IMG/VR virus record: IMGVR_UViG_2529292882_000018
Location: 1-34,246 of that record
Origin: a virus
Lineage: Duplodnaviria; Heunggongvirae; Uroviricota; Caudoviricetes
DNA length: 34,246 bases
Strand: one strand, 5' to 3'
Part shown: piece by piece, positions 1 through 34,246 of the stretch
Layout of the letters: every line of letters starts with the position of its first letter
How positions within the stretch are numbered: the stretch's first letter is position 1
Program-made: the position numbers and the translations under genes
Notes under the pieces: generated by a model
What the model was told of the DNA's origin: nothing
The model's input: the letters and a program-made list of their open reading frames with translations, nothing else
The model's database searches: none

Positions 1-96
1 AAATTAGATACTAAATACATATGTGAAGGGTGTTGAACGGGTCAACGCCTACGGGGGAGAACATCCCCCGCTTAACTTTTAAGAGGATATAAAACT

Positions 97-381
97 ATGG
101 CTACTTTTATTACCTATGCTGTCATCATTACTATTCTGGCTGTTATTTCTGCTTATAAACTCGGAACCGAACCGAAAGAACGAGGCGAATTATTCTTAGG
201 TGCGTTTGTTGCATTTGCTAGCCTTGCGTTAATTGTCGAAGGAATTTCTTATATTGTTGGCCTAGTTAGTATGACACTTTTTAACTTCCATCCAACTATT
301 GCTATGCATTTACTACTGACGGTATTCTGGGTATATTGCTTAATCGAATTTTTAACGTTTGTTTTCAAACAGACTAAATAA
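97..381 (+). CDS. small integral membrane protein, function unknown
   Basis: 94-aa ORF with ATG preceded by AAGAGGA RBS; translation shows about three hydrophobic helix-length segments; followed by two + strand terminators. Confidence 0.5.
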   Translation: MATFITYAVIITILAVISAYKLGTEPKERGELFLGAFVAFASLALIVEGISYIVGLVSMTLFNFHPTIAMHLLLTVFWVYCLIEFLTFVFKQTK

Positions 382-539
382 TATTGTAATCTGCCATTTC
401 TCCTTATGTGGTTTTAACAGGGGGCTTTCGAAAGAGAGTTCCCGATTAAAAGCCATAAAACACATTCAGTACAGTGTTTTCATAGTCAGTGACTATACAA
501 CATAAAAACATAACAAGTATAGATTGAGTATTAATCCTC

Positions 540-565
540 CCGCCCCGAAGGGGGCGGTTATTTTT
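540..565 (+). terminator. intrinsic terminator
   Basis: CCGCCCC-GAAG-GGGGCGG hairpin followed by TTATTTTT. Confidence 0.7.
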
Positions 566-642
566 CTGGCTTTACTAGATAATGTAGCATTATGTTCATT
601 ATAACCTCATCTTTGTTGTGCAACCCTAACCTAAACTACTAG

Positions 643-671
643 GGAGTCTCTTAAATGGGACTCCCTTTTTT
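643..671 (+). terminator. intrinsic terminator (possibly bidirectional)
   Basis: GGGAGTC...GACTCCC hairpin followed by TTTTTT; T-run overlaps the stop codon of the converging minus-strand gene. Confidence 0.6.
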
Positions 672-1611
672 ATTGGCAGTAAGAAAAGTTAGTACCGTAC
701 ATTTCATCATGAAGCATTGCAGCATTGCGTTTCTGTTCTTCTTCCTCATCTTCTACATCACTAGAAAAATGAGATTTGCCCTTAAAAGAACGAAGTAATT
801 GCAGTGCAGCCATCGGATCACGCATCACATCGATTTTCACTTCTACTTCATCATTTGCGGCCTCATCAGCCGCGTTTTCAACTACTGCCACCGGAGCAAC
901 TTCTTTAGCTTTCAGTTCTTCAATCTCAGCTTTCTGTGCTTCGATAATCTGGTCTTTTTCTTCCAGTGCAGCTTTCAGTTCTGCGATCTGTGCTTCCAGT
1001 GCAGCAAAGCGATCTTCAACAACCGGAGAAACAGCATTCACCTGTGCTTCCAGTTCCAGAAATGCTTCGCAAGATTCAATACGTTCTTTCTCTTCACCTT
1101 CATAAGCAACCAGTTCTACAACTTCTTTTTCGGTAGCGTGGCTGTTAAAGAATACAGCAAAGTAAGGATTGCCGGATTTAGTGAAGTTCAGTTTAGCTTT
1201 TCCGGTAACTTCTTTACGACGACCGAAGGTGATCTGGCAATCAGAGGTATCCTGAAAATCCATGTTAGGAGCGGAAACGATAGCAGTATCACCAGCAATA
1301 ACCAGGTGGAACAGTTCAGAAGAGTTCTTAACGGTAAAAGTAACGATGTGGTCTACTGCAACGTCTTTAGCAGGTTTAACGCGGTCGATTGCTTTACGAA
1401 TGCCGTTAGGCAGTTTACCGTCAACACCAAAGCCAGCCGCGATCAGTGCTTCACGATGTGCTTTAAAGCCAGCGAAAGCGGATTTCTGCTGTGCAAAGGA
1501 AACATGAGCAACAACTTTCGGCTGAATCTTCTTGTTTGCTTCGGTGCCAAATTTGATAACTGCTTTAGCGTTGGTTACTTCGTTAGTGAAAAAGTTAGCG
1601 GAAAATAACAT
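670..1611 (-). CDS. hypothetical protein with central coiled-coil and acidic C-terminal tail
   Basis: 313-aa ORF, ATG with GGAG RBS; heptad-like EAQ/ELK-rich central segment, DVEDEEEE acidic tail; no family recognised by eye. Confidence 0.55.
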   Translation of the reverse strand: MLFSANFFTNEVTNAKAVIKFGTEANKKIQPKVVAHVSFAQQKSAFAGFKAHREALIAAGFGVDGKLPNGIRKAIDRVKPAKDVAVDHIVTFTVKNSSELFHLVIAGDTAIVSAPNMDFQDTSDCQITFGRRKEVTGKAKLNFTKSGNPYFAVFFNSHATEKEVVELVAYEGEEKERIESCEAFLELEAQVNAVSPVVEDRFAALEAQIAELKAALEEKDQIIEAQKAEIEELKAKEVAPVAVVENAADEAANDEVEVKIDVMRDPMAALQLLRSFKGKSHFSSDVEDEEEEQKRNAAMLHDEMYGTNFSYCQ

Positions 1612-1654
1612 TATAAATACTCCGTGGAAAGTTAGTTTTAATTGTTCATTTCAA

Positions 1655-1692
1655 GCCTCCTTTGCTGCAACAAGGGAGGCTTTTTCTTTTTT
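1655..1692 (+). terminator. intrinsic terminator oriented for + strand
   Basis: GCCTCC...GGAGGC hairpin followed by TTTTTCTTTTTT; sits between two minus-strand genes. Confidence 0.55.
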
Positions 1693-1724
1693 AAAGCCAT
1701 CATATAATTCTCAGTGAAAGGTTA

Positions 1725-1907
1725 TTACCACACCTCTGCGGTAATCTTTACTTTAATGTCATACTTCTTTAAGAGTTTGTGGAAGGTTGATTGATCAATA
1801 CCTTCACCTTTAAACCATTCACCCATCACTACATCAGGTGTCAGTTCAAAATAACGCTTTGCCATTTCTAAAACGATTTCACGAGTGAACTTAACAGGTC
1901 GTGCCAT
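1725..1907 (-). CDS. small putative HTH DNA-binding protein
   Basis: 60-aa ORF with AGGAGG RBS; shares RP..F ... GI..STF..LKKYDIK pattern with the protein at 5281-5514 (paralogs). Confidence 0.5.
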   Translation of the reverse strand: MARPVKFTREIVLEMAKRYFELTPDVVMGEWFKGEGIDQSTFHKLLKKYDIKVKITAEVW

Positions 1908-2426
1908 CTTAAATCCTCCTAAATCTGGATTAATGATTTCTTAAAAAAGAGCGTTAACCGCTCACTATTATTTATATGGGGATTGTATTTTATTTTTCAA
2001 CCCCTCACATTTATCTCTTATATATGTATTTATAACAGAGATATGTTAAAATGTTATTCAGATGTTATCAGACGTGTTAAATGTGTTAAACCGCAGCACG
2101 AATTGCTAAAGAGAAGAACACGAATTAACCAAATTGATGTTTATTCAATCAATTTAGAAAATTGCATAGCACTTTTTGCTAAAGCGGTGAGCATTAATTG
2201 AGCTATGAATTGTAAAGATTTGTTACAAGATTTTCTCTCAGATCCAAATCTTCACAAACATATAACAATTTAACACGATGATAACAATAGGAAGGAAAAT
2301 CGGTAAATTTTCACTTTCAATACAAATATTATACCACATTTTTTCTCGAATTGTCAAGTATAGCACCAAACCTACATAGTGTCAAGAAAGGACTTTCAAA
2401 CCTACACTAGCCCTACACTATGAAAA

Positions 2427-2612
2427 TTGCCCCTGAATTTTGCCCCTGAACCAAAATCCCCTAGATTTCACTATCCCATTTTTGCCCCTGAAACCTACTA
2501 TTTTTGCCCCTGAAATTCTGGGAAACAGTGATTTTGCCCCTCATTTTTGCCCCTGAAATGCCAATAATTGCCCCTGAAAATCTAATTTTTGCCCCTGAAA
2601 TTTGCCCCCGAA
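2427..2612. repeat. array of nine direct 11-bp repeats TTGCCCCTGAA (seven exact, two one-base variants)
   Basis: Copies start at 2427, 2440, 2482, 2504, 2534(variant), 2547, 2568, 2589, 2602(variant); spacing 13-42 bp; inverted variant copy at 2655-2665; same 11-mer forms the left arm of the terminator at 5125. Confidence 0.85.
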
Positions 2613-2813
2613 AAGGATTGGTAAGAAAAACTCTTTATAAAACATTGACTTAGTGAGGGGCAAAAACGGGGAATCGGGCGTGCATAGATATTATATGACA
2701 CATTCGCTACGCTCATGTGTAAAACCAAAAACAACAAATAACCAAAAAGATATTAGGAGGGCGTAGCCCGACTGCGCGAAGCGCTAACCAATTACTTCTA
2801 GTAACACTAATTT

Positions 2814-3036
2814 AAACTAGATGATACTAGATGGTCTTAGAAGGAATTAACTAGTTTGCTCGCTCGCTTCGCTCACTCTCAAACGTCTGCGACGCCACTG
2901 CGTGGCATCGAGAATCACTTCTGAAAGGATTTTCTTGAAAGGGATTTTAAACTAGTTACTAACTGATTCTAGAAAGATAGTAATAATCACTTTGAAGATA
3001 ATAGTAGTTAACTGGTTACTAGATGATTCTAGATCA
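2814..3036. repeat. three copies of a ~20-27 bp CTAG-rich element (core ACTAG-TGAT-CTAGA)
   Basis: Copies at about 2814-2844, 2949-2976 and 3009-3036; eight CTAG tetranucleotides within roughly 250 bp of non-coding DNA. Confidence 0.55.
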
Positions 3037-3293
3037 CTTTAATGATCATGAAAGGTATTGGTATCCCTTCGGGATTGCAACCTTCGGTTGCTAAATTGCT
3101 TCCTAATTATTATTTCTCCAAAAGAAAGATTCTTATATTCTAAAGATACTTCTTCGTTTTGATGATGATTTAATCAAAATCTATGAAGGAGGCGAAGCCG
3201 ACTGAATACCAATTCCTTTCAAATTAGACAAAAATTTCTCGTTATAAATAATAGTGAACTTACTTTGATTCACTTTTTTAGAGGATTTCCACT

Positions 3294-3746
3294 ATGATCA
3301 ATACTAAAACTCCTTTCATTCTTCTGGGTCTGAACCATGATGATAATCTGGCTATGATGCATGTTTTCGCTAATCGTGGTTATAACATCATTCGTCATTC
3401 CGAAGACTCCAATTTCTCAACTGCTTTCTATGCTCTTAAACGTAATGGTCGCCCTACGGTGATCGTAGACTGCTTTACTGATGAAGGTCGTGAACAATAC
3501 AACAACATTCCGGCAATTATTGTTCGTGATGACCTGCCGTTTGATGTTCGTGAATATGACGTTGATTTAGGCTCTTACTATGGGATCGCCGATCTTGACC
3601 AGATTATGGCTGATTACGGTAAACAACCCGCTCAGGAAGCCCCAGAACACGATGAACAAGACGAAGATGACGACGACTACACACCAATCTGTTTCTCTTC
3701 TCACGGTGGCTTCTACGGTTACGATGAAGGCTTAGATATGCTGTAA
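3294..3746 (+). CDS. acidic hypothetical protein
   Basis: 150-aa ORF; strongly acidic with C-terminal EHDEQDEDDDDY run; leader shares a 22-bp element with the gene at 30200. Confidence 0.6.
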   Translation: MINTKTPFILLGLNHDDNLAMMHVFANRGYNIIRHSEDSNFSTAFYALKRNGRPTVIVDCFTDEGREQYNNIPAIIVRDDLPFDVREYDVDLGSYYGIADLDQIMADYGKQPAQEAPEHDEQDEDDDDYTPICFSSHGGFYGYDEGLDML

Positions 3747-3781
3747 TTTAGGTCAACCCTTTGGCGTCTTGTCAAGGGGTA

Positions 3782-3810
3782 TTGACAAAAATTTCTGACT
3801 TTTTTATGAT
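3782..3810 (+). promoter_or_regulatory. sigma70-like promoter with overlapping inverted repeat
   Basis: TTGACA (3782-3787), 17-bp spacer, TATGAT (3805-3810); inverted repeat TTGTCAA-6bp-TTGACAA at 3769-3788; further TTGACA/TTGACC boxes downstream. Confidence 0.45.
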
Positions 3811-3866
3811 TATCGCACTTGACAACTTTGAACCTATTTGACCTAGATTTGTAAAGAGGATGTAAC

Positions 3867-4199
3867 ATGAAAGAATTTACCATCACTAAATCCCTGTATG
3901 ACTGGACTGTTAAAATCTCCGGCAAAACCGTTTCTGTAACCCCTAGCCATGTAGAAAATGATTGGGGCGTATCCCGTGAAACTATCTCCCGTAGTATGCA
4001 TGTTCCGTTTGATCTGATGACCTTAACTGGTATTCATGCAATGCTGGAAGTTCGCGAACAATTCGAAGCTGGTAATCACAATGCGACTCCAGTTAGCAAT
4101 CACCTTCTTACTAATGAAGAACGTGAAATCATCGAAAACTGGCGTTATGAATATGCGATTCCTTATTATGAAGAAGATCAGGTAGAAATCGATTGGTAA
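3867..4199 (+). CDS. hypothetical protein
   Basis: 110-aa ORF with AAGAGGA RBS, downstream of the predicted promoter. Confidence 0.6.
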   Translation: MKEFTITKSLYDWTVKISGKTVSVTPSHVENDWGVSRETISRSMHVPFDLMTLTGIHAMLEVREQFEAGNHNATPVSNHLLTNEEREIIENWRYEYAIPYYEEDQVEIDW

Positions 4200-4288
4200 T
4201 AAATTTCTATTATAAATAAAATTGTTCCGGCGGTGATGCCGGAACTAGGAGGACCAAATCATTAAACCGTTTAAGGGGAATTAATACT

Positions 4289-5116
4289 ATGAATACTGTT
4301 ACCGTTATGAATACTGCTAAAACTGCTTCCGTGTCTCTGGTTGTTGATAACACCAAACCGCTGACCATGTCTTCTCGTCAGATCGCTGAATTTACCGGAA
4401 AAGAACATAAGCATGTTAAACGTGATATTAAAACTATGCTTACTTCTCTTGAATTAGATGAGTCCAAATTTGGACGCATCTTTTTTGACCAATATGGACG
4501 TGAACAAACCGAATATCACCTTGACGAAGAACTTACGCTGACTCTTGTTACTGGTTACGATGTTAAGCGTCGAATGGTTGTTATTCAGGAATGGAAGCGA
4601 CTGAAAGAAGAAAATGAAAAACTGCGTTCTCAGCAAATCAACCCTTACGCAAACATGACTAAGCTCGACTGGATTCGTGAGGCAATGGAATTGGAAGCCG
4701 CAAACGAACAACTGATTCAAGAAAAGAAACAACTGGTTGAATTGCATGTTCGTAAAGCTATCGACACACACAGTCTTAGCCGCTTATTAGGCGAAAAACG
4801 AGGCTCTACGACGGTACAAATGATTCTGAAAGGTTTATGTGCTGCTGGTGTTCTTGAGCGTCGTCTGGATGCTTCTGGTAAGCCTAAAGGCTATGATCTG
4901 CTTCCTCCTGGCTATATGTTCGCTCGTATGTCGGCACACGGTCAGATCGAGTTCACTGCTGATGCTATCCCGCATCTCGTAAAACTCGGATTGCTTGAAG
5001 AAGAAAAGGCCGCAACTTTGAAATTGCCACAGCCGAACAACTCACGAGCAATCATTAATAACACTGCTTTGCTGATTCGTCAGAATGCTGGCTCTCTGGA
5101 AGTCTTCGGACTGTAA
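4289..5116 (+). CDS. Rha-family phage regulatory protein (antirepressor-like)
   Basis: 275-aa ORF; N-terminal segment MSSRQIAEFTGKEHKHVKRDIKTML matches the Rha N-terminal signature as I recall it; central coiled-coil. Confidence 0.65.
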   Translation: MNTVTVMNTAKTASVSLVVDNTKPLTMSSRQIAEFTGKEHKHVKRDIKTMLTSLELDESKFGRIFFDQYGREQTEYHLDEELTLTLVTGYDVKRRMVVIQEWKRLKEENEKLRSQQINPYANMTKLDWIREAMELEAANEQLIQEKKQLVELHVRKAIDTHSLSRLLGEKRGSTTVQMILKGLCAAGVLERRLDASGKPKGYDLLPPGYMFARMSAHGQIEFTADAIPHLVKLGLLEEEKAATLKLPQPNNSRAIINNTALLIRQNAGSLEVFGL

Positions 5117-5124
5117 TAATTTTT

Positions 5125-5149
5125 GCCCCTGAATTTCAGGGGCTTTTTT
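5125..5149 (+). terminator. intrinsic terminator
   Basis: GCCCCTGAA / TTCAGGGGC inverted repeat followed by TTTTTT directly after the Rha-like gene. Confidence 0.8.
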
Positions 5150-5241
5150 GTATCTGTAGATGCGCTCAGAGTTGAGTACATCCCCTCAATTTTGAGGGCA
5201 TCTATAGATCTCACCAAAACTGGCGAGATTGTTTTACATAC

Positions 5242-5265
5242 AAAAAAGCCACTCCGAAGAGTGGC
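5242..5265 (-). terminator. intrinsic terminator for the minus-strand cassette
   Basis: GCCACTC-CGAA-GAGTGGC hairpin preceded on + strand by AAAAAA (U-run on minus transcript). Confidence 0.65.
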
Positions 5266-5280
5266 AAAGAGAATCAAAAC

Positions 5281-5514
5281 TCAAAAACCTGTTGCTTCTA
5301 CGATCTGACCATCACCGATCTGAACATAGAATTTAATGTCTAACTTCTTCATATTCTTATAGAATTGGGCGATTGAGATCCCATGTTCACTAAGAATCTG
5401 TTCTTTCGCTTCCTTACCACGATCCGCTGTATAGTAAGCGTAGGCAATATCAGCCATCTGTTCAGCGTTAAAACGGGCAGGACGACCGCGAGTAGCTTTA
5501 GTAGTCATAGTCAT
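5281..5514 (-). CDS. small putative HTH DNA-binding protein (paralog of 1725-1907)
   Basis: Track ORF 5281-5541 begins at GTG; an ATG at 5514 with GGAGA RBS gives MTMTTKATRGRPARF...; C-terminal FYKNMKKLDIKF motif shared with the 60-aa protein. Confidence 0.5.
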   Translation of the reverse strand: MTMTTKATRGRPARFNAEQMADIAYAYYTADRGKEAKEQILSEHGISIAQFYKNMKKLDIKFYVQIGDGQIVEATGF

Positions 5515-5543
5515 TTTCTCCAAATTAAAGTGAATGTTCACCT

Positions 5544-6146
5544 TTATTTAGAGGACTTACATTTTATCGGAAAAAGTTCTCCATCGTCAATACTCATAAA
5601 GAACTCTGCCTTAATCCCGTACTTCTTCAACCGTGAATAGTATGTACCCCGACTTATATCAACCTTGCGAAGCACTTCAAAGAACCCTTTAGGATCGTTG
5701 TAATAGTGGCTATAACGCACGTTAGCGAGTTCAACGAATAGTTCCCTTGTATCACCATAGCCTTTCTTGAAAGCCTCGTTACGATAGCGTGTAATTGCGT
5801 GATTCAATCTCTTCTGTTTCAACACTTCTCGGATCGGCTTCCACTGCAACCGATAGATAGGACCGTCATCCACTCGATAATAACGCTTGATATCAAAATC
5901 AAACCAATCTCGGACTCTCCGAAACTCTGTATGTGATGTTCTATGCTTCTTAAAGAAGTTGTGAACGTCTGTATAACCATTATCGCGGTAAAACTCTATT
6001 AAAATCTCTTTCGCTTCCTCACGACTAAAGCCAGATGTTGTGTAGTCGGTTTTTAAATGCTTATGCTTAACTGGTAAACGATATTCATGATCGGTACAAG
6101 ACAAGGCTAATTCTAATTCATCTCTTTGTTGCTGATTAATTAGCAT
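5544..6146 (-). CDS. hypothetical basic protein with C-terminal HTH-like motif
   Basis: 200-aa ORF with AAGGGGGG RBS; C-terminal [16 protein letters not shown] resembles the HTH of the two small paralogs; arginine/lysine rich. Confidence 0.5.
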
Positions 6147-6234
6147 ACAACCCCCCTTAAATCTTAATACCCGTATTTATCAAAAAATCAACAATTTAAT
6201 AAATACCTTCATATTTCGTAATGAGGGTAATTAC

Positions 6235-8139
6235 ATGAAACTGATTTCTAATAAGGCCAAATTAAAAAAGATTCTCAGAAATGCAGCCAAATATATTACG
6301 CCACCGCCTAAACTCCTTCCTTCGGAATGGTGCGAAGCGAATATGGTGCTGGTAGATGGTCCTCAAGCTGGGGATAAAGTTAAATTGCTGTCATTTCAGA
6401 AAGGCATGATTGATGCTCCTTTCCTTGAGAACAAGAAAAAGTATGTTCTGATGACCAGTGCGCAGATCGGAAAGACTACCATCTTGAACGGCATCCTGTT
6501 TAACCAGATGGCTAACGATCCATGCAATATGATTATCGGACAATCAACCGCTAAAGAAATGTCTCAATATCTCGCTGGTAAGATCCGACCGTCTATCGAA
6601 GCATGTGATGCATTAAAAGACGTGGTTACAGACAAGAATGATCGCAATGCGGTTAACAACAATAACCAGCTACAGCTAAAAACGAATCACTTCCTTTACA
6701 TGGTATCGCTTACCAGTCCATCAACCCTACGCGGTAAGACCGCAAAGGTTGGATTACTTGACGAAATCGATGCTGCTACAGCCTCAGAAGAAGGTGATCC
6801 GGTGGCACTGGCTGCTAACCGTTTAACTACCTTTGGCGATGAAGGTCGATTAGTCGTATCCAGTACCCCGACCAGTAAGCTGGGAAGCATTAACCAGCAA
6901 TGGTTATCAAGTGATATGCGTATGTTTTTTGTTCCGTGTCCTCATTGCGGGGAACACCAGGTGATCGAGTGGGAAAACGTTCAATTTGAATGGCGTAACA
7001 TCGATGGTAAGAACTTACCCGATCCTGATACCGCTCGTTATATTTGCCCCCACTGTAAGAACGCATGGACCGAAGGGGAACGAATCAGGGCAGTAGCGCA
7101 AGGCGAGTGGAGAGCAACCCGTGAAAGTGAAGTAGCAGGATTCTGGATTAGCCGTCTGTATTCACCTTTCAGTAGTATCCGCGCTTGTGTGGTTGATTTT
7201 AGTCATGCGTGGCAATCCTTTGATTTACAATCATTTTATAACACCGTGTTAGGTAAGGTATACGACGATCAGGACACGGCAGTAGAAGCAAATGAACTGG
7301 AACAACTCAAAACAGATGTTTCTATCGAGAATATCCCTGATGACGTGATTTTCTTATGTGCGGGTACTGACCAGCAATTAGATCGCGCAGAAACTACCAT
7401 CTTAGGTGTAGCGAAAGATAAGGTTTACATTCTGGATCACCGCAGCTTTTACGATCATAACTGTGAACGATATGAATCCCCTGTATGGGATAGATTAATC
7501 AACTTCCATAAAACCAAATTTACTACTGTATCGGGTGATCGTGTTCCTATGCTCGCCAGCTTCCTTGATACATCGAACGGTCGATTCACTCAAGCTGGAT
7601 ACCGTATTTGCGGCAAGTGGAAGAACTTACACGCTATCAAAGGTAGTTCTGCTGGTAACGCTCCGATCATTCCGGTTAAACCTACCCGCACAGGTGGTCA
7701 TGAATTGCTTATGTTGGGTGTTAACGTGGGTAAAACTGCATTTCGTGAAATGTTGGCTAGGAACCTGAAAGATAATCCTCATATTGCCTTAGAAATATCA
7801 GACACCGTTCCTGATGATTATCTCGATCAGCTTTTAAGTGAATCTGTTAAGCGTACTACTACTGGCGTGAGATGGGTAAAAAATCCAGGCGTTAGGAACG
7901 AGGCGCTCGACTGTGCCGTGTATGCTACAGCGGCTTCTCGCTACGTCCTTTCAAAAATGTCATGGGATAAACTCATCGCAATGAAAGACAGCTTAAACCG
8001 TGTTGTCGAAGAACCCGTAAAAGCTCCTAAATCGCAATCTAACGAGCAAACCGAAGAAACTAAGCCAATCACACGACCACAACGTAAAAACATCGCCAGA
8101 CGTCCAAATAGAGGCCGTAGTTGGGTAACATCGTTCTAA
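6235..8139 (+). CDS. terL: terminase large subunit, lambda GpA type
   Basis: 634-aa ORF; Walker A-like SAQIGKT; blocks [35 protein letters not shown] and [13 protein letters not shown] match lambda gpA blocks as I recall them. Confidence 0.9.
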
Positions 8140-8211
8140 TAACTCGCCGTCCTTCGGGGCGGCTTACTCCTAAATATTGTTAATCCAATAACAATTAAAT
8201 AAGGGGTAATT

Positions 8212-8709
8212 ATGAGTTTAGAACTAATTCCCTTAGTAATTCGTAAAGGCGAAAAAGTCACGCTTGCGAATGAAGAGGGTGTAACAATTCAGGTAGGAAA
8301 TAGTAATAAAGGTATCATTTATCAGGTTGATGATACTCCGGCTAATCATGAGATTAAAACCTTAGATTTTGCCGAAGGTAAATATACCATCGTAATAACT
8401 TTTGAAGAAGAACTGGTATCAATGCAGGAATTAACTGTTTTGCCAGTATTCGCCAAACAATCCAAAAAAGAATATCTGCGGGAAACTATCGCCATTTTGG
8501 AACAAGTCATCTTTTCTCGTTTATCTGGGGACGAAGCCGCATTATCTCAAATGACCGTGAAAGGGAATACTTTCGCCTATGAGTCATTGGGTGTTCTCCA
8601 GCAATTGAAGACTGATTATGAACGTCAGTTATCTAAATTAATTCAAGCCGAACGACGTAAACAGGGAATTAGCCCGATTAAAAATATCAAATTACGTCTT
8701 ACGCGATAA
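8212..8709 (+). CDS. hypothetical protein (head-assembly position)
   Basis: 165-aa ORF with AAGGGGTAAT RBS, between terminase and portal. Confidence 0.55.
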   Translation: MSLELIPLVIRKGEKVTLANEEGVTIQVGNSNKGIIYQVDDTPANHEIKTLDFAEGKYTIVITFEEELVSMQELTVLPVFAKQSKKEYLRETIAILEQVIFSRLSGDEAALSQMTVKGNTFAYESLGVLQQLKTDYERQLSKLIQAERRKQGISPIKNIKLRLTR

Positions 8710-8719
8710 GGGGTAAATC

Positions 8720-10231
8720 ATGTTTAATCTTTTTCGACGCAAAAAGGCGGTAGAAACTCCAGTTAAAACTAATCACCGCCAGCAACAACCAAAAATTTTC
8801 ATCGACAAACAAGTAGAAAAATTCCAGAAAGATTTGTCTAAGCGTTCTTTGGGCTTAGTTGGTGATCGCATTGATGGATCGCTTCAACAAGATACCATTA
8901 CAGGAACCTTCAATAAGGCTCTCAAATCGAACGGTAAGCGCCTTTATGATCAGGGTCGTACTCTGGCTATAAACAATGCTGTAGGTAAGCGATACAAGCA
9001 GTATATCGTTGACCAAGTTGTTGGCACGGGGCTTGATCCGAAGCCATCAATCGTTAAATCAAATGGCAAACTTGACACCGCACTGAATAAGCAAATCGAG
9101 AATGCTTTCTGGAAGTGGGCGCAGAGTGCTAAACGCTTCTCTCGCAACGGTCGCTTTAACTTCCGTGAAATGCTGGCAATGGCAGAATCTGAACGTGTTC
9201 AGGGTGGAGAATGTTTCATCGTTTTAACCAAAGAAAACAACGAGTTACAAGTTTCTATTCTGTCTGCTGATAGGTGTGACTGGTCGCTTAGTCGTGAAAT
9301 AAGCAAAGACCGCGCGATCTATCAAGGGATTGAGTATGACGTAGAAACAATGCGCCCTGTAGCATACTGGTTTAGAAAAATCAATCTACTGACTCAGACC
9401 TACACTGGCGAAAATTATCGCGTAGATGCTTCTCAGGTGTGCCACTACTACCAGCCACTGTGCGCGGAAAGTTTACGTGGCGTGACTGACTTCCTGCCAG
9501 TGATTAAGGATATCGCACATCAAGACGCATTCCGCGAAGCTGTACTGGTCATGAAACGAATTTCAGCTTGTAACATGGCGTTCATCGAGCGTCCGAAAGA
9601 TTCTGGTGACGATTTTGATACTGGTGAAGATGATGAACAGTATCAAGCGCCAGAAGTTATTCACGATTTCGCGCCAGGTACTATTCAGGAATTACCGGAA
9701 GGGGCAACGATTAAATCAATCCAATCTACTCAATCAGGCGATGATTTTAACAGCTTCAATGATGCGATGTTTACTAGCGTATCAATGGGATTGGGCGTGT
9801 TCAAACAGGGCTTGACTGGTGATACTTCCCAGATCAACTACTCAGCCGCACGTTTCGGTGAATTAACCCAGCGCACACGAGTTAAAGCACTGCAAAACAA
9901 ATTAATTGAAACAGTGGTATTGCCAATTTTCGAAGCATATCTACGCCATTATTCCGCGCGTGGTATTGTTCCGATTCGTATTACTGCAATTCCGCATATT
10001 ATCGATAATACAACTATTATCCGTCCGCGTTTTGAATCCGTCGATCCATTTAAAGACGTAAGCGCCGAGATTGCTTTAATTGATAACGGACTTAAATCAC
10101 GTACTGCCGTTATATTAGAACGTGGTGATGATCCTGAAAAAGTATTCTCAGAGATTCAAGCCGAAAAGAGCGCACTAAATATTATCGTTGATGGTGAGGG
10201 TGAAGAAAAAAATTCCCCAGCCGATCCCTAA
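8720..10231 (+). CDS. portal protein (by position and size)
   Basis: 503-aa ORF directly between large terminase and prohead protease/capsid; strong RBS. Confidence 0.75.
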   Translation: MFNLFRRKKAVETPVKTNHRQQQPKIFIDKQVEKFQKDLSKRSLGLVGDRIDGSLQQDTITGTFNKALKSNGKRLYDQGRTLAINNAVGKRYKQYIVDQVVGTGLDPKPSIVKSNGKLDTALNKQIENAFWKWAQSAKRFSRNGRFNFREMLAMAESERVQGGECFIVLTKENNELQVSILSADRCDWSLSREISKDRAIYQGIEYDVETMRPVAYWFRKINLLTQTYTGENYRVDASQVCHYYQPLCAESLRGVTDFLPVIKDIAHQDAFREAVLVMKRISACNMAFIERPKDSGDDFDTGEDDEQYQAPEVIHDFAPGTIQELPEGATIKSIQSTQSGDDFNSFNDAMFTSVSMGLGVFKQGLTGDTSQINYSAARFGELTQRTRVKALQNKLIETVVLPIFEAYLRHYSARGIVPIRITAIPHIIDNTTIIRPRFESVDPFKDVSAEIALIDNGLKSRTAVILERGDDPEKVFSEIQAEKSALNIIVDGEGEEKNSPADP

Positions 10232-10276
10232 TAACCAACGGGGGCGCAATGCCCCCAATTAATTAAAGGTGATTAA

Positions 10277-12277
10277 ATGCTTAAATTTCGCCGCGATCTT
10301 AACGGTTACGGTGGAGTTATTAACGAAGGGCATAACGATCAATACGAGTTTGAAATTGCTTTCTCCAGTGAACAGCCTTATCAGCGCCAATTCTGGGATG
10401 AGCAAAATCAAGAAATGGTGGTATTAGATGAAATTCTGGTACATACACCGGAAGCGGTTGATCTGTCTCGTCTGAATAATAACGCTCCGTTGCTGTTCAA
10501 TCATAATTTCGATAATCACATTGGTGTTGTTTGTAACGCTCGAATCGATGCGGATAACGTAGGTCGTGCTCTGGTTAAATTCTCTAAGCATGGGACTATG
10601 GCTAACGATATTCGTAATAAAGTCATTGAAGGTACGATGGAAAAAATTTCTGTCGGCTATGACATTAAAGAATATCACATCGATTATGCCAAAGGGCAAT
10701 TGATTGTTACTAAGTGGGCACCCTATGAACTCTCATTTGTCACCGTTCCTGCTGACGATACGGTTGGTTTAAATCGCTCTCTAAATACTATCACAGTTAA
10801 TTTGGAGGCTAAACGCGATATGACTAAAGAACAAATCGAAGAAATCAAAGAAGAACAAGAAGCCGCTCAGGTTGAAGAAACTCCGGTAGAAGAAAATAAA
10901 GAATCGGAAGTTGAAGAAACTCAAGAGCGCCAAGTTGAAGAGAATAAAGAAGATGAAAATCTCGAAGACGGAAAAGACGCTGAACATCCTGAAAGTGTTG
11001 ATGATGATAGTTCAACTGTTCGGGAAACAGAAGAAGTAAAAGAAGAACGTGAAGCCGCTCCGGTTGAAGAAGAAAAAACCGAAGAAGTGGCTGAACGTTC
11101 CGAAGAAGACGAAGAAGAAATTCGCGAAATTGCACGCGAACTAAATATTGATGACTCTGAATTAGCACGCGCATTGGCAATTAAAGACATGACGCCGGAA
11201 GCATTCCGCACTAAGGCACTAAATAATCTCGTCAATGCTCAACGTAATAACGAACAAATTAAGGACTCTAAAATGGAAAAAACTTTTGACCTGAACAACG
11301 TAATTCGCTCTCTGGTAGATGGTGCTGCTCTGGGTGCTAACGAAGCTGAATATTCCGCTATGGCTGCTGGTGCTGCAATGCAGCGTGGTCGTGCTGCTCG
11401 CGGTGGCTCTGTATTCGTTCCGGCTGCTGCTATGCGTGCTGCTTCTGCTGGTAACACCAAAGCCGACCTGACCGCTATCACTGACGAAAAACTGATGACT
11501 GAATCCTACATCGAAATGCTGATGCCGGAATCTGTTCTGGGTCGTCTGGGTGTGACTGTTTACAGTGGCTTGAACTCACCGACCGCTATTCCAAAAATGA
11601 CTAAATCCAGCGTTGACGCTTTCGGCTTCGTTGATGAAAACGGTGCTGCACCGGAAAGCAAAGCTGAATTTGCAAACGTGAAACTGTCTCCTAAGACTTT
11701 TGCTGGTGGCAACCCGATCAGCCGTCAGTCGCTGAAAACCGTTCCGGGCATCGCTACCCTGATCACTGATCACATTAACAAAGCTGTTCGCATCAAACTG
11801 GAACAACTGATTCTGTCTGATAAAGCTAACGACCGTGGTCCGGCTGGTCTGGTTAAGCAACTGGTAGACGCTAGCCGCGTTACCAAGAAAGCTGCTTTCT
11901 CTTATAAAGACTTCCTGAAAGAAATTGCAGCACTGACCGACGCTGGCGTTCCTGCTCAGGCGATCAAGTTTGCAATGAGCGGTGCAACTGCTGCTGAACT
12001 GGAATCTACCCTGAAAGATAACGGCGTTTCCGGTTATATCATCGAAAACGGCAAACTGGCTGGTTACGAAGTAGTTACTTCTGGCGTTATCCCGGCAGAC
12101 CACATCGTTCTGGGTGACTTCTCCGGTATTACTATCGGTGAGTGGGGAGGTCTGGAACTCGACATGGATCTAACTACATATAGGGATCGTGGTGCGGTAG
12201 TGCCTCGTATCTTTGTAGATTTGGACTACGTTGTAGCACAGCCGGAAGCTCTGAAAGTTCTTCACATCTCCGAATGA
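10277..12277 (+). CDS. prohead protease - acidic scaffold-like linker - major capsid protein fusion
   Basis: 666 aa; N-terminus has ELSFVTVPADD motif typical of HK97-type prohead proteases; middle is Glu-rich with repeated EAA(Q/P)VEE units; C-terminal ~330 aa is capsid-like with highly biased codons. Confidence 0.75.
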   Translation: MLKFRRDLNGYGGVINEGHNDQYEFEIAFSSEQPYQRQFWDEQNQEMVVLDEILVHTPEAVDLSRLNNNAPLLFNHNFDNHIGVVCNARIDADNVGRALVKFSKHGTMANDIRNKVIEGTMEKISVGYDIKEYHIDYAKGQLIVTKWAPYELSFVTVPADDTVGLNRSLNTITVNLEAKRDMTKEQIEEIKEEQEAAQVEETPVEENKESEVEETQERQVEENKEDENLEDGKDAEHPESVDDDSSTVRETEEVKEEREAAPVEEEKTEEVAERSEEDEEEIREIARELNIDDSELARALAIKDMTPEAFRTKALNNLVNAQRNNEQIKDSKMEKTFDLNNVIRSLVDGAALGANEAEYSAMAAGAAMQRGRAARGGSVFVPAAAMRAASAGNTKADLTAITDEKLMTESYIEMLMPESVLGRLGVTVYSGLNSPTAIPKMTKSSVDAFGFVDENGAAPESKAEFANVKLSPKTFAGGNPISRQSLKTVPGIATLITDHINKAVRIKLEQLILSDKANDRGPAGLVKQLVDASRVTKKAAFSYKDFLKEIAALTDAGVPAQAIKFAMSGATAAELESTLKDNGVSGYIIENGKLAGYEVVTSGVIPADHIVLGDFSGITIGEWGGLELDMDLTTYRDRGAVVPRIFVDLDYVVAQPEALKVLHISE

Positions 12278-12420
12278 ACTAGCGTAGAACCTTCTGAACC
12301 TTCCCCCGATTTGGGGGAAGAAAATCTGATTCCATCTCAGGAAGAAGAATCCCAGACGGTTACGGCGAAAGCCACAGCTAAAAAGGTGGGACGTCCACCG
12401 AAAGCAAAATAATAATAATT

Positions 12421-12448
12421 AGCCCTGCCTAACGGTGGGGCTTTTTTG
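12421..12448 (+). terminator. intrinsic terminator after capsid region
   Basis: AGCCCTGCC-TAAC-GGTGGGGCT hairpin followed by TTTTTT. Confidence 0.7.
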
Positions 12449-12477
12449 TATGTAAATACTCCATAAAGGGGGTAACT

Positions 12478-12768
12478 ATGTTCAAATTATCAGAATCACA
12501 ATTATCAAGAATGTTCCGAAGTGCTCCTGTATTTTCGGTGGAAGGTGGTAAATCAATTCGTGCTTATCATGAAATTACTACTACCGACGAACAAGGGGTA
12601 ATGACAGAGACAGAATTTCTATTTTGTCGTGAGGGAGACTTAAAGCAAGGTGATATTGTCATTGTAGAAAATCAGCGTTTCAAAGTTCAATACGTTAAGC
12701 GCAATGGTGACAATACCGCAGATTGCTTTATCACTCTGGCAGGGGGTACACATGCTCGCTACCGTTAA
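12478..12768 (+). CDS. hypothetical head-tail connector candidate
   Basis: 96-aa ORF with AAGGGGGTAA RBS immediately after capsid gene. Confidence 0.55.
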   Translation: MFKLSESQLSRMFRSAPVFSVEGGKSIRAYHEITTTDEQGVMTETEFLFCREGDLKQGDIVIVENQRFKVQYVKRNGDNTADCFITLAGGTHARYR

Positions 12769-13174
12769 TAATATGCCTAGACTGAAAATCAAACGCGCCT
12801 TGCAAGATATTATCGAACAAGATTTAGGTCTGGCTTTAAACGTAGAACAAACTCAGCAAGGCTTTAGTGATGACGTGGTTTGTTGGATCACCGGAATGAA
12901 TGAGACTTACACGCGTGTTCGTGGCGGTAATGCAATGCAAGCTGAATGTGTTATCGAAATGCAATTGTATTCTCAGATTCATGAAACCAAAATTCATGAG
13001 GGTATTTGCCAGATAATCCAGATTCAGCCGGATAACCCACGTTTTAAAGATTTGGGCTTCTCAATTTCAGATATCACTCCAGTAGCTTCTAATACCGATT
13101 ATGACGATGATTCTAGTGATGGTGGTATCGTTGGGACACTTAGCCTTAAATTTTCTTATGTAGCGCGTTTTTAA
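12752..13174 (+). CDS. hypothetical head-tail joining candidate
   Basis: Track ORF starts 12704; internal ATG at 12752 has a GGGGG RBS and overlaps the upstream stop by 17 nt. Confidence 0.5.
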   Translation: MLATVNNMPRLKIKRALQDIIEQDLGLALNVEQTQQGFSDDVVCWITGMNETYTRVRGGNAMQAECVIEMQLYSQIHETKIHEGICQIIQIQPDNPRFKDLGFSISDITPVASNTDYDDDSSDGGIVGTLSLKFSYVARF

Positions 13175-13183
13175 GGGGTAATA

Positions 13184-14017
13184 ATGAATATTACACAAGA
13201 TAACTTAGACATTTTCACGGGGTCGCATGTTGAAGTTTCCGTGTCTACTATGGTGGATAACCAGCCGGACTTTTTCGATCCTGCATTTAGTCCTATCGAG
13301 AACATCGCAGCATTCCCGACGATAACCGAATCTACAGAGATCCAGACGTTAGAAGAGTATGATCAGGACGCTACGGGGAAACTTGCTGGTTATCGTAAAC
13401 TTGAATCAACTACGTTAGTAGTAAACCGTGTTCTGGATGACGAACATCAAGACATGTTGATGAAAGCGGTAGAGGATAAAACACCTTTACGCTTCCGAAT
13501 GTTCTATGTTGTGAACTCTGGCTATAGTGCTGCTAACACTGGTTACTATGTCATCTATGATGCTTACGTCACATCACATAAAACCCGTGGTAGCGATAAC
13601 AAAGCGGTAACACTGGAATTTAAACTTGAACCAGATGGCGGGATTCTTGCAAGGGGTATCGCGACCGAAGGCCGGATCTTACGTCAAGGTGATTTTGGTT
13701 TGGGTGCTGGTGTACATCCATTCACAGGTCCGATTGATAGCGAAGCATTAGCCGGAAACCGTTTCGTAACTTATCAGGGATCGAGCGCATCTAATCCATT
13801 TAGTGCTGATACTTCACTAATTCACGTTCAACCTAATGAAGATGGTGGATGGCAATTAACTTGCACCGCTTCCGGCGCACCACGTTTACGAGTTCGCACA
13901 GTCCAGAAAGACGGTAATTCGGGATGGGTGAAAGTGTATTCCACAGAAGAAAAACCGACACCAGCCGAGATTGAAGCCGTTTCTATCCATGACCGGATCG
14001 ATTTCGGTGAGTTCTAG
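13184..14017 (+). CDS. putative virion structural protein
   Basis: 277-aa ORF with strong RBS; C-terminal EEKPTPAEIEAVS motif is shared with the side fibre (KPTPAEIGAYS). Confidence 0.55.
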   Translation: MNITQDNLDIFTGSHVEVSVSTMVDNQPDFFDPAFSPIENIAAFPTITESTEIQTLEEYDQDATGKLAGYRKLESTTLVVNRVLDDEHQDMLMKAVEDKTPLRFRMFYVVNSGYSAANTGYYVIYDAYVTSHKTRGSDNKAVTLEFKLEPDGGILARGIATEGRILRQGDFGLGAGVHPFTGPIDSEALAGNRFVTYQGSSASNPFSADTSLIHVQPNEDGGWQLTCTASGAPRLRVRTVQKDGNSGWVKVYSTEEKPTPAEIEAVSIHDRIDFGEF

Positions 14018-14044
14018 TATTCACTTCCTAAATAAAACATGACG

Positions 14045-14072
14045 CGGGGAGGTTAACGCCTCCCTTATTCCT
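14045..14072 (+). terminator. intrinsic terminator
   Basis: GGGAGG-TTAACG-CCTCCC hairpin followed by T-rich tract, upstream of fibre gene. Confidence 0.55.
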
Positions 14073-14092
14073 GTTTTATGTGAGGTGATTAG

Positions 14093-17000
14093 ATGCAATC
14101 AATCCAATTTAAACGAACTAATGTTTCTGGCAAAAAGCCAACGCCGGAACAATTACAGGTCGGTGAGGTGGCAATCAACCTTAAAGACCATGTTATTTTT
14201 ACCAAAGACCGAGATCATGAAGTAGTTCAAATCTCTGTTTCTCCTGAAACTCACGCGGCACTAGAATCTAAAGTTGATGCTAACAAACAAGAATTGGATA
14301 GCACAATTGCAGTAAATGACCGCAATATTCACGCTAAAGTAGATGAAATTAAACAAACTACTGATTCTACTATCGCAGCAAATCATGCAGAAATTAACAA
14401 TAAAGTTGATGTAATTAAACGCGAAACCGACGCGACAATCGAAGCTAATAAAAATAAAGCTGCTTCCGATCTTGCTGGTGTTAAAGCTGAATTGTCGGAT
14501 ACCATCAACGCTAATAAAAATGCGGCTGCTGTAGCAACTCAGGAACTGGACACCCGCATCAATAAAAAAGTTGATGATATTAAATCCCGTACAGATGCAA
14601 CCATCGCAAGCAATGACAAAGCAATCAATGACAAAGTTGATTTGATTAAGACAGAAACTGACCGCACTATCGCAGCAAATAAAGTCTATGCGGAAAATCA
14701 GTTAACTGACACCTACAATAACCTTACTGGTGTGATTGCAGCTAATAAGCAAGAGGCAGCGGATAACGTTGCGGCATTAACCCGTGATGTTGAAGCCAAA
14801 AATACAGCAATTCATAGCAAAGTTGACAATAACAAGTCTTACACTGATTCTGAACTGGCACGTTTAGAAAGCCGTATTGATGCAGCCGATGGATCTGCTG
14901 ATGGCAAGTACATCAAAAAACACGTAAACACTTATACTGATGGTTATTTGCTGTCTAAGACCGCAAACTATTTTGATGATCCAAATGCGCGTAATCTTGA
15001 TTACTTTGGTGCATTCCGCATGAATGACCTGGCGGGTCATATTGCAATGATCTTGCATGTTCCGCATCCATCTGGTGTTAATCATGCTCGTGGCTTTGAG
15101 TTCACTTATGGGTCTAATCCACATGCTACTGTAAGAACATACGGCTATGATGAATTAGGTAATTTGTCATATTCTCACCGCATGTATCATGAAGGTGATA
15201 AACCTACTCCGGCTGAAATTGGCGCATATTCGAAAGCAGAAATTGACCGGATGTTCCAGAAGACCATCAACTTTGGTGTAGAAACTGGATGGTTTAAAAT
15301 TGCTACCGCCTTTATTCCGCAAAATGACGGACGTAGCTTGAAAATTAGATTGATTGGTGGAAATGGGTGGAACGTAGGACAAACTGGACAATGTAATATT
15401 ATTGAACTTGTTATAAGGACTAGCAACGGTTCGCCTAAAGGAATTAACTTTGTTGCGTATCATCATGTTTCTGGTTACGAAAATCAATTTTGTGCCATTA
15501 ATACAGGTGATGACACTTATGATATCTATGCATATTACTTCGAATTTACTAATATGGTAATGGCTGAATATCAAGCGTCCAGCGATGTTAATTTAACTGT
15601 ACTTGATCGACCTGAATATGTAGGCGATAAACCTGTAGCTGACCATATCTATGATGCATATACAATACACTCCTTTAACAGTTTCAGTAACCGTGGAACG
15701 TTAAATTTTGCTGGAAACCATCAAGGCCAATATGACATTGAGCATATGAACGAACAACCGACAAATGCTAAAAAGATGTTGCGTCGGTTTAGAAGCTCTG
15801 CCCTCGCGACAATCTGGCATGAAACCGTTGATGATAACGCATATCGTCTTGCCACTGGCGGTACAGATTCAGGTCAACAATTATTGCTGACAACAACCGG
15901 GTTACATGTCAAGAGATTAACATTGGATGGCGGTGCTGCGGGTGGAAATGCTGGTATTGATATTCGTCGAGGACCAAACGAAGCAAGCCATTTTAATTTT
16001 ATGGATTATCGCACTGGTCAAGATGTTCGTAATGGCTGGTTTGGTTTTGGTGATTTGACGACCAAAGATTTTATTTGGTGTAACGATAACGGTCAAAACT
16101 CGATAAACTTGATTGAAAACGGTGAATTACATATTACTGGTGGTAAAGGCCAGAAAATTGTAATGAATAGCGAAGTCGCATTGTCTGAAAATGCTCGTTT
16201 GGCTGTTAAAGGTGGTAATTATGGCTTAATTTTTAGAAATGATGGTACTAGTTTCCATATACTGACTACCGATTTAAAAGATTCTTTTGGAAATTGGAAT
16301 AATCGTAGACCATTCAGCTATGATTTCGCCGAAGGTGGATTAGATCTAGGTGGCACAACGACCGAACGCTGTTTACATCTGGGAATTGATGGTAGTACCC
16401 GCATCGAGGAGAACTTAGTTTTCCGATCTGGGTCGCGTCAATCAATGGACTATATTGAAATGATCCATTGGGGTAACAGTAATATCGCTCGTGACAACGT
16501 TTTGAGTATGAAAGACTCAAAAGGATTCCTTGCTGAATTTGAACGAGTGGGTGGGACTAACGGCGTTAAAACCAGATTCTTTGGTGAAACATTCACTGAT
16601 GGTACATTATACCTAAATCAGATGAATAATAGCTCTGAACGATTCTCTATCAACAATTGGGGAAATTCAGAAGTTGGACGCGCGGCAGTAATGGAAATCG
16701 GCGATTCCAAAGGTTATCACTTCTATACGGAACGTAGAACAGATAACAGTTTGATGTTTGATGTTGCTGGCGCTTTTACTGTGCATGGACCTAGCGGGAT
16801 CACTATCAAAAACTCTGATGGTGCTCGTCACATCTGGTTTAGAGATAACAGCGATACAGAAAAGGCTGTTATCTGGGCTACAGATGAGGGTATTTTACAT
16901 ATTCGCAATAACCACGGTGGACAATTTAGTCATCACTTCCAGGGTGCAATGATTAAAGCGGGAGAGCGTGTTCCATATAATAGTGAATACGCTCTTATCC

Positions 17001-17602
17001 GTGGTGATATTTCCGGTGGTGCATGGGTAGACTGGCGAGCGCGTCCGGCTGGATTGTTGGTAGACTGTCAGGACTCACGAAATCAAGCATATAACATTTG
17101 GAAAGCTACTCATTGGGGCGAACAGCACCTTGCGGCGATGGGTGTTCATGCTGGCGGTGGTAATCCTCATGTTGTATTGCATGTGGGTGGGAATGATTAT
17201 GCATTTGCATTTAACGGTGATTTTACTGCTGGTGCTGCTGTATATTGTAACGACGTTTATATTCGTTCTGACCGTCGTCTGAAAATTAATGTTGAAGACT
17301 ACGAAGAGAATGCGGTGGATAAGGTAAATAAACTCAAAGTTAAAACCTATGATAAAGTTAAATCTCTTTCTGACCGCGAAGTTATCGGCCATGAGATTGG
17401 TATTATCGCACAGGATTTGCAAGAAGTATTACCGGAAGCTGTTAGCACTTCTAGTGTCGGATCTCAGGATAACCCAGAAGAAATTTTAACAATTTCAAAC
17501 TCCGCAGTGAACGCGCTTTTAATTAAAGCGGTCCAAGAAATGAGCGAAGAAAATAAAATCCTTCGTGAACGTCTTGCTGCAATTGAGGCTAAATTAGGGT
17601 AA
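14093..17602 (+). CDS. side tail fibre / tailspike-like protein with C-terminal intramolecular chaperone (S74-type) domain
   Basis: 1169 aa; N-terminal tandem ~21-aa KVD..IK..TD.TIAAN repeats; C-terminal SDRRLKINVED...IGIIAQDLQEV... matches the auto-cleaving chaperone domain known from T5 L-shaped fibre and K1F endosialidase. Confidence 0.8.
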   Translation: MQSIQFKRTNVSGKKPTPEQLQVGEVAINLKDHVIFTKDRDHEVVQISVSPETHAALESKVDANKQELDSTIAVNDRNIHAKVDEIKQTTDSTIAANHAEINNKVDVIKRETDATIEANKNKAASDLAGVKAELSDTINANKNAAAVATQELDTRINKKVDDIKSRTDATIASNDKAINDKVDLIKTETDRTIAANKVYAENQLTDTYNNLTGVIAANKQEAADNVAALTRDVEAKNTAIHSKVDNNKSYTDSELARLESRIDAADGSADGKYIKKHVNTYTDGYLLSKTANYFDDPNARNLDYFGAFRMNDLAGHIAMILHVPHPSGVNHARGFEFTYGSNPHATVRTYGYDELGNLSYSHRMYHEGDKPTPAEIGAYSKAEIDRMFQKTINFGVETGWFKIATAFIPQNDGRSLKIRLIGGNGWNVGQTGQCNIIELVIRTSNGSPKGINFVAYHHVSGYENQFCAINTGDDTYDIYAYYFEFTNMVMAEYQASSDVNLTVLDRPEYVGDKPVADHIYDAYTIHSFNSFSNRGTLNFAGNHQGQYDIEHMNEQPTNAKKMLRRFRSSALATIWHETVDDNAYRLATGGTDSGQQLLLTTTGLHVKRLTLDGGAAGGNAGIDIRRGPNEASHFNFMDYRTGQDVRNGWFGFGDLTTKDFIWCNDNGQNSINLIENGELHITGGKGQKIVMNSEVALSENARLAVKGGNYGLIFRNDGTSFHILTTDLKDSFGNWNNRRPFSYDFAEGGLDLGGTTTERCLHLGIDGSTRIEENLVFRSGSRQSMDYIEMIHWGNSNIARDNVLSMKDSKGFLAEFERVGGTNGVKTRFFGETFTDGTLYLNQMNNSSERFSINNWGNSEVGRAAVMEIGDSKGYHFYTERRTDNSLMFDVAGAFTVHGPSGITIKNSDGARHIWFRDNSDTEKAVIWATDEGILHIRNNHGGQFSHHFQGAMIKAGERVPYNSEYALIRGDISGGAWVDWRARPAGLLVDCQDSRNQAYNIWKATHWGEQHLAAMGVHAGGGNPHVVLHVGGNDYAFAFNGDFTAGAAVYCNDVYIRSDRRLKINVEDYEENAVDKVNKLKVKTYDKVKSLSDREVIGHEIGIIAQDLQEVLPEAVSTSSVGSQDNPEEILTISNSAVNALLIKAVQEMSEENKILRERLAAIEAKLG

Positions 17603-17641
17603 TTGGAAAGCGGGGCGAAAATCCCCGCTAAGGATTCTTAT

Positions 17642-17938
17642 ATGGGATATTGGGTAAGTAGTGAAATTAATACTAAAATCGATGCTTTAAAATGGCATGT
17701 ATTTGATATTCCTAACGGCTATGGTACTGCTCGTGCTGGTGTCGCTGTAATGCGTCATAATGCTGGTGGTGGGTGGTCTGATGCACATATTAACGTAGAT
17801 GGTTTGACCGTTGCTCGTCGTCGTGGTGGGACCAATTGGGGATCTACTATAAATTCGTTTGTTCCTGCTGGCTGCACCGTCTCCTTTGGTTTAGGGGGTG
17901 AAGGTGGTGTTGAATATTTTAAATTCATGGAGTTTTAA
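17642..17938 (+). CDS. small Gly-rich protein, paralog 1 of 3
   Basis: Track ORF starts at TTG 17603 inside a hairpin; ATG 17642 with AAGGA RBS gives MGYWV...FDIPNGYG. Confidence 0.55.
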   Translation: MGYWVSSEINTKIDALKWHVFDIPNGYGTARAGVAVMRHNAGGGWSDAHINVDGLTVARRRGGTNWGSTINSFVPAGCTVSFGLGGEGGVEYFKFMEF

Positions 17939-17940
17939 TT

Positions 17941-18246
17941 ATGGCTGGATGGATAAATCAAAGAATGTCAAACGCTATTAGTATTTGGGCTAATGGTGGA
18001 TATTTTGATATCCCCAACGGTTGGGTCACTGATTCATGCGGAATTGTCTTTGCTCATATGGAAGCCATTAACGGTGCTGGTGATCTTGATTCTGAATTGG
18101 CTGTAAATGGATTGATTGAATCAGGTCATCATGCTGGTGATGCTGGGAGTTGGGGCGCTAGTTCTTTAGTTGGCGCTGGTGCTACCGTTAGCTTTACATT
18201 GGGTAAAGGTAGTTTGCATTATTTCAAATTCAGGAGAATGCACTAA
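17941..18246 (+). CDS. small Gly-rich protein, paralog 2 of 3
   Basis: 101 aa, MAGWI...FDIPNGWV; DNA-level similarity to neighbours around the GATATTCCTAACGG block. Confidence 0.55.
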   Translation: MAGWINQRMSNAISIWANGGYFDIPNGWVTDSCGIVFAHMEAINGAGDLDSELAVNGLIESGHHAGDAGSWGASSLVGAGATVSFTLGKGSLHYFKFRRMH

Positions 18247-18548
18247 TGGCATTTTGGGTAGATGGCGCTTTGGGGAATAGGGCGGGTAAAGCAAATCAAG
18301 GATGGTTTGATATTCCTAACGGGTGGACAGCCGACGCTTTCGGGACTATTTCATTTTCCGCTCATTCTTCCGGTGGTGGCGGTGGTGACTCTGAATTGCT
18401 TATTCATGGTTTGTGTGTTTCTGGAAGTCATAAGGGTCATGATTGGGGACAGATTCATTCTTGTATTGCACCGCAAGGGGCGGTAATTACCGTTAGCACG
18501 AATAGAGGGATTGCTCATCTTCGTTATAGACGCTTGAGCAACCGCTAA
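18246..18548 (+). CDS. small Gly-rich protein, paralog 3 of 3
   Basis: 100 aa, MAFWV...FDIPNGWT; start overlaps previous stop (TAATG); AGGAG RBS. Confidence 0.55.
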   Translation: MAFWVDGALGNRAGKANQGWFDIPNGWTADAFGTISFSAHSSGGGGGDSELLIHGLCVSGSHKGHDWGQIHSCIAPQGAVITVSTNRGIAHLRYRRLSNR

Positions 18549-18602
18549 ATAAATAGAATTACGGGTATGTGCCCTATTGTTTAAAATAGAAGGAAAAGAA
18601 TA

Positions 18603-19073
18603 ATGACTACTAAATTTGATATTTTCTCTGGTGGCCTCGTTGGTCTGTTTCTGCAAGAAGACGTAAACAATAAAGACCTTGATGCTGAAACCTATCTGGA
18701 AATTCCAGAATGTGCGGCTTTCCCGGAAACTGGTGTAGAACGTTCTACGATCGATGTTCCAAACTTCTCTGGTGCTTATAACCGCAAGCTGGTTGGCCGT
18801 ATGTCTGTACCGGATATCGAACTTTCGATCAACTACATGCCGGGTAACGAAGTACACGAAAAACTGATTAAAGCAACCGAAGACGGTAAGCGCGTACAGC
18901 TTAAAATTGCTTACTACATCGATGCTACGAAAAAATCTGGTGTACATATCGCTTATAACGGCTTCCTGTCTAAAACTACCATGACTGGTGGTGAGGATGC
19001 TGTAGTAGGCCGTACCTTCACCTTTGTAGTAGATGGTGCTCCGGTTAAACAAGCTGTTTTCCAGACTCTCTAA
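18603..19073 (+). CDS. major tail tube protein, lambda gpV-like N-domain
   Basis: 156 aa; INYMPGNEVHEKLIKATEDGKRVQLKIAYY resembles the lambda gpV block LAWMPGEQ...EGDTRAYKIRF as recalled; canonical position before the G/T chaperone genes. Confidence 0.7.
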   Translation: MTTKFDIFSGGLVGLFLQEDVNNKDLDAETYLEIPECAAFPETGVERSTIDVPNFSGAYNRKLVGRMSVPDIELSINYMPGNEVHEKLIKATEDGKRVQLKIAYYIDATKKSGVHIAYNGFLSKTTMTGGEDAVVGRTFTFVVDGAPVKQAVFQTL

Positions 19074-19081
19074 TATTATCT

Positions 19082-19107
19082 AGCCATCCTTCGGGGTGGC
19101 TTTTTTG
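19082..19107 (+). terminator. intrinsic terminator after tail tube gene
   Basis: GCCATCC-TTCG-GGGTGGC hairpin followed by TTTTTTG. Confidence 0.7.
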
Positions 19108-19155
19108 TTTCCAATTCTAAATAAACATATCGAATTAACTTAAGAGGAAACAATA

Positions 19156-19464
19156 ATGAATATTAACGAAATGTTAGCCGCACTCTCTCCGAAACGCGAA
19201 TCTTTGACCATCGGTGGATTCACTTTCTATGCTCGCCCTATGTCAGTAAAAGAATTTAACGAACATGTTTTCAATACTGATAAAGAAGACCGTGATGAAC
19301 GCTCTATTCTTCGTTGTATTGAAGATGAAGACGGTAAGCCAGTATTTGAATCTATGGAACAAGTTAAGGCACTGTATACTAACGTTCGAAGTGAATTAAT
19401 CGGTTTGGTTGCTCAAGCATCATTGATGCAAGATCCGGCAGTAATTGAAAACGAGGTAAAGTAA
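19156..19464 (+). CDS. tail assembly chaperone (G-like)
   Basis: 102-aa ORF with AAGAGGA RBS, between tail tube and tape measure. Confidence 0.6.
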   Translation: MNINEMLAALSPKRESLTIGGFTFYARPMSVKEFNEHVFNTDKEDRDERSILRCIEDEDGKPVFESMEQVKALYTNVRSELIGLVAQASLMQDPAVIENEVK

Positions 19465-19493
19465 ACCCGCTTCTGAATTTCTACTTTCGGCAA

Positions 19494-19844
19494 ATGATGA
19501 GATCGGGGCTTAGTAAAGATGAAATGGATAATATGCCAATCACTCTGTTTTGGAAATTATACATTTTCGACACCTACTTAGAACCACAAAGCCCCGCGTT
19601 TCATGATATGCAGAATGCGATGTTGCAATATTCCATGTATATGACTTCGCAAGGAATGACACGCGAAACTGCACGTAAACTCAAGCCTAACCAATTCCAA
19701 TTAATTAGAGAAGAAAAACTCTTTAAAACTAAAGAAGAACTGGAAGAACTTGCACGCAAGAAAGAAGAAGAACGTAAAGCTGCAACATTGAGCATGTTCG
19801 ATCCATCTTTGCTTGAGAAACTCAGAAGCGCACAAACGGGGTAA
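19494..19844 (+). CDS. tail assembly chaperone T-like segment, probably made as a G-T fusion
   Basis: 116-aa ORF lacking a convincing RBS; its frame is open from 19449 and is the -1 frame relative to the upstream ORF. Confidence 0.45.
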   Translation: MMRSGLSKDEMDNMPITLFWKLYIFDTYLEPQSPAFHDMQNAMLQYSMYMTSQGMTRETARKLKPNQFQLIREEKLFKTKEELEELARKKEEERKAATLSMFDPSLLEKLRSAQTG

Positions 19845-19847
19845 TTT

Positions 19848-22277
19848 ATGACAAGACATATAGTAACAATAGAAGGGGATAATAAAGGTCTAAGGAGAAG
19901 TACCAATGAAGCCGCCGACCTTCTCGATCGTTTGTCTGAAAAGGCAAGTAATATTGATTTTGGTGGTGGCTTATCTGGTCTGACTGGATCTCTTCGTGGG
20001 ATCGCTGGCTCTGCTGGTTTGGCTGCTGGTGGTATCGGCTTAGTTGCGACCGCAGTGGTTGCAGCCGCTAAAGCTGGCGCGGAATACGTTAAACAGTATT
20101 CAGAAGTATCTAAGGCGACCGGACTCTCGATTGAATCCCTTCAAAGACTGGAAAAGGAATTTTCTGGTACTGGCTTAACAGTTGAAAAATTTGGCGATAT
20201 CAACAAAGACACCTTAGATAAAATGGGTGATGCGTGGGCTAATGGTGGTGGTATTGCCGATGACTTAGAATCGGTTGGTCTTAAGTTAGAAAACTATGCT
20301 CACTTCATGACAGATCCGCAAGGTGGTATGAAAGCGGCGATCCAAGTGTTCTATGACATGAAGAAAGCCGGAAAATCAATGGCTGAAATCAAGTTCATGA
20401 TGGAATCTTTAGCCAGTGATTCAAGCCATATGACCAGCCAGCTTGAGAAATATAATAGTGCTCAAGAGGCGATGATCGCTATTCAGAATCAATCTGTTAA
20501 CGTCACCGAAGAAAACGCTAAAAAATATGATAAATTTTCTCAAAATATCAATAAGCTGGAAAATAACCTGAAAGGGGTCGGCATGACCATTACTGGTCCG
20601 CTGGTTGATAGTTTAAACTGGTTATTTGACTGGTTTAATATTGATTGGGAAAAGAGTTCTCTATTCAGGGCATTAGATCGACTGAATAAAGAAGGCAAGA
20701 CCGCAACTGGCGGTATTCTTAACGCCAACCATAAAGACGCTCAAAAAATTATTGACAAGTACAATAAAGAAAAGCGTTGGAATAATCTGGCAGATTGGGA
20801 AAAGGCCGCGATCCGTGGTGCTGGTGTCGATCCTCGTACTGCTGGCTTTGATGTAGAAGCATATAAGAAACGTTTTGGTAATTCTTATAAGAAAAATGGC
20901 TCTCTGATTGTAGTCGATAACGGGGAACATCTAACCCGCAAGGCAGATCCTAATACTGATTTAACTCTACCAAATAAACCAGTAAGACCAGAATCATTGG
21001 GTAAGTCTGGTAATGAGAAGAAAGAAGAGGAAAAAGCCAAGAAGAAAGCGGAAGAGAAAGCTAAAAAGGCTAAGGAAGCCGCAGAAAAAGCACAGAAAGA
21101 ACGTGAGGATGCAATCAAGCGTCTGAATGCACTTGATGTTAAATTGCAAGGGCAGGTCGCCGCGTCTATTGCTTCTCAAAACAAGCAATTAGAATCCAGT
21201 TTGAAAGATTTGGACACTGCTTTAGATCTGGGCTTAATCTCTCAGCAAGACGCAGCCGCGAAACGCCAATCCTTAATCGATCAGAATACTGAAAACGTAT
21301 ACAAAATGGTTTTAGGTGCTGATCCGGTTGATGCTTTGAATGCCTTAACACAATTGCAACAAATCAGGGACAACGAGTTAGAAAGCCATAAACGGTTACT
21401 TGATGGTAAGGCTATCTCCTACGAAGAATATATGCGTCGTGTGAATGATACCGAACAAAGTTATTCGCAGATTGAAGATTCTTTGCATGGAATGGATGGT
21501 TTTAAAACCAATCAGTTGACCAATAGCTTAGACTATCAGGATTCAAATAACCCGTTTGCTAAATTTAATGCAATCGATAAAGAGAAATCGGAAGCGGAAC
21601 AAGATTATAAGACCGATAAACTCAAGATTGATGGGATCACCGATCCGGCTAAACGGATGGAAGCATTAGAAAAACTCAATGAAAACCATCAAAAACGAAT
21701 GGCTGCAATTGAAAAGAAATATGCTGATGCTCGCCAGTCAATAGCCGATGATATGTACGGCGGTTTTGCTGCTGCAATGACTCTCTTCGGGCAGGAAAAC
21801 ACTAAAGCTATGCAGATGGCTTTCAATGCTCATAAAGCATTCTCCATTGGACAAGCGACGGTGAACATGTGGACGGCTGCTACCGATGCATGGAACGATC
21901 CGACCAACGTAACCACAGGTCAAAAAATCGCTGCTGCTGCATTGGCTGTTTCTCAGAACATGGGGAACATCGCAAACATCAAGTCTACTAACGTTAGCGG
22001 TATGGCTCATGATGGTATTGATAACATCCCTCGTGAGGGTACATGGTTGCTTGATAAGGGTGAACGAGTAGTTGATCAGCGTACTAACGGTGATTTGAAA
22101 GACTTCTTATCTGCTCAAAAATCAGGTGGTGGTAACTCTCAGCCGATTGAAGTTAATGCGCCTTTGAACATTAACGGCAACGTTAATAGCTCAGACAAGA
22201 TGGTCATGGATGCTATCAAACGTCACGCTAAGTTAGTTGCTCAGGCGGTAGAAGACGCACAGCGCCGTAAGATGTAA
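19848..22277 (+). CDS. tail tape measure protein
   Basis: 809 aa, Gly/Ala-rich N-terminal region, long helical K/E/Q-rich middle, position after G/T pair. Confidence 0.85.
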   Translation: MTRHIVTIEGDNKGLRRSTNEAADLLDRLSEKASNIDFGGGLSGLTGSLRGIAGSAGLAAGGIGLVATAVVAAAKAGAEYVKQYSEVSKATGLSIESLQRLEKEFSGTGLTVEKFGDINKDTLDKMGDAWANGGGIADDLESVGLKLENYAHFMTDPQGGMKAAIQVFYDMKKAGKSMAEIKFMMESLASDSSHMTSQLEKYNSAQEAMIAIQNQSVNVTEENAKKYDKFSQNINKLENNLKGVGMTITGPLVDSLNWLFDWFNIDWEKSSLFRALDRLNKEGKTATGGILNANHKDAQKIIDKYNKEKRWNNLADWEKAAIRGAGVDPRTAGFDVEAYKKRFGNSYKKNGSLIVVDNGEHLTRKADPNTDLTLPNKPVRPESLGKSGNEKKEEEKAKKKAEEKAKKAKEAAEKAQKEREDAIKRLNALDVKLQGQVAASIASQNKQLESSLKDLDTALDLGLISQQDAAAKRQSLIDQNTENVYKMVLGADPVDALNALTQLQQIRDNELESHKRLLDGKAISYEEYMRRVNDTEQSYSQIEDSLHGMDGFKTNQLTNSLDYQDSNNPFAKFNAIDKEKSEAEQDYKTDKLKIDGITDPAKRMEALEKLNENHQKRMAAIEKKYADARQSIADDMYGGFAAAMTLFGQENTKAMQMAFNAHKAFSIGQATVNMWTAATDAWNDPTNVTTGQKIAAAALAVSQNMGNIANIKSTNVSGMAHDGIDNIPREGTWLLDKGERVVDQRTNGDLKDFLSAQKSGGGNSQPIEVNAPLNINGNVNSSDKMVMDAIKRHAKLVAQAVEDAQRRKM

Positions 22278-22282
22278 TTAAA

Positions 22283-22327
22283 AGCCCTCATAGTGATAAA
22301 TAATCATAAAACTATGGGGGCTTTTTC
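22283..22327 (+). terminator. stem-loop with T-run after tape measure gene
   Basis: AGCCCTCATAG ... CTATGGGGGCT imperfect inverted repeat followed by TTTTT. Confidence 0.45.
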
Positions 22328-22328
22328 T

Positions 22329-22889
22329 ATGTTCAAATCCAAAAATATTAAAATCACAGATTTTACTCTTAAATCAAAACAACCTTTCTTCAAGGCGCAA
22401 TCTATTTCTGGTAAATTTCAACGTCGCTTTACTGGCATTCATTTTTATGAAGCAGAATTTACAGCTAATTTCATGGCTCAGGATATTAACGAAGTAAAAG
22501 AATTTGTAGCACGTCACCTTTTTGGTCGTCCTTTCAGTGTGCCCCTGTCTTACTTTTCAAAATATACAGGTGATGTACGCCAGATGGTTACGGCTGCTGC
22601 TGGTACTGCTCGCGGTGGGCGTAAGGTGAGAATCTCCAACTTCACCGGAACACTGAAAGCGGGAACTATCATCCAGTTTGAGAACCACAAGAAAATCTAC
22701 ACGATCACCGAAGATGTGAAATCAGGTGGTGAAATGAAACTCTTCCCTAACTTGCGTCAGAACGTCCTGGCGGGTGAGGTGATCAAGTATCAGAACGTAG
22801 AAGGCGAATTTGTTCTCAAAACTGAAAACATCGATTGGAAGATCGCCCAGATTGGCAAGATGAAATTCGAATTAGTGGAGAATGTATAA
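22329..22889 (+). CDS. minor/distal tail protein (gpM-position)
   Basis: Track ORF starts at GTG 22293 within the hairpin loop; ATG at 22329 follows a GGGGG tract; 186 aa. Confidence 0.5.
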   Translation: MFKSKNIKITDFTLKSKQPFFKAQSISGKFQRRFTGIHFYEAEFTANFMAQDINEVKEFVARHLFGRPFSVPLSYFSKYTGDVRQMVTAAAGTARGGRKVRISNFTGTLKAGTIIQFENHKKIYTITEDVKSGGEMKLFPNLRQNVLAGEVIKYQNVEGEFVLKTENIDWKIAQIGKMKFELVENV

Positions 22890-23542
22890 TGGCAACTATT
22901 CAAGAATCATTCAGCAAACTATGCACTAATCTTGACTTCATCGAGGTCTACAACGACCAGACAGGTCAGAACGTGTCTAGATTGACGCTACCGCAGCTTT
23001 TCTCCACTGGATCGATGTTTCACATTATCGAAGTGATAACAGCGTCAGGGGACGTTCTACGGCTTACAGATGGGTATTTCGATTTGGACTATAACGGATT
23101 TACGTATCTCGCAACGGGTGATTTTCTTAAAATCTCATCGAATACCGAAGAGAAGGAGATCAACAACAACGGGATCAACGTAACTGTTTCTAACGTTCGC
23201 GAAGAATACATTACCCTGATTCGAAACAAGCAATTCGATAAATCTGATGTGAAAATCGAGATGGTTTTCCTTAACCCCAACACGGGCAAGGTTGAAACCA
23301 CTTACCCGGTTTTCCGTGGGGTAGTCGATTCCATCGGTATTAACATCGAACATGAAGATGATGAGTGTAAAAACGAATCAGAATTTCAGCTTAATAGTAT
23401 CTGGGAAGTTCTAGATAAAAACGCTCGTAGTCATGCCTCCGATGGTATCCACCGATCCTATGTTGGAAACGAGAACGATCTATTCTTCTCCCGTGCCGGG
23501 AAGTGGAATAGCGAAAGCAAGTGGCATTCATCGAAGAAATAA
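22889..23542 (+). CDS. minor tail protein, gpL-like
   Basis: Track ORF starts 22835; ATG 22889 overlaps upstream stop (TAATG) with GGAGA RBS; about 217 aa, close to lambda gpL size. Confidence 0.6.
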   Translation: MATIQESFSKLCTNLDFIEVYNDQTGQNVSRLTLPQLFSTGSMFHIIEVITASGDVLRLTDGYFDLDYNGFTYLATGDFLKISSNTEEKEINNNGINVTVSNVREEYITLIRNKQFDKSDVKIEMVFLNPNTGKVETTYPVFRGVVDSIGINIEHEDDECKNESEFQLNSIWEVLDKNARSHASDGIHRSYVGNENDLFFSRAGKWNSESKWHSSKK

Positions 23543-23588
23543 TCCCTTCTCCCTAAGCCTAGTAAATAACAGCATGGAGGTATTCAAC

Positions 23589-24008
23589 ATGCTAAAAACT
23601 AGGCTTATCACCGATTATATCAATTCTTTAATAGGTCAGGAGTTCGTTCAAGGCGAGAATGATTGCAATCTCATTGCATGTAAGATCATCGATATTCTCG
23701 CTGGTACTGACCTATATAATTCTCTTTATAAAAAATATTCAACTAAAGAAGAAGGCTTGAAAATCTGCAAAGAATTAAGCGGGTATTCAAATATCCTTCA
23801 ACCAATTAAGAAACATTTCAAATTAGTCACTGATGACTTACAGGACGGCGACTTACTGGTCACAGCCCACAAATTAGGGAACCGCAAATATTATTCCGTA
23901 GTTCCTCATTATTCCGGTTATGGCCTCGTTGAAGAAGATGGTATCTGGATGACCATTCCTGTTTCAGACATTGACTATGAACAAGTTTATAGATTCGGGG
24001 GTGAATAA
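23589..24008 (+). CDS. tail assembly protein, gpK-like with Cys/His (NlpC/P60-like) residues
   Basis: Track ORF starts 23433 overlapping upstream gene; ATG 23589 with GGAGG RBS; GENDCNLIACKI Cys block and downstream His. Confidence 0.5.
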   Translation: MLKTRLITDYINSLIGQEFVQGENDCNLIACKIIDILAGTDLYNSLYKKYSTKEEGLKICKELSGYSNILQPIKKHFKLVTDDLQDGDLLVTAHKLGNRKYYSVVPHYSGYGLVEEDGIWMTIPVSDIDYEQVYRFGGE

Positions 24009-27000
24009 TGGGATTTGAAGTATTGGTAGGCGCGGTTATTGCTGGTGCGTCTGCTGGGATGGCGGCAGCCGCAACATTTTCTGTTATGACCGCAGTCGCT
24101 ATCGGTATGGCTGCTGGTGCAATGACCTTGATCGCTTCCACTGTAGGCGCACCAAAAACACCGAAAGTACAAAGCCCAGATAATGCGGTGACACTAGGAA
24201 CATCAAACGATCCTAAGACAGTATTACCCGTTCTTTTCGGTACTACCCGAACTGGTGCAATCTGCGTTTACAAAGCAATTTCACAGCGTGAAAATAACAA
24301 ACTGGTACAAATTTTTGCTATTGCCGAAGGTGAGATCGATCACTTTAAAGCACTGCACATCGATAATAAAAATGTTCTCATTAGTCAGAATATGACAATT
24401 CGTGATGGCATTCTCGATAAAGGAAACATTAAAGACGAATATCGCAAAGTGTTAGAAGTCGAGTTTCGCACGGGTAAAAATCCTAACACTGCATTAGATC
24501 TTGCTAAACATCATTTGGGCGCTGATTGGGATGATCGGTATCAGGGTAACGGCATTGCGACCATGTGTATTGTTTTACGTCGTGATGACAAATCTTTGGC
24601 TGCTGGTGTTGATATTCTCCAGCCTAATAGCCAGGTAGCGGTCGATGTTATGGGCTTAAAAATCCGTAACCTCGAAACCAATGCTATTGAGGCTAGCACT
24701 AACGGCGTGGACCAGATTTTCCACTACCTAACAAATGAAAAATATGGATTATCCGTACCGATTGAAAACATTAACGTTGATTCATTCCTGAAAGTACGTA
24801 AGCAAGTACGCCAGATGGATTTGCATTCAAACGGTGCATGTGATCCGAACGCCAGCTTTAAAGAGAACTTGACTAGCCTTATGCAGACTTTCGGCGGGGT
24901 AATGTTCGAATCCTTTGGACGTATTACTCTGAAACTGGATGCTCCTGATATTGTTAAGCATACCTTCAATGAAGACAATATCATGATGGGAAAAGTATCA
25001 CTGAAAACAGGTGGCACTAACGGTTATTTCAATACCATTAACGCGATGTATCAAGAACCATCAATTGACTATTCCGAGCAAATGCTACGTTATCCGGCTG
25101 ATGCTGAAAACGATGCTACTATTCGTCAAGATGGTCGAATTATCGCTAAAGATATTGAATATCGTTTTGTTAAGTCTAAAGCCCAGATTGATAAACTCGC
25201 GAGCATTGAGCGAAATAAATCTCGTATCACTCAGGTTATCAGCTTTATGACTACTGACGCATTCACTGCCGAAGTTTGGGACGTTATCAGCGTAACCTAT
25301 GATGAATTGAAACTGAATAATTCACTTTGGCGCATTACTGCAATTGATCGTTCTATTGATTCTGGTATTGCTGGGATGATGACTATCACCGCTACAGAAT
25401 ATAATTCTCAGGTTTATACTGACCTGAACTATGCGGCGACTCCAGACAATAGACCTACTGGTTTACCGGATTCAATGACAGTACAGAAACCGACTAATTT
25501 CAGAATTAAGGCAACTGGTGAGACAATCCACGGTAAAAACGTAACTTTGACATGGGACGCACCGGAAGATTTTAACCGCTACGGTTTCCAGATTGATTAT
25601 CGTGTGAGTGGATCACCTAACTGGATTAAGCTGGGACAGACTTCACAGCAAATTTTCAATATCAATGCACTGGCAAAAGATCGCTCCTACGATTACCGCG
25701 TTTGTGCTTTCGGTATTATTGCTCGTTCCGAATGGGTGGAACTGGTTAACCAGAATCCAGAAGTTACCTATGAACTGCCTACGCCAGTGATCCGCATCAA
25801 AAATCAGGGTAGCTCACCTGGTACTTTCGAAGGCAATGATCTGATTATCGAATGGGAAAATCAGCAAGCCTTAGATGTGGTTATCAACGGTGAAGCTAAC
25901 AAGTTTAGTGACCTGTTTGAAGCATACATTATCAAGGTAACTAACAAGGCTGGTAAGTCTATTCAGTACCGTACCCGCGATCCTGAATCATGGACCTATA
26001 CGCTTGATATGAACCAGTTTAACGGCCTTTCCCGTGAATTGACGGTAGAAGTATCAGTCAAGGGCTATAACAACTCAGAGAGCGCCCCAGCGCGTTTAGT
26101 GGCTATTAACCCACAGCATAAGCCAATGAAAGGTTTTAGTGCGCGTGGTGGCTTTAATACTGCGTTTGTTAGCTGGGCGGATGACGTAGAACATGACTAT
26201 GCAGGGTCAATCATCCAGTATGCAACCGATAACACTTTCTCAGATGCAAGGGCAGTAAGCACGAATAGTGTTAGCCATACTTCCTTTGATTTGGCTGACG
26301 GTGATTATTATATCCGTGGTGCTCACTATGATATTTTCGGTATGGATGATGCTGTTTGGTCTGAACCGTATTTCATGCAAATGAAATCTACCATTAGTTG
26401 GGACGATCAGGACAAAGAAGCACTGGAAGACCTGATTGGTTTACAAGACCGCTTAGATGAAACTATCGCGGATGCTATTGCTCAAGCTGGCGCTAATGCC
26501 GATGCTAAAATTGATGCAATGCATAAGCAAATCACTACCGAAACAGGGCAGACGGTCCAAGCCTCAGCCAATACCTTAAAGAGTCTGATTGCTACCAGCG
26601 AGCAAGCTAGCTCCACTAAGATTGATCAGGTTAAAGCTGAACTGAAAGGCGATATCACCAAAGAAGTTAGCGCATCCGCTACTACCCTGAAACAAGCAAT
26701 TGCTACCAGTGAGGCAGCAAGCGCAAGTAAGATTGATCAAGTTCGGGTAGAAATGGATGGCAAGATTGCTGGTGTGAATCAGGAAGCAGATGTAAAAATC
26801 GATGCTTTGAAGGGAACCATTAACAGCAAATATAATCTGGCAGTTAATGCAGATGGTCGCGTGGCTGGTATTCATATGAGCGCAACCAACGATCCGGCAG
26901 AACCGACGAGAATCATCTTTACGGCTGATAAAATCGCGGTAGCTCCACAAGACGGATCAGAAGTTTGTCCGTTTGGCATCGAAGATAACAAAGTTTATCT

Positions 27001-27784
27001 CGATAATGCGATGATTCGTAATGCTGCAATTGGCACAGCCCAGATTAGTGATGCTAGTATCACCACGGCTAAGATCGGCACAGCCCAGATTAACGGCGCT
27101 CACATCCAACACGCACAGATCGGAACAGGTCATATCATTGATGGCTCTATCGATAATGCTAAAATTGGTAACTATATCCAGTCTTATAACTGGAATGGTA
27201 ACGATGGATGGTATATCGGCAAAGATGGCACTTGTCATTTTAGACACGCTAATATTCGTGGTCATTTGGTGGCTGATTCCGGAGAAATGAACAACGTAAC
27301 GATTAATTCAAGTTGCCGCATTTTGGGTATGCTTGATGCTAATCAGGTGCGTGGTGACTTCGTGAAAGCTATTGGTCGTCGATTCCCACATTGGGACGAA
27401 AACCCATCATTGGGCTATCCCGGTTATCCGCAAGGTACAATCACTGTTCGAATTGAAGATGATCACCCGTTTGATCGTCAGATTATCGTTCCGGCTATTA
27501 GCTTTGGTGGTCTTAATGCGCGTGAAGGCTCGAATAACAATACTTACTATGATAACTGTCGCTTGATTGTTCGCAAGAACGGTGCTGAATTATATAACCG
27601 TGCATATGGTAGACAGACTGGATTGTATAGTGCTGTTATTGATATGCCAGCCGGACACGGACCAGTTACGCTAACTTTTGAAGTAAGTTCAAGCGCAATC
27701 AACAACTGGACTCCCAGCACATGGATCAGCGATCTTTCTGTAATTGTTACTAAGAAAGCCGCTACGGGTATTTCTGTTTCTTAA
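24008..27784 (+). CDS. central tail fibre / host specificity protein, lambda J-like
   Basis: 1258 aa; C-terminal blocks DDHPFDRQIIVP, DMPAGHGPVTLTF and TKKAATGISV resemble the lambda J C-terminus as recalled; hydrophobic Gly/Ala-rich N-terminal 45 aa. Confidence 0.85.
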   Translation: MGFEVLVGAVIAGASAGMAAAATFSVMTAVAIGMAAGAMTLIASTVGAPKTPKVQSPDNAVTLGTSNDPKTVLPVLFGTTRTGAICVYKAISQRENNKLVQIFAIAEGEIDHFKALHIDNKNVLISQNMTIRDGILDKGNIKDEYRKVLEVEFRTGKNPNTALDLAKHHLGADWDDRYQGNGIATMCIVLRRDDKSLAAGVDILQPNSQVAVDVMGLKIRNLETNAIEASTNGVDQIFHYLTNEKYGLSVPIENINVDSFLKVRKQVRQMDLHSNGACDPNASFKENLTSLMQTFGGVMFESFGRITLKLDAPDIVKHTFNEDNIMMGKVSLKTGGTNGYFNTINAMYQEPSIDYSEQMLRYPADAENDATIRQDGRIIAKDIEYRFVKSKAQIDKLASIERNKSRITQVISFMTTDAFTAEVWDVISVTYDELKLNNSLWRITAIDRSIDSGIAGMMTITATEYNSQVYTDLNYAATPDNRPTGLPDSMTVQKPTNFRIKATGETIHGKNVTLTWDAPEDFNRYGFQIDYRVSGSPNWIKLGQTSQQIFNINALAKDRSYDYRVCAFGIIARSEWVELVNQNPEVTYELPTPVIRIKNQGSSPGTFEGNDLIIEWENQQALDVVINGEANKFSDLFEAYIIKVTNKAGKSIQYRTRDPESWTYTLDMNQFNGLSRELTVEVSVKGYNNSESAPARLVAINPQHKPMKGFSARGGFNTAFVSWADDVEHDYAGSIIQYATDNTFSDARAVSTNSVSHTSFDLADGDYYIRGAHYDIFGMDDAVWSEPYFMQMKSTISWDDQDKEALEDLIGLQDRLDETIADAIAQAGANADAKIDAMHKQITTETGQTVQASANTLKSLIATSEQASSTKIDQVKAELKGDITKEVSASATTLKQAIATSEAASASKIDQVRVEMDGKIAGVNQEADVKIDALKGTINSKYNLAVNADGRVAGIHMSATNDPAEPTRIIFTADKIAVAPQDGSEVCPFGIEDNKVYLDNAMIRNAAIGTAQISDASITTAKIGTAQINGAHIQHAQIGTGHIIDGSIDNAKIGNYIQSYNWNGNDGWYIGKDGTCHFRHANIRGHLVADSGEMNNVTINSSCRILGMLDANQVRGDFVKAIGRRFPHWDENPSLGYPGYPQGTITVRIEDDHPFDRQIIVPAISFGGLNAREGSNNNTYYDNCRLIVRKNGAELYNRAYGRQTGLYSAVIDMPAGHGPVTLTFEVSSSAINNWTPSTWISDLSVIVTKKAATGISVS

Positions 27785-27802
27785 AATTTAATTTTTATAA
27801 TT

Positions 27803-27843
27803 AATCCCGCTTAATTCTTTGTGGTTAGGCGGGATTATTTTTA
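27803..27843 (+). terminator. stem-loop with T-rich tract after J-like gene
   Basis: AATCCCGC ... GCGGGATT inverted repeat followed by ATTTTTAT. Confidence 0.55.
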
Positions 27844-27889
27844 TCTAAATAATTTTGCCATTAAACTATATAAAAATATCGGGGGCGTA

Positions 27890-28168
27890 ATGACTGAAAT
27901 TATATATGGCGGTATCGGTGTTATCGCCTTAATTTGTGGTGGATTATGGAGACTTCACCGAAATCAATTAGCCACAGAAAATAGATTGTCGAAATTAGAA
28001 TCCAGCGACGCATTGTTAAACCAGAAGTTTGAGACGATGCAGAATAACCATACTCAGATCGCCGAGAGAGTTTATCGCATGGAACAAACCCTTCACGGTA
28101 TAGAAAAGAAAGTGGTTGCGATGGACGCTAAATTTGACCAAGTTCTCGACATACTCAAACAAAAATAA
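27890..28168 (+). CDS. membrane-anchored coiled-coil protein (lysis-associated candidate)
   Basis: Track ORF starts at GTG 27821 inside the terminator; ATG 27890 with GGGGG RBS gives MTEIIYGGIGVIALICGGLW (TM segment) followed by a helical region. Confidence 0.45.
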   Translation: MTEIIYGGIGVIALICGGLWRLHRNQLATENRLSKLESSDALLNQKFETMQNNHTQIAERVYRMEQTLHGIEKKVVAMDAKFDQVLDILKQK

Positions 28169-28186
28169 TAATAAAGGGGTGAATAT

Positions 28187-28357
28187 ATGAAGAATAAACT
28201 TAAGAAATATTTTGGTTATCTCTTGATTGTCGCCCTCACTTATAACGTAGCAATTAGACCTCTGCTAACGTCCTTTGGGCTTGAACTCCCGGCTATGACC
28301 GTGGATGAACAATTGCTAAGGACACTGGCGGGGGTCTTTTCGTTATTAGGGGGCTAA
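28187..28357 (+). CDS. small membrane protein, holin candidate (not in ORF track)
   Basis: 56-codon ORF with AAAGGGGTGA RBS; MKNKLKKYFGYLLIVALTYNVAI... contains hydrophobic stretches; stop abuts next gene start. Confidence 0.35.
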   Translation: MKNKLKKYFGYLLIVALTYNVAIRPLLTSFGLELPAMTVDEQLLRTLAGVFSLLGG

Positions 28358-28358
28358 C

Positions 28359-29042
28359 ATGGCAACCAGTACCAATAAACGAAACGCTCTAAGGACTAAG
28401 AAAGCGTTGAGGCAATGGTCTGAAAAGGCAACAGATACATTCGAAAGGGCACTAGGGGAAGGGGCGATCTTTGCTTCCAGAGCACTCCAGAAGAAGATTA
28501 ACAAGAATGTTGATAGACCTACTCGCTGGACTCAGCAAGCTGTAGGTAATACCAACTACAAGAACCGATCAGGGACGAGACACCAAATCTTCATCAAGGG
28601 TGCAAGGGATAAGGATAAGAAGATCGGCAGTCAGGACGACTATCTGAAACACTATTTCGATGGTGGCAAAATCAATAAGCTAGTTCCAATCGCCAACGGT
28701 AAGGTCTTAGACGCTCACGGGAACATTAAGGCCATCAAAGGCGGTAAGATGATGCGTAACCTCGAAAACGGCAACTTCATCAAGGTAGAGAACAAGGAAG
28801 GGACTTTTATCATGAAGAAGTACAAGCCTAAGAAATCCCGAACCAAACGCGCTAGGAATGGATCGGCGGTGGCAAAACGTCGCTTAGAGAAACGCATACA
28901 GAAACAGAGCAAGCGAATTGTTGCCGTTAAATCGGATAAAATTTCTACTCGTTATTCGACGCTAGGATCGTGGGAAAGCAACGAAGCAATGATGCTTGAA
29001 AACATCAATAAGCACATTAAATCGCGCATGAAATACGTTTAA
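28359..29042 (+). CDS. highly basic hypothetical protein
   Basis: 227-aa ORF, Lys/Arg-rich throughout. Confidence 0.5.
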   Translation: MATSTNKRNALRTKKALRQWSEKATDTFERALGEGAIFASRALQKKINKNVDRPTRWTQQAVGNTNYKNRSGTRHQIFIKGARDKDKKIGSQDDYLKHYFDGGKINKLVPIANGKVLDAHGNIKAIKGGKMMRNLENGNFIKVENKEGTFIMKKYKPKKSRTKRARNGSAVAKRRLEKRIQKQSKRIVAVKSDKISTRYSTLGSWESNEAMMLENINKHIKSRMKYV

Positions 29043-29080
29043 TCAATAAATACCCTCATAGAATCTTATGGGGGTATAAC

Positions 29081-29428
29081 ATGGCTAAAAATATTTTCAC
29101 TGAATTTCCTACTTATCCGGTCGATCAGCTTTCCGGTATTTTTATTAATGGCATTAGCCCAGAATCTATGACACATGATTTTGAGGCGAAGAGAGTTAAA
29201 CATAAACAATATAAAGAATGTATCCGCGATCATGAAAAAGGGACCGTGTTTTGTGTCGCTACATTGGCTAAACGTCCTAAGTATCGTTTTCGTGTAGGAC
29301 AAGAAGTTGATGTGGTTAATCCTTATAGCTTTAACTGTCTGGGCGATGCACGCGCGGTGTGTGTAGGCACTGCTCCTTATTATATCAAGGGTATGCGCTT
29401 TATTGGTTATATCTTCGAAATGATCTAA
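29081..29428 (+). CDS. hypothetical protein
   Basis: 115-aa ORF. Confidence 0.5.
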   Translation: MAKNIFTEFPTYPVDQLSGIFINGISPESMTHDFEAKRVKHKQYKECIRDHEKGTVFCVATLAKRPKYRFRVGQEVDVVNPYSFNCLGDARAVCVGTAPYYIKGMRFIGYIFEMI

Positions 29429-29437
29429 GGGGGTAAT

Positions 29438-29791
29438 ATGTTAAGTAAGCATTTTTCTCGCAAGGAATTTAAATGTAAATGCGGAAAATGTGATTATGAT
29501 ACAATCGACGCTGAATTACTGGTGATTCTTGAGGATGTACGAGAGCACTTCGGTAAACCAGTGATTATTAACAGTGGCAACCGTTGCCCGACTCATAACA
29601 AGAATGTAGGCGGGGCAGCCAATAGCTATCACGTTCGAGGCCGCGCGGCTGACATTGTTATCAAGGGTGTCTCGCCTGATATTGTTCATGCTTATCTTGA
29701 TGGGAAATATCCTACTCAATACGGCTTAGGAAAATATAAAACCTTTACGCATATTGATTCCAGATCAAAAAAATCACGGTGGAATGGATAA
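29438..29791 (+). CDS. endolysin, peptidase M15-type
   Basis: 117 aa; SGNRCPTHNKNVGGAANSYHVRGRAADI and THIDSR fit the zinc-binding H/D/H pattern of M15 peptidase endolysins. Confidence 0.8.
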   Translation: MLSKHFSRKEFKCKCGKCDYDTIDAELLVILEDVREHFGKPVIINSGNRCPTHNKNVGGAANSYHVRGRAADIVIKGVSPDIVHAYLDGKYPTQYGLGKYKTFTHIDSRSKKSRWNG

Positions 29792-30155
29792 AACAAAAGC
29801 GCCTCTGGTGGGCGCTTTTTTGTTAGAATATGCTGGCGACGTTAGCTATATTTCTGACCATTTTTTCATTATAGACAAATATACCGCAGATGATAAAGTG
29901 GTATTCGACGAAGTTGATCCGTCTCTGGTTGAAGCAATGAAAGAACCTGAGATCGTCATTGAAGAAACAAAAGAAGAATCTCCGGCAATTGAACCAGTGG
30001 TCGAAGAAGTTACGTCAGATGTTGAAGAAGCACCGGAAGTTAAAGTAGAATCTCCGGTAGCAAACATTTTCTCTGACGAAGCAGAGCATCGTTCTCCTGC
30101 ACATGATACTGATTCATTTTGTGATCTTACTGGTTTCCAAAACTACAATAATTAA
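29754..30155 (+). CDS. acidic Glu/Pro/Val-rich hypothetical protein, start uncertain
   Basis: Track ORF starts at TTG 29754 and runs through the terminator; in-frame GTG 29898 or ATG 29937 are alternative starts. Confidence 0.35.
   Translation: MIPDQKNHGGMDKTKAPLVGAFLLEYAGDVSYISDHFFIIDKYTADDKVVFDEVDPSLVEAMKEPEIVIEETKEESPAIEPVVEEVTSDVEEAPEVKVESPVANIFSDEAEHRSPAHDTDSFCDLTGFQNYNN
29798..29822 (+). terminator. intrinsic terminator after endolysin
   Basis: AGCGCC-TCTGGTG-GGCGCT hairpin followed by TTTTTTG. Confidence 0.75.
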
Positions 30156-30199
30156 TTCTTATAAATAGTAGTGAACTTATTATTTTCGAGGACACTACT

Positions 30200-31198
30200 A
30201 TGAATACTACTTTAGCAAAGGATATCGAATTTACCACAAAAAGCAAACGTGCGACCCCTCCGGTCGAATATGAAACCAGAATCATTAAAGTTTGTCAAGT
30301 GCATGGGTGGTTATACAGTGGTTTTGTGCTTCCTGTAAAGAAACCATTCCAGAACACCAAAGTTTGCATAGAAGTTAACGGAAAGGTTAAAACGCCATGT
30401 ATTAGTCATGTTCTAACTGGTCAGTTTACTGGCAAAGATAGAGTATCACCGCCTAAGAAGAAGTTTAGATTTACCGAAGAAGAACACTTAGAAAACGCTC
30501 GCAAGTTCTACAAGCCGATAGGGTGGGATGTGTTAGGTCTGGCTGAACCTTATCAGGGTGTTGACACTAAACTAATTCTTCGTTGTAAGTGCCACGGAAA
30601 GATTCACAAGAAAGGTGATTTACACAATAACCGCAGACAAGGCGGGTTAACATGCCCTTTGGTTAGGGGTGTACTTAAATCAATTCAGAATGGTAGAAAA
30701 CAGGTTATCAGAAACAAGTTTGCACAGCGCCCTATGCACTTTTATCTAATTCGTGTTGGCGAGAAGTTTTTCAAATATGGAATTACCACTCGCAAAGATC
30801 CGATGCAACGGGTAAGAGAACACCAGAAGCACACCAGCGAGAAAATCACCTTTGAATGCTCACATTTGTTTAACATTGGATGGAAAGCTGGTGATTTAGA
30901 AATGGGGATTAAAAAGAATATTCAGGGCAAGAAAATCCCACGTAAGGTAATGAATAGCGGATTCACAGAAACGCTACCGATTAGCAAGTTGAAAGATGTT
31001 AAATCATTCATCAATGAATACATCCACACCAACCCATCTAAGCCAATGTATTTTGATGATACCAACGCAATCAATCTGAACAACTACATTAGTGATGAAG
31101 ACATAGAACGAGATTTATCGCAGTGGATGAATGCACCGTTAGCTGATTTAACACCGGAAGACTTAGAACTCGATTTAAGCCCTTTAGAGGCTCTTTAA
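30200..31198 (+). CDS. Cys/His-rich protein with GIY-YIG-like (T5orf172-like) segment
   Basis: 332 aa; FYLIRVGEKFFKYGITTR...RVREHQ resembles the GIY-YIG core; N-terminal Cys/His clusters suggest zinc binding; leader shares 22-bp element with gene at 3294. Confidence 0.5.
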   Translation: MNTTLAKDIEFTTKSKRATPPVEYETRIIKVCQVHGWLYSGFVLPVKKPFQNTKVCIEVNGKVKTPCISHVLTGQFTGKDRVSPPKKKFRFTEEEHLENARKFYKPIGWDVLGLAEPYQGVDTKLILRCKCHGKIHKKGDLHNNRRQGGLTCPLVRGVLKSIQNGRKQVIRNKFAQRPMHFYLIRVGEKFFKYGITTRKDPMQRVREHQKHTSEKITFECSHLFNIGWKAGDLEMGIKKNIQGKKIPRKVMNSGFTETLPISKLKDVKSFINEYIHTNPSKPMYFDDTNAINLNNYISDEDIERDLSQWMNAPLADLTPEDLELDLSPLEAL

Positions 31199-31213
31199 TA
31201 CAATTAAATTAAA

Positions 31214-31235
31214 AAGGGGTACAGATGTACCCCTT
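31214..31235 (-). terminator. perfect 10-bp inverted repeat AAGGGGTACA-GA-TGTACCCCTT, probable terminator of recombinase gene
   Basis: Lies between converging genes; on minus transcript the hairpin is followed by TTTTAATTTAATT. Confidence 0.5.
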
Positions 31236-31271
31236 AAAGTGTTTAGCTCGTTATACGTCGATTTAGGCCGC

Positions 31272-32951
31272 TTAAATTCCAAATTCCTGTAATGGACCTG
31301 GTATTTCCTCTTCTGGTTTCCAGTTCTTATCTGTCAGCATGTCTAAACATGGATGCAAAACAAGCCCGTTACTTTCCAGAATCTGTCTATCATTGATAGT
31401 TTTCAAATCAATGAATATCCGGCCTTTCCTCGTTCCTCTTGAATTTTCTATTACAACTCTCTGGGTCTTTCCATCGATGTATTCCAGTACAAACAAGTTT
31501 TTGTTTCTGTCAATCCTGCTACACCCGATCCGCTTTAGAGCTTGCTTAATCTTAAACCGGACCTTTAGTCGTTCCTCGTTATAAACATCTTCTAAATCAA
31601 ATTCTGCGAGCTTCTCCCAGCCTTGAGAGTCCACAGAATACATTTCCTCTTCTGCCATCTTGATCTGATTGTAGAGTGTTTCACGCTCGCTATTGAGGGT
31701 AGTAATCTGATCGGCTAGCTCCTTCGTTGCTCCTGTCATAGCAGAAAGGGCAATCAGGTTATCAATCTTGCGTGATATCTCATCAACCTGTACTTTCAAA
31801 GCCGGAACCGGATTAGCCTTATCCTCAGCAATCCAGATTTTATCAGCCAGCAATTGCAATACAGCTTTCTCTAATTGATCCCCTCGAAAACTCCAGTTTG
31901 GATGCTCGCAATCAAGTCTACGTGAACGGGTCGCATCACATGTATAACGATACTGGTCAGAACGTTTGTTTGTTCCCTTCACTTTAACCATAGCGCAACC
32001 GCAATGATCACATTTCAATAGGCCAATGCCACTAAGCAGGGGGATCGGTTTAGCTTCTTCCTTGTCTCCAAAGTTCCATGCTCTAGCACCAATATTTTTC
32101 TTAAGGTGATAGAACGTAGCATCATCAATAACACGAGGGTAATAATCCTTTAACTCATAGTTAACGCCATCTACAGAGACTTCCTTGATACCAATCAAAG
32201 CGCGGGTATGGAACAACCTTTCAACCATTGCCCGTGACCATTTTGAATGCTTCTTATTACTAACCGCTGGTGGCGGTGTATATGTCTCGTTAAGGTGATC
32301 CAGTATTTCGGCGGTTGAACGTCCATTCTTCCGTAATTCCACAATCTCCTGAACAACAGGGAAGTACACCGGATGAGGCAGCACATAACCGGAAGTGGTA
32401 TCAGTCCACCACATATTCTTTCCAACTTCCTCGATAGCCACTGCCGGATTTTGTGGATTTTCTTGATGAGCTTTAATCTTAATCAATGCGCTTGAGTTAG
32501 TACGATTGCGCTTAGTCTGGCTTTCCTCATTACCACGGATGAATAAAAGGATGGAGAACATCAGGTCCATCGGGTTAGCGGTAACAGTATCCAGCGAGTA
32601 GATCTTGTTATCCATGCCAGTAACAATGGTTATTCCCCTACGGATGATTGAAAGGAATAACTCCTGCGCACTGACAATATCGGCACGGGATAAACGGTCC
32701 AAGTTTTCGATGAATAGCCAGCTACCAACAGGAACGGATCTACCTATTGCATCAAGGAAACGAGATAGCGCCCCTGTTTTGGAGTTAGCACCTTTAAACG
32801 CAGATACACCCAGATCCTGATAATCATTTACCAGTTCAAGGTCATACTTTGCCGCAATCTCTCTCGCCATCCTGATTTGTCGTTCATAACTCGAACCATC
32901 ATTCTGACGCATAGACGAGAAGCGAATATACGAATATAGTTTAGTTTTCAT
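31272..32951 (-). CDS. large serine recombinase
   Basis: 559 aa; N-terminal YIRFSSMRQ serine-recombinase catalytic motif and ENLDRLSR block; CDHCGC...C...C zinc-ribbon; C-terminal coiled-coil. Confidence 0.85.
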   Translation of the reverse strand: MKTKLYSYIRFSSMRQNDGSSYERQIRMAREIAAKYDLELVNDYQDLGVSAFKGANSKTGALSRFLDAIGRSVPVGSWLFIENLDRLSRADIVSAQELFLSIIRRGITIVTGMDNKIYSLDTVTANPMDLMFSILLFIRGNEESQTKRNRTNSSALIKIKAHQENPQNPAVAIEEVGKNMWWTDTTSGYVLPHPVYFPVVQEIVELRKNGRSTAEILDHLNETYTPPPAVSNKKHSKWSRAMVERLFHTRALIGIKEVSVDGVNYELKDYYPRVIDDATFYHLKKNIGARAWNFGDKEEAKPIPLLSGIGLLKCDHCGCAMVKVKGTNKRSDQYRYTCDATRSRRLDCEHPNWSFRGDQLEKAVLQLLADKIWIAEDKANPVPALKVQVDEISRKIDNLIALSAMTGATKELADQITTLNSERETLYNQIKMAEEEMYSVDSQGWEKLAEFDLEDVYNEERLKVRFKIKQALKRIGCSRIDRNKNLFVLEYIDGKTQRVVIENSRGTRKGRIFIDLKTINDRQILESNGLVLHPCLDMLTDKNWKPEEEIPGPLQEFGI

Positions 32952-32960
32952 ACCATTTCC

Positions 32961-33000
32961 AAAACAAAAAGCCCCTACCGCGTATTATAACGATAGGGGC
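32961..33000 (-). terminator. intrinsic terminator for minus-strand gene 33017-33262
   Basis: GCCCCTA...TAGGGGC hairpin preceded on + strand by AAAACAAAAA. Confidence 0.65.
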
Positions 33001-33016
33001 ATTGGTTAGTAAGTCA

Positions 33017-33262
33017 TTAATATTTCTTTCCAGTTAGTTTTGCATCACGTTTATTAATATCCTCGATATGACTCCATACACACGCAGTAATAAAGTCGTC
33101 ATCGTCACCAACTCCGGCAACCTGTGCTAATTCAGTACACAGTTGATTTAAAGAAGGTGCAACGGCAGCACGCTTGACACTATCACCCTGTACATATTGT
33201 TCGGCATTTGCAGCACCAACCAAACCCAGAGCAAGAACAACACCCGCGATAATCTTTTTCAT
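33017..33262 (-). CDS. small secreted/periplasmic protein
   Basis: 81 aa; N-terminal MKKIIAGVVLALGLVGAANA signal-peptide-like segment, two Cys, DDDD run. Confidence 0.55.
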   Translation of the reverse strand: MKKIIAGVVLALGLVGAANAEQYVQGDSVKRAAVAPSLNQLCTELAQVAGVGDDDDFITACVWSHIEDINKRDAKLTGKKY

Positions 33263-33307
33263 AGTAGAATTTCCTCTTGTTATTTGAATTACGATATATT
33301 TATATCG

Positions 33308-33433
33308 TTAAAAATTGATGCTAATTACCAGACCAAACACAACCGCACCAATCAAATCAATCCAGTTAATACACAATCCGCTATATTCTTTCTTGAATGT
33401 CTTAGATGAAATGCCATCATGAAATTGTTTCAT
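33308..33433 (-). CDS. 41-aa peptide with C-terminal hydrophobic segment (not in ORF track)
   Basis: Hand translation MKQFHDGISSKTFKKEYSGLCINWIDLIGAVVFGLVISINF; GGGGTG upstream; start is 4 nt from upstream peptide stop. Confidence 0.35.
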   Translation of the reverse strand: MKQFHDGISSKTFKKEYSGLCINWIDLIGAVVFGLVISINF

Positions 33434-33436
33434 TGC

Positions 33437-33517
33437 TCACCCCATACTAACGACAAGATAAGAAAGACTAATCATAGTTGTGAGACTACCTCCCACGAAT
33501 GAGATAAAAGCTAACAT
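33437..33517 (-). CDS. 26-aa hydrophobic peptide (not in ORF track)
   Basis: Hand translation MLAFISFVGGSLTTMISLSYLVVSMG; GGAGA RBS 7 nt upstream. Confidence 0.3.
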   Translation of the reverse strand: MLAFISFVGGSLTTMISLSYLVVSMG

Positions 33518-33534
33518 GTTTGATTCTCCAGTTT

Positions 33535-33560
33535 AAAAAGCGGTGGGAATTGCACCCACC
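33535..33560 (-). terminator. intrinsic terminator after gene 33575-33961
   Basis: GGTGGG-AATTGCA-CCCACC hairpin preceded on + strand by AAAAAG. Confidence 0.65.
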
Positions 33561-33574
33561 AAATTAGAAATTAA

Positions 33575-33961
33575 TTAAGCGCGAACGATGGTCAGAGTAT
33601 CCAGCAAACCTTTTTCGTATAATTCGAAACACGTTTTATATTGCTCAATCTGGAAACCATAGCGGGTGATCTTATTCAGTAGGACAATCGCGCTATTCTC
33701 ATCTAGGTATTGTCCTTGCTTACCAATTACATATGACTCGCGGGATAGTTTCAGCTTACGGAAACCTTTAACACCTAATTCCTTAGCCACCGCTTTAATC
33801 TCTTTAATCTCACCCTCAGCCGCAACATATTCAGCGTCGATAATCTCAGGTGATGATCTCAGTGCTACCAGAACTAAGGCCATTGCTTCTTCTTCGGTAC
33901 GAGCAACACCAGCTTTCTCGAAAGTCATCTCACCAAATTTACGAATCATGATATTGAACAT
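33575..33961 (-). CDS. hypothetical protein
   Basis: 128-aa ORF. Confidence 0.55.
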   Translation of the reverse strand: MFNIMIRKFGEMTFEKAGVARTEEEAMALVLVALRSSPEIIDAEYVAAEGEIKEIKAVAKELGVKGFRKLKLSRESYVIGKQGQYLDENSAIVLLNKITRYGFQIEQYKTCFELYEKGLLDTLTIVRA

Positions 33962-33973
33962 TGTTTTGCTGCC

Positions 33974-34246
33974 TTACTTCTTGCTGATAAACTCTTTAGC
34001 GATAAAGTTGATTACTTCTTTCAGCTTCTTGTCTGTATCGATGCACGCCGGTAATTCTTCTTTAATCTCCTGCGGCAGATACACATTGCCTTTAAAGTGG
34101 AGGAAACCATCATTACCAATCATGTAGGAGAACATCCATTCACAATCGTTATCCGCTTCCCAGAACGCTACGGTCTCATCGCCAATCAAGGTAATGTCCA
34201 TGTTGCGACGTGCTGCGTAGTTGATGATTGCTTTGCCGATGTTCAT
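33974..34246 (-). CDS. hypothetical protein, may extend beyond window edge
   Basis: 90-aa ORF whose start codon is the last three bases of the window. Confidence 0.45.
   Translation of the reverse strand: MNIGKAIINYAARRNMDITLIGDETVAFWEADNDCEWMFSYMIGNDGFLHFKGNVYLPQEIKEELPACIDTDKKLKEVINFIAKEFISKK

Follow-up and report, generated by a model that had tools for sequence, protein, structure and literature searches.

A gp37-type side fibre with a predicted self-cleaving chaperone in a lambda-like prophage of Escherichia coli, and its proposed anchor and tip cap

Background

A gene for a protein of 1169 amino acids lies inside the head-tail gene block of a prophage of E. coli. It raises three questions: what kind of fibre it encodes, how this fibre is held on the tail, and which part of the assembly recognises the receptor. 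An earlier note, made from the DNA letters and the translated reading frames, had described the product as a side fibre that ends in an autocatalytically removed chaperone module, had suggested that it docks on the 277-aa protein encoded upstream, and had considered its large central region a possible beta-helical receptor-binding or depolymerase domain. In this work, we consider these questions using the whole stretch of 34,246 nucleotides that contains the gene (the window). We find a gp37-type side fibre of a lambda-like siphovirus that would be self-cleaved, anchored by the 277-aa protein, capped by three small proteins and swappable between phages, an explanation to which we assign a probability of about 60%; the anchoring and the tip cap are the parts that we infer.

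Phage type and gene neighbourhood

The window is a member of an E. coli prophage family that occurs in 55 of 5426 complete genomes. Its backbone (positions 1-14100) has no megablast match among 50,697 phage records. The phage encodes a gpA-type terminase, a lambda-family portal, a TMP, a J-type central fibre and a separate, canonical distal tail protein (Dit, 22293-22889); no sheath was found, and the context is that of a siphovirus rather than of a contractile-tail baseplate. We read the phage as a temperate, lambda-like siphovirus that has integrated into E. coli, and the fibre gene as encoding its side fibre. Free genes for gp34, gp35 and gp36 are absent from the phage; the fibre works like gp37 but is no component of a T-even long tail fibre.

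The features discussed below are listed in Table 1. The fibre gene is located 3' of the connector genes and 5' of a gene whose product, a 156-aa protein, is probably the major tail tube protein, judging from its family matches. The gene order claimed earlier, between connector and tail tube, thus holds, but the immediate upstream neighbour is not a connector: since the 277-aa protein has a tail-tube fold, the fibre gene sits between two tube paralogues. The 140-aa protein at 12752-13174 has no family match. Three small genes that the earlier note did not mention (s1, s2 and s3) lie between the fibre and tube genes. The terminators that were said to flank the fibre gene are hairpins, one on each side, but neither is a clear terminator; clear ones follow the capsid gene (12421-12442) and the tube gene (19082-19101; strong).

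Table 1. Positions of the fibre gene, its domains and the neighbouring features in the window
Feature	Position (nt)	Strand	Fibre residues	Remarks
277-aa protein, proposed fibre anchor	13184-14017	+		Tail-tube-fold domain aa ~12-160, linker aa 163-217, gp36-like C-terminal module
Hairpin in the gap between the 277-aa gene and the fibre gene	14046-14065	+		dG -13.6 kcal/mol, weak U tail
Fibre gene	14093-17602	+		1169 aa, 129.4 kDa; ORF with ATG start
gp37-like N-terminal joint	14093-14266	+	1-58	IQFKR..G.KP....GE.AINL.D..FTKD; constant within the prophage family
Probable alpha-helical coiled-coil stalk	14267-14887	+	59-265	Repeats of ~22 residues, KVDxIKxxTDxTIxAN
Small globular module	14888-15235	+	266-381	Ends with the KPTPAEIGA repeat (nt 15200-15220); PHROG 8378/20472
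gp37/gp34-type shaft and tip	15236-17266	+	382-1058	Ends in the strand DVYIR
Peptidase_S74 intramolecular chaperone	17267-17599	+	1059-1169	Ser1059 and Lys1064
Hairpin in the gap between the fibre stop codon and s1	17609-17629	+		dG -12.8 kcal/mol, no U tract
s1	17642-17938	+		98 aa; first of three conserved paralogues, in the slot of gp38 (adhesin)
s2	17941-18246	+		101 aa; model with N-terminal helix, then C1q/TNF-like jelly roll
s3	18246-18548	+		100 aa; 1-nt overlap of its start with the s2 stop
156-aa protein, probable major tail tube protein	18603-19073	+		PHROG 158 (E 6e-20), Pfam lambda TTP families

The fibre gene and its product

The open reading frame is preceded by a ribosome-binding site (GAGGTGA), and its dN/dS is 0.15-0.31; by these measures it is real, intact and under purifying selection. 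An identical protein is recorded as WP_001190725.1 from E. coli B799. Sequence comparison firmly identifies the product as a distal long-tail-fibre subunit of the T-even gp37 type; the chaperone at its C-terminus is predicted to be self-cleaving. The fibre matches PHROG 1699 with an E-value of 1e-133, and residues 285-1169 are 88% identical over 885 aa to gp37 of Krischvirus vB_EcoM_G37-3 (93.6% at the DNA level), the closest of the T2/T6/S16-type proteins; the identity to RB32 gp37 is 79% over 458 aa. It shares with these proteins the joint motif at the N-terminus, the domains of the shaft, the tip strand DVYIR and an S74 chaperone containing SDRRLK. In contrast to T-even gp37, however, this fibre comes from a siphovirus prophage, where its gene lies between two genes for tube-fold proteins; it contains an insertion of about 205 aa (aa 59-265), and it is followed by three small proteins instead of gp38.

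The beginning of the fibre (aa 1-47) is 45% identical to aa 4-50 of T4 gp37 (E 2e-9). The insertion is probably an alpha-helical coiled-coil stalk: only one Pro and five Gly occur in 235 aa of this region, and the register of the repeats fits a coiled coil. The stalk appears as a gap in the alignment with G37-3 gp37 and is missing from T-even gp37, and is found in a Salmonella relative too. Note that the 22-residue repeat is seen only in the protein, as TRF reports just a trivial 15-nt repeat in the corresponding DNA. The module that follows (aa 266-381) shares homology with the module at the C-terminus of the 277-aa protein (BLASTP, 31% over 83 aa, E 8e-4), and the megablast match to G37-3 begins at 15179, slightly 5' of the KPTPAEIGA repeat. 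In the shaft and tip, Pfam identifies Gp34_trimer (PF21446) at aa 643-743 (E 1.8e-14), and the PDB sequence search gives matches to T4 gp34 and S16 gp37. The tip, cleavage site included, is identical in RB32 gp37.

The C-terminal chaperone and its predicted cleavage

That the protein ends with an intramolecular chaperone is confirmed by a full-length Pfam match: Peptidase_S74 (PF13884) aligns with aa 1059-1117 over positions 1-57 of the 58 in the model, with a score of 55.5 bits (E 7e-15), for which the gathering score is 22 bits. The motif SDRRLK begins at Ser1059 (nt 17267), 111 aa being encoded from there to the end; this serine opens the S74 domain, and a lysine stands five residues on (S1059-D-R-R-L-K1064). 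The serine is, as had been proposed, the expected cleavage site. The sequence DVYIR/SDRRLK (the slash marks the cleavage point) aligns with DLNVS/SDRRIKK of phage S16 gp37, where cleavage has been shown experimentally, and the spacing of Ser1059 and Lys1064 equals that of the S911/K916 dyad of endosialidase endoNF.

The C-terminal placement and the full-length Pfam match are likewise common to the Peptidase_S74 chaperones of endoNF, T5 pb1 and MyRF, but the part that precedes the chaperone here is a gp37-type fibre tip and not a tailspike. Homology to the S16/T2-type gp37 proteins suggests that three fibre chains trimerise with the assistance of the chaperone, which would then cut itself off between Arg1058 and Ser1059 by means of the Ser1059/Lys1064 dyad. 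The chain of 129.4 kDa would thereby yield a mature chain of 117.1 kDa and a released fragment of 12.3 kDa. DVYIR, the last strand of the mature chain, would be the new C-terminus and form the flat trimeric tip. As in S16, the loss of the chaperone is expected to expose a docking surface, rather than merely to complete folding.

The central region

If the centre of the fibre were a beta-helical receptor-binding or depolymerase domain, the fibre itself would recognise or degrade a surface polysaccharide. The stretch of aa 382-640, which has no match to any solved structure in the PDB sequence search, leaves some room for such a domain, but most of the centre matches families of fibre shafts. 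Searches of Pfam, PHROGs, NCBIfam and PDB sequences gave matches to fibre shafts (Gp34_trimer, T4 gp34, Mu gpS and S16 gp37) and none to a catalytic beta-helix of a tailspike or depolymerase or to a hydrolase or lyase domain. The 19 PHROG matches all belong to fibre families or to families without a known function. With the gp37 shaft of a T-even phage the region shares 88% identity, and the flanking parts match the shaft domains of T4 gp34. We therefore consider an enzymatic or receptor-binding centre extremely improbable. Receptor recognition more probably resides in the small proteins encoded directly 3' of the fibre.

Anchoring of the fibre

The 277-aa protein resembles siphovirus major tail proteins in both sequence and fold. 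Its predicted structure is poor beyond the tube domain (mean pLDDT 64, with values below 50 at aa 163-217). The protein ends with KPTPAEIEAVSIHDRIDFGEF and a stop codon (the last residues being IDFGEF), which is a gp36-like C-terminal module. Because this C-terminus is gp36-like and the fibre start is gp37-like, gp37 being the partner of gp36, the fibre likely docks on the 277-aa protein. The docking relationship suggested earlier is thus plausible, although the motif on which it was based is not evidence for it. Both proteins do contain KPTPAEI as an exact 7-mer, the 277-aa protein at aa 257-263 and the fibre at aa 370-376; a variant, KPTPEQL, stands at fibre aa 15. As a specific docking signature, however, it was rejected: it is a generic repeat of long fibres with several copies in T-even gp34, gp36 and gp37, and an HMM of the anchor C-terminus also matches internal repeats of gp36 (three times), gp34 and gp37.

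Over their full length, the last 29 aa of the anchor align with the very end of Krischvirus gp36 (33 bits; BLASTP E 1e-5). This match is short, and tblastn with the last 53 aa was not significant across the whole database (E 0.05-1); the weak matches, which we use as a pattern only, lie mostly within gp36 genes. No significant match to the T4 gp36 C-terminus was obtained, the end of T4 and RB32 gp36 (QDFGYY and stop) being only loosely alike. An anchor that ends in ID[FL]Gx[FYE], combined with a next gene that starts with FKR..GE.xIN, is seen not only in the window but also in a Salmonella prophage, a metagenomic phage and DCP80, the last of which is the sole protein-level relative of the anchor among the 50,697 phage records. 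Krischvirus gp36 and gp37 show the same pair of end and start, and T4 and RB32 gp37 share its N-terminal half. In every relative examined, the anchor and fibre genes are adjacent; longer anchors (482 and 698 aa) have either extra KPTPA modules of the gp36 type or a longer extension that resembles a fibre.

We thus propose that the N-terminus of the fibre plugs into the gp36-like module of the 277-aa protein, whose tail-tube-fold domain would form a ring, either within the tail or on it, making the anchor a tube-paralogue/gp36 fusion. The junction would resemble that of the T4 family in the ending of the 277-aa protein (KPTPAE.GAV....IDFG.F and stop, as in Krischvirus gp36), the gp37-like start of the fibre and the adjacent gene order; it differs in that the gp36-like module forms one chain with a tail-tube-fold domain and is not joined to gp35/gp34 and the baseplate. 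A hexameric tube ring has no obvious match to trimeric fibres, which counts against the proposal.

Lambda and T5 offer another model, since their side fibres dock via 12-mer collars at the junction of tube and Dit. The present fibre might be anchored in a similar manner elsewhere, for example at this junction, as in lambda Stf and T5 pb1, and the 277-aa protein would then be a tube subunit with a decorative fibre-like domain. A canonical Dit is available, and tube proteins often bear decorative C-terminal domains, that of L008 appearing Ig-like by its sequence. However, Pfam finds no lambda Stf-type N-terminal collar domain (the prophage tail fibre N-terminal family) in the fibre at E-values up to 0.1; the fibre N-terminus is gp37-like, and the 277-aa protein has the only gp36-like C-terminus in the window. 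The constant adjacency of the two genes, and an anchor length that varies with added fibre-like sequence, also argue for the 277-aa protein, so that we regard anchoring elsewhere as unlikely. With docking on the 277-aa protein, the fibre would still be an accessory fibre on a lambda-like tail, like those that lambda and T5 hold by the Stf N-terminal collar and the p132 collar, but its ring-bound domain would be a tube-protein paralogue on a separate polypeptide instead of a collar wrapped around the tube. In lambda, flexible linkers connect three ring-bound domains to one trimeric fibre; by analogy, the low-confidence region of the 277-aa protein could be such a linker.

The small proteins and the proposed tip cap

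No product of s1-s3 has an annotation beyond hypothetical protein; the exact sequences of s1 and s2 are each found on about 950-970 contigs. The true start of s1 is the ATG listed in Table 1, and the TTG at 17603 is not used. Coupling between the three genes is tight, and all are under purifying selection. Monomer prediction suggests a C1q/TNF-like fold for these proteins, with low confidence for the N-terminal helix (pLDDT 52-57). Each protein has one such helix with Trp4, a position at which distant members of the family have Tyr, Met, Leu or Asn. A link to collagen IV was disregarded, since the profile match against the PDB was weak (E 0.015) and had no significant stretch.

These proteins occupy the same gene slot as gp38 of T2, T6 and S16 and pair with the same fibre tip. 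No gp38 was found in the window by tblastn with T6-type and T4-type gp38, and a check of 164.7 of the 167.8 kb of the infectious phage G37-3 detected neither type. RB32, by contrast, has an identical tip and cleavage site, yet encodes gp38 downstream. The fibre of E. coli TO6 is 89.5% identical overall, with a different tip in which DVYIR/SDRRLK is kept; TO6 carries gp38 plus an adjoining 3' remnant of s3. Homology of s1-s3 to gp38 and its glycine-rich motifs was rejected, as there is no sequence similarity and the hhalign probability is 0.4%. Whereas gp38 is one chain of about 260 aa with a polyglycine sandwich, s1-s3 are three chains of about 100 aa with a predicted C1q/TNF-like jelly roll. 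Gp38 docks via three helices, each with an apical Trp, into three symmetric pockets; each small protein has a single N-terminal helix with Trp or another hydrophobic residue at position 4.

We propose that the s1-s3 products, as jelly rolls each following an N-terminal helix, cap the exposed fibre tip, where they would take the place of gp38, the monomeric adhesin of T2/T6-type phages, and most likely determine receptor specificity. A tip adhesin is the likeliest role for them, possibly as a heterotrimer, which would probably be of 1:1:1 composition. A trimer is indirectly supported by the copy number, which is always three. Instead, s1-s3 might form no heterotrimeric cap; they might be three homotrimers that serve as alternative tips and broaden the host range, or assembly factors absent from the virion, with the cleaved tip itself binding the receptor. 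We consider these options possible but doubtful. If the genes encoded alternative adhesins, their number should vary, whereas s1-s3 show 1:1:1 orthology across lineages diverged to about 50% identity, and their 15 representative clusters split 5:5:5. As for assembly factors, the predicted fold is like that of fibre knobs and C1q heads and not of known fibre chaperones, and the fibre has a chaperone of its own.

Exchange of the distal cassette

Across the prophage family, the first ~60 aa of the fibre are constant, and the remainder is a swappable cassette common to T-even phages. Compared at this level, everything distal to aa ~60 behaves as a host-range cassette that is swapped among the prophages of the family and with virulent T-even phages. 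With a dS of 0.03-0.18 over the distal part, the locus documents recent exchange of the cassette between resident E. coli prophages and virulent Krischviruses.

It could be argued that the locus is a decaying remnant of a cryptic prophage whose fibre no longer functions, given that IS3, IS421 or a GIY-YIG nuclease gene breaks up the fibre region in several E. coli genomes, and that one variant is annotated as a pseudogene. This is very unlikely, however, for the window: all of its structural genes examined are intact, dN/dS is 0.04-0.31 across the fibre, the 277-aa anchor and s1-s3, and near-identical modules work in infectious Krischviruses.

Implications

The fibre itself is ordinary, as S74-bearing gp37-type fibres and the mosaicism of temperate and T-even fibres are already well known. 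What would be new is the way in which it is mounted and capped. Our tentative picture, to be taken as a possible rather than a probable one, is that T-even-type distal half-fibres are mounted directly on a siphovirus tail via a tube-paralogue/gp36 fusion, as a third anchoring solution beside the collars of lambda Stf and T5 p132, and receive, after cleavage, a C1q/TNF-like heterotrimer cap that replaces the monomeric gp38 in a split and non-homologous form and is used by a few virulent Krischviruses too. If this is true, the fusion represents a new side-fibre attachment on a non-contractile tail and explains the position of the fibre gene inside the head-tail block. The s1-s3 triplet would, in the same case, be a previously undescribed type of adhesin for the gp38 slot, which would matter for efforts to predict or engineer T-even host ranges.

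Domain composition and identity of the fibre

The protein encoded by the fibre gene (ATG start, GAGGTGA ribosome-binding site) has exactly the sequence deposited for E. coli B799 as WP_001190725.1 / EIG43766.1, under no more specific name than 'tail fiber domain-containing protein'. Because its dN/dS against three relatives is only 0.15-0.31, the gene is maintained by purifying selection. We identify the protein, with a probability of about 95%, as a fibre of the type of gp37, a T-even long-tail-fibre protein. The fibre starts like T-even gp37, its residues 1-58 being similar to the N-terminus of that protein (T4 gp37 residues 4-50: 45% identity, E 2e-9). Residues 285-1169 share 88% identity with residues 71-954 of the protein that Krischvirus vB_EcoM_G37-3 (G37-3) encodes at the gp37 position; at the DNA level, 15179-18564 of the window is 93.6% identical to G37-3. 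Among the PHROGs, the fibre matches family 1699 ('long tail fiber distal subunit'; E 1e-133), and Pfam Gp34_trimer matches residues 643-743. Residues 59-265 consist of ~22-residue repeats, KVDxIKxxTDxTIxAN, with a single proline in 235 residues; we read this region, from its sequence, as a coiled-coil stalk, and T-even gp37 has no counterpart of it. The fibre is homologous to gp37 of the T2/T6/S16 type and functions alike. However, the T-even long tail fibre belongs to a context of baseplate, gp34-36 and gp38, none of which applies to the fibre in the window, and it is therefore not a T-even long-tail-fibre component.

The earlier note had suggested a beta-helical receptor-binding or depolymerase domain in the centre of the protein. 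This reading is unsupported, because the domain-by-domain matches include no enzyme family in any library searched, and the PDB sequence search returned S16 gp37, T4 gp34 and Mu gpS. The sequence appears to favour instead the simple shaft that the note had set against a depolymerase, with residues 382-640 having no PDB sequence match. It has been established for decades that fibres are mosaic between lambdoid and T-even phages, and the fibre taken alone, already annotated as a tail fibre, is another example of this known kind.

Gene set and position of the fibre gene

The window carries the gene set of a lambda-like siphovirus (Table), a J-type central fibre included, and a DNA search of 50,697 phage records found nothing that matches the backbone. 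The fibre is therefore a side (accessory) fibre, and the temperate phage family to which it belongs is uncharacterised. The 277-aa protein encoded just upstream of the fibre has homologues in E. coli, Shigella, Salmonella, Providencia, Edwardsiella and Proteus. The 140-aa protein has no Pfam, PHROGs or NCBIfam match; by its position between the head-closure-like gene and the 277-aa gene, it could be a tail terminator or completion protein.

The fibre gene had been described as lying between connector and tail tube genes and as flanked by terminators. It does follow the connectors and precede the 156-aa tail tube gene, but its upstream neighbour, the 277-aa protein, itself has a tube fold, and three small genes before the tube gene had been overlooked. 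Similarly, hairpins are present on both sides of the fibre gene, but their U tracts are poor or absent, and the convincing terminators lie elsewhere.

Features of the fibre locus and of the structural genes (window positions unless stated otherwise)
Feature	Position	Remarks
gpA-type large terminase		
165-aa head-tail joining protein		
Lambda-family portal		
S78 protease-capsid fusion (666-aa ORF)	10277-12277	S78 prohead protease, acidic Glu-rich linker, HK97-type capsid domain; then strong terminator
Terminator after capsid gene	12421-12442	Convincing
96-aa protein		Weak, sub-threshold matches to head-tail attachment/head-closure families
140-aa protein	12752-13174	
277-aa protein	13184-14017 (+)	Anchor candidate
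Hairpin	14046-14065	dG -13.6, poor U tail
Fibre	14093-17602 (+)	1169 aa
Hairpin	17609-17629	dG -12.8, U tract absent
s1	17642-17938	
s2	17941-18246	
s3	18246-18548	
Tail tube gene	18603-19073	156 aa
Terminator after tube gene	19082-19101	Convincing
102-aa protein		Chaperone position; tail assembly chaperone families
116-aa protein		Chaperone position; weak match
809-aa protein		Tape-measure position; no family match
Dit		Separate gene after tape-measure position
1258-aa J-type central fibre		gpJ C-terminal receptor-binding domain
s3 3' remnant	L003 (E. coli TO6) 7615-7827	70-aa 'hypothetical protein'; cassette-replacement scar

In a Salmonella relative (L007), a gene of DUF723/CapR type (1792-2832) separates the capsid gene from the connectors. 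The structural module of the window, running from terminase, portal and capsid fusion through tube-fold anchor and fibre to tube and tape measure, is also found at the start of the 141-kb record of phage DCP80 (L002, PQ671644, 1-23560), classified as Gaprivervirus, and inside two very long metagenome contigs (L008/L009; 246 kb and 174 kb). Either the module is common to large phages or these assemblies are chimeric.

C-terminal chaperone and predicted cleavage

The C-terminal chaperone proposed earlier is confirmed by a nearly end-to-end match of Pfam Peptidase_S74 to fibre residues 1059-1117 (55.5 bits, E 7e-15; cut-off 22 bits). SDRRLK begins at Ser1059 (nt 17267), with 111 residues downstream, and the sequence around the predicted cut (^) reads ...YCNDVYIR^SDRRLKINVEDY. 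S16 gp37 loses its last 113 residues by autocleavage between the two serines of DLNVS^SDRRIKK; for DVYIR^SDGRLKI, the homologous sequence of the fPS phages, a cut after Arg is predicted (PMC7917993). The S16 and fibre cleavage regions align directly (HMMER), and the spacing of Ser1059 and Lys1064 equals that of the catalytic dyad S911/K916 of endoNF (PMC8326128). Because of the S16/fPS homology and this dyad spacing, cleavage at Ser1059, i.e., between Arg1058 and Ser1059, is highly probable; it would convert the 129.4-kDa protein into products of 117.1 and 12.3 kDa (computed). The Ser of SDRRLK, named in the earlier note, is the expected site of self-removal.

Exchange of the distal fibre

Of 5426 complete E. 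coli genomes, 55 have a match to the region 12400-19200, in each case on the chromosome, and 21 of the 55 cover at least 80% of it. In most of the matching genomes without full coverage, the homology ends at about 14253-14287 of the window, i.e., at fibre residues ~54-65, past which the fibre differs and behaves as a swappable cassette. The variants of this cassette comprise an S74 'pyocin knob' fibre without an accessory gene, a gp38 version and a disrupted version; in several matching genomes (hits H66, H69, H70, H72, H75), IS3, IS421 or a GIY-YIG nuclease gene splits the fibre region. Compared with G37-3, dS falls towards the chaperone, from 1.96 (residues 285-380) through 0.18 (residues 641-1058) to 0.03 (chaperone), which indicates that prophage and virulent phage have recently exchanged the distal end, in one direction or the other.

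A 258-bp stretch elsewhere in the window (29881-30138, in ORF 29754-30155), adjoining the Peptidase_M15 endolysin gene (29438-29791), has 96-98% DNA identity to inh ('inhibitor of prohead protease'), a gene found in Krischvirus and in T-even phages related to it. By this similarity, the stretch is a second trace of exchange with Krischviruses.

Three small genes in the adhesin slot

Directly downstream of the fibre gene are three tandem paralogues, s1-s3, of ~100 aa each (25-41% mutual identity), separated by a 2-nt gap and then overlapping by 1 nt. All three are annotated as hypothetical proteins, and the fold predicted for them is C1q/TNF-like. For s1 and s2, the exact sequence is present on about 950-970 public contigs each, and a Salmonella prophage from this family has the trio as well, downstream of an S74 fibre with ~60% identity. 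Only three phage records (G37-3, G2248, UPWr_E1) contain them, with three copies in each; in T-even phages they occupy the gp38 position, between gp37 and the holin gene (slot inspected in G37-3 and G2248). No gp38 of T6 or T4 type was found in the 164.7 of 167.8 kb checked of the infectious phage G37-3. When 1.84 billion representative proteins were searched with a profile, only 19 clusters were found, 15 of which are ~100-aa proteins divided 5:5:5 into s1-, s2- and s3-like. The genes always occur as a set of three, with 1:1:1 orthology (51-90% identity within orthologue groups vs 22-45% between paralogues) and a dN/dS of 0.04-0.24.

RB32 gp37 is identical to the fibre at the tip and at the cleavage site, but the gene downstream of it encodes a gp38 adhesin of T6 type. 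The two cassette types part within the ~15 residues that end the chaperone (window ~17557-17602 vs L010 and L003); the sequence there is ...EENKILRERLAAIEAKLG where the triplet follows and ...EEIKELKTPFFTKIARKISKYFKF where gp38 follows; since the chaperone end varies with the downstream partner, the adhesin cassette takes in the 3' end of the fibre gene. The fibre of E. coli TO6 is 89.5% identical overall to that of the window, keeping DVYIR^SDRRLK and differing in the tip region. Downstream are gp38 ('receptor-recognizing protein') and then the s3 remnant, so that gp38 replaced the triplet in place. These observations in RB32, TO6 and G37-3 tie s1-s3 to the fibre tip at the sequence level.

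S16 gp38 docks through a three-helix bundle; the gp37 tip has three symmetric pockets, each of which receives the apical Trp of one helix (PMC6851490). Each small protein has one N-terminal helix beginning M-x-x-W; Trp4 is replaced by Tyr, Met, Leu or Asn in distant members, and no sequence similarity of the small proteins to gp38 was found. We propose that s1-s3 would form a 1:1:1 trimeric knob on the tip bared by chaperone removal and would carry the receptor specificity. A role as tip adhesin is a slightly favoured reading of the triplet, and the heterotrimer specifically is a more tentative one. Alternatively, the small proteins could be homotrimeric alternative caps, or chaperones; the 5:5:5 split and the constant set of three are among the points against these.

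Proposed anchoring of the fibre on the 277-aa protein

The earlier note had suggested docking of the fibre on the 277-aa protein on the basis of a shared motif. The exact heptapeptide KPTPAEI occurs at residues 370-376 of the fibre and 257-263 of the 277-aa protein, with a variant, KPTPEQL, at fibre residue 15. An HMM was built from the C-terminal 60 residues of the 277-aa family and run against every ORF of the DCP80 locus and of three T-even fibre loci. It gave three further matches to the motif region inside Krischvirus gp36 and also matched gp34, gp37 and the area near the N-terminus of T4/RB32 gp36. KPTPAEI is, by these matches, a generic long-fibre repeat, and because it recurs across gp34, gp36 and gp37, its sharing is not specific to this pair of proteins. 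The megablast match to G37-3 begins at 15179, slightly upstream of the repeat at nt 15200, which fits such repeats acting as recombination joints.

The best match of the HMM was to the extreme C-terminus of Krischvirus gp36, end to end (33 bits); the 277-aa protein ends ...KPTPAEIEAVSIHDRIDFGEF and Krischvirus gp36 ends ...KPTPAEVGAVPLNAVIDFGTF. In every T4 fibre protein, the polypeptide is oriented with its N-terminus proximal and its C-terminus distal, and gp36 joins the N-terminus of gp37. A protein ending ..ID[FL]Gx[FYE], followed by one starting ..FKR...GE.xIN..D, is found in the window, the Salmonella prophage, the metagenomic phage and DCP80, and also as Krischvirus gp36/gp37. T4 and RB32 gp37 have the N-terminal half of this pair; the T4/RB32 gp36 end, ...VQDFGYY, has a loose likeness that the HMM does not detect (-2.6 bits). 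Relatives of the 277-aa protein have an extended C-terminal part (465-698 aa). In the metagenomic anchor (L008, 482 aa), a gp36-like KPTPA module is present three times; in the DCP80 anchor (698 aa), the extension is longer, fibre-like and has repeats of the PTAA type. Both retain the same type of end. The tube gene downstream in L008 has, by eye, an apparent Ig-like C-terminal domain, as on major tube proteins.

The 277-aa protein is a second tail-tube-fold protein, in which a low-confidence linker joins a gp36-like fibre module. Its identification as Dit was rejected because a separate Dit is present. We regard it as a fusion of a tube paralogue and gp36, most likely serving as the fibre anchor. 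Docking is thus plausible and fairly probable through the gp36-like end and the gp37-like start, with KPTPAEI providing no specific argument. In Ur-lambda, three ring-bound domains connect to one trimeric fibre via flexible linkers (PMC12617516); by analogy, a ring of the 277-aa protein may provide three domains per trimeric fibre in the same way, so that a hexameric ring would carry two fibres. Such an anchor would account for the position of the fibre gene inside the head-tail block, and it is, together with the triplet in the adhesin slot, one of the two things that would make this locus a new variant.

Follow-up and report, generated by a model that had tools for sequence, protein, structure and literature searches.

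A mobile triplet of small paralogous genes after chaperone-ended tail-fibre genes of enterobacterial phages, and its possible role at the fibre tip

The fibre gene and the three genes that follow it

The window, by which we mean the whole stretch of DNA analysed (34,246 nucleotides, IMG/VR record IMGVR_UViG_2529292882_000018), is the prophage of a temperate siphovirus in E. coli. Its products include, for head and packaging, a large terminase, a portal and a protease-capsid fusion; for the tail, two tail-tube-like proteins, chaperones, a tape-measure protein and a J-like tip protein; and also an anti-repressor and a large serine recombinase. A search of 50,697 phage records gave no near match to its head-gene block (positions 6235-14100). 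The fibre region contains the following features.

14093..17602, plus strand: side tail-fibre gene, 1169 residues, with a gp37-like N-terminus, Gp34_trimer and a C-terminal chaperone of the self-cleaving kind
17045..17269, plus strand: 'type A base', the last domain of the mature fibre, residues about 985-1059
17270..17602, plus strand: intramolecular chaperone, residues 1060-1169, PF13884, with autoproteolytic release predicted
17609..17629, plus strand: hairpin AGCGGGG-CGAAAAT-CCCCGCT, intergenic, between the fibre stop codon and g1
17642..17938, plus strand: g1, 98 residues, paralogue type 1, Shine-Dalgarno (SD) sequence AAGGA
17941..18246, plus strand: g2, 101 residues, paralogue type 2, SD sequence GGAG within the end of g1
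18246..18548, plus strand: g3, 100 residues, paralogue type 3, SD sequence AGGAG within the end of g2

The fibre matches PHROG 1699 ('long tail fiber protein distal subunit') with an E value of 1e-133 and has Pfam matches to Gp34_trimer (E 2e-14) and, at residues 1059-1117, to Peptidase_S74 (PF13884, E 7e-15). The type A base carries '...NIWKATHWGEQHLAAMGVHAGG...AAVYCNDVYIRS' and ends at Ser1059, where cleavage is predicted from membership of the S74 family. The cleavage motif, S1059-D-R-R-L-K, was found by pattern and is present in the window fibre and in all 15 fibres compared. The closest solved structure by sequence is the S16 gp37 fragment in the crystal structure of the gp37-gp38 tip complex (PDB 6F45), and the match extends from the last domain across the cleavage site and chaperone; the type A base aligns with the S16 gp37 fragment at E 2e-10 and the chaperone region is homologous to the S16 gp37 C-terminus.

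Directly 3' of the 1169-residue fibre gene are three successive same-strand reading frames of about 100 residues each, as an earlier reading made from the sequence alone (the sequence-only reading) had reported. That reading began g1 at 17603, which is a TTG abutting the fibre stop codon. The real start is almost certainly ATG 17642, which has AAGGA seven bases upstream and agrees with the GenBank and RefSeq calls for g1 orthologues. The reported 1-nt overlap of g2 and g3 (TAATG) was correct, but the reported 3-nt gap between g1 and g2 is actually 2 nt. The individual SD sequences, the 2-nt gap and the 1-nt overlap suggest that g1, g2 and g3 would be synthesized in equimolar amounts. No promoter-like site was seen 5' of g1, and the three genes lie within a late structural operon with terminator-like sites at 14046 and 19082 on either side.

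The intergenic hairpin folds as RNA at -14.6 kcal/mol with a z of only -1.1 versus shuffled sequences. A role of the hairpin as a terminator was not supported, as it lacks a T-tail, has this modest z and was missed by the terminator scan; without a T-tail it could at most serve for weak attenuation or RNA stability. Note that the hairpin is kept, with a G-U change, in phage KFS-EC and that the matching site in phage G2248 is annotated as a terminator.

The g1, g2 and g3 proteins can be aligned end to end. The pattern M-x-x-W ... [VYW]FDIPNG[YW] noticed in them is real, with W4 and F21-G26 (FDIPNG) identical in all three proteins and several glycines also invariant. A basic aromatic C-terminus had been ascribed to all three. 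This is true of g2 (FKFRRMH) and g3 (LRYRRLSNR) but not of g1, which has the acidic end FKFMEF. Conserved features are thus type-specific: an RRR cluster plus the acidic FMEF end in g1, and SGHH plus a basic RR end in g2 and g3. The paralogy is far above chance, with BLASTP E values of about 1e-6 to 1e-10 for g1-g2 and g2-g3 when computed at a nominal database of 1e8 residues. In contrast, the DNA-level sign of tandem duplication that had been claimed did not hold: similarity is weak (48-54% identity among the three genes) and the longest DNA word common to the paralogues is the 17-mer encoding FDIPNG. Such weak similarity gives no indication of a recent tandem duplication, and a recent event was rejected on the identities together with a distance tree. 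Across loci the paralogues are 16-41% identical and the orthologues 23-96%. In the tree the g1 orthologues form a single clade over all loci, g2 and g3 form distinct clades among the enterobacterial loci, and no recent internal duplication is seen at any locus. By these comparisons the triplication is ancient and g1-g3 are old paralogues.

The three genes are genuine coding genes under purifying selection. Overall dN/dS was 0.04-0.40 in the 32 of 33 gene comparisons (11 locus pairs) for which it could be calculated, the ranges being 0.04-0.36 for g1 and 0.08-0.35 for g3, and the whole-gene values give no hint of positive selection. The glycine-rich variable loops of the sequence-only reading are variable only to a moderate degree, with purifying selection throughout; hypervariable adhesin loops were not supported, variation among the E. 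coli alleles being diffuse and moderate. Among these alleles the variation of g1 is somewhat concentrated in the loops between strands, whereas g3, the most conserved of the three paralogues, is nearly invariant. The Salmonella g2 orthologues have an N-terminal extension of 15-30 residues. The g1-g3 sequences show neither a signal peptide nor a membrane segment.

Distribution of the triplet and its transfer with the distal fibre

The sequence-only reading did not recognize the family, and neither did profile searches in four domain libraries: scans of g1-g3 against Pfam, PHROGs, NCBIfam and PADLOC gave no usable match. Two candidates, a PHROG 'tail protein' (E 0.008) and a CAF17 barrel (E 0.05), were set aside as both fall below any threshold. 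No description of the triplet emerged from literature searches. Among 5.8 billion proteins, a profile search gave only 35 clusters, exclusively from Escherichia, Shigella or Salmonella; among 1.84 billion representatives, searched exhaustively by profile, about 15 clusters (at 50% identity) were true members. The latter search also matched four giant proteins (ankyrin, NHL, DUF4347 and Big-domain). Three of them had 4-19 matched stretches, and Pfam shows the four to be repeat-bias false positives rather than fused triplet domains. A scan of contigs from species-representative genomes gave no confirmed triplet locus.

The region of fibre, triplet and tube genes is present in 27 of 5,426 complete E. 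coli genomes, each time annotated as 'hypothetical protein (x3)'. In the phage collection tblastn found the triplet in the Krischvirus phages G37-3, G2248 and UPWr_E1 (3 of the 50,697 records) plus a degraded copy in KFS-EC, a single phage that has two records there. The 17 intact loci from enterobacteria are the window, the three Krischvirus phages, 11 further E. coli prophage or IMG/VR loci and two Salmonella prophages; all have the order g1-g2-g3, directly after a fibre gene with an S74 chaperone, and the Salmonella triplets are at 50-65% identity. Three distant metagenomic lineages, represented by six contigs, have the same order after an S74 fibre gene. The copy number is exactly three at every intact locus, and the fibres 5' of the triplet end in the motif S-D-x-x-[LIV]-K plus the chaperone domain. 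Three morphotypes carry the triplet: siphovirus prophages, the T4-like Krischvirus and a T7-like podovirus contig, which represents one of the distant metagenomic lineages and in which the layout is Phage_T7_tail plus S74 fibre, triplet, holin, small terminase and large terminase.

Comparison of the window with Krischvirus G37-3 delimits one further feature.

14945..18564, plus strand: mobile fibre-tip module common to Krischvirus G37-3, consisting of the distal fibre plus g1-g3

Over residues 285-1169 of the window fibre the G37-3 gp37 has 88% identity to it, protein homology starting at residue 285, and megablast gives 97.5% identity over 17400-18564, stopping 16 nt past g3. The G37-3 genes 3' of the triplet are an ordinary Krischvirus Dc5-like gene and then a holin. 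Distal fibre and triplet moved as one block between the prophage and Krischvirus, and horizontal transfer of the two together among siphovirus prophages, T4-like myoviruses and T7-like podoviruses is shown by these loci. The last domain of the fibre is of another kind ('type B') in G2248, UPWr_E1 and the prophage L017, the triplets of which are 75-90% identical to that of the window, and at locus L015 this allele of the triplet occurs with a type-A-like base. The pairing of triplet alleles with fibre-base types is not strict.

The fibre association that had been suggested from gene position is borne out, both by the location of the triplet directly 3' of a Peptidase_S74-type fibre at every locus on siphovirus, myovirus and podovirus backbones and by the co-transfer. 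As the association with S74 ends spans three unrelated backbones, down to about 25-40% identity, it argues for a functional link to the fibre, and we regard the link of the triplet to the fibre module as well supported. The further suggestion that the proteins are adhesin tips has indirect support, from the gene slot that the triplet shares with gp38, from the homology of the fibre end to S16 gp37 and from the TNF/C1q-like head that is modelled, all of which are given below.

In KFS-EC, a viable phage that was isolated on O157:H7 and grown on it, the cassette has been wrecked by a g1::g3 deletion plus a frameshift; g2 was lost when the GG(E/G)GG-coding stretches in g1 and g3 recombined. KFS-EC has a last fibre domain of 'type C', which in phage fFiEco06 is paired with gp38. 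The cassette may have decayed after a swap of the tip, or the record may hold an error.

A possible three-subunit cap in the place of gp38

In most T-even-like phages gp37 carries a self-cleaving C-terminal chaperone and, once this is removed, one gp38 monomer attaches (PMC9569957). In this docking three conserved Trp residues on three helices of gp38 fill three symmetry-equivalent pockets (PMC6851490). Homologues of gp38 lie 3' of gp37 in 926 phage records, fFiEco06 being an example with a full-length gp38. Identity between the RB33 gp37 and the window fibre is 79% over residues 708-1158, and the two are near-identical from about residue 826 to 1158; the last 158 nt of this RB33-type fibre end are common to about 30 Tequatrovirus records. 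In RB33 the place of the triplet after gp37 is taken by a gene for a gp38 N-domain, the product of which matches the attachment domain 6F45_D. Since gp38 in RB33 and the triplet in the window follow near-identical fibre ends, the same kind of fibre base pairs with either partner. Moreover, as RB33-type phages have this end without the triplet, the triplet is not needed for folding of that fibre, and it is accessory to fibre folding given that the RB33-type type A fibre folds and functions in its absence.

A tblastn search of the entire 167,832-nt G37-3 genome with the RB33 and fFiEco06 gp38 sequences (E<=1) gave no gp38 homologue, and the genome contains no reading frame of at least 120 residues with more than 13% Gly. 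Beside gp37 the RB49 reference record shows no gp38 and no triplet, and no gp38 was found in its 50-164 kb region. The positive control for the Krischvirus gp38 search therefore rests on a published study in which the fFiEco06 gp38 and the Bp7 genome are references for finding gp38 in phages including Krischvirus (PMC12032242).

Each of g1-g3 has one N-terminal helix carrying Trp4 in a gp38-like motif, W-[IVM]-[SGND]-x. The local sequences are WVSS, WINQ and WVDG in the window and WISE and WLSE in the Salmonella g2 proteins, and the gp38 sites W9, W22 and W37 read WIGS, WMSQ and WMSQ. Note that the pattern was set after seeing the data and that about 2.4% of background Trp residues fit it, so that the likeness is a lead only. 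Trp4 is near-invariant; some distant members have Leu, Tyr or Gln instead.

AlphaFold2 models of g1 (pLDDT 83.0) and g2 (pLDDT 84.7) show a short N-terminal helix followed by a well-predicted sandwich of seven strands, with a short two-residue bridge in addition. The helices have low pLDDT (53-64), as expected of a segment that orders upon binding. Foldseek matched the g1 model to TNF-alpha, C1QL2, the C1q head, TWEAK, FasL and cerebellins in the PDB (E about 3e-3, TM about 0.5) and the g2 model to C1q-domain, collagen-repeat and tail-fibre proteins in BFVD, a library of viral models (E 1e-4 to 1e-3). TNF/C1q heads and viral C1q-like or fibre-tip domains rank first for the two models in three libraries, the jelly-roll beta-sandwich matching TNF/C1q heads at modest scores. 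These models support the view that g1 and g2 would be compact TNF/C1q-like jelly rolls. No C1q or TNF Pfam signal was found in g1-g3, and PDB sequence matches to them were none better than E 0.02, those listed being unrelated. Given the modest scores and the lack of a sequence-level link, the likeness is to be read as 'works like' rather than as membership. Proteins of the TNF/C1q fold are obligate trimers; in C1q the three chains are paralogues, encoded by adjacent genes, that form a heterotrimer.

Our preferred reading, held tentatively, is that g1-g3 form a 1:1:1 pseudo-threefold cap that replaces gp38 at the fibre tip. The fibre would trimerize by means of its own C-terminal chaperone, which would then cleave itself at Ser1059 and expose a three-fold symmetric base homologous to the gp37 base of S16 and T2; for the window fibre, we propose the type A base as the docking surface. 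The products of the translationally coupled genes, made in equal amounts, would assemble 1:1:1 as a pseudo-threefold head, each N-terminal Trp helix occupying one of the three equivalent pockets that are used by the three Trp helices of monomeric gp38. The cap would be the outermost surface of the fibre and would contribute to receptor recognition and host range in the place of gp38. Taken with the three Trp4 helices, the fixed copy number and order, the translational coupling and the trimeric TNF/C1q folds, a 1:1:1 cap is the most economical reading, and the type-specific conserved residues (RRR and FMEF in g1, SGHH and RR in g2 and g3) fit subunits that are not interchangeable. More doubtful, but possible, is that the triplet is an undescribed class of adhesin, a heterotrimer of three separate TNF/C1q-like subunits seated on the self-cleaved gp37-type base that monomeric gp38 uses, with one Trp helix per pocket and portable among enterobacterial myoviruses, siphoviruses and podoviruses.

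Several observations argue against the cap, or against its being an adhesin. The diffuse, moderate variability of the triplet and its dN/dS values below 0.4 are unlike the hypervariable segments of gp38. KFS-EC is viable with a destroyed cassette, RB33-type phages do without the triplet on a near-identical fibre end, and the RB49 record has no gp38 or triplet beside gp37. Finally, Trp4 is replaced in some distant members and the alleles are not tied to one base type. The triplet may be a cap that is structural or protective and not the receptor-binding surface.

It is unlikely, although it is the rival that fares best, that g1-g3 are non-structural factors for fibre-tip assembly or maturation, or a transient protective cap that is shed by the time of infection or during it, rather than adhesins. 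The fibre already has its own intramolecular chaperone and the near-identical RB33-type fibre end matures without the triplet, yet the site 3' of a fibre gene is the classic place of a fibre chaperone and the T4 gp38 shares its gene slot with the T2 adhesin (PMC6851490). Alteromonas 'transient chaperone caps' are likewise known (PMC10579305; PMC9608196). The high conservation and moderate variability of the triplet fit a housekeeping role, and the cassette is dispensable in KFS-EC. On the other hand, no fold or sequence match of g1-g3 to Tfa, T4 gp38, Caudo_TAP or other chaperone families was found in Pfam, PHROGs, NCBIfam or the top structural matches, and the modelled fold seems nearer to terminal head domains than to known fibre chaperones.

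A smaller chance attaches to the alternative in which each paralogue forms its own homotrimer or monomer, giving up to three alternative tips and thus a bet-hedging, broad host range. Homotrimers are common among TNF/C1q-like domains and the paralogues differ most in loop regions, but gain and loss of copies would then be expected, whereas the copy number is never one, two or four and the order is constant over deep divergence. The type-specific conserved features suggest complementary subunits that do not replace one another, and translational coupling implies fixed ratios. It is highly improbable that the triplet is hitch-hiking cargo unrelated to the fibre, with a role for example in superinfection exclusion, anti-defence or lysis and a link that is only genetic: although it lies between fibre and holin genes in Krischvirus and the T7-like contig, morons are frequent in variable regions beside fibre genes and the KFS-EC cassette is dispensable, the proteins have no visible signal peptide or membrane segment and no PADLOC match, the genes lie inside the late structural operon with no promoter-like site 5' of g1, and the S74-end association is kept over three unrelated backbones to about 25-40% identity.

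On present evidence the triplet is best filed as an accessory protein set that is encoded after the fibre gene and would act at the fibre tip. In T-even-like and many other coliphages the fibre tip is used to read off host range, and tools for receptor prediction, which seek gp38 or the fibre's own tip, would mis-assign the receptor-binding protein in triplet phages. If the preferred heterotrimeric cap is correct, it would be a new and second independent way to put an asymmetric receptor-binding surface on a three-fold fibre, a prokaryotic-virus parallel to the three-chain C1q head and a compact swappable cassette for host-range engineering across morphotypes. If the proteins are assembly factors instead, they would be a new helper family for fibres with an in-built chaperone.

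Comparison with known fibre-tip proteins

One comparison is with gp38 of T2 and S16 (Pfam GP38). Like the triplet, gp38 is encoded directly after a distal fibre gene with a self-cleaving C-terminal chaperone, has a conserved N-terminal part with Trp residues on helices and is horizontally exchanged, and the S16 fibre end that it caps is homologous to that of the triplet fibres. The two have no sequence homology, g1-g3 being without a Pfam match at E<=0.1. The triplet is three proteins of about 100 residues rather than one of about 260, is modelled as a jelly roll rather than the beta-helix and polyglycine-II sandwich of gp38, contains 16-17% Gly versus 27%, lacks hypervariable segments and, unlike gp38, is found also in siphoviruses and podoviruses.

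The separate fibre chaperones and caps (Mu and P2 Tfa, T4 gp38, Pam3 gp25 and the chaperones of Alteromonas V22 and A5) are also products of a small gene directly 3' of the fibre gene and are common to morphologically distinct phages (PMC10579305; PMC9608196). They bind the distal end of the fibre, as is proposed for the triplet. Unlike the triplet, they are encoded by single genes and form homotrimers with helical or Tfa-like folds, and the triplet fibres already have a chaperone built in.

The arrangement of C1q (C1qA, C1qB and C1qC) resembles that of the triplet in having three paralogous chains encoded by three adjacent genes and a head at the tip of its trimeric stalk, the position likewise proposed for the triplet. 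Among BFVD entries, the g2 model is matched best by viral C1q-like and collagen-repeat fibre heads. The triplet sandwich has about 80 residues and 7-8 strands versus about 130 residues and 10 strands in C1q, and is encoded apart from its stalk, whereas the C1q head is fused to it. The likeness is one of modelled fold and gene arrangement, and both the heterotrimer and a common ancestry with C1q are putative.

Setting of the side-fibre gene within the prophage

The side-fibre gene and the three small paralogous genes directly downstream of it (the triplet: g1, g2 and g3) are bracketed by two genes, both of which match tail-tube profiles.

Other genes of the prophage in the window:
10277-12277, plus strand: fusion of a protease with the major-capsid protein, 666 aa
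13184-14017: 277-aa protein, the N-terminal 150 aa of which match PHROG 158, a tail-tube profile
18603-19073: tube protein, 156 aa, matching a tail-tube profile
24008-27784: J-like tip gene
31272-32951, minus strand: large serine recombinase, 558 aa

A location between two tube-like genes and distant from the J-like tip gene is an unusual site for a side-fibre gene. The 277-aa protein might be the anchor of the fibre. For its recombinase the prophage relies on an enzyme of the large serine type, not on a tyrosine integrase.

Similar segments with the pattern VD.IK..TD.TI.AN succeed one another in the N-terminal shaft of the fibre (window 14250-14850, about fibre aa 55-250), a run that gives rise to a weak match to the Pfam Apolipoprotein-repeat. 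This run is missing from the gp37 versions (distal fibre subunits) of the T4-like Krischvirus phages, in which homology to the window fibre begins at aa 285.

The triplet in other prophages and metagenomic records

Related E. coli prophages are broken up by insertion sequences (L015 6493-7701; L016 1761-2729), with ISVsa5 located in the tail-chaperone region of the strain KSC64 prophage and IS903B within the fibre gene of that of isolate 23. Both prophages are probably defective and in both the triplet is intact. In an IMG/VR copy (L013 5001-5306) the sequence is 1 nt longer than in its relatives, g3 is displaced by one base and the g2 match covers just 72 aa, likely owing to a frameshift or sequencing error within g2. 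In one metagenomic lineage (L019 1375-4083; L020 2497-3177) another large protein, of 902 aa and with Ala-rich repeats near its N-terminal third, comes after the triplet. This protein, for which no Pfam match is on record, may be a second fibre.

Possible cassette decay and gp38 in T4-like phages

In the viable phage KFS-EC (L002, MH560358, 4242-4700) the cassette has been cut down to a g1(1-89)::g3 fusion by recombination between Gly-codon repeats, and an extra G frameshifts the fusion. The last fibre domain of this phage is of the fFiEco06-like class (type C). Either the cassette decayed once the tip had been swapped, or the sequencing is in error.

RB49 has been reported to have an S16-like gp38 (the adhesin that docks on the gp37 tip), with host-range mutations at residues 230-231 (PMC9569957). 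In the RB49 reference record (NC_005066; L030, L032, L033) gp37 is directly followed by Dc5 and holin, and no gp38 homologue was found within 50-164 kb, which is at odds with that account. The RB33 gp38 (L004, KM607001, 3754-4194) is only 146 aa in length and has the attachment domain, but not the glycine-rich receptor domain found in the 266-aa gp38 of fFiEco06. Its matches in related phages are split into two parts, suggestive of a frameshift or truncation.

What the first reader, a model, noticed from the sequence alone, without database searches (positions are those of the whole stretch)
24008..27784. J-like central fibre with lambda-type C-terminal receptor-binding signature and a hydrophobic N-terminal segment
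The C-terminal ~120 aa carry blocks that match what I recall of the lambda J receptor-binding end, which would point to an outer-membrane porin receptor. The first ~45 aa are an unusual Gly/Ala-rich hydrophobic segment and no separate gpI-like gene is present, so a gpI-like function may be fused. Internal repeats (TLK.AIATSE.AS.KIDQV twice) are also present.
Basis: partly seen in the sequence, partly recalled or inferred. Interest (0 to 1): 0.4.

Follow-up and report, generated by a model that had tools for sequence, protein, structure and literature searches.

The report
Prophage tail-tip protein: fused gpI–J
This gene encodes the tail-tip hub and central fibre of an uncharacterised E. coli prophage. 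It ends in a lambda-J-type receptor-binding domain and starts with the hydrophobic "plug" that lambda encodes separately as the second half of gpI, so it is an informative mosaic of known parts rather than a new kind of machine.

Summary
Window 24008-27784 (+) is one intact 1258-aa ORF.

- **Receptor-binding end.** Residues 1123-1258 match Pfam Ig_GpJ_C (E=2e-35). Residues 1073-1257 are 41% identical to lambda J. The last ~190 residues (1068-1258) are 49% identical to the OmpC-binding "A8" gpJ, solved with OmpC in PDB 9wcb.
- **N-terminus.** Residues 1-47 are 45% Gly+Ala, carry one charged residue and form two hydrophobic helices. A profile of residues 1-116 has lambda gpI residues 117-220 as its best hit in the PDB (E=3e-7; hhalign 95.9%). 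T5 pb3 residues 262-304, just after its plug, come next.
- **No separate gpI or gpK.** The ubiquitin-like half is absent.
- **Middle.** Residues ~119-800 fold like a siphophage baseplate hub plus three FN3 domains (T5 pb3, lambda J, RcGTA megatron, Chi).
- **Repeat.** The 37-aa repeat is real and varies in copy number.
- **Context.** The gene order is GTA-like: Dit, DUF2163 hub, DUF6950, this gene, terminator. It sits in a prophage found in 57 of 5426 complete E. coli genomes.

The receptor is probably a trimeric porin, with OmpC the best guess, but this is untested. I rate it a new member of a known kind, of modest interest.

The parts
24008..27784 (+). Whole gene: 1258-aa tail-tip hub plus central fibre protein (fused gpI C-half, hub, J-type fibre and receptor-binding domain)
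   Evidence: ORF list and translation. A 100% identical protein is in NCBI as 'phage tail tip protein [Escherichia coli]' (P0001).
24008..24148 (+). Residues 1-47: Gly/Ala-rich, uncharged, two predicted helices (3-17, 26-46) with GxxxG-type spacing. Counterpart of lambda gpI helices H1/H2 and analogous to the RcGTA megatron iris/penetration domain.
   Evidence: Hydropathy and composition. AF2 helices at low confidence. Profile alignment to gpI 117-156. Conserved in homologues down to 38% overall identity.
24149..24361 (+). Residues 48-118: gpI-like plug and beta-strand segment (APKTPKVQSPDN...VLPVLFGTTRTG) running into the strand that matches the N-terminus of lambda J and T5 pb3 (IFAIAEGEIDHF)
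   Evidence: BLASTP against gpI 156-223, E=1e-6. Profile against PDB: gpI E=3e-7, T5 pb3 262-304 E=9e-6. Lambda J N-terminus 'VIDAISEGPIEG'.
24362..25477 (+). Residues ~119-490: baseplate hub domains (HDII, HDIII and HDIV type)
25478..26407 (+). Residues ~491-800: three consecutive FN3-like beta-sandwich domains
   Evidence: AF2 secondary structure. Many FN3 tandem hits. Weak Pfam fn3 at 506-575.
26408..26797 (+). Residues ~801-930: alpha-helical shaft containing a tandem 37-aa repeat (DNA 26555-26776) whose copy number varies
   Evidence: Repeat statistics. P0057 lacks one unit. Long helices in the AF2 model of residues 796-1258.
26798..27373 (+). Residues ~931-1122: Phage_Tail_Tip (DUF1983), the central straight fibre. 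It includes eleven A-x-I-x-x pentapeptide repeats (residues 1003-1054, DNA 27014-27169) that lambda J lacks.
   Evidence: Pfam PF09327 E=4.5e-17. hhalign against lambda J leaves a gap there. Ile at every fifth position, 11 times.
27374..27781 (+). Residues 1123-1258: Ig-like receptor-binding domain of the lambda J type
   Evidence: Pfam Ig_GpJ_C E=2.2e-35. 41% identity to lambda J and 49% to A8 gpJ over the last ~190 residues. Foldseek: 8xcj_F E=1.5e-21 and 9wcb_F with target-normalised TM-score 0.73. This is the most variable region among close relatives.
27802..27837 (+). Terminator-like hairpin plus T-run directly after the stop codon
   Evidence: 15-bp stem followed by TTTTTAT.
23589..24008 (+). 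Upstream gene: DUF6950 protein (139 aa) with an NlpC/P60-like 'GENDCNLIA' motif. It occupies the position of RcGTA g14 or the C-half of lambda gpK.
   Evidence: Pfam DUF6950 E=3e-12. Lambda K gives a weak DUF6950 hit. Sequence. PGAP start. The peptidase assignment is inference.
22889..23542 (+). Upstream gene: DUF2163 / phiJL001 Gp84_N hub protein (217 aa), presumed HDI partner in the role of lambda gpL or RcGTA g13
   Evidence: Pfam PF09931, 26.1 bits against a cut-off of 26. phrog_2048 tail protein E=3e-27. PGAP name 'DUF2163'.
22329..22889 (+). Distal tail protein
   Evidence: phrog_1302 distal tail protein E=2.6e-16. Weak pb9 B-domain hit.
19848..22277 (+). Tape measure protein (809 aa). 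By analogy with lambda and T5, its C-terminus would sit on the plug.
   Evidence: phrog_13674 E=4e-64. The interaction is inferred from PMC10721106 and PMC12617516.

Best explanation
The gene encodes the trimeric tail-tip protein of a temperate E. coli siphophage. This single chain does what lambda divides between the C-terminal half of gpI and gpJ.

Shown:
- Residues 1-~100 are homologous to gpI residues ~117-220.
- Residues ~119-800 have the baseplate-hub fold plus three FN3 domains.
- Residues ~800-1122 are a J-type helical shaft and straight fibre.
- Residues 1123-1258 are a J-type Ig-like receptor-binding domain.
- The gene is last in a Dit, DUF2163-hub, DUF6950 tail-tip operon.

Inferred, by analogy with the solved lambda, T5 and RcGTA tips:
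- In the virion the three N-terminal modules sit inside the hub cone. There they plug the tube beneath the C-terminus of the tape measure protein.
- The C-terminal trimer binds a trimeric outer-membrane porin, most likely OmpC and otherwise LamB or OmpF.
- Spreading of the receptor-binding domains propagates up the fibre. The helical shaft refolds, the FN3 strings peel away and the hub domains swing out.
- The plug is released, and its two uncharged Gly/Ala-rich helices insert into the outer membrane. This anchors or lines the exit channel for the tape measure protein and the DNA.
For: C-terminal homology:
- Pfam Ig_GpJ_C E=2.2e-35 and Phage_Tail_Tip E=4.5e-17.
- Lambda J 41% identity, E=3e-34.
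- A8 gpJ 49% identity, E=5e-64.
- Foldseek top hits are lambda and A8 central fibres, including the A8-OmpC complex 9wcb.

N-terminal homology to gpI:
- BLASTP E=1e-6.
- A 13-sequence profile against 177,635 PDB sequences has gpI 117-220 as its top hit (E=3e-7), followed by T5 pb3 262-304 (E=9e-6).
- hhalign probability 95.9%, E=5.6e-9.
- Composition matches: 45% versus 46% Gly+Ala, 1 versus 0 charged residues, and two hydropathy peaks in each.

Fused state is the rule in this lineage: 13 of 14 hits in 1.84 billion representatives carry the module at the N-terminus of proteins or fragments of 110-1593 aa, nine of them 650 aa or longer.

No separate I or K gene.

Operon context and terminator.

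Mechanistic templates:
- Lambda gpI plug and predicted transmembrane helices H1/H2, and the open and closed states (PMC11101478, PMC10721106, PMC12617516).
- T5 pb3 plug (bioRxiv 10.1101/2022.09.20.507954).
- RcGTA megatron iris/penetration domain (PMC7296036).

Receptor use in the family: LamB, OmpC and OmpF (PMC11338833, PMC11336670).
Against: - Nothing here was tested experimentally. No virion, receptor or expression data exist for this prophage.
- The N-terminal 71 residues are modelled at pLDDT below 50. A monomer model cannot show a plug.
- A single-sequence search of 1.84 billion proteins did not recover gpI at E<=1e-3. The gpI link rests on a targeted pairwise test and on profile tests against the PDB.
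- No sequence similarity to the RcGTA iris domain was found.
- The hub is only weakly similar to lambda J in sequence (hhalign E=0.004; Pfam Phage-tail_3 below cut-off).
- The receptor-binding domain is only 41-49% identical to domains of known specificity, and specificity in this family can flip with single substitutions.
- The prophage also carries a T-even-like side fibre that may dominate host range.
Confidence: 0.8

Rival explanations
1. The receptor-binding domain uses LamB exactly as lambda J does, so the reader's 'lambda-type' label applies literally.
For: Same Pfam family and 41% identity to lambda J. The best Foldseek hit is the gpJ-LamB complex 8xcj_F.
Against: The domain is closer to the OmpC-binding A8 gpJ (49% identity, E=3.7e-50 against 8.6e-34). 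The receptor-binding domain is highly polymorphic among near-identical E. coli prophages: 57-59% identity where the hub is 98-99%. From my own knowledge, that pattern fits a polymorphic target such as OmpC better than the conserved LamB.
Confidence: 0.2
2. The central fibre tip binds a non-porin outer-membrane protein or a sugar, or acts only as a scaffold. In that case host recognition is carried by the T-even-like side fibre or by a small protein encoded downstream, as in T1-like phages.
For: In Drexlerviridae the true receptor-binding protein is encoded downstream of J (bioRxiv 10.64898/2026.04.02.716166). This prophage has a 1169-aa gp37-like side fibre. Small ORFs of unknown function follow the gene.
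Against: A complete Ig_GpJ_C domain is present, and in lambda and A8 this domain alone binds the porin (PMC11101478; PDB 9wcb). A strong terminator-like hairpin separates the gene from the downstream ORFs. T1-type J proteins lack this domain.
Confidence: 0.15
3. The N-terminal resemblance to gpI is a compositional artefact or convergence. On this reading the segment is a generic membrane anchor, signal-like peptide or assembly tether, not a plug homologue.
For: The hydrophobic part is low-complexity. AF2 confidence there is below 50. gpI was not recovered in the 1.84-billion-protein search.
Against: The BLASTP match lies in the non-hydrophobic part, residues 48-107 against gpI 156-223. It includes the conserved VLPV(L/V)(Y/F)G..R.G motif, which is shared with T5 pb3 at the topologically equivalent position. 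gpI is the top hit of the profile in the whole PDB. The order is colinear: hydrophobic helices, then a Pro/Lys-rich linker, then the motif.
Confidence: 0.06
4. The gene belongs to a defective, cryptic prophage and no longer makes a functional tail.
For: No cultured phage closer than 38% identity exists in the phage collection. One E. coli copy of the region is interrupted by IS1 (H48).
Against: The ORF is intact and 97-100% conserved in dozens of genomes. Terminase, portal, capsid, tail, lysis and recombinase genes are all present. Receptor-binding alleles and repeat number vary in frame, as expected for a gene under selection.
Confidence: 0.1

Closest known systems
Lambda gpJ (tip attachment protein / central tail fibre; PDB 8IYK, 8XCJ)
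   Different: No detectable sequence identity over the first ~800 aa. There are three FN3 domains rather than lambda's specific FNIII-A, Ig_J and Ig_J_second. It has a 37-aa tandem repeat and eleven A-x-I-x-x repeats that lambda lacks. It carries the gpI C-half at its N-terminus. Its neighbours are Dit, DUF2163 and DUF6950, not M, L, K and I.
Lambda gpI (tail tip assembly / 'insertion' protein)
   Same: Residues 1-~100 correspond to gpI ~117-220: two Gly/Ala-rich hydrophobic helices, the plug and beta strands carrying the VLPVLYG.R.G motif.
   Different: It is not a separate polypeptide. It lacks the ubiquitin-like N-terminal domain (Pfam Lambda_tail_I). No JAB-domain partner like the gpK N-terminus is present in the window.
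RcGTA g15 'megatron' with g13 hub and g14 peptidase (PDB 6TBA/6TEH; PMC7296036)
   Different: No sequence similarity to the RcGTA iris domain was detected. Megatron ends in a fibre-binding domain, not a J-type fibre and receptor-binding domain.
T5 pb3 baseplate hub protein (PDB 7ZHJ)
   Same: Best Foldseek match (E=2e-33). The motif IPVVYG...AFAEGEIDGF directly after the pb3 plug aligns with residues ~72-113 here.
   Different: pb3 also contains HDI in the same chain. Its plug is a beta-hairpin, not Gly/Ala helices. It stops after two FN3 domains, with the fibre (pb4) and receptor-binding protein (pb5) as separate proteins.
A8 gpJ chimera (Brödel et al. 2024, PMC11338833; PDB 9WCA/9WCB with OmpC)
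   Same: Closest receptor-binding domain of known specificity: 49% identity over 189 aa, with the same Ig-like fold.
   Different: Half the residues differ, including an 8-residue insertion (PSLGYPGY) here. Specificity cannot be transferred at this distance.
Escherichia phage DCP80 protein XNX25186 (PQ671644)
   Same: The only phage-collection protein similar along most of its length (38% identity over residues 29-1119). It has the same hydrophobic N-terminus and motif.
   Different: It has an unrelated C-terminal domain in place of Ig_GpJ_C, and it is uncharacterised.

Membership tests
Lambda gpJ-type central tail fibre | C-terminal Ig-like receptor-binding domain (Pfam PF12421 Ig_GpJ_C) | tested here: met
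   122 bits against a cut-off of 26.2, residues 1123-1258. 41% identity to lambda J. Foldseek hits to 8xcj, 9wca and 9wcb.
Lambda gpJ-type central tail fibre | Phage_Tail_Tip (PF09327) straight-fibre segment preceding the receptor-binding domain | tested here: met
   62.6 bits against a cut-off of 22, residues 931-1092. hhalign against J 846-1125 gives probability 99.1%.
Lambda gpJ-type central tail fibre | Hub domains HDII-HDIV (Pfam Phage-tail_3) at the N-terminus | tested here: met
Lambda gpJ-type central tail fibre | Lambda-specific FNIII-A_GpJ, Ig_J and Ig_J_second domains | tested here: not met
   These Pfam families hit lambda J strongly but not this protein. Three generic FN3-like domains are present instead.
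Lambda gpJ-type central tail fibre | Gene context M-L-K-I-J with separate gpI | tested here: not met
   The upstream genes are Dit, DUF2163 and DUF6950. Lambda I, K, L and M find no separate gene.
Lambda gpJ-type central tail fibre | Binds a trimeric outer-membrane porin (LamB, OmpC or OmpF) | not testable with these tools
   This needs adsorption, delivery or binding assays.
Lambda gpI (tail tip assembly protein I) | C-terminal half: hydrophobic helices H1/H2, plug and beta strands | tested here: met
   Profile against the PDB has gpI 117-220 as top hit, E=3e-7. hhalign probability 95.9%. BLASTP E=1e-6.
Lambda gpI (tail tip assembly protein I) | N-terminal ubiquitin-like domain (Pfam PF06805 Lambda_tail_I) | tested here: not met
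   PF06805 covers gpI 14-97 and has no hit in this protein or its neighbours. phmmer of gpI matches only its residues 118-213.
Lambda gpI (tail tip assembly protein I) | Separate polypeptide of about 220 aa | tested here: not met
   The module is the N-terminus of the 1258-aa chain.
RcGTA megatron / split baseplate hub (g13 + g15) | Hydrophobic tube-closing domain at the N-terminus of the HDII-IV protein | tested here: inconclusive
RcGTA megatron / split baseplate hub (g13 + g15) | Partner hub protein with the DUF2163 / phiJL001 Gp84_N attachment domain encoded upstream | tested here: met
   PF09931 scores 26.1 bits against a cut-off of 26, which is marginal. phrog_2048 E=3e-27. PGAP names it DUF2163.
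RcGTA megatron / split baseplate hub (g13 + g15) | Small NlpC/P60 peptidase gene between hub and megatron | tested here: inconclusive
   A DUF6950 protein sits in that position. It has a 'GENDC' motif, and lambda K gives a weak DUF6950 hit. There is no direct NlpC/P60 match and no PDB sequence hit.
T5 pb3-type single-chain baseplate hub protein | HDI to HDIV all in one chain | not tested
   Foldseek aligns 727-743 columns to pb3, but HDI presumably lies in the DUF2163 protein. That protein was not modelled.

The most novel reading that the evidence does not exclude
This lineage may be a sequence-level bridge between three tail tips: lambda gpI C-half, the segment flanking the T5 pb3 plug, and the N-terminus of GTA-type hubs. 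On this reading they are one ancestral tube-plug and membrane-insertion module, and an originally continuous hub chain has been cut at different places in different phages.

Here the plug is covalently joined to the hub, and both the ubiquitin-like domain of gpI and the JAB domain of gpK are missing together. That pattern would suggest lambda's Ubl-JAB pair is an accessory needed only when the hydrophobic plug is made as a free polypeptide, for example as a cleavable carrier.
Probability: 0.25. Interest if true: 0.5.

Novelty: new member of a known kind. Interest (0 to 1): 0.3.

Why it matters
- **Central-fibre module of an uncharacterised prophage lineage.** The prophage occurs in about 1% of complete E. 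coli genomes, with relatives in Salmonella, Providencia, Klebsiella and Enterobacter. The work shows that a lambda-type receptor-binding domain can sit on a hub that is lambda-J-like only in fold, in a GTA-like tail-tip operon.
- **Sequence evidence for the gpI plug equivalence.** Earlier proposals that lambda gpI's plug equals part of the T5 or GTA hub rested on structure and gene order. This adds sequence statistics, and it gives a natural fused version in which to test the plug and membrane-insertion model.
- **Material for retargeting.** The swappable receptor-binding alleles and the length-variable shaft are potential parts for retargeting lambda-based delivery particles, as was done with A8 gpJ.

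Tried and rejected
- **Pfam on the N-terminal 140 aa** found nothing relevant. Pfam's gpI family models only the ubiquitin-like half, so this silence is uninformative.
- **Single-sequence phmmer of residues 1-115 against 1.84 billion representatives** gave 14 hits. One was a spurious repeat protein. The other 13 were fused N-termini, and gpI was not reached.
- **Profile search of the 5.8-billion-protein collection** returned mostly short N-terminal fragments of hub proteins from short contigs. It gave no clear stand-alone gpI-like proteins, so I could not measure how often the module is split versus fused.
- **hhalign of the hub region against the single lambda J sequence** was weak (E=0.004, probability 8%). 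Fold comparison was needed instead.
- **hhalign of the full alignment** reported only the C-terminal match.
- **PDB sequence searches with the DUF2163 and DUF6950 proteins** gave no useful hits.
- **PHROGs and Pfam on the small ORFs** downstream of the gene and around it gave nothing.
- **Recent acquisition of the receptor-binding domain from lambdoid prophages was rejected.** Lambdoid J genes in E. coli match its DNA only at 68-76% identity over parts of the region. Megablast of 7 kb found only the 57 genomes that carry this prophage.
- **No paper on this prophage, or on DUF6950 together with DUF2163,** was found. The window holds no tRNA genes.

Full report
**What is there.**
Window 24008-27784 (+) is a single ATG-initiated ORF of 1258 aa. 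Its start codon overlaps the stop of the upstream gene (TAATG) and follows a GGGGGTG purine run. A 15-bp hairpin with a T-run lies 18 nt after its stop codon. The gene therefore closes a translationally coupled tail operon.

An identical protein is in NCBI as "phage tail tip protein [Escherichia coli]", and near-identical copies are common in public assemblies. The surrounding 7 kb occurs in 57 of 5426 complete E. coli genomes, always on the chromosome. In strain PE15 the element lies next to a truncated hicB and ydcR and carries a large serine recombinase. The window is thus a prophage.

No cultured phage is close. The best match in the phage collection is Escherichia phage DCP80 at 38% identity over residues 29-1119. 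Next come ~100-kb Vibrio phages at 23%. Lambdoid J proteins match only from residue 845-898 onward.

**The C-terminus.**
- Pfam places Ig_GpJ_C on residues 1123-1258 (E=2.2e-35) and Phage_Tail_Tip on 931-1092 (E=4.5e-17).
- BLASTP against lambda J, taken from NC_001416, gives 41% identity over residues 1073-1257 = J 952-1131, E=3e-34.
- A search of solved structures ranks "A8 gpJ 713" (E=3.7e-50) above lambda J (E=8.6e-34). Identity to A8 is 49%.
- A8 is a lambda gpJ chimera whose C-terminus came from a natural E. coli gpJ variant, and it uses OmpC (PMC11338833). PDB 9wcb is that fibre bound to OmpC.
- An AF2 model of residues 796-1258 is confident only in the receptor-binding domain. Its best structural matches are the lambda and A8 central fibres.

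The receptor cannot be read off the sequence. Members of this domain family use LamB, OmpC or OmpF, and phage Φ21 gains use of OmpC with a single substitution (PMC11101478, PMC11336670). A trimeric porin is the reasonable class and OmpC the best single guess.

Among close E. coli relatives the receptor-binding domain is the mosaic hot spot. P0061 and P0063 are 98-99% identical over residues 119-800 but only 57-59% over 1123-1258. The Salmonella and DCP80 homologues carry unrelated C-termini. Lambdoid J genes match the receptor-binding DNA only at 68-76%, so the link to lambda is old, not a recent swap.

**The N-terminus.**
Residues 1-47 are 45% Gly+Ala and carry one charged residue. They contain the only strongly hydrophobic stretches of the protein. 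AF2 draws two helices there (3-17 and 26-46) at low confidence.

[quoted passage not shown] Residues 159-175 form the plug that closes the tube under the C-terminus of the tape measure protein. The remaining strands interleave with the gpJ hub domains. On binding of LamB the plug opens and H1/H2 vanish from the map (PMC11101478, PMC10721106, PMC12617516).

Three tests link the two proteins:
- BLASTP of the first 140 aa against gpI aligns residues 48-107 with gpI 156-223 (35% identity, E=1e-6 for that single comparison).
- I built a profile from this protein and 12 diverse relatives (alignment A2). Against all PDB sequences its best hit is gpI 117-220 (E=3e-7). The next distinct protein is T5 (and DT57C) pb3 at residues 262-304 (E=6-9e-6), directly after the pb3 plug hairpin whose tip is at residues 230-238 (bioRxiv 10.1101/2022.09.20.507954).
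- hhalign gives probability 95.9% and E=5.6e-9.

The gpI segment 101-156 has the same composition: 46% Gly+Ala, no charged residue and two hydropathy peaks. The strand IFAIAEGEIDHF (residues 102-113) matches T5 pb3 YAFAEGEIDGF and lambda J residues 26-37, VIDAISEGPIEG. Lambda's I/J gene boundary therefore falls inside what is one chain here.

No separate gpI, gpK, gpL or gpM homologue was detectable in the six-frame translation of the window. Pfam could not have seen any of this, because its gpI family covers only the ubiquitin-like residues 14-97.

The fused state is the norm for this lineage. In 1.84 billion representative proteins, 13 of 14 hits carry the module at the N-terminus of proteins or fragments of 110-1593 aa, nine of them 650 aa or longer. 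The fourteenth hit is spurious.

**The middle.**
An AF2 model of residues 1-800 has mean pLDDT 74.9, mostly above 75 from residue 72 onward.
- Foldseek best matches: T5/DT57C pb3 (E~1e-33), JBD30, lambda J (1e-23), T1 and Chi tip proteins.

The model shows three FN3-like domains at about residues 491-800. By sequence the hub is only marginally lambda-like (Pfam Phage-tail_3 below cut-off; hhalign E=0.004).

**The shaft and fibre.**
Residues ~801-930 are predicted helical. They contain a genuine tandem 37-aa repeat, with 22 of 37 positions identical and none of 200 shuffles reaching that. The DNA repeat is spaced 111 nt. Variant P0057 lacks exactly one unit, and other relatives have none. In lambda this helical shaft refolds on receptor binding (PMC11101478), so copy number probably sets fibre length.

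Residues 1003-1054 carry eleven A-x-I-x-x pentapeptides that lambda J lacks.

**Context.**
The upstream genes are:
- tail assembly chaperones;
- an 809-aa tape measure protein;
- a distal tail protein;
- a DUF2163 / phiJL001-Gp84_N hub protein;
- a DUF6950 protein.

This is the RcGTA order g12-g13-g14-g15. There the "megatron" g15 begins with a 46-residue iris/penetration domain proposed to close the tube and then insert into the outer membrane (PMC7296036). DUF6950 has a GENDC motif reminiscent of NlpC/P60 peptidases, and lambda K gives a weak DUF6950 hit. I treat the peptidase role as inference.

**How it most likely works.**
- Shown: the homologies and the architecture described above.
- Inferred: three copies form the tip. 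Their N-terminal modules plug the lumen beneath the tape measure C-terminus, and the C-terminal trimer binds a trimeric porin. The signal travels up the fibre, the FN3 strings and hub domains open, and the Gly/Ala helices insert into the outer membrane to anchor or line the exit.

**Comparison and novelty.**
Every part has a solved homologue, and the fused layout is the GTA/T5 layout. The protein is therefore a new, uncharacterised member of the siphophage hub and central-fibre kind, assembled as a mosaic of a GTA-like hub and a lambda-like fibre tip.

[quoted passage not shown] A further observation is that gpI's ubiquitin-like domain and gpK's JAB domain are both absent where the plug is fused.

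**Verdict.**
Interest is modest at 0.3.

Noticed in passing
window 15179-18564: This 3.4-kb stretch is 93.6% identical in DNA to the virulent T4-like Krischvirus phage vB_EcoM_G37-3, and 86-95% identical to KFS-EC, kvi, phiS and ESh27. It covers most of the 1169-aa side-fibre gene (14093-17602) and three small ORFs (17603-18548). The C-terminus of the fibre protein matches T-even distal long tail fibre families, and the protein has Gp34_trimer and Peptidase_S74 chaperone domains. In G37-3 the matching genes sit where gp37/gp38 would be. This points to recent exchange of host-recognition genes between a temperate siphophage and T-even-like myophages. The fibre gene lies oddly between the head genes and the tail tube gene.
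   Followed up: partly
window 29881-30138: A 258-bp segment is 96-98% identical to the 'inhibitor of prohead protease' gene of the same group of T4-like phages (Ec_Makalu, GEC-3S, kvi, G37-3). The ORF that holds it (29754-30155) has no Pfam or PHROG match.
   Followed up: partly
window 27014-27169 (residues 1003-1054): There are eleven consecutive pentapeptide repeats A-x-I-x-x, with Ile at every fifth position, inside the straight fibre. Lambda J lacks them. They give weak hits to pentapeptide-repeat proteins. They probably add rungs to the beta-prism.
   Followed up: partly
window 27374-27781, compared with P0061, P0063, P0070 and others: Among E. coli prophage copies that are 98-99% identical in the hub, the receptor-binding domain drops to 55-59% identity. 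Several distinct alleles exist, some with and some without the PSLGYPGY insertion.
   Followed up: partly
window 31272-32951 (-) and L002 32239-32355: A 559-aa large serine recombinase (Resolvase, Recombinase and Zn_ribbon_recom domains) lies at the prophage end. In strain PE15 the element abuts a truncated hicB antitoxin gene beside ydcR, which suggests integration into hicB.
   Followed up: partly
window 23589-24008: The DUF6950 protein carries a 'GENDCNLIA' motif resembling the catalytic Cys region of NlpC/P60 peptidases, and lambda gpK weakly hits DUF6950. If it is the gpK/g14 equivalent, it lacks gpK's JAB domain.
   Followed up: partly
window 10277-12277: The 666-aa capsid protein matches both 'major head protein' and, over its first half, 'major head and protease protein' PHROG families. 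This suggests a fused N-terminal scaffold or protease-like region.
   Followed up: no
L001 (PQ671644, phage DCP80): The 141-kb DCP80 record is classified as Straboviridae/Gaprivervirus. Yet next to T4-type genes such as endonuclease VII it carries a probable siphophage-type tail-tip module: an 804-aa ORF where a tape measure gene would sit, followed by a fused gpI-J-like hub. This may be a chimeric assembly or a misclassification.
   Followed up: no
L002 17157-17465 (= window 19156-19464): RefSeq names this 102-aa protein 'cytochrome'. By position and a weak Phage_TAC_13 hit it is a tail assembly chaperone, so the name is probably an annotation error.
   Followed up: no

Follow-up and report, generated by a model that had tools for sequence, protein, structure and literature searches.

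Why does one short leader, with an inverted repeat around its Shine-Dalgarno (SD) sequence, stand before two genes of the same prophage, and what might it do at 30158-30202, directly upstream of a nuclease-like gene? We analysed the whole 34,246-nt stretch (hereafter the window; IMGVR_UViG_2529292882_000018, positions 1-34,246), to which all coordinates refer. A sequence-only reading had taken 30158-30202 for the counterpart of an element at 3240-3296; its coordinates are correct, and the two loci are paralogous leaders with an exact 21-mer in common. This 21-mer, TTATAAATARTAGTGAACTTA, is matched exactly at two places of the window, 3242-3262 and 30159-30179 of the + strand, where chance predicts 0 (100 dinucleotide shuffles, up to 3 mismatches tolerated), and the pattern TTATAAATA[A/G]TAGTGAACTTA is present solely at these two positions of the whole window, again with 0 expected. 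In an ungapped repeat search the similarity widens to 46 nt at 76% identity (3217-3262 versus 30134-30179), and a start codon closes each copy, ATG 3294 in copy 1 and ATG 30200 in copy 2. Rfam 15 gave 0 matches at the gathering score over the whole window, and the 76-nt leader found no significant match among 50,697 phage records (blastn, word size 11; best 39 bits). We rejected the import of the leader from a known T-even phage, because the blastn search of the leader gave nothing significant and the adjacent inh patch alone matches. The idea that the leader precedes three different genes was also dropped, since the supposed further gene (MNHK...) is an allele, at 63% identity, of the 150-aa family found under copy 1.

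In copy 2, ATAGTAGTG and CACTACTAT are perfectly complementary over 9 bp. The inverted repeat TAGTG...CACTA that had been noticed around the SD is thus borne out, and its stem is longer than first described. The folding energy is -13.1 kcal/mol, compared with -6.1 +/- 2.0 kcal/mol for shuffled sequences (RNAfold; z -3.48; 1 of 200 shuffles equal), and the minimum-free-energy structure contains an inner 3-bp helix between GAG, the first bases of GAGGA, and CUU at 30176-30178. The 5' arm ends on the predicted transcription start, G30173, and an RNA begun there folds with only -1.1 kcal/mol (z 0.04, RNAfold). The commonest allele in related prophages is a perfect 12-bp stem, ATAGTAGTGAAT/ATTCACTACTAT (-15.2 kcal/mol, z -3.2). 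The L014 allele reaches z -3.16 as a full leader versus -0.41 with its start at the predicted site, and among other relatives L197 has a significant hairpin (z -2.6) and L198 a weaker one (-1.8). For copy 2 and the relatives' alleles alike, the stems drop to between -1.1 and -2.9 kcal/mol when the RNA begins at the sixth nucleotide past the box. The earlier reading made no mention of the overlap between the 5' arm and TATAAATA, a match to the T4 late-promoter consensus.

Across 15 distinct related leaders, 93.3% of the cells of the copy-2 stem are paired, with 1 G.U pair and 9 unpaired cells, and 7 of the 9 pairs are invariant. The 3' arm varies among relatives (AACTACTAT, CACTAATAT and CACTATTAT, the last giving the G.U pair), the 5' arm is invariant, and no double (compensatory) change occurs in the 15 leaders. 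Mismatches occur in some alleles: 7 of the 15 leaders have G.A as their inner pair, and 2 are mismatched in mid-stem. With no covariation in the stem, its conservation could stem from sequence constraints on a promoter or a translation initiation region alone.

We propose, with a probability of about one half, that 30158-30202 is at once a promoter and a translational gate, built like the leaders of T4 late genes. TATAAATA at 30160-30167 would serve as a -35-independent promoter box. Transcripts started about 6 nt past this box, which is the spacing of T4, from approximately G30173, would lack the 5' arm and would be translated from an unstructured 27-nt leader. Read-through RNA from the upstream late/lysis operon, predicted to exist, would include ATAGTAGTG, which could pair with CACTACTAT over the spacer and the AU of the start codon, and the 332-aa nuclease-like gene would then be poorly translated off that RNA; in relatives, an upstream TTTCTC might alternatively pair with the SD. 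Copy 1, its paralogue before the 150-aa gene, has the same box, and its gate would be weaker; both copies belong to a prophage-wide NATAAATA set that fronts terL, the tail-tube gene, a lysis-region gene, Rha, small HTH regulator genes and accessory genes. A scan revealed no strong + strand terminator from the lysis genes to 30160. One consideration speaks against the gate: if a single promoter class drove both the read-through transcript and that of the gene itself, the purpose of a gate would be hard to see.

Occlusion of the ribosome-binding site, as suggested earlier, holds for copy 2 insofar as its hairpin beats chance and covers the spacer together with the A and U of the start codon. Should the box act as a promoter, this occlusion would be limited to read-through RNA. 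It does not extend well to copy 1, where the stem is confined to ATAGTG (3251-3256) with CACTAT (3290-3295), AGTGAA (3253-3258) competes by pairing with TTCACT (3269-3274), and the fold is no better than shuffles (-8.8 kcal/mol, z -0.54, RNAfold). The copy-1 hairpins of four relatives are likewise no better than shuffles, and in one relative (L140) the 5' arm has been lost. In the 150-aa family, a generic alpha/beta domain at the N-terminus is joined by an acidic, disordered linker to a C-terminal tail, ...GFYGYDEGLDML, that hardly varies.

The box is not confined to the two leaders. ATAAATA occurs 12 times in the window, always in intergenic DNA and always pointing to a gene start or a terminator, and 10 of the 12 boxes lie 27-71 nt 5' of a start codon on their own strand (those of terL, tail tube, lysis, Rha and other genes; Table 1). 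Their total is not above chance (12 versus 10.7); the placement alone is unusual. Intergenic bases make up 10.9% of the window and hold 29.5% of AT-only 7-mers as a class, among which ATAAATA ranks first of 128, and simple arithmetic gives 0.295^12, or about 4e-7, for 12 of 12. In relatives from Proteus, Salmonella and E. coli, 25 of 27 ATAAATA are intergenic, and the pattern was not seen in unrelated phage contigs. The first position of NATAAATA is T in 7, A in 3 and G in 2 of the 12 boxes, and ATAAATA is fixed; both leader copies carry a perfect 8-mer.

Table 1. Positions of the leader elements, boxes, hairpins and associated genes in the window.
Feature	Position	Strand	Remarks
ATAAATA box + intrinsic terminator	1613-1692	+	terminator 1653-1682 + T-run, ~35 nt past box
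ATAAATA box TATAAATAATAGTGA, 60-aa HTH gene	1969-1975	-	partial third motif copy; GAGCG/CGCTC + U-run from 6th nt
ATAAATA box, regulatory region	2027-2033	-	120 nt upstream of 60-aa gene; preceded by TG and -35-like hexamer ATAACA
TATAAATA box, copy 1	3243-3250	+	predicted start G3256; overlapped by sigma-70-like candidate
Copy-1 leader	3251-3296	+	ATAGTG 3251-3256, SD GAGGA 3281-3285, CACTAT 3290-3295, ATG 3294-3296
150-aa gene under copy 1	3294-3746	+	highly polymorphic family
ATAAATA box + stem-loop GTTCCGGC/GCCGGAAC, Rha gene leader	4212-4245	+	stem exactly 5 nt past box
ATAAATA box, 200-aa HTH gene	6174-6180	-	28 nt upstream of gene 5544-6146 (-)
ATAAATA box, terL leader	box 6199-6205, leader 6199-6234	+	adjoins hairpin CCTTCAT/ATGAGGG masking SD of terL (ATG 6235)
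ATAAATA box, tail-tube gene	18549-18555	+	48 nt upstream of gene start 18603
15-bp terminator-like hairpin after tape-measure gene	22280-22328	+	loop contains ATAAATA 22296-22302; 3' arm contains SD of next gene
ATAAATA box, gene at 29081	box 29046-29052, leader 29046-29080	+	adjoins 12-bp hairpin UACCCUCAUAGA/UCUUAUGGGGGUA masking SD
inh-like patch	29882-30139	+	directly 5' of copy 2, in 5'-truncated inh-like ORF
TATAAATA box, copy 2	30160-30167	+	match to T4 late-promoter consensus (-13 to -6); predicted start G30173
5' arm ATAGTAGTG	30165-30173	+	covers last 3 nt of box and 5 nt up to predicted start
Shine-Dalgarno GAGGA	30188-30192	+	3' side of 19-nt hairpin loop
3' arm CACTACTAT	30193-30201	+	spans SD-AUG spacer and A, U of start codon 30200-30202
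332-aa gene under copy 2	30200-31198	+	CapR-like zinc-ribbon repeats + T5orf172/MUG113-type (GIY-YIG superfamily) nuclease-like domain
ATAAATA box, 81-aa signal-peptide gene	33297-33303	-	35 nt upstream of gene 33017-33262

SD-masking hairpins that adjoin a box are found at two further genes, terL and the gene at 29081, and they are independent, with unrelated sequences. The terL hairpin has -10.5 kcal/mol (z -2.3) and falls to -2.5 when the RNA starts 6 nt past the box; its L203 variant, CTCTCAT, keeps the pairing via G.U, and the Proteus terL leader has lost the hairpin. At the gene at 29081 the corresponding values are -16.2 kcal/mol (z -4.7) and -1.0. The terminator-like hairpin at 22280-22328 has -21.3 kcal/mol (z -6.6). 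In the Rha leaders of relatives, folded separately, leader by leader, four different stems each begin no more than 2 nt from the sixth nucleotide past the box; the stem differences are compensatory changes, and several leaders of the 60-aa gene also place a stem at the sixth nucleotide. RNA initiated from the box and carrying a stem-loop at its 5' end would be expected to show such positions.

Could the boxes instead be ordinary host promoters? They might supply the -10 element (TATAAA or AATAGT/AATAAT) of a sigma-70 'moron' promoter read by host polymerase, with the inverted repeat being incidental or tuning translation. The copy-1 box is indeed overlapped by a 10/12 site, TAGACA-16-AATAAT; by inspection, TTGAAA-18-TATAAA is present at 1976(-) and ATAACA-17-TG-TATAAA at 2034(-), and A-11 and T-7 are preserved in AATA[A/G]T of both leader copies. 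The integrase-adjacent cargo site is also typical of morons, and some relatives carry a defence-like helicase there. However, a scan for sigma-70-type promoters found none at copy 2, and the 32 nt upstream of the 15 related leaders share no -35-like hexamer. The ATAAATA common to all 12 boxes cannot, by inspection, provide A-11 and T-7 together, and the boxes of terL, the tail-tube gene and the gene at 29081 are followed by CC or GA, leaving no usable -10 hexamer. The perfect sigma-70 promoters present in the element (TTGACA-18-TATAAT and others) look quite different from the boxes, which argues for two promoter classes. We therefore regard host sigma-70 promoters as an unlikely account of the boxes.

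An explanation at the RNA level would need no promoter at all: within polycistronic late mRNA, AUAAAUA and the hairpin might mediate translational coupling, act as an S1/AU-rich enhancer, or be an RNase E site beside a stabilising stem. SD-masking hairpins are classical translational-coupling devices. The upstream ORF terminates at 30153-30155, 10 nt short of the 5' arm of copy 2, and another stop (29040-29042) precedes the arm at 29050 by 8 nt, so that a terminating ribosome could partly open the stem. Nevertheless, a box stands before terL and copy 1 despite the lack of any upstream same-strand ORF, the 1613 box is followed by a terminator alone, and another box sits inside a terminator loop. 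The 88-bp divergent region between terL and the 200-aa gene, which must hold two promoters, has a box on either strand at 28-30 nt from the respective ATG. The fixed 5-nt distance from box to stem in the Rha leaders, with their differing stems, fits a transcription start better than processing, and a purely RNA-level role appears improbable to us.

The shared 21-46 nt could also be a scar of recombination, a linker at a module boundary for cassette exchange by homologous recombination, with no regulatory role. In its favour, the endolysin-to-integrase interval is a variable cargo site, and in L013-type relatives the leader has been retained before a truncated ORF after cargo replacement. Yet across relatives the base right after the box is always A (or C) in copy 1 and always G in copy 2, which argues against ongoing exchange between the copies. 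The motif is kept down to 48-60% identity of the downstream protein, and a scar would leave the box-gene geometry at 10 other sites unexplained. Such an origin seems very improbable.

The promoter-plus-gate reading has close precedents. The T4 late promoter is an 8-bp box at -13 to -6, in which A(-13) is the commonest variant (PMC2988020), and it has no -35 element (PMC2988020; PMC7892883); a fixed ATAAATA with a variable first base matches this description. In the T4-type design known for e, soc, 49, I-TevI, mobE and segB, transcripts from upstream are translationally silent and late transcripts lack the 5' strand of the helix (PMC3014915). As in T4 e, soc, 49 and I-TevI (also I-TevII/III, Aeh1 mobE and T4 segB), the DNA at or around the box encodes a 5' strand that can sequester the SD and/or the AUG, and, as with I-TevI, mobE and segB, the gene downstream of copy 2 resembles that of a homing endonuclease. 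Unlike the T4 leaders, copy 2 leaves the SD in the loop and mainly pairs the AUG and spacer. The host element is also not a T4-like myovirus but a ~35-kb integrated siphovirus-like prophage without detectable homologues of gp55, gp33 or gp45, where the predicted arrangement precedes many genes including terL.

A near-identical design, TATAAATAGTAGTGAggagaaCACTACTATG, occurs in L026 and L069, metagenomic contigs of virulent phages with a primase, td, a split nrdA and a phrog_314 homing endonuclease. They share with copy 2 the same box, arms GTAGTG/CACTAC and a UAU overlapping the AUG, but their 7-nt loop consists of the SD, and the gene, which follows the split nrdA, encodes a different, Seg-like endonuclease. 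Both contigs are among the matches listed in an IMG/VR 15-mer scan, mostly chance matches, with the 3' arm lying outside the search pattern; extra leader copies in relatives are also among the matches listed. The likeness is most likely convergent, because an arm adjoining the box fixes its complement.

Temperate phages have other promoters of a comparable kind. Copy 2 resembles their sigma-70 moron promoters in standing alone before an integrase-adjacent accessory gene that is followed by a terminator (31214-31235), and it differs in having no -35 and no TG extension and in sharing its box with structural and lysis genes. The activator-dependent late promoters of temperate phages (Mu C, P2 Ogr, P1 Lpa) also lack a -35 and are scattered before morphogenetic operons (PMC2582627). 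Unlike the prophage boxes, they retain a -10 element of the sigma-70 type together with an activator site upstream; in the prophage, ATAAATA at -10 is the sole invariant element, immediately preceded by no more than a pyrimidine tract, TTTCTC.

The element is integrated at ycdX in E. coli, and its family is present in 58 of 5426 complete E. coli genomes as well as in Salmonella and Proteus. That the gene under copy 2 is GIY-YIG-like, as first read, holds for the superfamily at profile level: the 332-aa protein matches T5orf172-type neighbour genes with 96% probability (hhalign, E 4.6e-9) and PHROG 681 'endonuclease' at 7e-20. Its Pfam matches stay below threshold (MUG113 E 0.13, CapR E 0.014), NCBIfam gave no match, and PADLOC returned only sub-significant matches to PD-Lambda-1. 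The protein has a conserved acidic C-terminal tail, ...EDLELDLSPLEAL. In relatives the gene adjoins the serine integrase and is syntenic at 48-85% identity; it is conserved in the prophage family and does not show the selfish-homing pattern of sporadic presence at a fixed site. We rejected a recently gained homing endonuclease cassette, as the 332-aa gene and the upstream inh-like gene are syntenic in relatives down to 48-60% identity. Krischvirus JK32 has a full-length homologue between uvsW and uvsW.1, and Makalu_002 has none at that site, so the presence in Krischvirus is sporadic. The 258-bp inh patch directly 5' of copy 2 is 95-98% identical to the middle of the inh gene of Krischvirus (RB49-like); taken as 258-361 bp at 97-98% identity, the match proves recent recombination with Krischvirus-type phages.

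These links to T-even phages raise the possibility that NATAAATA marks gp55-type late promoters which the element itself cannot read, and which would be fired by the gp55/gp33/clamp machinery of an infecting cytosine-DNA T-even phage (Krischvirus/RB49-like). The element would then be a defence system or a helper-dependent parasite, and the leader hairpins would keep the nuclease, lysis and virion genes silent on host-driven read-through RNA. The box is the exact T4 late consensus with the same tolerated -13 variants, the ~35-kb element has no detected gp55 or gp33 homologue and no recognisable replication module or repressor, the Krischvirus inh patch and the JK32 homologue point in the same direction, and the adjoining cargo is defence-like. 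On the other hand, the boxes front core genes of the element itself (terL, tail tube, lysis), and a phage living autonomously must be capable of reading them. Unannotated small proteins could include a novel factor, the missing homologues are weak evidence, and the element is widespread, with conservation in Proteus and Salmonella too. A search of the literature on prophages or satellites with T4 late promoters, or on their link to T-even infection, found nothing relevant. Activation solely by an incoming T-even phage is, in our judgement, quite improbable. A 'Gaprivervirus' record with a related terL-portal-capsid module (DCP80) was not used, because it looks chimeric, with rIIA duplicated and inverted.

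A promoter inside a gating hairpin is textbook T4 biology and not a new mechanism. What is unexpected is the T4 late-promoter consensus before essentially every transcription unit of small temperate siphovirus-like prophages that have no detectable gp55-like factor. If the prophages read the boxes with a factor of their own, it would be an unrecognised minimal promoter-specificity factor and a new route to -35-independent transcription; if they depend on or respond to T-even phages, this would be a new kind of phage-phage interaction. For annotation, the box offers a simple rule to locate transcription units in this prophage family, and the hairpin flags genes that are probably translated from box-initiated RNA only. 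The 1613 box might possibly give rise to a small RNA of ~70 nt, antisense to the leader of a 313-aa gene.

The leader element preceding the 150-aa gene (copy 1) recurs upstream of the 332-aa gene (copy 2), as the sequence-only reading had proposed. TTATAAATARTAGTGAACTTA matches the window at exactly two sites, against an expectation of 0 in dinucleotide shuffles even with three mismatches tolerated, and the two copies share 76% identity over 46 nt by ungapped similarity. The inverted repeat noted in the same reading is real in copy 2 and longer than described, ATAGTAGTG being perfectly complementary to CACTACTAT, whereas pairing in copy 1 is limited to ATAGTG/CACTAT, with a rival AGTGAA/TTCACT pairing. 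The copy-2 3' arm spans the spacer plus the first two bases (A, U) of the start codon, and GAGGA is on the 3' side of a 19-nt loop. This fold reaches -13.1 kcal/mol vs -6.1 ± 2.0 in dinucleotide shuffles (z -3.48; 1 of 200 shuffles equally stable; RNAfold); the copy-1 fold was no different from shuffles (z -0.54, RNAfold). Occlusion of the ribosome-binding site agrees with the copy-2 hairpin but is incomplete as an account, since the 5' arm overlaps TATAAATA, a late-promoter-like box that matches the T4 consensus and had been missed. As its most likely function, to which we give a confidence of about 0.5, the element would join a -35-independent promoter to a translational gate, whereby the 332-aa gene would be translated solely from its own transcript. 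The locus deserves attention because T4-type late-promoter-like boxes lie inside a small temperate prophage, and the question is what reads them. Rfam gave no matches in the window, and blastn against 50,697 phage records found no significant counterpart of the leader.

Coordinates of leader, box, repeat and gene features in the window
Feature	Position	Strand	Detail
TTATAAATARTAGTGAACTTA, copy 1	3242-3262	+	leader closed by ATG 3294 (150-aa ORF); predicted transcript start G3256
TTATAAATARTAGTGAACTTA, copy 2	30159-30179	+	leader closed by ATG 30200 (332-aa ORF); predicted transcript start G30173
Copy-2 arms	30165-30173 / 30193-30201
Copy-2 GAGGA	30188-30192
Box TATAAATA	1612-1692 region	+	box at 1613, followed only by a strong intrinsic terminator (1653-1682 plus T-run) ~35 nt on
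Box	2027		120 nt upstream of 60-aa gene
Box	22296		loop of 15-bp terminator-like hairpin, 3' arm carrying the next gene's Shine-Dalgarno (SD) sequence; z -6.6
Variant box CTAAATA	5545-5551	-	30 nt upstream of ATG 5514 (77-aa HTH gene); followed by GTGAA/TTCAC hairpin
Sigma-70 promoter	2357-2328		TTGACA-18-TATAAT
Perfect sigma-70 promoters	2385-2328	-	adjoined by TTTTTGCCCCTGAAA-type array
TTTTTGCCCCTGAAA-type repeats	2425-2613 plus 5119-5141		7 or 8; array in 1.2-kb non-coding region
Direct repeats	2790-3050		several, aaactagatgatactagatgg / aactggttactagatgattctaga type; same non-coding region
Tail-fibre repeats	14270-14680		five 48-nt units, 66-nt (22-codon) period
inh-like patch	29882-30139		258 bp
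Deletion	about 29880		676 bp, vs strain CUVET21-37 (compare L012 1981-2656)
Fusion ORF	29754/29784-30155
C-terminus, 332-aa protein	31150-31198		...EDLELDLSPLEAL
C-terminus, 150-aa protein	3700-3746		...GFYGYDEGLDML

The box is notable for its placement, not for its count. The window holds 7 occurrences of the 8-mer and 12 of the ATAAATA core, the latter not above the 10.7 expected by chance. All 12 cores are intergenic, in a window where intergenic bases make up 10.9%; for the AT-only 7-mers taken together the intergenic share is 29.5%, and among these 128 words ATAAATA ranks highest. Among Proteus, Salmonella and E. coli relatives the box is intergenic in 25 of 27 cases, and this restriction was absent from control phage contigs, unrelated except for a common endolysin. 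Ten of the 12 boxes lie 27-71 nt upstream of a same-strand start codon, the boxed genes being terL, the 200-aa gene divergent from it, the tail-tube gene, the gene after the tape measure, the gene at 29081, Rha, the 60-aa HTH gene, that of an 81-aa secreted protein, and the 150-aa and 332-aa genes. Two promoters must fit into the 88-bp divergent region between terL and the 200-aa gene, where each strand carries a single box at 28-30 nt from its ATG. The box in the 1612-1692 region abuts the start codon of a 313-aa minus-strand gene, against whose leader it could yield an antisense small RNA of ~70 nt.

In T4 the late-promoter consensus spans -13 to -6 with no requirement for a -35, and A is the best-tolerated change at -13 (PMC2988020; PMC7892883). 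In the window the first base of the 8-mer varies (T in 7, A in 3, G in 2) and ATAAATA is fixed. By inspection, the A-11 and T-7 of a sigma-70 -10 hexamer cannot both come from this fixed core, and no -35 is conserved at the boxes, which makes a plain sigma-70 moron promoter, the leading rival, unlikely. Since canonical sigma-70 promoters are also present elsewhere, the element appears to use two promoter classes. At the variant-box site of the 77-aa HTH gene, relatives carry CTAAATAATAGTGATTAATCACTA, and terL of the related sequence L203 uses ACTAAATA, similar to an Aeh1-type late-promoter variant (PMC2988020).

With T4 spacing, transcripts from a -35-independent promoter at the box would start at its sixth following base. 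This predicted start has indirect support from three features: unstructured RNA, hairpins abutting the box and stems beginning at or near the sixth base. No significant structure remains in RNA from the predicted start (copy 2, -1.1 kcal/mol; 12-bp allele, -2.9). At terL (CCTTCAT/ATGAGGG; z -2.3) and at the 29081 gene (12 bp; z -4.7), the SD is masked by hairpins of unrelated sequence that directly adjoin the box, and both are lost when the RNA begins at the predicted start. Rha-gene leaders carry four different stems (GUUCCGGC, GUCCCGA, GUCCUG and UCCGCGCGCC), starting at most 2 nt from the sixth base, whose differences are compensatory replacements; several 60-aa-gene leaders likewise have GAGCG/CGCTC plus a U-run beginning at or near it. 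Both would fit the 5'-terminal stem-loops expected of box-initiated RNA.

The arrangement resembles the leaders of T4 e, soc, 49, I-TevI and related homing-endonuclease genes, in which the ribosome-binding site is sequestered in early read-through RNA, and RNA made from the late promoter starts too far downstream to include the 5' strand of the hairpin (PMC3014915). It departs from the T4 class on one point: no gp55 or gp33 homologue was detected in the element. Trans-activation by an infecting T-even phage would bring such factors from outside, and we give this reading little credence. A search pattern that left out the 3' arm of TATAAATAGTAGTGAggagaaCACTACTATG found this sequence leading a homing endonuclease that follows the split nrdA in the virulent-phage contigs L026 (320-960) and L069 (primase, td, split nrdA). 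Its compact promoter-in-hairpin leader has arms identical to those of copy 2, which shows that this putative solution exists in virulent phages of that kind.

We aligned 15 distinct copy-2 leaders from relatives whose downstream proteins are 48-100% identical, scoring nine pairs. The predicted helix pairs in 93.3% of cells, nine cells are unpaired and one C-to-U change gives a G.U pair; the 5' arm is invariant and the nine pairs show no double changes. ATAAATAGTAGTGA is 100% conserved although the downstream protein is only 60% identical in Proteus, and must therefore be under strong constraint of some kind. Directly upstream of the box, relatives conserve TTTCTC, a potential alternative partner of the SD that, like the 5' arm, comes before the predicted start. 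A signal acting solely at the RNA level, in coupling or processing, would call for the pairing and no promoter, and seems to us quite improbable.

The 332-aa protein falls below Pfam thresholds (CapR, E 0.014; MUG113, E 0.13) and matches PHROG 681 'endonuclease' (7e-20); its family profile aligns at 96% probability with T5orf172-annotated neighbour genes. Full-length or partial homologues occur in T5 and the Krischvirus phages JK32 and Whisky. The 150-aa protein belongs to a very polymorphic family whose alpha/beta domain is generic and whose acidic-hydrophobic tail hardly varies. Both proteins end in a conserved acidic stretch and a short hydrophobic tail, which we take to resemble sliding-clamp or SSB-tail-type interaction motifs.

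The 332-aa gene is not sporadic in the prophage family: in E. coli and Proteus relatives it lies with an inh-like gene between endolysin and integrase. The homology of the inh-like gene to Krischvirus inh is old (68-76% nucleotide identity, L195-L197), and in the window, L012 and L014 the gene carries a recent 258-361-bp patch at 97-98% identity. The window's patch shares 95-98% identity with the middle portion of Krischvirus (RB49/JSE/GEC-3S-like) inh and sits inside an otherwise ~70-75% related gene, which indicates recent recombination between a T-even phage and the prophage. A deletion truncated the window's inh-like gene at its 5' end, so that the fusion ORF is a truncated remnant, and also removed a minus-strand T5orf172/GIY-YIG endonuclease gene present in L012. 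In L013 (1924-3414, 3555-3620), L146, L151 and L153, a minus-strand DEAD/DEAH helicase with PbeA/type IV restriction-like matches replaces the inh-like and 332-aa genes, and the copy-2-type leader is kept before a diverged or truncated allele (MKLAYAA*). The endolysin-integrase site acts like a hotspot for cargo or defence genes.

The window is almost all of a ~35-kb prophage inserted in, and splitting, ycdX of E. coli (for example L140, ETEC1739 chromosome 2892150-2927245). Of 5426 complete E. coli genomes, 58 carry related copies, which are also present in Salmonella and Proteus. The prophage encodes terS, a gpA-type terL, portal, protease-capsid fusion, tail tube, tape measure, T4 gp37-like fibre, M15 endolysin, a large serine integrase, a Rha-family gene, several small HTH proteins of 60, 77 and 200 aa, and numerous orphan proteins; no replication module or repressor, CI-type or other, was recognisable in it. 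It has no close cultured phage, the best capsid match (45%) being in a chimeric-looking record. Escherichia phage DCP80 (PQ671644.1; also L192, L199), 141 kb and classified as Gaprivervirus, starts with a terL-portal-capsid module 45% identical to that of the element, followed by T4-like genes and two inverted rIIA copies; the record probably arose by chimeric assembly, joining a T4-like phage to a relative of the element. The TTTTTGCCCCTGAAA-type array looks like an iteron or operator array, its copy at 5119 contributing to the terminator that follows the Rha gene, and the neighbouring direct repeats may serve in packaging, as an origin or as a regulator site. A further repeat set falls in the 5' portion of the gp37-like tail-fibre gene, which encodes 1169 aa.

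Follow-up and report, generated by a model that had tools for sequence, protein, structure and literature searches.

A CapR-domain/T5orf172 nuclease gene adjoining scraps of T-even genes in a family of temperate E. coli prophages

The locus and the encoded protein

The stretch of DNA analysed here (34,246 nucleotides, hereafter the window) represents a previously uncharacterised temperate E. coli prophage. An earlier note on this DNA had placed a 332-aa ORF next to a recombinase gene, and this ORF was found exactly as claimed, with a GAGGA ribosome-binding site 9-13 nt 5' of its ATG (Table 1). The recombinase was identified as the large serine integrase of the prophage, which the nuclease gene adjoins in convergent orientation, and in the related prophages, too, the position of the nuclease gene is always between the endolysin gene and the convergent serine integrase gene. 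The enzyme itself is ordinary; the notable part is the T4-like gene scraps which always adjoin its gene in this E. coli prophage family.

Table 1. Coordinates of the features discussed (window numbering)
Feature	Position	Strand	Remarks
Other copies of the promoter-like motif	3243-3259; 1960-1976	+; -	The former precedes an acidic 150-aa ORF (3294..3746)
Acidic ORF	29784..30155	+	123 aa from ATG; chimera of 33 prophage-specific residues, Krischvirus Inh codons ~84-169 and QNYNN*
Conserved promoter-like motif TATAAATAGTAGTGAAC	30160..30176	+	24-40 bp 5' of the nuclease ATG
Nuclease gene	30200..31198	+	332 aa, ATG start; CapR-like modules, T5orf172/GIY-YIG core, acidic tail
Module 1, degenerate CapR-like alpha-beta-beta-beta	30257..30424	+	aa ~20-75; no conserved Zn ligands
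Module 2, CapR homology domain	30476..30661	+	aa ~93-154; C129/C131/H132/C152 cluster
T5orf172-type GIY-YIG core	30731..31033	+	aa ~178-278; Y182, K192-Y-G194, R204, E234, K238, G254-F-T-E257-T
Disordered acidic C-terminal tail	31130..31195	+	Ends ELDLSPLEAL; pLDDT ~40; slot-specific; doubles as right-hand recombination arm
GC-rich hairpin terminator separating the convergent genes for nuclease and integrase	31214..31235	-	AAGGGGTACATCTGTACCCCTT, then T-run on the minus strand; kept in all alleles
Large serine recombinase (prophage integrase)	31272..32951	-	Pfam Resolvase, Recombinase, Zn_ribbon_recom; phrog_95 integrase, 5e-63

A segment resembling GIY-YIG/T5orf172 nucleases had been proposed for this protein and was located to aa ~178-278, with the phrog_681 'endonuclease' profile matching at an E-value of 6.9e-20 and Y182, R204 and E257 in place. 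In the Pfam search the query alone stayed sub-threshold, as MUG113 (PF13455; aa 192-273) scored 13.3 bits, below the 22.3-bit cut-off (E 0.13), and for T5orf172 (PF10544), which like MUG113 belongs to the GIY-YIG clan, no match was reported. At the family level and counting matches with E up to 1, T5orf172 was matched in 8 of the 18 close members (best E 6.4e-4) and MUG113 in 4 (best E 1.5e-4), and with E <= 1e-3 MUG113 was matched in 27 and T5orf172 in 9 of the 108 distant representatives. One or the other profile was found in 12/18 close and 36/108 distant family members. The family profile search yielded 2,004 representatives (469 with E <= 1e-10), and tblastn linked the nuclease to T5.141 (E 1e-8). 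For its conserved core, the pattern [FLI]-Y-[ILV] ... K-[FYI]-G-[IV]-[TS] ... R ... G-x-T-E-T was scored, which includes the catalytic Arg and Glu and which the query carries as F181-Y182-L, K192-Y-G194-I-T, R204 and G254-F-T-E257-T, these motifs being invariant in A6. Y182, K192, G194, R204, E234, G254, E257 and T258 were kept in 155-160 of the 161 representatives and K238 in 139, all of them being present in the query as well. The absence of a significant profile match together with non-conserved Tyr/Arg/Glu positions had been named beforehand as what would speak against such a nuclease, and neither was observed.

The AlphaFold model of the protein reached a mean pLDDT of 77.9, and the predicted fold of its core, a three-stranded beta-sheet with flanking helices, fits a GIY-YIG domain. 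Comparison with BFVD identified 106 matches (E <= 1e-3) named CapR homology, GIY-YIG, homing endonuclease or T5 Orf172. No significant match to the PDB was obtained with Foldseek using the full model, which is expected because the model is of a multi-domain, beads-on-a-string type. The phmmer and profile searches of PDB sequences gave nothing or only a spurious STU2 match, and the NCBIfam search gave no match.

The Cys/His clusters of the earlier zinc-finger proposal were recovered in part. Module 2 possesses such a cluster, in the order C129-K-C131-H132...H136...C152, of which the close family keeps C129 and C152 throughout and C131 almost throughout. However, four zinc ligands are given by CxxC...CxC in CapR and by the consensus CxxH...CPxC in the nuclease family, and the query has Val155 where the wider family (GxxCPxC) has the canonical fourth Cys. 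Module 1 lacks a conserved ligand set, C32 being its only invariant Cys in the close-family alignment. The CapR profile (PF21817) matched the query at aa 102-134 with 16 bits, below the 24.2-bit cut-off (E 0.014), and it was matched in 17/18 close members (best E 4.7e-20) and in 86/108 distant representatives (best 4.6e-46). Module 1 was modelled by AF2 with a pLDDT of ~90 as a helix (21-35) followed by strands (38-43, 54-59 and 62-64), and its sequence parallels that of module 2 (GW.Y.GF...TKV.I vs GWDVLG...TKLIL). An N-terminal AKDI motif, specific to the subfamily, is also present.

The acidic tail occurs in 21 of 166 relatives, and every one of these whose context was read sits in the endolysin-integrase slot; the L010-type allele was found without it. 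Its coding DNA belongs to the right flank common to the alleles, and homology between divergent alleles picks up again at 31111-31184. The idea that the tail is a mere 3' remnant of an interrupted gene was rejected as sole explanation, given its protein-level conservation in Salmonella, in Proteus and in architecturally different alleles.

T-even remnants, alleles and the promoter-like motif

The slot 5' of the nuclease gene was identified to consist of decaying pieces of one T-even segment, i.e., uvsY'-uvsW.1-uvsW-[mini T5orf172 nuclease]-inh'. This occurrence of T-even remnants beside the nuclease is a new observation. In the window a 258-bp inh fragment remains (29881-30138), which is 98.1% identical to the inh gene of Makalu and 95-98% identical in 60 T-even records. 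Across the alleles the inh fragments are of nested lengths and 97-98% identical to Makalu, that of allele L003 being up to 99% identical to other Krischviruses. The uvsY', uvsW.1 and uvsW pieces are colinear with Krischvirus, and the mini nuclease is located exactly at the uvsW start codon. In the sister alleles L002 and L003 the order is mini nuclease, inh' (97% nucleotide identity to Makalu) and big nuclease, and Proteus likewise possesses an inh'-nuclease pair with the same right-hand junction. When the Proteus inh' was compared with Proteus T-even phages, no close match was found in the collection searched, and among 50,697 phage records no T-even genome held a relative of the big or the mini nuclease above ~35% identity; a Krischvirus carrying the nuclease beside inh was sought in the phage records and not found. 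The T-even homology is one-sided, being confined to the 5' side of the nuclease, and therefore gives no support to two-armed homing of the classical type into T-even phages. The window phage also exchanges tail-fibre DNA with T-even phages.

Comparison with related genomes, which the earlier note had recommended for recognising an insertion, revealed that in prophages otherwise 95-100% identical the nuclease is replaced by paralogues of 32-39% identity or deleted, the homology breakpoints between alleles residing at the 3' end of the nuclease gene. The gene is missing from about 15 E. coli prophages, judged by a span of ~3.05 kb as in L008, which alone was inspected. L008 is joined at a GAACC-GA microhomology and was discarded as a pristine empty site, as ~70 bp of inh-derived DNA remain there, fused in frame to the tail. 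The 'empty' allele is hence a scar left by deletion, with inh' and tail remnants, and no pristine empty target site was found among 58 E. coli prophages. Further members of the family locate elsewhere, with a tail-less relative residing between capsid and connector genes of a related phage and an additional CapRx3-T5orf172 gene being carried by L024. Across genera, the nucleases are 51-61% identical as compared to 63-75% for their neighbours, and this long retention at one locus with neighbour-like divergence is easier to reconcile with a domesticated role than with a selfish element of the transient type. The related-locus search of viral contigs returned near-identical prophage copies only, and that of a one-genome-per-species collection returned no relatives.

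The promoter-like element, which had been claimed to be shared with an acidic early protein, was confirmed. The pattern TATAAATA(G/A)TAGTGA(A/G)C occurs three times in the window, namely before the nuclease (30161, +), before the acidic 150-aa ORF (3244, +) and at 1960 (-), as compared to 0.45 copies expected by chance, and 2 of 100 shuffled sequences reached three copies. A generic sigma-70 scan showed no enrichment (5 sites vs 5.0 expected). The motif was found 5' of every nuclease allele, those of Salmonella and Proteus included. It was considered whether TATAAATA is a T4 late promoter imported with T-even DNA; this found no support, as AATAAATA is what other alleles have, and two places of the prophage unrelated to T-even DNA carry the extended 16-nt motif again. 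The motif belongs to the prophage itself instead of deriving from T-even phages. It is shared with genes of the putative early/regulatory region, beside an Ant-like anti-repressor.

Proposed role and rival explanations

Free-standing homing endonucleases of phages are typically of the CapR-domain/T5orf172 class, which lies within the GIY-YIG superfamily. The protein probably represents a modular site-specific endonuclease of this class, as profiles, catalytic residues and the replacement and deletion of alleles largely support the homing-type nuclease suggested earlier. Since the 5' island consists of pieces of one T-even segment, we infer that its natural substrate would be the DNA of a co-resident phage. 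The suggested mechanism assumes that the two CapR-like modules, arranged like beads on a string and with module 2 keeping its Cys/His cluster, would bind a specific DNA sequence, whereupon the flexibly linked C-terminal T5orf172 core would cut close by, with Tyr182, Arg204 and the metal-binding Glu257 involved. The uvsW-inh region of Krischvirus-type T-even phages is suggested as the likeliest substrate. The break would trigger recombinational repair, and cleavage would thus drive homing-like gene conversion and/or exclusion. The nuclease gene, with its own conserved promoter-like motif, forms the fixed anchor of a swappable endolysin-integrase island in this family of temperate phages of E. 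coli, Salmonella and Proteus. Cleavage itself, its target and its biological role are predicted for the protein, rather than read directly from the locus.

A more far-reaching version of this idea, which we consider unlikely, takes the slot for a locus directed against T-even phages and assembled largely from their own parts, in which a hypervariable nuclease under a phage-specific promoter would cut the uvsW-inh region of incoming Krischvirus-type genomes. Recombination sinks would be provided by inh' and uvsW, or else these would serve as dominant-negative or mistimed copies of T-even proteins. Repeated gene conversion with the phages fought would then account for the 97-99% identity of inh', while control or interaction would be the task of the tail peptide. 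The search of PADLOC-DB 2.0 gave no defence model match, with a 22-residue core-motif similarity to PD-Lambda-1 (E ~0.005) being the only resemblance, and the mini nuclease, the inh' ORF and the P0014-type nuclease gave no match in PADLOC either.

It is rather doubtful that the gene is a free-standing homing endonuclease gene (HEG) of purely selfish nature, which is confined to temperate phages of one family and would cut sister endolysin-integrase alleles, copying itself into them upon co-infection or induction, with the T-even pieces as unrelated mosaic debris. The HEG-typical architecture, the allele replacement with breakpoints at gene ends and the relatives at further HEG-typical sites of the same phage lineage would all be in line with such an element, and the tail-fibre swaps would make mosaicism with T-even phages a general feature. 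However, the 58 E. coli prophages offer a deletion scar instead of an empty target allele, and chance debris is hard to credit when the T-even cargo of one contiguous segment recurs by the nuclease in E. coli, Salmonella and Proteus; moreover, the dedicated conserved motif and a tail specific to the slot suggest that the gene has become part of the biology of the phage. It is very unlikely that the protein is a DNA-binding regulator which, domesticated and non-cutting as PLE CapR is, would repress or tune transcription, e.g., that of an invading phage or of the integrase gene, as the T5orf172 core is complete and every catalytic residue is retained in the query and across the 161 representatives. 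The same upstream motif precedes alleles with very different DNA-binding modules and is therefore unlikely to be the protein's own operator. These findings outweigh for us that the gene adjoins the integrase gene, that its motif is common to regulatory-region genes, that I-TevI-type enzymes are capable of autorepression and that CapR is a HEG-derived repressor (PMC8096241).

The convergent adjacency to the serine recombinase is invariant across genera and the tail is confined to copies at the endolysin-integrase locus, which would suit an integrase accessory, e.g., a recombination directionality factor or an excision/replication nuclease whose tail contacts the integrase. Yet the L010-type allele does without the tail, the prophages of the L008 type do without the gene, nuclease alleles of 32-39% identity are paired with integrases of 98-99% identity, and no precedent was found, rendering this function highly improbable. 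The host-takeover or anti-defence nuclease, which the earlier note had offered as an option and which would degrade host or defence-element DNA early in lytic growth, is the least probable reading. The motif shared with putative early/regulatory genes by the Ant-like anti-repressor would be compatible with it, but it gained no specific support and nothing ties the nuclease to a host target; in addition, the sequence-specific beads-on-a-string architecture speaks against bulk degradation, and a DNA-binding part which is hypervariable among near-identical prophages of one host species misfits a conserved host target.

Comparison with known systems

A site-specific endonuclease of this kind has its relatives among the CapR-domain/T5orf172 putative homing endonucleases reported for ICP1, T5-like and other phages, T5.141 included (Barth et al. 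2023, PMC10448857). In common with these, the prophage nuclease combines N-terminal repeats of CapR/DUF723/DUF4379-type zinc modules with a C-terminal T5orf172 core, resides at a genetic-exchange boundary and shows domain and allele shuffling. It differs in that it belongs to a temperate prophage and locates by the integrase, whereas most described examples are from lytic phages and near essential genes, in that its module 1 lacks zinc ligands and its module 2 the fourth Cys, and in possessing the AKDI motif and the acidic tail, its identity to the phage examples being <= 35%. HEG islands as described exceed 10 kb and carry functional cargo (PMC10448857), and they are defined by cargo lying between at least two HEGs with high nucleotide identity across distantly related phages. 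Likewise, the sister alleles hold cargo (inh', uvsW) between two T5orf172 genes, with up to 99% identity to a distant phage. Here, however, the exchange spans the divide between lytic Straboviridae and temperate siphoviruses, the cargo is truncated and decaying, and the window retains one nuclease of the two and the 258-bp cargo remnant, with no T-even carrier genome found in the 50,697 phage records. The T4 seg and mob genes encode free-standing GIY-YIG and HNH endonucleases, and the mini nuclease is intergenic as the seg genes are. From the GIY-YIG domains of I-TevI and SLX1 the core is set apart by an identity of 11-16%, by different DNA-binding domains and by its second motif, which is the T5orf172-typical K-[FY]-G instead of Y-I-G.

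Odn (ICP1 Gp88) is an origin-directed, site-specific T5orf172 nuclease, the variant of which at the equivalent Glu (E180A) is inactive; being HEG-derived and used by one mobile element against another, it sets a precedent for site-specific cutting by a T5orf172 core (PMC8263062). The prophage nuclease shares with it the core with conserved Arg and catalytic Glu, but its modules are CapR-like, its T-even-derived sequence lies beside the gene and not within it, and its candidate target is suggested by that neighbourhood. PLE CapR, a 15.5-kDa repressor with an intact CxxC...CxC zinc site and no nuclease core (PMC8096241), resembles it in the homologous DNA-binding module (PF21817) and in being carried by an integrated element, whereas the prophage protein retains the whole nuclease core. 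A prophage-borne, previously uncharacterised branch is thereby added to the CapR/T5orf172 nucleases, of which biochemical DNA cutting was shown only for Odn, with its T5orf172 core on a different DNA-binding domain (PMC8263062). In sequenced strains of E. coli, Salmonella and Proteus, the branch comes with a natural series of intact, swapped and deleted alleles and of T-even remnants of nested lengths, and with a concrete, readily obtained candidate partner in the RB49/JSE/GEC-3S-type Krischviruses. It hence bears on whether T5orf172 "HEGs" actually home or exclude, and on nuclease-mediated DNA traffic between virulent T-even and temperate phages beyond the tail-fibre genes.

Domain architecture and catalytic core of the nuclease

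The ORF which the earlier note had placed beside the recombinase was found to be real. It starts with an ATG 9-13 nt 3' of a GAGGA ribosome-binding site, is convergent with the serine recombinase gene and is faced by only short ORFs (44-53 aa) on the opposite strand. Downstream of the integrase, an 81-aa ORF with a signal-peptide-like N-terminus (MKKIIAGVVLALGLVGAANA) was observed, which may be a moron close to the end of the prophage that encodes a secreted protein or a lipoprotein.

Searched alone against Pfam, the 332-aa protein (the query) scored below threshold with CapR (16 bits, threshold 24.2) and MUG113 (13.3 bits, threshold 22.3); phrog_681 ("endonuclease") matched its residues 88-292 at E 6.9e-20, and the T5.141 endonuclease was found to be 27% identical to it (tblastn, 1e-8). 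Among 18 close homologues, CapR was identified in 17 (best 4.7e-20), T5orf172 in 8, MUG113 in 4 and DUF723 in 1, while 108 distant representatives yielded CapR in 86 (best 4.6e-46), DUF4379 in 33, MUG113 in 27, DUF723 in 20 and T5orf172 in 9. With a profile built from these 18 close homologues, 2,004 of 1.84 billion cluster representatives were retrieved at E <= 1e-3, of which 469 reached E <= 1e-10. Subsequent alignment of 161 representatives (pairwise at most 50% identical) to an HMM of residues 172-282 revealed ten conserved core residues: Y182 (155 of 161), K192 (159), G194 (160), R204 (160), E234 (158), K238 (139), G254 (157), T256 (143), E257 (157) and T258 (155). The query carries all ten, whereby "FYL...KYGIT...R...GFTET" is the T5orf172 form of GIY...YIG...R...E. 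The gene encodes a CapR/T5orf172 protein whose catalytic set is intact, and the GIY-YIG-like assignment made earlier holds, since the catalytic Tyr, Arg and Glu (Y182, R204 and E257) are all present in the query.

An AlphaFold2 model computed from the 18-sequence alignment (mean pLDDT 77.9, at least 90 across residues ~20-80 and ~180-280) predicts two N-terminal modules, a core and a disordered C-terminus. Foldseek identified 106 matches at E <= 1e-3 among viral predicted structures, the named ones being described as CapR homology, zinc-ribbon, GIY-YIG, homing endonuclease or T5 Orf172; in the PDB, nothing was found by Foldseek of the model or by profile searches of PDB sequences. The Zn-finger proposed earlier stood in part: module 2 possesses a Cys/His cluster (C129-K-C131-H132, H136, C152), with C129 and C152 invariant and C131 nearly invariant in the close family, but in place of the last Cys of the wider-family consensus CxxHG...GxxCPxC the query has Val155. 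Module 1 is a recognisable copy of module 2 (GW.Y.GF...TKV.I vs GWDVLG...TKLIL). Since DNA binding by CapR depends on its four Cys (PMC8096241) and module 1 has no conserved ligand set, zinc binding by the query would be plausible for module 2 only.

Coordinates of the features discussed (window positions unless a sister prophage locus, L-number, or aa is given)
Feature	Position	Strand	Remarks
Upstream motif, copy 1	1960-1976	-	precedes ORF 1725..1907 (-), then a 313-aa ORF
ORF-poor stretch	1976-3243		~1.3 kb
Upstream motif, copy 2	3243-3259	+	precedes acidic 150-aa ORF 3294..3746, then an Ant-like gene
Intergenic gap	12278-12477		200 bp
Tail-fibre region	14956-18564		1169-aa ORF 14093..17602 and small ORFs downstream
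Acidic chimeric ORF	29784-30155 (core 29881-30138)		just 5' of the nuclease; contains T-even inh piece
Upstream motif, copy 3	30160-30176	+
Nuclease ORF	30200..31198	+	332 aa, ATG start
Modules 1 and 2	aa ~20-75, ~93-154		alpha-beta-beta(-beta), AlphaFold2
Core	aa 179-277		beta-beta-alpha-beta-alpha, AlphaFold2
Acidic tail	31130-31195 (aa 311-332)		disordered (AlphaFold2, pLDDT ~40); ends ELDLSPLEAL
Return of homology between divergent alleles	31111-31201		at or just within nuclease 3' end
GC-rich hairpin	31214-31235		parts nuclease from recombinase gene
Large serine recombinase	31272..32951	-	559 aa; Resolvase, Recombinase, Zn_ribbon_recom; phrog_95 integrase 5e-63
81-aa ORF	33017-33262	-
Intact UvsW-like helicase genes (with or without UvsW.1, UvsY fragment)	L004 3480-5845; L024 2447-4845; L026 2428-4832; L020 3772-5846
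P0018 gene	L022/L023 6001-7047		348 aa, CapR/DUF723-T5orf172, tail-less
Extra CapR-T5orf172 gene	L024 7981-9027	-	three modules, no acidic tail

Exchange of the nuclease cassette within the prophage family

Save for T-even-like patches, no sequenced phage was found to resemble the window, which is an uncharacterised temperate siphovirus-type element encoding a GpA-type terminase, a lambda-type portal, a protease-capsid fusion, a tail-tip J-like protein, an M15 endolysin and an Ant-like anti-repressor. Of 5,426 complete E. coli genomes, 58 carry region 29000-33000 in the chromosome, where it makes up the right-hand end of a prophage inserted at ycdX/ycdY-csgG or hicB-ydcR; relatives of this phage occur in Salmonella and Proteus. 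The slot between endolysin and integrase, compared among the 58 E. coli prophages, holds in 18 genomes (class i) the big nuclease at 90% or higher identity to the query, a subset of which (class ii; L002, L003) also encodes, on the other strand, a mini CapR-T5orf172 protein of 193 aa. In class iii (L004, L009, L010 and others) the slot is occupied by a paralogue of 391-394 aa together with a mini nuclease of 185-189 aa and a UvsW-like helicase, the latter with or without UvsW.1. Class iv has no nuclease gene and comprises ~15 genomes that share the ~3.05-kb span seen in L008 (L008 alone being inspected). Compared with L004 or L010, the window has neighbouring proteins of 95-100% identity (a 115-aa ORF in L004, at 85%, being the exception), whereas the nucleases share only 32-39% identity. 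The insertion considered earlier is thus a polymorphic cassette, swapped or deleted within a conserved slot. L008 was ruled out as a pristine empty site and represents a deletion scar, as its 65-aa ORF (MDKTK...KEPEDLELDLSQL, then stop) retains ~70 bp of inh-derived DNA, joined to the nuclease tail at a GAACC-GA microhomology. Across genera, nuclease (51-61% identity) as well as endolysin and integrase (63-75%) diverge roughly in step.

The tail consensus [ED]-L-[DE]-L-[SE]-P-[LV]-x-[AST]-L is common to 21 of 166 relatives and conserved across genera. All six tailed relatives whose context was read (P0006, P0010, P0014, P0025, P0026, P0034) locate to the same slot, with identities down to ~30% and differing module numbers; relatives at other sites and the L010-type allele are tail-less. 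The tail-coding DNA belongs to the conserved right flank and forms the right-hand homology arm for cassette swapping.

Further insertions and an extra gene were observed in this lineage. Several related prophages (E. coli hits H119, H140, H141) have IS1 or IS2 in the same slot, consistent with a dispensable accessory region. In a related phage, the nuclease relative P0018 separates the protease-capsid gene from the connector genes, and since the window has a mere intergenic gap there, it was taken as a second HEG-type insertion polymorphism. L024 carries its extra nuclease gene directly downstream of the serine recombinase.

T-even-derived DNA and the upstream motif

Within 28000-34246, near-identical phage DNA is restricted to the core of the acidic ORF, which is 95-98% identical (nt) to inh of ~60 Krischvirus-type T-even phages. 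The inh gene product is the inhibitor of prohead protease. The piece is internal and in-frame, covering Inh codons ~84-169 (258 bp, 98.1% to Makalu), and sister alleles hold nested, longer or shorter pieces: L002 (361 bp, ORF from codon 64 through ~169, ~97% to Krischvirus), L003 (codons ~49-186, 415 bp, 97.3% to Makalu, 99.0% to ECD7 and Whisky), L027 (165-aa Inh_N ORF, 86.5% to Krischvirus) and the Proteus locus L019 (146-aa diverged Inh fragment, ~73% to Krischvirus over 60 bp). The latter has no close phage match in the collection and shares the right-hand junction of the E. coli alleles (...CPWW / AACAAATTTTTCTCA / motif). Other alleles carry uvsW.1-uvsW (67-79% nt identity to Krischvirus). 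This homology ends precisely at the start codon of uvsW, the point at which the mini nuclease (185-193 aa, CapR-T5orf172) begins; L026 additionally possesses a uvsY fragment. The helicase segments are colinear with uvsY-uvsW.1-uvsW of Krischvirus, whose gene order is uvsY - uvsW.1 - uvsW - inh - hoc, and in L027 a scar fuses the uvsW.1 end to inh. The flanks are T-even-derived, and the simplest reading of these sequences would be an ancestral island uvsY'-uvsW.1-uvsW-[mini nuclease]-inh'-[big nuclease] decaying differently per lineage, with the E. coli inh' copies probably refreshed or re-acquired recently from Krischviruses. Limits on it are the one-sided T-even homology at the slot, the absence of the big and the mini nuclease from all T-even genomes in the collection, and the lack of a close phage match for the Proteus copy.

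The tail-fibre region, 88-95% identical (nt) to long-tail-fibre gp37-type genes of T-even phages, is a second place of recent exchange with these phages; 3.4 kb of tail-fibre DNA are 93.6% identical between the window prophage and the Krischvirus-type phage G37-3.

The nuclease is preceded by a dedicated conserved motif: irrespective of sequence class and host genus, all big-nuclease alleles possess the 16-17-nt element (T)ATAAATA(G/A)TAGTGA(A/C)C ~24-45 bp 5' of the ATG and nowhere else in their loci. In the window, TATAAATA(G/A)TAGTGA(A/G)C occurs three times (0.45 expected by chance), whereby the two non-nuclease copies point outward from the ORF-poor stretch, which may be a regulatory or origin region. 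The promoter-like element suggested earlier to be shared with the acidic protein was therefore confirmed as a motif, but its promoter function is only presumed, and a generic sigma-70 scan gave no enrichment. Likeness to the T4 late promoter (TATAAATA) holds in some alleles only and is probably coincidental.

Proposed function and related systems

Considering profile matches, catalytic residues, cassette polymorphism and shared motif, the earlier interpretation proved essentially right. By family analogy (Odn, I-TevI-type beads-on-a-string; PMC8263062, PMC10448857), the N-terminal modules would bind site-specifically, the tethered GIY-YIG core would cut close by and the break would stimulate recombination. 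We favour a nuclease that acts on the DNA of co-resident phages, the best candidate substrate being Krischvirus uvsW-inh, and cutting might result in homing-like conversion and/or exclusion. The main rival assumes a purely selfish HEG restricted to this prophage's phage family. A regulator, integrase-accessory or host-takeover role is considered less likely, and known defence models gave no match to the nuclease. What merits experiment is the surrounding island of T-even origin and the tail confined to this slot.

The combination of zinc modules and T5orf172 is the architecture of the phage homing endonucleases described by Barth et al. 2023 (PMC10448857), and the query family resembles these in this layout. 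The sole biochemically characterised protein with a T5orf172 core is Odn, whose E180A exchange left it unable to cut site-specifically in vitro or to function in vivo (PMC8263062), E180 being the counterpart of the conserved core Glu of the query.

Follow-up and report, generated by a model that had tools for sequence, protein, structure and literature searches.

A probable serine integrase of a lambda-like enterobacterial phage and the terminator-like palindrome downstream of its gene

The window analyzed here, a stretch of 34,246 nucleotides of phage DNA, holds a gene for a large serine recombinase (LSR) and, shortly past its stop codon, a perfect palindrome. Two questions arise at this locus: whether the recombinase integrates the phage or instead carries out inversion or resolution, and whether the palindrome is the site on which it acts or a terminator. 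According to our analysis, the LSR is very probably the integrase of a temperate lambda-like siphophage of about 35.5 kb that resides in E. coli, Shigella and Salmonella, and the palindrome, which is not its attachment site, is very probably a terminator.

The recombinase and its phage

The initial annotation had described a 559-aa serine recombinase, and this is borne out by the open reading frame at 31272..32951 on the minus strand, whose product matches three Pfam domains: Resolvase (PF00239, 1.2e-14, residues 6-153), Recombinase (PF07508, 3.7e-9) and Zn_ribbon_recom (PF13408, 1e-10). Conserved residues, profile matches and an AF2 model searched with Foldseek also identify the protein as a serine integrase. 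With approximate boundaries, it consists of a catalytic domain (residues 1-125) in which Ser12 is the nucleophile, a long helix (126-165), a recombinase domain (166-290), a zinc ribbon (291-360) with Cys314, Cys317, Cys338 and Cys348, a coiled coil (361-450) and a poorly modelled C-terminal region (451-559). Residues Y8, R10, S12, D85, R86 and R89 as well as the four cysteines are invariant among 17 homologues, down to 28% identity.

A phmmer search of the PDB with the single LSR sequence gave no match, and a profile was required. The sequence profile matches the A118/LI, phiC31 and TP901-1 integrases, and residues 260-483 align with the C-terminal domain of the A118 integrase, coiled coil included (E = 6e-13). 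The AF2 model places long helices at 357-436, and its best Foldseek matches are full-length serine integrase-att complexes, with 13-16% identity to the solved structures. Both the catalytic and the C-terminal domain are thus those of a large serine recombinase, as are the 2-bp junctions and the symmetry of attP described below, and the protein probably catalyzes recombination. Relatives found in a scan of genome contigs all share at most 41% identity, belong to other genera and were of no help for mapping the att sites. In the part of the LSR supplement of Durrant et al. that was searched, neither the N-terminus of this protein nor the att strings occur. PADLOC returned no defence-system match for the LSR or for the small neighbouring ORFs.

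The initial description of the virion as lambda-like broadly holds: genes for a gpA-type terminase, a lambda-family portal, a lambda-like tail tube and a gpJ-like tail tip are present in the window. Close relatives of the phage are lacking among sequenced phages; its best TerL match reaches 45% at the amino acid level, and a megablast search of deposited phage genomes with the region gave no match. None of the phage genes encodes a second recombinase, be it a tyrosine integrase, a DDE transposase or another serine recombinase.

Integration sites and a candidate promoter at attP

Searches for lysogens and for phage-host junctions, both suggested by the initial annotation, were run and were successful. 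Integrated copies are common: the LSR gene occurs in 57 of 5426 complete E. coli genomes (about 1%), and the element is also present in Shigella and Salmonella, which excludes a strictly lytic phage. In many genomes an identical LSR protein is encoded by prophages adjoining csgG-ycdZ-ycdY. Two halves of ycdX always flank the element, both annotated as pseudogene halves in RefSeq. One free-phage form was found, a 34.9-kb metagenome scaffold (ENA, L009) that carries attP; the existence of integrated and free forms shows only that the cycle is running. A 35,485-nt Logan contig was considered as a free genome and rejected, as it ends in attR.

Junctions were mapped using L001, L002, L040, L009 and the empty K-12 site. 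In the prophages, attL reads ...TTTGGGA-TT-CCCTAATATC... and attR reads ...ACGTTCGGG-TT-TCCGGGATGG..., the empty attB of K-12 is ...TTTGGGA-TT-TCCGGGATGG... and attP of the single free-phage scaffold is ...ACGTTAGGG-TT-CCCTAATATC.... The bases flanking TT switch parentage at once on both sides; the exchange is therefore confined to 2 bp, as for a serine recombinase. Both element ends derive from attP and attB by exchange at this 2-bp core, without target duplication. The attP site spans about 60 bp with imperfect symmetry (GTGTTATTGGGGGTTGACTACGTT[A/C]GGG-TT-CCCTAATATCATGTACCCACAATAACAC; as a 60-bp sequence, GTGTTATTGGGGGTTGACTACGTTCGGGTTCCCTAATATCATGTACCCACAATAACAC), and its P' arm matches the reverse complement of the P arm at 21 of 30 positions, including CCCTAA and ACCCnCAATAACAC. 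The attB site is shorter and lies within codon 134 of the 245 codons of ycdX (CATATTTGGGA-TT-TCCGGGATGG); insertion there presumably inactivates the gene. The ycdX variants of Salmonella Enteritidis (PMC7046640) were rejected as related events, being 4-bp insertions unrelated to the TT site. Literature cited in that paper names swarming as a phenotype of ycdX disruption.

These sites are located outside the window. The TT crossover of attL falls 43-44 nt beyond the window edge at 34246, that is, at 34289-34290, and the P' arm there reads CCCTAATATCATGTACCCACAATAACAC. At the other end, attR is found about 1248 nt before position 1, past a 184-aa TerS-like gene and a 101-aa gene, both outside the window; the stop codon of the 184-aa gene directly precedes position 1. 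Four nucleotides to the left of TT, the free-form attP differs (A vs C) from the P arm of all five E. coli ycdX-type attR junctions examined, presumably a strain polymorphism. Exact-pattern scans for attP gave no match in IMG/VR viral contigs or in JGI metagenome contigs, so that attP rests on the one ENA scaffold and on reconstruction from the junctions.

Sister lineages provide information on site choice. The Salmonella LSR, which is 71% identical, uses the same TT position in ycdX, and in E. coli another lineage integrates at the 3' end of hicB. Over the catalytic domain and helix E, the hicB-type and ycdX-type proteins share 99-100% identity, against only 86% in the recombinase domain and 80% in the zinc ribbon. 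From these comparisons, the switch to hicB appears to map mainly to the two DNA-binding domains. We assign the integrase function to the LSR because it is the sole recombinase of the phage and because the change of site tracks the divergence of its DNA-binding domains. By analogy with the family, integrase dimers would bind the approximately 60-bp attP and the shorter attB in ycdX, make 2-nt staggered cuts at TT, rotate the subunits and religate. Integration would then split ycdX and leave the integrase operon at one end of the prophage.

Four ORFs on the minus strand are found between attP and the LSR gene, encoding 90 aa (33974-34246), 128 aa (33575-33961), 41 aa (33308-33433) and 81 aa (33017-33262), the last with a signal-peptide-like N-terminus. 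Their order is identical in all prophage copies. They fall into PHROG families phrog_6147 and phrog_14908, both of no assigned function, and have no Pfam or PADLOC matches. Since Pfam and PHROGs assign nothing to these ORFs or to most early genes, there is no candidate for a recombination directionality factor or for a repressor. About 1.3 kb and 3-4 ORFs separate attP from the start of the integrase gene, a looser arrangement than that of textbook serine-integrase phages.

Each of the three reconstructed attP variants contains a predicted, near-consensus sigma-70 promoter that spans the crossover, with the -35 hexamer on the P arm and the -10 hexamer on the P' arm: TTGACT-17-TATCAT in the E. 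coli ycdX type, TTTACA-18-TATAAT in the hicB type and TTGACA-17-TATTAT in Salmonella. The background rate of matches at 10 or more of the 12 positions is about 1.3-2e-4 per nucleotide per strand. The hexamers lie on opposite sides of the crossover, the promoter points into the recombinase operon, and the match is lost upon integration, none of the three attL forms containing one. The TT crossover falls inside the 17-18-nt spacer, and the predicted promoter would drive the operon made up of the small ORFs and, at its end, the integrase gene. We therefore put forward, as a tentative proposal with a little under an even chance, that attP is a split sigma-70 promoter and that the integrase operon would be switched on only in the circular, unintegrated genome. 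Integration would shut off the operon that produced it, a self-limiting circuit. As part of the same proposal, the prophage could be a reversible switch of ycdX function, since ycdX is split at codon 134.

Two terminator-like hairpins are found between this candidate promoter and the integrase gene on the minus strand. One lies among the small ORFs, at 33561-33541. The other, called by terminator scans at 32961..33000, is a strong hairpin followed by a T-run (GCCCCTATCG...CGGTAGGGGC TTTTTGTTTT) that ends about 10 nt before the ATG of the LSR gene. The Salmonella relative, too, has a hairpin of this type immediately before the start of its LSR gene. The hairpin is likely an attenuator, or a terminator that keeps read-through into the integrase gene low.

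The palindrome downstream of the gene

The palindrome had been described accurately: AAGGGGTACA-GA-TGTACCCCTT at 31214-31235 is 22 bp long, with perfect 10-bp arms around a 2-nt centre, and it starts at the 37th nucleotide past the LSR stop codon, 36 nt lying between. The genes on either side converge on it: a 332-aa ORF on the plus strand stops at 31198, and the minus-strand LSR ORF stops at 31272. Taken by itself, the palindrome is only mildly unusual: a shuffled window has on average 0.4 perfect inverted repeats whose arms reach 10 bp or more and whose spacer is no longer than 8 nt, and such a repeat turned up at least once in 50 of 200 shuffles. What makes it significant is where it lies and that relatives conserve it.

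Terminator scan, RNA folding and comparison of relatives all point to an intrinsic terminator of the LSR operon at 31200..31235 on the minus strand, facing the late/lysis operon of the plus strand. The hairpin is effectively a 9-bp stem (9-10 bp, 5 G-C pairs) with a 4-nt loop, followed on the minus strand by the T-tract TTTTTAATTTAATTG. The tail in the LSR sense is TTTTTAATTT, and that of the plus strand is weaker (TTAAAGTGTTT). Folds were computed for both strands, and the RNA in the LSR sense folds with -17.7 kcal/mol; the scan calls the hairpin a minus-strand terminator.

Among 18 sequence types, including the Salmonella relative, the 9-bp stem and the T-tract are invariant and the loop takes eight forms, the centres seen among close relatives being TC, GA and TT, and the loops ATCC, ATTC, GATT, TTC and TA. 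In several of these forms the tenth base pair is lost, which leaves a 9-bp stem plus loop as the conserved unit. The only change seen in an arm turns CCCCTT into CCCTTT; it occurs in relatives whose downstream gene is co-directional and is compatible with pairing, as G-U, only in the LSR-sense RNA. No compensatory double substitutions were found in the stem among the 18 types; the RNA structure is therefore supported by the variability of the loop and by this one wobble-compatible change, not by covariation. In nearly all relatives the palindrome begins at the 37th nucleotide after the LSR stop codon, and in some it begins about 300 nt after it. A stem-loop with a U-tract thus stands at the end of a transcription unit, and the conservation of structure over loop sequence is supportive. 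This supports the terminator reading of the initial annotation, and transcription in the LSR sense probably ends at 31214-31235. The palindrome would have no part in recombination; it would form the stem-loop at which the integrase transcript ends by rho-independent termination, and would also keep this transcript apart from the converging late/lysis operon.

The same annotation had likened the palindrome to a serine-integrase attachment core, and a recombination site with a GA crossover dinucleotide, either attP or a site of inversion or resolution, is indeed what perfect 10-bp arms around a non-palindromic dinucleotide beside a recombinase gene might suggest. The centre is moreover seen both ways in relatives, GA and TC, which superficially suggests inversion. 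We nevertheless consider this reading very improbable. As attP it is refuted, the prophage junctions being about 3.05 kb away and using TT, and all integrated copies (at ycdX, L001-L008 and L010) carry the palindrome whole, where integration would have split an attP. No conserved central dinucleotide is shared among relatives: the supposed GA core is a variable loop, and what persists is the stem. No partner copy exists in the window within 3 mismatches, which speaks against a site of inversion or resolution; the integrase role stands on the integrated copies and their 2-bp crossover junctions. The palindrome also shows no resemblance, in register, to the attP and attB half-sites, and a conserved T-tract follows it on the LSR sense strand. 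Small hairpin-loop inversions in themselves yield such GA/TC flips. We also tried GGGGTACA/TGTACCCC as a protein-binding motif common to attP, with 4 copies in the window against about 1 expected, and rejected it because the palindrome accounts for two of the four and attP has the motif in a different register.

Less improbable, although still unlikely, is a DNA-level role of the hairpin besides termination, as a boundary at which homologous recombination swaps modules or as an operator for a phage protein. The 332-aa ORF (30200..31198, plus strand) is an endonuclease-like cargo gene (phrog_681 endonuclease; a homologue is named GIY-YIG nuclease in RefSeq) and closes the late/lysis block. The slot it occupies differs among relatives, which have there a 496-aa UvsW-like helicase, a 390-aa gene or others, and gene content switches about 13 nt beyond the hairpin. 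The 9-bp stem is identical from E. coli to Salmonella relatives despite LSRs that are 71% identical and flanks that cannot be aligned. Conservation of a short GC-rich terminator stem is expected anyway, because single changes are deleterious; no copy of the motif stands on the far side of the cargo slot, nor is it more frequent elsewhere than chance predicts, and no candidate binding protein is known. The remaining alternative concerns the enzyme: the LSR could be an accessory or cargo recombinase, with another, unrecognised enzyme integrating the phage into ycdX. Its best phage homologues include the uncharacterised YbcK-like proteins of lambdoid phages (31% identity), which have tyrosine integrases of their own, much of the early region is without recognisable function and attP is not directly beside the LSR gene. 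This is highly unlikely, given that the phage genes supply no other recombinase, that an exact 2-bp exchange at a dyad-symmetric attP is the signature of a serine integrase, that the LSR gene belongs to the operon starting at attP, and that changes of att site go with divergence in its DNA-binding domains. We retain the LSR as the probable integrase and the palindrome as its probable terminator.

Relation to known systems

To take the perfect palindrome next to this recombinase gene for its attachment site was plausible but wrong, and finding the real one, outside the window, required prophage junctions. Base-precise attP, attB and TT core sequences are now given for a widespread and previously uncharacterised enterobacterial serine integrase, along with two sister specificities, one for ycdX in Salmonella and one for the 3' end of hicB in E. 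coli. These att sequences are ready substrates for testing new orthogonal integrases or for studying retargeting. Apart from these points and the candidate promoter, the feature is ordinary temperate-phage biology.

Elements at ycdX have been listed in high-throughput maps of Cronobacter sakazakii: the supplement of PMC7192596 gives a 36-kb TIGER island, Csa8.36.ycdX, flagged as disrupting the PHP domain, and PMC3680222 names a "Prophage (Csak) ycdX". Target gene and size match the present prophage, the likeness resting on these list entries. The literature searched holds no description of the att core of a ycdX element, of its integrase or of the E. coli/Salmonella lineage.

Among deposited phages, the nearest homologues of the LSR are the YbcK-type recombinases of lambdoid coliphages (4A7, Perceval, DLP12-like) and those of the Burkholderia phages JC1, Bcep22 and Bcep176, which share 28-33% identity with it across 66-94% of its length and are thus distant. 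In the lambdoid phages, which integrate by tyrosine integrases, YbcK is encoded in the middle of the genome, whereas the present LSR is the only recombinase of its phage and has mapped junctions.

With the known serine integrases (Listeria A118/LI, PDB 4KIS; phiC31 Int; TP901-1 Int; Bxb1 Int; SPbeta SprA), the LSR shares the catalytic domain, recombinase domain, zinc ribbon and coiled coil. It also resembles them in its non-palindromic 2-bp core, in an attP that is longer and more symmetric than attB, and in insertion inside a host gene. It differs from them in its enterobacterial host, in the location of its attP, upstream of the gene and at the start of an operon of several genes, and in a C-terminal region of about 100 aa that is not well modelled. 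The predicted promoter recalls the "joint promoter" of Tn4451-type elements, in which a promoter of the recombinase operon is formed only when the element ends join, as proposed here at attP. Unlike in those elements, the carrier is a phage and the spacer of the predicted promoter holds the crossover itself; if confirmed, the split promoter would extend the Tn4451-type logic to a phage serine integrase.

A serine recombinase encoded by a prophage in ycdX

The ORF at 31272..32951 (-) encodes a protein of 559 aa with the Pfam domains Resolvase, Recombinase, and Zn_ribbon_recom, as expected from the serine recombinase reported in the initial annotation. When 17 homologues were aligned, the most distant at 28% identity, the resolvase catalytic residues (Y8, R10, S12, D85, R86, and R89) proved invariant, as did C314, C317, C338, and C348 of the zinc ribbon. 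A single-sequence search of the PDB gave no match; the alignment profile matched the C-terminal domain of the Listeria A118/LI integrase (4KIS, E = 6e-13) through the coiled coil, as well as the integrase of phiC31 and the catalytic domain of TP901-1. In a structure search with an AlphaFold2 model (mean pLDDT 75.5, residues 516-559 poorly modelled), full-length serine integrase-att complexes ranked first (9dxf, 9y66, 9dxh), followed by phiC31 and LI. Together, the invariant residues and the profile and model matches identify the protein as a complete large serine recombinase (LSR).

The exact LSR protein is present in many bacterial assemblies, always with the same neighbours, and its gene is carried by 57 of 5426 complete E. 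coli genomes. On the LSR side, csgDEFG-ycdZ-ycdY and a 116-aa ycdX fragment are followed by phage ORFs of 90, 128, and 81 aa, the LSR, and the lysis and tail genes. At the opposite end, we observed ghrA, a 141-aa ycdX fragment, a 101-aa ORF, a 184-aa TerS-like ORF, and the first gene of the window. For the 90-aa neighbour, the collection records 1787 blocks; the 10 places listed all have the csgDEFG-ycdZ-ycdY/ycdX context. In NZ_CP038857.1, the element is flanked by two ycdX pseudogene halves (RefSeq annotation). The stop codon of the 184-aa gene immediately precedes window position 1, and the window closes with the start codon of the 90-aa gene. It lacks 43 nt at one end of the prophage and about 1248 nt at the opposite end; the whole prophage is ~35,537 bp in JH768573.1. 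The phage is temperate. Integration by a serine integrase, initially suggested together with a search for junctions and lysogens in bacterial genomes, is thus supported by integrated copies flanked by ycdX halves, whose junctions show a 2-bp crossover.

Written in LSR sense orientation, attB (K-12) reads CATCTATTTCATATTTGGGA-TT-TCCGGGATGGCTTATTATATGC, attL ...CATATTTGGGA-TT-CCCTAATATCATGTACCCACAATAAC..., attR ...GGGGGTTGACTACGTTCGGG-TT-TCCGGGATGGCTT..., and attP ...GGGGGTTGACTACGTTAGGG-TT-CCCTAATATCATGTACCCAC.... The attP sequence was read in a metagenome scaffold from ENA (L009, 34.9 kb), where the site has phage DNA to its left and right. Immediately left of TT, attB and attL share an A, and attP and attR share a G; immediately right of it, attB and attR carry T, and attP and attL carry C. 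Since the flanking bases switch parentage at TT, the exchange is confined to this dinucleotide, which is a serine-recombinase signature (2-nt staggered cuts). The attP arms match as an inverted repeat at 21 of 30 positions, and the symmetry of attB is much lower (9/25). Accepted host variants of the B arm are TTTCGGA-TT and GGATACTTTGGG-TT, the second from an Escherichia-like genome with a ycdX flank unlike that of E. coli. The crossover lies at 34289-34290 in extended window coordinates, that is, 43-44 nt past the window end and 1.34 kb upstream of the LSR start. It interrupts ycdX at codon 134 of 245, from which we infer that the gene is probably inactivated.

No tyrosine integrase, transposase, or second serine recombinase was found among all genes of the element. 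A Salmonella relative whose LSR is 71% identical is inserted at the same TT in ycdX, and an E. coli sister lineage is inserted at the 3' end of hicB, with the shared core TTTAGGTTT. Compared with the window LSR, the hicB-type LSR (locus L019) is 99-100% identical in the catalytic domain and helix E, and 86% and 80% identical in the recombinase domain and zinc ribbon, the two DNA-binding modules. Such divergence accompanying a change of site is the pattern expected if the LSR chooses the site. As judged from sequence, the LSR is the serine integrase of the prophage.

Copies of the hicB lineage, whose LSR is a mosaic of a near-identical catalytic part and diverged DNA-binding domains, were seen at L019, L025, L033, and L036 (attL side) and at L041 and L043 (attR side). 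Some of them lack the 90-aa gene and carry the 128-aa gene directly after the conserved leader. The prophage of the complete genome NZ_CP038857.1 (L057) is degraded, with an IS1A copy in place of the head and packaging genes (locus 19819-20516), and retains the LSR, the terminator, and both ycdX halves.

The palindrome downstream of the LSR gene

The palindrome AAGGGGTACA-GA-TGTACCCCTT was found as initially described, at 31214-31235, its first base being the 37th nt past the LSR stop codon. It is placed between convergent genes, the 332-aa + strand ORF (ending at 31198) and the LSR. Perfect 10-bp inverted repeats are no rarity by themselves (0.4 per shuffled window with spacers up to 8 nt). 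Several comparable hairpins stand at ends of genes in the window, and between 29000 and 34246 there are 13 terminator-like sites versus 3.6 expected.

The initial annotation had viewed the palindrome as an attachment core with a central GA, had considered inversion or resolution, and had also read it as a terminator hairpin. We rejected the attachment core: the junctions are at TT, 3.05 kb from the palindrome, which is unbroken in prophages and has a variable centre. It stays unbroken 3' of the LSR in essentially all relatives. Across 18 sequence types, Salmonella included, neither the 9-bp stem AAGGGGTAC/GTACCCCTT nor the TTTTTAATTTAATTG after it changes, while the four central bases vary (ATCT, AGAT, ATCC, ATTC, ATTT, GATT, TTC, or TA) and the tenth base pair is often missing. 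The proposed GA core is therefore a variable loop, even found flipped. Nor does the window hold a second copy with up to three mismatches, so that inversion or resolution has no partner there. The terminator reading agrees with the constant stem and T-tract around a variable loop, with the call of a - strand terminator in the terminator scan, and with the hairpin predicted by RNA folding. In relatives with a co-directional downstream helicase, one arm is CCCTTT, which pairs (as G-U) in the LSR-sense RNA and fails to pair in the antisense RNA. Across relatives, no compensatory double substitutions were found in the stem. We conclude that the palindrome is the predicted intrinsic terminator of the integrase operon, where the converging late/lysis operon is met. 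The stem sequence shows striking constancy, also between relatives whose flanks no longer align, and gene content switches about 13 nt beyond the hairpin; the palindrome might, less probably, have an additional role as a module boundary.

Between this terminator and the endolysin lies a slot that is a hot spot for cargo genes, occupied in the window by the 332-aa GIY-YIG/endonuclease-like gene (30200-31198, +) and also seen in loci L005, L007, L008, L010 (11957-13447), and L138 (5763-9540). Other E. coli copies carry a 496-aa UvsW-like helicase, with weak PADLOC helicase matches (PbeA, type IV REase), and the Salmonella slot contains a 390-aa gene, a helicase, and a UvsY-like gene.

A predicted promoter split by integration

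The best promoter-like match in 2.2 kb of the free-phage form is TTGACT-17-TATCAT (L009 8647-8675; ~34262-34290 and onward beyond the window end). Its -35 lies on the P arm and its -10 on the P' arm, with TT inside the spacer. The match stops 32 nt upstream of the 90-aa ORF and is oriented towards the 90aa-128aa-81aa-LSR operon. Reconstruction of the hicB-type attP from its two junctions gave TTTACA-18-TATAAT, and the Salmonella attP has TTGACA-17-TATTAT; none of three attL forms retains a match. Matches of at least 10/12 arise by chance at ~1.3-2e-4 per nt per strand, so the expectation for a crossover-spanning, rightly oriented match is roughly 0.5%. Within the attP dyad, the hexamers occupy positions that are not symmetric, which argues that they would be more than integrase half-site bases. 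A near-consensus sigma-70 promoter is thus predicted to straddle the attP crossover and would be destroyed on integration.

This promoter might drive the LSR through the operon; however, two terminator-like hairpins stand between them, one ending about 10 nt before the LSR ATG. The latter hairpin, at 32961-33000 (-), is strong (11 pairs, T-run, TATAAT in the loop) and conserved in the Salmonella relative. Terminator-like hairpins thus bracket the LSR gene at both ends, which suggests that its expression would be attenuated. In the leader of the first operon gene (L009 8676-8706, just past the window end), an inverted repeat, TGTACCC-N14-GGGTACA, overlaps the Shine-Dalgarno GAGGGGG and may provide translational control; the Salmonella leader has a similar arrangement, ATACACCC...GGGGAGTAT.

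Other regions of the phage and comparison with known systems

At ~14956-18565, in the ORF 14093..17602 (1169 aa) and the small ORFs that follow, this lambda-like prophage is 88-95% identical in nucleotides to the region encoding the distal subunit of the long tail fibre (gp37) in lytic T4-like phages (vB_EcoM_G37-3, 93.6% across 3.4 kb; RB32/RB33, 95% across 1 kb). The 1169-aa ORF has, in addition, a Gp34_trimer domain and a Peptidase_S74 chaperone domain. The stretch looks like the product of a recent tail-fibre exchange between temperate and T-even phages. A homing-endonuclease-like NUMOD3-domain ORF of 255-257 aa (about 19.4-20.2 kb in locus coordinates, window ~22.9-23.5 kb) lies between tail genes in L001, L006, L009, and L010 and is absent from other copies, including L002-L005. 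In the early region (1-6200 and 1.25 kb before position 1), no repressor, replication, or excisionase gene is recognisable; the only recognisable gene encodes a pRha-domain protein (4289-5116), and 1611-3294 is almost devoid of ORFs of at least 90 aa. The 184-aa TerS-like gene (phrog_57) adjoins attP, about 6 kb from the large terminase, with opposite-strand genes between.

Searches of deposited phages gave no close sequenced relative of the whole phage. Among them, the LSR is closest, at 28-33% identity, to proteins of the YbcK type from lambdoid coliphages and to serine recombinases from the Burkholderia phages JC1, Bcep22, and Bcep176. In the literature searched, we found neither this E. 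coli/Salmonella lineage nor its att core or integrase described; for Cronobacter sakazakii, a 36-kb element targeting ycdX is already catalogued (TIGER supplement PMC7192596; PMC3680222). The integrase is an uncharacterised instance of a well-known type, and the palindrome is ordinary. The value lies mostly in the att sites, which are precisely mapped, in the switch of specificity at the level of domains, and in the predicted split-promoter circuit. For the latter, the TnpX joint promoter of Tn4451, going by a title cited in PMC13023037, is of similar design, as are the state-dependent int promoters of ICEs.

Follow-up and report, generated by a model that had tools for sequence, protein, structure and literature searches.

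The superinfection-exclusion pair of phage T4 consists of Imm, an inner-membrane protein of 83 residues, and Sp (Spackle), a periplasmic protein with a mature length of about 75 residues. The locus described here comprises three small genes, ORF-A, ORF-B and S (products A, B and S), at the integrase end of a prophage, and it resembles the T4 pair in its apparent layout: it is phage-encoded and would combine small inner-membrane protein(s) with a small, helical, Sec-exported protein of the periplasm. As with Imm and Sp, the source of expression may be the genome of an infecting phage and not a prophage under repression. Searches of Pfam, PHROGs, PDB sequences and folds disclosed no homology of sequence or fold to Imm or Sp.

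The stretch of DNA that we analysed (34,246 nt; hereafter, the window) is approximately a whole prophage, with genes for a terminase, a portal, a fused protease-capsid protein, a tape measure and tail fibres, and it is integrated in ycdX. Its lysis and structural genes lie on the strand opposite to the module, with the integrase gene between them; a phage M15-family endolysin gene is found a few kb from the module. The best cultured relative of the capsid protein is 45% identical over 73% of the length, and the module’s DNA had no match among 50,697 phage records in either near or distant searches. The prophage group is therefore unstudied, and no studied phage lends it an annotation. No literature linking ycdX to a serine-recombinase prophage was found; the one paper rich in mentions of ycdX deals with a frameshift allele rather than a prophage.

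A first-pass annotation of the window, made from the letters alone, had read on the minus strand a 26-residue hydrophobic peptide with a GGAGA ribosome-binding site, a 41-residue peptide with a C-terminal transmembrane (TM) segment and a start close to the upstream stop codon, and an 81-residue signal-peptide protein with two cysteines. All three frames stand as described (Table 1), and the picture of a co-oriented, tight gene set below normal gene-calling thresholds is strengthened by the comparative data presented below. The annotation had further called the set unannotated. This holds for the 26-aa ORF, which bears no annotation in any of the records inspected, and mostly for the 41-aa ORF, which is annotated in a few RefSeq genomes (WP_274540528.1, WP_265343599.1). 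It does not hold for S, which RefSeq lists as the hypothetical protein WP_000719871.1.

Table 1. Coordinates of the module and its neighbours in the window.
Feature	Position	Strand	Description or basis
90-aa gene	33974..34246	minus	first gene of the att-proximal operon; PHROG 6147
128-aa gene	33575..33961	minus	second operon gene
Hairpin and T-run upstream of ORF-A	33531..33561 (hairpin 33541-33561)	minus	scan and folding
ORF-A Shine-Dalgarno, GGAGA	33525..33529	minus	7 nt before the ATG
ORF-A, 26 aa	33437..33517	minus	uncharged, hydrophobic mini-protein, predicted single helix
ORF-B, 41 aa	33308..33433	minus	mini-protein, predicted tail-anchored, C-terminal TM segment
Short AT-rich hairpin CGAUAUAAAUAUAUCG between ORF-B and S	33292..33307	minus	folding
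S Shine-Dalgarno, AAGAGGA	33272-33278	minus	read from the sequence
S, 81 aa	33017..33262	minus	Sec signal peptide, two Cys
Strong terminator closing the operon	32961..33000 (hairpin 32971-33000)	minus	scan and folding
Large serine recombinase (prophage integrase), 559 aa	31272..32951	minus	next gene downstream of the module

The order along the operon is 90-aa gene, 128-aa gene, A, B, S, terminator and integrase, beginning about 40 nt inside the left end of the prophage: the ATG of the 90-aa gene is the last triplet of the window, and the prophage/host junction falls roughly 40 nt beyond, outside it. ORF-A, ORF-B and S each have their own Shine-Dalgarno (SD) sequence, and ORF-B, which is in frame with ORF-A, has its ATG 3 nt past the TGA of the latter. 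Directly before the ribosome-binding site of ORF-A stands a moderate intrinsic-terminator-like site, a hairpin of 7 bp (GGUGGGU/ACCCACC, loop GCAAUUC; -11.4 kcal/mol, z = -2.2) followed by a T-run. In other alleles its stem is kept through compensatory changes, and the T-run is sometimes absent. The terminator downstream of S has an 11-bp stem and a T-run (-20.4 kcal/mol, z = -4.2), with a conserved TATAAT in its loop. The small hairpin between B and S (-5.7 kcal/mol, z = -3.0) is retained in one Salmonella relative by a compensatory change (CGUUAU/AUAACG).

The two hairpins between which the first-pass annotation had placed the module are thus both present; what the analysis alters is the status of the DNA that they enclose. 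In the E. coli version, no sigma-70-like site of at least 9/12 was found on the coding strand inside the operon, including the interval from the upstream hairpin to ORF-A. The best matches reached 8/12, and an internal promoter for A-B-S in this version is therefore unlikely. Because no promoter-like site separates the upstream hairpin from ORF-A, the three genes probably belong to the far end of a longer operon, one that starts at the prophage end (attL) and is probably transcribed into A-B-S from upstream, through the moderate hairpin.

The second gene of this longer operon has counterparts in Salmonella. The C-terminal half of the 128-aa protein is 52% identical to a separate protein of about 80 aa in Salmonella relatives, and its N-terminal part weakly resembles a Salmonella protein of 62 aa (E = 5e-4 in a single comparison), the gene for which is positioned between A and S or B. 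Judged by these alignments, the 128-aa protein of the window is a fusion; the same building blocks therefore recur in differing order.

How widespread is the module? Of 5426 complete E. coli genomes, 58 carry it, mostly at 95-99% identity and always on the chromosome, and the prophage in which it lies interrupts ycdX or hicB. It is also found in prophages of Salmonella enterica and Hafnia paralvei, hosts that were recognized from the bacterial genes adjoining the diverged loci. An exact degenerate DNA pattern returned 0 matches among species-representative genomes (one per species). For comparative work, about 45 related loci were drawn from complete E. coli genomes, from 25 prophage contigs of IMG/VR that matched a degenerate pattern of the B N-terminus, and from contigs with diverged B homologues found by protein search. 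A and B were present in every related prophage examined (some 45 loci, three genera), and the module was always just upstream of, and co-oriented with, the gene for a large serine recombinase. A and B thus belong to the conserved core of the phage group, and the cargo downstream of B is variable.

Proteins of fewer than 50 residues are systematically missed in the annotation of phages and bacteria, and the two treated here are called from comparative data alone. The product of ORF-B, MKQFHDGISSKTFKKEYSGLCINWIDLIGAVVFGLVISINF, has a basic/polar N-terminus and a C-terminal TM segment. Its frame is intact in all of the roughly 45 loci, and pairwise Nei-Gojobori dN/dS ranged from 0.04 to 0.3 for every pair of alleles compared from E. 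coli and Salmonella. The N-terminal 15 residues, M[KR]QFH[DE]GISSKTF, are fixed despite codon changes in this segment (CAA/CAG, GGC/GGA/GGT, TCA/TCT, TCT/AGC, ACA/ACT). Among the E. coli alleles, synonymous segregating sites outnumber non-synonymous ones by 17 to 8 (p = 1.8e-7). Indels are either in frame or confined to spacers; one in-frame deletion of 3 nt in B is accompanied by a switch of serine codon from AGC to TCG. These comparisons make us highly confident that ORF-B is a protein-coding gene under purifying selection.

Similar evidence was obtained for ORF-A, whose product, MLAFISFVGGSLTTMISLSYLVVSMG, has no charged residue and a GRAVY of 1.6. The frame is intact in all of the related loci except one (L019), in which it is frameshifted. 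Within the E. coli allele, 6 synonymous and 3 non-synonymous segregating sites were counted (p = 0.0066); seven of these nine polymorphisms affect the third base of a codon, and all of the amino-acid replacements (M/I, L/I and Y/C) are conservative. Shifted-frame controls of the segregating-site test, in both other frames, gave p > 0.7. Indels of 1 nt are restricted to sites upstream of the SD of ORF-A or to the A-B spacer, and the GGAGA survives such indels just upstream of it. Between lineages, synonymous sites are saturated; a length of 25-27 codons (25-26 aa in the Salmonella and Hafnia homologues), a GRAVY of 1.6-2.5 and the common pattern MxxL(I/L)SF...T(I/M)xSxVYxVV, with its SxVYxVV motif, are kept. 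One E. coli allele, MKLLELLILSIFSAF[FV]LAVYIVVIV, occupies the same position and is so highly diverged that dN/dS is uninformative there. From these data we conclude that ORF-A, too, is very probably a protein-coding gene under purifying selection. Reading-frame conservation in relatives, which the first-pass annotation had named as a check on its proposal, is thus observed across about 45 loci and three genera, with the synonymous-site bias in these frames only. Taken together, frame conservation and synonymous bias exceed what chance would produce, and support real genes over disrupted frames.

As to the form of the two micro-proteins, A would be a single-pass helix in the inner membrane. 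A double-glycine bacteriocin leader was ruled out for A, since other alleles do not keep the GG. According to the positive-inside rule, B would be tail-anchored with an N-in/C-out topology, exposing its conserved peptide to the cytoplasm. AlphaFold2 (AF2), given the single sequence of a natural A-B read-through fusion (P0016), produced two long helices with a pLDDT of about 76, a weak result that would fit a TM hairpin. Neither a conserved fusion of A and B nor programmed read-through agrees with the varying frame relation of the two genes between loci, and both were rejected: a 1-nt insertion in the spacer, ATGA overlaps and the presence of S between A and B all change the frame.

S begins with a signal peptide, MKKIIAGVVLALGLVGAANA, that spans residues 1-20 and is followed by EQ, with cleavage expected between ANA and E. 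Read directly, it is tripartite (MKK, IIAGVVLALGLVGA and ANA), and no lipobox Cys is present; the same signal peptide is also conserved on unrelated mature domains. The S proteins of the Salmonella and Hafnia loci have 75-80 aa and align with that of the window via the signal peptide and two invariant cysteines, Cys42 and Cys61 in the window. A profile search retrieved no more than 23 clusters, each of them from E. coli or from Salmonella. AF2, applied to the S alignment, predicted a two-helix hairpin (helices 28-49 and 55-77; core pLDDT 85-95), and in this model Cys42 and Cys61 are opposite each other, from which we infer a disulfide staple. Mature S (61 aa) would thus be a Sec-exported, periplasmic helical hairpin, probably with a disulfide staple. 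In L005, L006 and L012-14, unrelated genes take the place of S; the A-B-S trio is therefore not obligatory.

The arrangement of the genes differs in the Salmonella and Hafnia loci, where the order is A-S-B (L011, L041, L043, L049) or A-62aa-S-B (L047), and B is followed by a conserved strong terminator and then the integrase gene. In the four A-S-B loci, ATGA start/stop overlaps join S to both of its neighbours, A before it and B after it; in L015 the same motif joins A directly to B. Such overlaps of successive genes indicate translational coupling. Several kinds of cargo replace or join S: a 113-aa protein with a TM segment and a coiled coil (L002), secreted proteins of 132-139 aa with the same ribosome-binding site and signal peptide (L005, L015, L048, L049) and an extra hydrophobic ORF of 27 aa (L004). 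The cargo of L006 and L023 is a protein of 348 aa that combines three CapR domains with a T5orf172 nuclease-like domain, and in L047 and L048 the operon also includes an outer-membrane beta-barrel gene. In the hicB-type prophage, a gene for an LprI-family lysozyme inhibitor lies on the other side of the att site. A cargo slot with a common ribosome-binding site and signal peptide shows that secreted accessory proteins are swapped between prophages.

Searches for known families yielded little. A, B and S had zero family matches in Pfam, PHROGs, PADLOC and NCBIfam. Rfam offered no credible family, the only matches at E <= 1 being two at chance level elsewhere. Profiles of S and B found no match among PDB sequences, and fold searches found none either. 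Against 1.84 billion cluster representatives, the B profile matched only nine clusters, all of them 39-41-aa proteins of the same family or fusions, and the B peptide sequence was not found in any paper searched. Phage-encoded small envelope proteins beside an integrase are already known as a kind. A and B are two new micro-protein families with a small secreted partner, and the coupled trio is new as well; both families are confined to one group of uncultured prophages, with hosts in E. coli, Salmonella and Hafnia.

If the operon starts at attL, where is its promoter? We rebuilt attP by comparing attL, intact ycdX and attR, and did likewise for the hicB-type prophage. In both types the rebuilt site reads ...GGGTTGACT-(17 nt)-TATCATGTACCC..., i.e. 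TTGACT-17-TATCAT, a 10/12 match and the sole site of at least 9/12 in attP. From the end of the -10 element it is 31 nt to the ATG of the first operon gene, with the SD sequence GAGGGGG between. The crossover falls within the 17-nt spacer, and integration separates the -35 from the -10; no sites of at least 9/12 were found in the E. coli attL, attR or attB. In the circular genome, the gene upstream ends in its own terminator. We thus propose that the operon’s main promoter would exist only in the circular phage genome and be split by integration, an arrangement that argues against strong expression of the operon in E. coli lysogens. The match may instead be merely integrase half-site sequence, and the ycdX and hicB att types, having nearly identical phage arms, are not independent evidence. 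In Salmonella, one attL holds a hybrid site of 9/12; in two relatives ORF-A has its own promoter-like site, as in L047, where an ORF-A with a GTG start has a 9/12 site after a terminator. Given these sites, regulation may differ between lineages.

What, then, might the module do? All three genes bear envelope-targeting features, and they are co-oriented and tightly spaced or overlapping at the integrase end. They most likely constitute an accessory module of the inner membrane and periplasm, possibly one for phage exclusion; that A, B and S form a complex, and when they are expressed, are points that we infer. Among the functional ideas of the first-pass annotation, a superinfection-exclusion or membrane-modulating role is the most plausible class. 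We tentatively prefer, without calling it probable, a reading in which A-B-S are three co-translated genes of a temperate phage that form a small cell-envelope module for phage exclusion or envelope modulation. A, B and S would act together at the inner membrane and periplasm, altering the envelope’s treatment of incoming DNA or phage, and the outcome would be superinfection exclusion or modulation of the host envelope, in a layout analogous to T4 Imm plus Sp. Expression would come mainly from a promoter present only in the circular genome, and exclusion may operate from a non-integrated genome. Should the promoter indeed be split and the operon silent in lysogens, classical exclusion by a prophage fails, and only the early-infection version remains. 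What also counts against the exclusion model is the core status of A and B, since genes for exclusion tend to vary from one related phage to the next. The core status of A and B sits more comfortably with another account that has similar support, although we regard it as rather unlikely: the products would be early-infection factors for host takeover or the lysis-lysogeny choice, made only from the circular genome. The B peptide would bind an inner-membrane or membrane-associated protein of the host, e.g. a protease or division protein, and bias the outcome toward lysogeny or protect the infected cell, with no action in the stable lysogen. The lambda genes cIII and Kil lie upstream of int, and the module always adjoins the integrase gene in the same orientation; the invariance of the first 15 residues of B amid synonymous turnover, and a promoter-like element that spans attP and is lost on integration, also favour this account. 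It is weakened by the strong terminator between the module and int, by neighbouring cargo (the beta-barrel and secreted proteins) that looks like lysogenic-conversion genes, by the want of similarity to cIII, Kil or known regulators in our searches, and by candidate promoters in some relatives that would be usable in a lysogen. More speculative, and in our view doubtful, is the idea that A-S-B is an undescribed three-part envelope device of phages, its expression wired to genome topology by a promoter present only across the attP of a large serine integrase. In such a device, the single-pass micro-proteins of 26 and about 40 aa would together resemble a split two-TM hairpin, complemented by the stapled periplasmic hairpin, and translational coupling would keep A, S and B in fixed proportions. 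It would act between DNA entry and integration, or after excision, to bar competing phages or to sense the state of the envelope for the lysogeny decision.

The remaining explanations dispense with an exclusion or early-infection role. The first-pass annotation had likened the peptides to type I toxins, and A alone as such a toxin, or A and B as a membrane-toxin addiction module that stabilizes the prophage, would suit short, hydrophobic peptides (<60 aa) on a mobile element, as Hok, Ldr, TisB, Ibs and ShoB are. The likeness does not extend further. No promoter-like site was found on the opposite strand over 33300-33570 (by a consensus scan, which weak promoters could escape), no antitoxin or toxin RNA family of Rfam matched, and the ORFs, unlike those toxins, are inside a polycistronic operon and coupled to flanking genes. 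The SD sequence of A is canonical and accessible rather than sequestered, and A is without the charged or polar tail that is common in type I toxins. Copies of the module disrupted by insertion sequences (IS) exist, with no evident compensating arrangement. The module thus fails on two features that define such systems, antisense RNA and a regulated transcript of its own for the toxin, and we deem a toxin function highly improbable. An accessory role in lysis timing, with holin-, antiholin- or spanin-like proteins serving the phage’s lysis cassette, strikes us as improbable also: a set of single-TM mini-proteins with one small helical protein of the periplasm does resemble the T4 antiholin RI in layout, and the endolysin gene is not far away, but the module lies across the integrase gene from the lysis and structural genes, on the other strand, has neither a dual-start motif nor a charged C-terminal tail, and matches no PHROG lysis family. 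Finally, the tight spacing and overlaps with downstream genes, together with the variable cargo slot downstream of B, might suggest that the small ORFs are regulatory uORFs for that cargo and that their peptides are functionless. What is conserved, however, is the amino-acid sequence (low dN/dS, serine codon-family switches, an invariant motif) and not merely an open frame, and many loci have no gene between B and the terminator that could be regulated; we put very little weight on this explanation.

The exclusion or envelope-modulation module that we prefer shares features with several classes of known genes. Like prophage morons and lysogenic-conversion genes (HK97 gp15, lambda lom and bor), it sits at the prophage end by the integrase and would have envelope-directed products; it is also bounded by a terminator and adjoins a slot with swappable cargo of outer-membrane beta-barrel and secreted proteins. 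Its location at the prophage end further recalls the variable defence genes beside the integrase of mycobacteriophages. Unlike morons, A and B are present in the whole phage group and in three genera rather than sporadically. The presence/absence pattern of morons is seen in the cargo downstream of B and partly in S, but not in A and B. The E. coli version also differs from morons in having no evident autonomous promoter, and the module has no homology to a named moron.

Comparison may also be made with bacterial micro-proteins such as AcrZ, MgrB, MgtS, KdpF and CydX. Those proteins, like A and B, are 20-50 aa long with a single TM helix, are missed by gene callers and are found by frame conservation. 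A and B differ from them in being phage-encoded and paired, in having a periplasmic partner and in showing no sequence similarity to them. Their strict conservation beside the integrase, above all that of the N-terminal peptide of B, and their coupling with a secreted partner make them a tractable test case for the envelope micro-proteins of temperate phages.

The attP candidate has its own precedents. Promoters formed at the junctions of circular intermediates include those of IS911 and IS30 circles, of Tn916 and the state-dependent int promoters of integrative and conjugative elements (ICEs; e.g., PMC13023037). As in those circles, the -35 and -10 elements in attP are joined only in the circular element and parted on integration. 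In contrast to them, the candidate belongs to the attP of a phage with a large serine integrase and would drive an operon of envelope mini-proteins; if it is a true promoter, it would be a simple topological switch, by which a serine-integrase phage limits this operon to the time when its genome is not integrated.

Unrelated genes downstream of B (the 41-aa ORF with a C-terminal transmembrane segment) have an identical translation-initiation region (AAGAGGAAATTCTACTATGAAAAAGATTATCGC...), as a comparison of the window with five other loci established. A 20-aa signal peptide is likewise common to several of these genes, as far as the cleavage site. Given this sharing, cassettes appear, as judged from sequence, to have been exchanged through recombination in the sequence of the RBS and signal peptide, which makes the interval from B to the terminator a "cargo slot". 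In some prophages, this slot holds a 348-aa protein that combines three CapR domains with a T5orf172/GIY-YIG-like domain. On the other side, beyond the integrase, there is further variation in nuclease-like genes (PHROG 681 endonuclease, T5orf172 and MUG113). The variability of such genes both in the slot and across the integrase points to homing-endonuclease-type elements as drivers of the mosaicism in this region. A putative third tiny hydrophobic ORF (27 aa; MKQVIACASVLLVTVYCSAGLVWVIAH), carrying the common RBS, was inserted between B and S (the 81-aa signal-peptide protein) in one E. coli prophage, a single occurrence.

Coordinates of features in the window and in related loci (L numbers) of E. 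coli, Salmonella enterica and Hafnia paralvei prophages
Feature	Window	Related loci
attP source segments	beyond window end	L001 3393-3424 (attL); L044 10820-10842 (attR); L005 and L046 for hicB type
128-aa protein	33575-33961	
Hairpin 5' of ORF-A	33531-33561	L008 1514-1535; L009 1383-1406; L048 2154-2171
A-B junction	33434-33439	
Translation-initiation region compared	33257-33290	L002 3400-3830; L004 2770-2930; L005; L009; L015
27-aa putative ORF		L004 2813-2896
348-aa protein		L006 1813-2859; L023
Strong terminator, S/integrase gene (minus strand; TATAAT in loop, invariant)	32971-33012	
Variable nuclease-like genes beyond integrase	30200-31198	
IS insertions		L008 1798-2966; L010 1560-2314
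OmpW/Ail-like gene		L047 2104-2853; L048 2198-3130
LprI-family gene		L046 15450-16220

Between S and the integrase gene, the terminator stem differs among E. coli, Salmonella and Hafnia by changes that compensate one another. From a TTACTA-17-TATAAT element (9/12) at this site, transcription would start inside the hairpin, and the terminator may thus also serve as promoter for the integrase. ORF-A (26 aa, hydrophobic) is preceded by a hairpin of the type GG(Y)GGG-T(G/T)(C)AATT-CCC(R)CC, one of a set of related hairpins found repeatedly between cassettes. Where the third ORF-A allele is present, the stem is retained via compensatory changes but the T-run is gone: on this pattern, the hairpin may be more than a terminator. 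A and B share a reading frame, with TGA-GCA between them, and a TGA-to-TGG change in one ENA contig yields a 68-aa A-B fusion (P0016) that AF2 models as two long helices (pLDDT ~76). This frame relation varies, and other loci do not keep it.

A promoter-like element, TTGACT-17 nt-TATCAT (10/12), is present in the reconstructed attP of ycdX-integrating and hicB-integrating prophages alike, with the 90-aa gene 31 nt downstream. The crossover (dinucleotide TT for ycdX) falls inside its spacer, and integration pulls the -35 and -10 apart. The 128-aa protein, named "beta/alpha barrel domain-containing protein" in RefSeq, fuses two small domains for which Salmonella relatives have separate genes (~62 aa and ~80 aa). 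Its C-terminal part contains a Rho_N/SAP-like KGFRKLKL motif; all family assignments for this protein fell below threshold.

Two E. coli genomes carry IS insertions in the region of the module (A, B and S): IS911 lies directly after B in one genome, and IS1 lies inside ORF-A in one, with everything up to the lysis genes deleted. In decaying prophages, then, the host can do without the module.

Among complete E. coli genomes, ~1% carry a member of the prophage group, which also uses the ycdX site in Salmonella and Hafnia. Within the phage collection it had no close cultured relative; the best match to the capsid protein reached 45% identity across 73% of its length, and integrase identity was at most 33%. 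In Salmonella relatives, ORF-A has upstream of it a gene for an OmpW/Ail-like outer-membrane beta-barrel, and a hicB-type E. coli prophage has, at its opposite end, a gene for an LprI-family lysozyme inhibitor. Both are typical envelope genes of the lysogenic-conversion type, and they occupy the same att-flanking regions.
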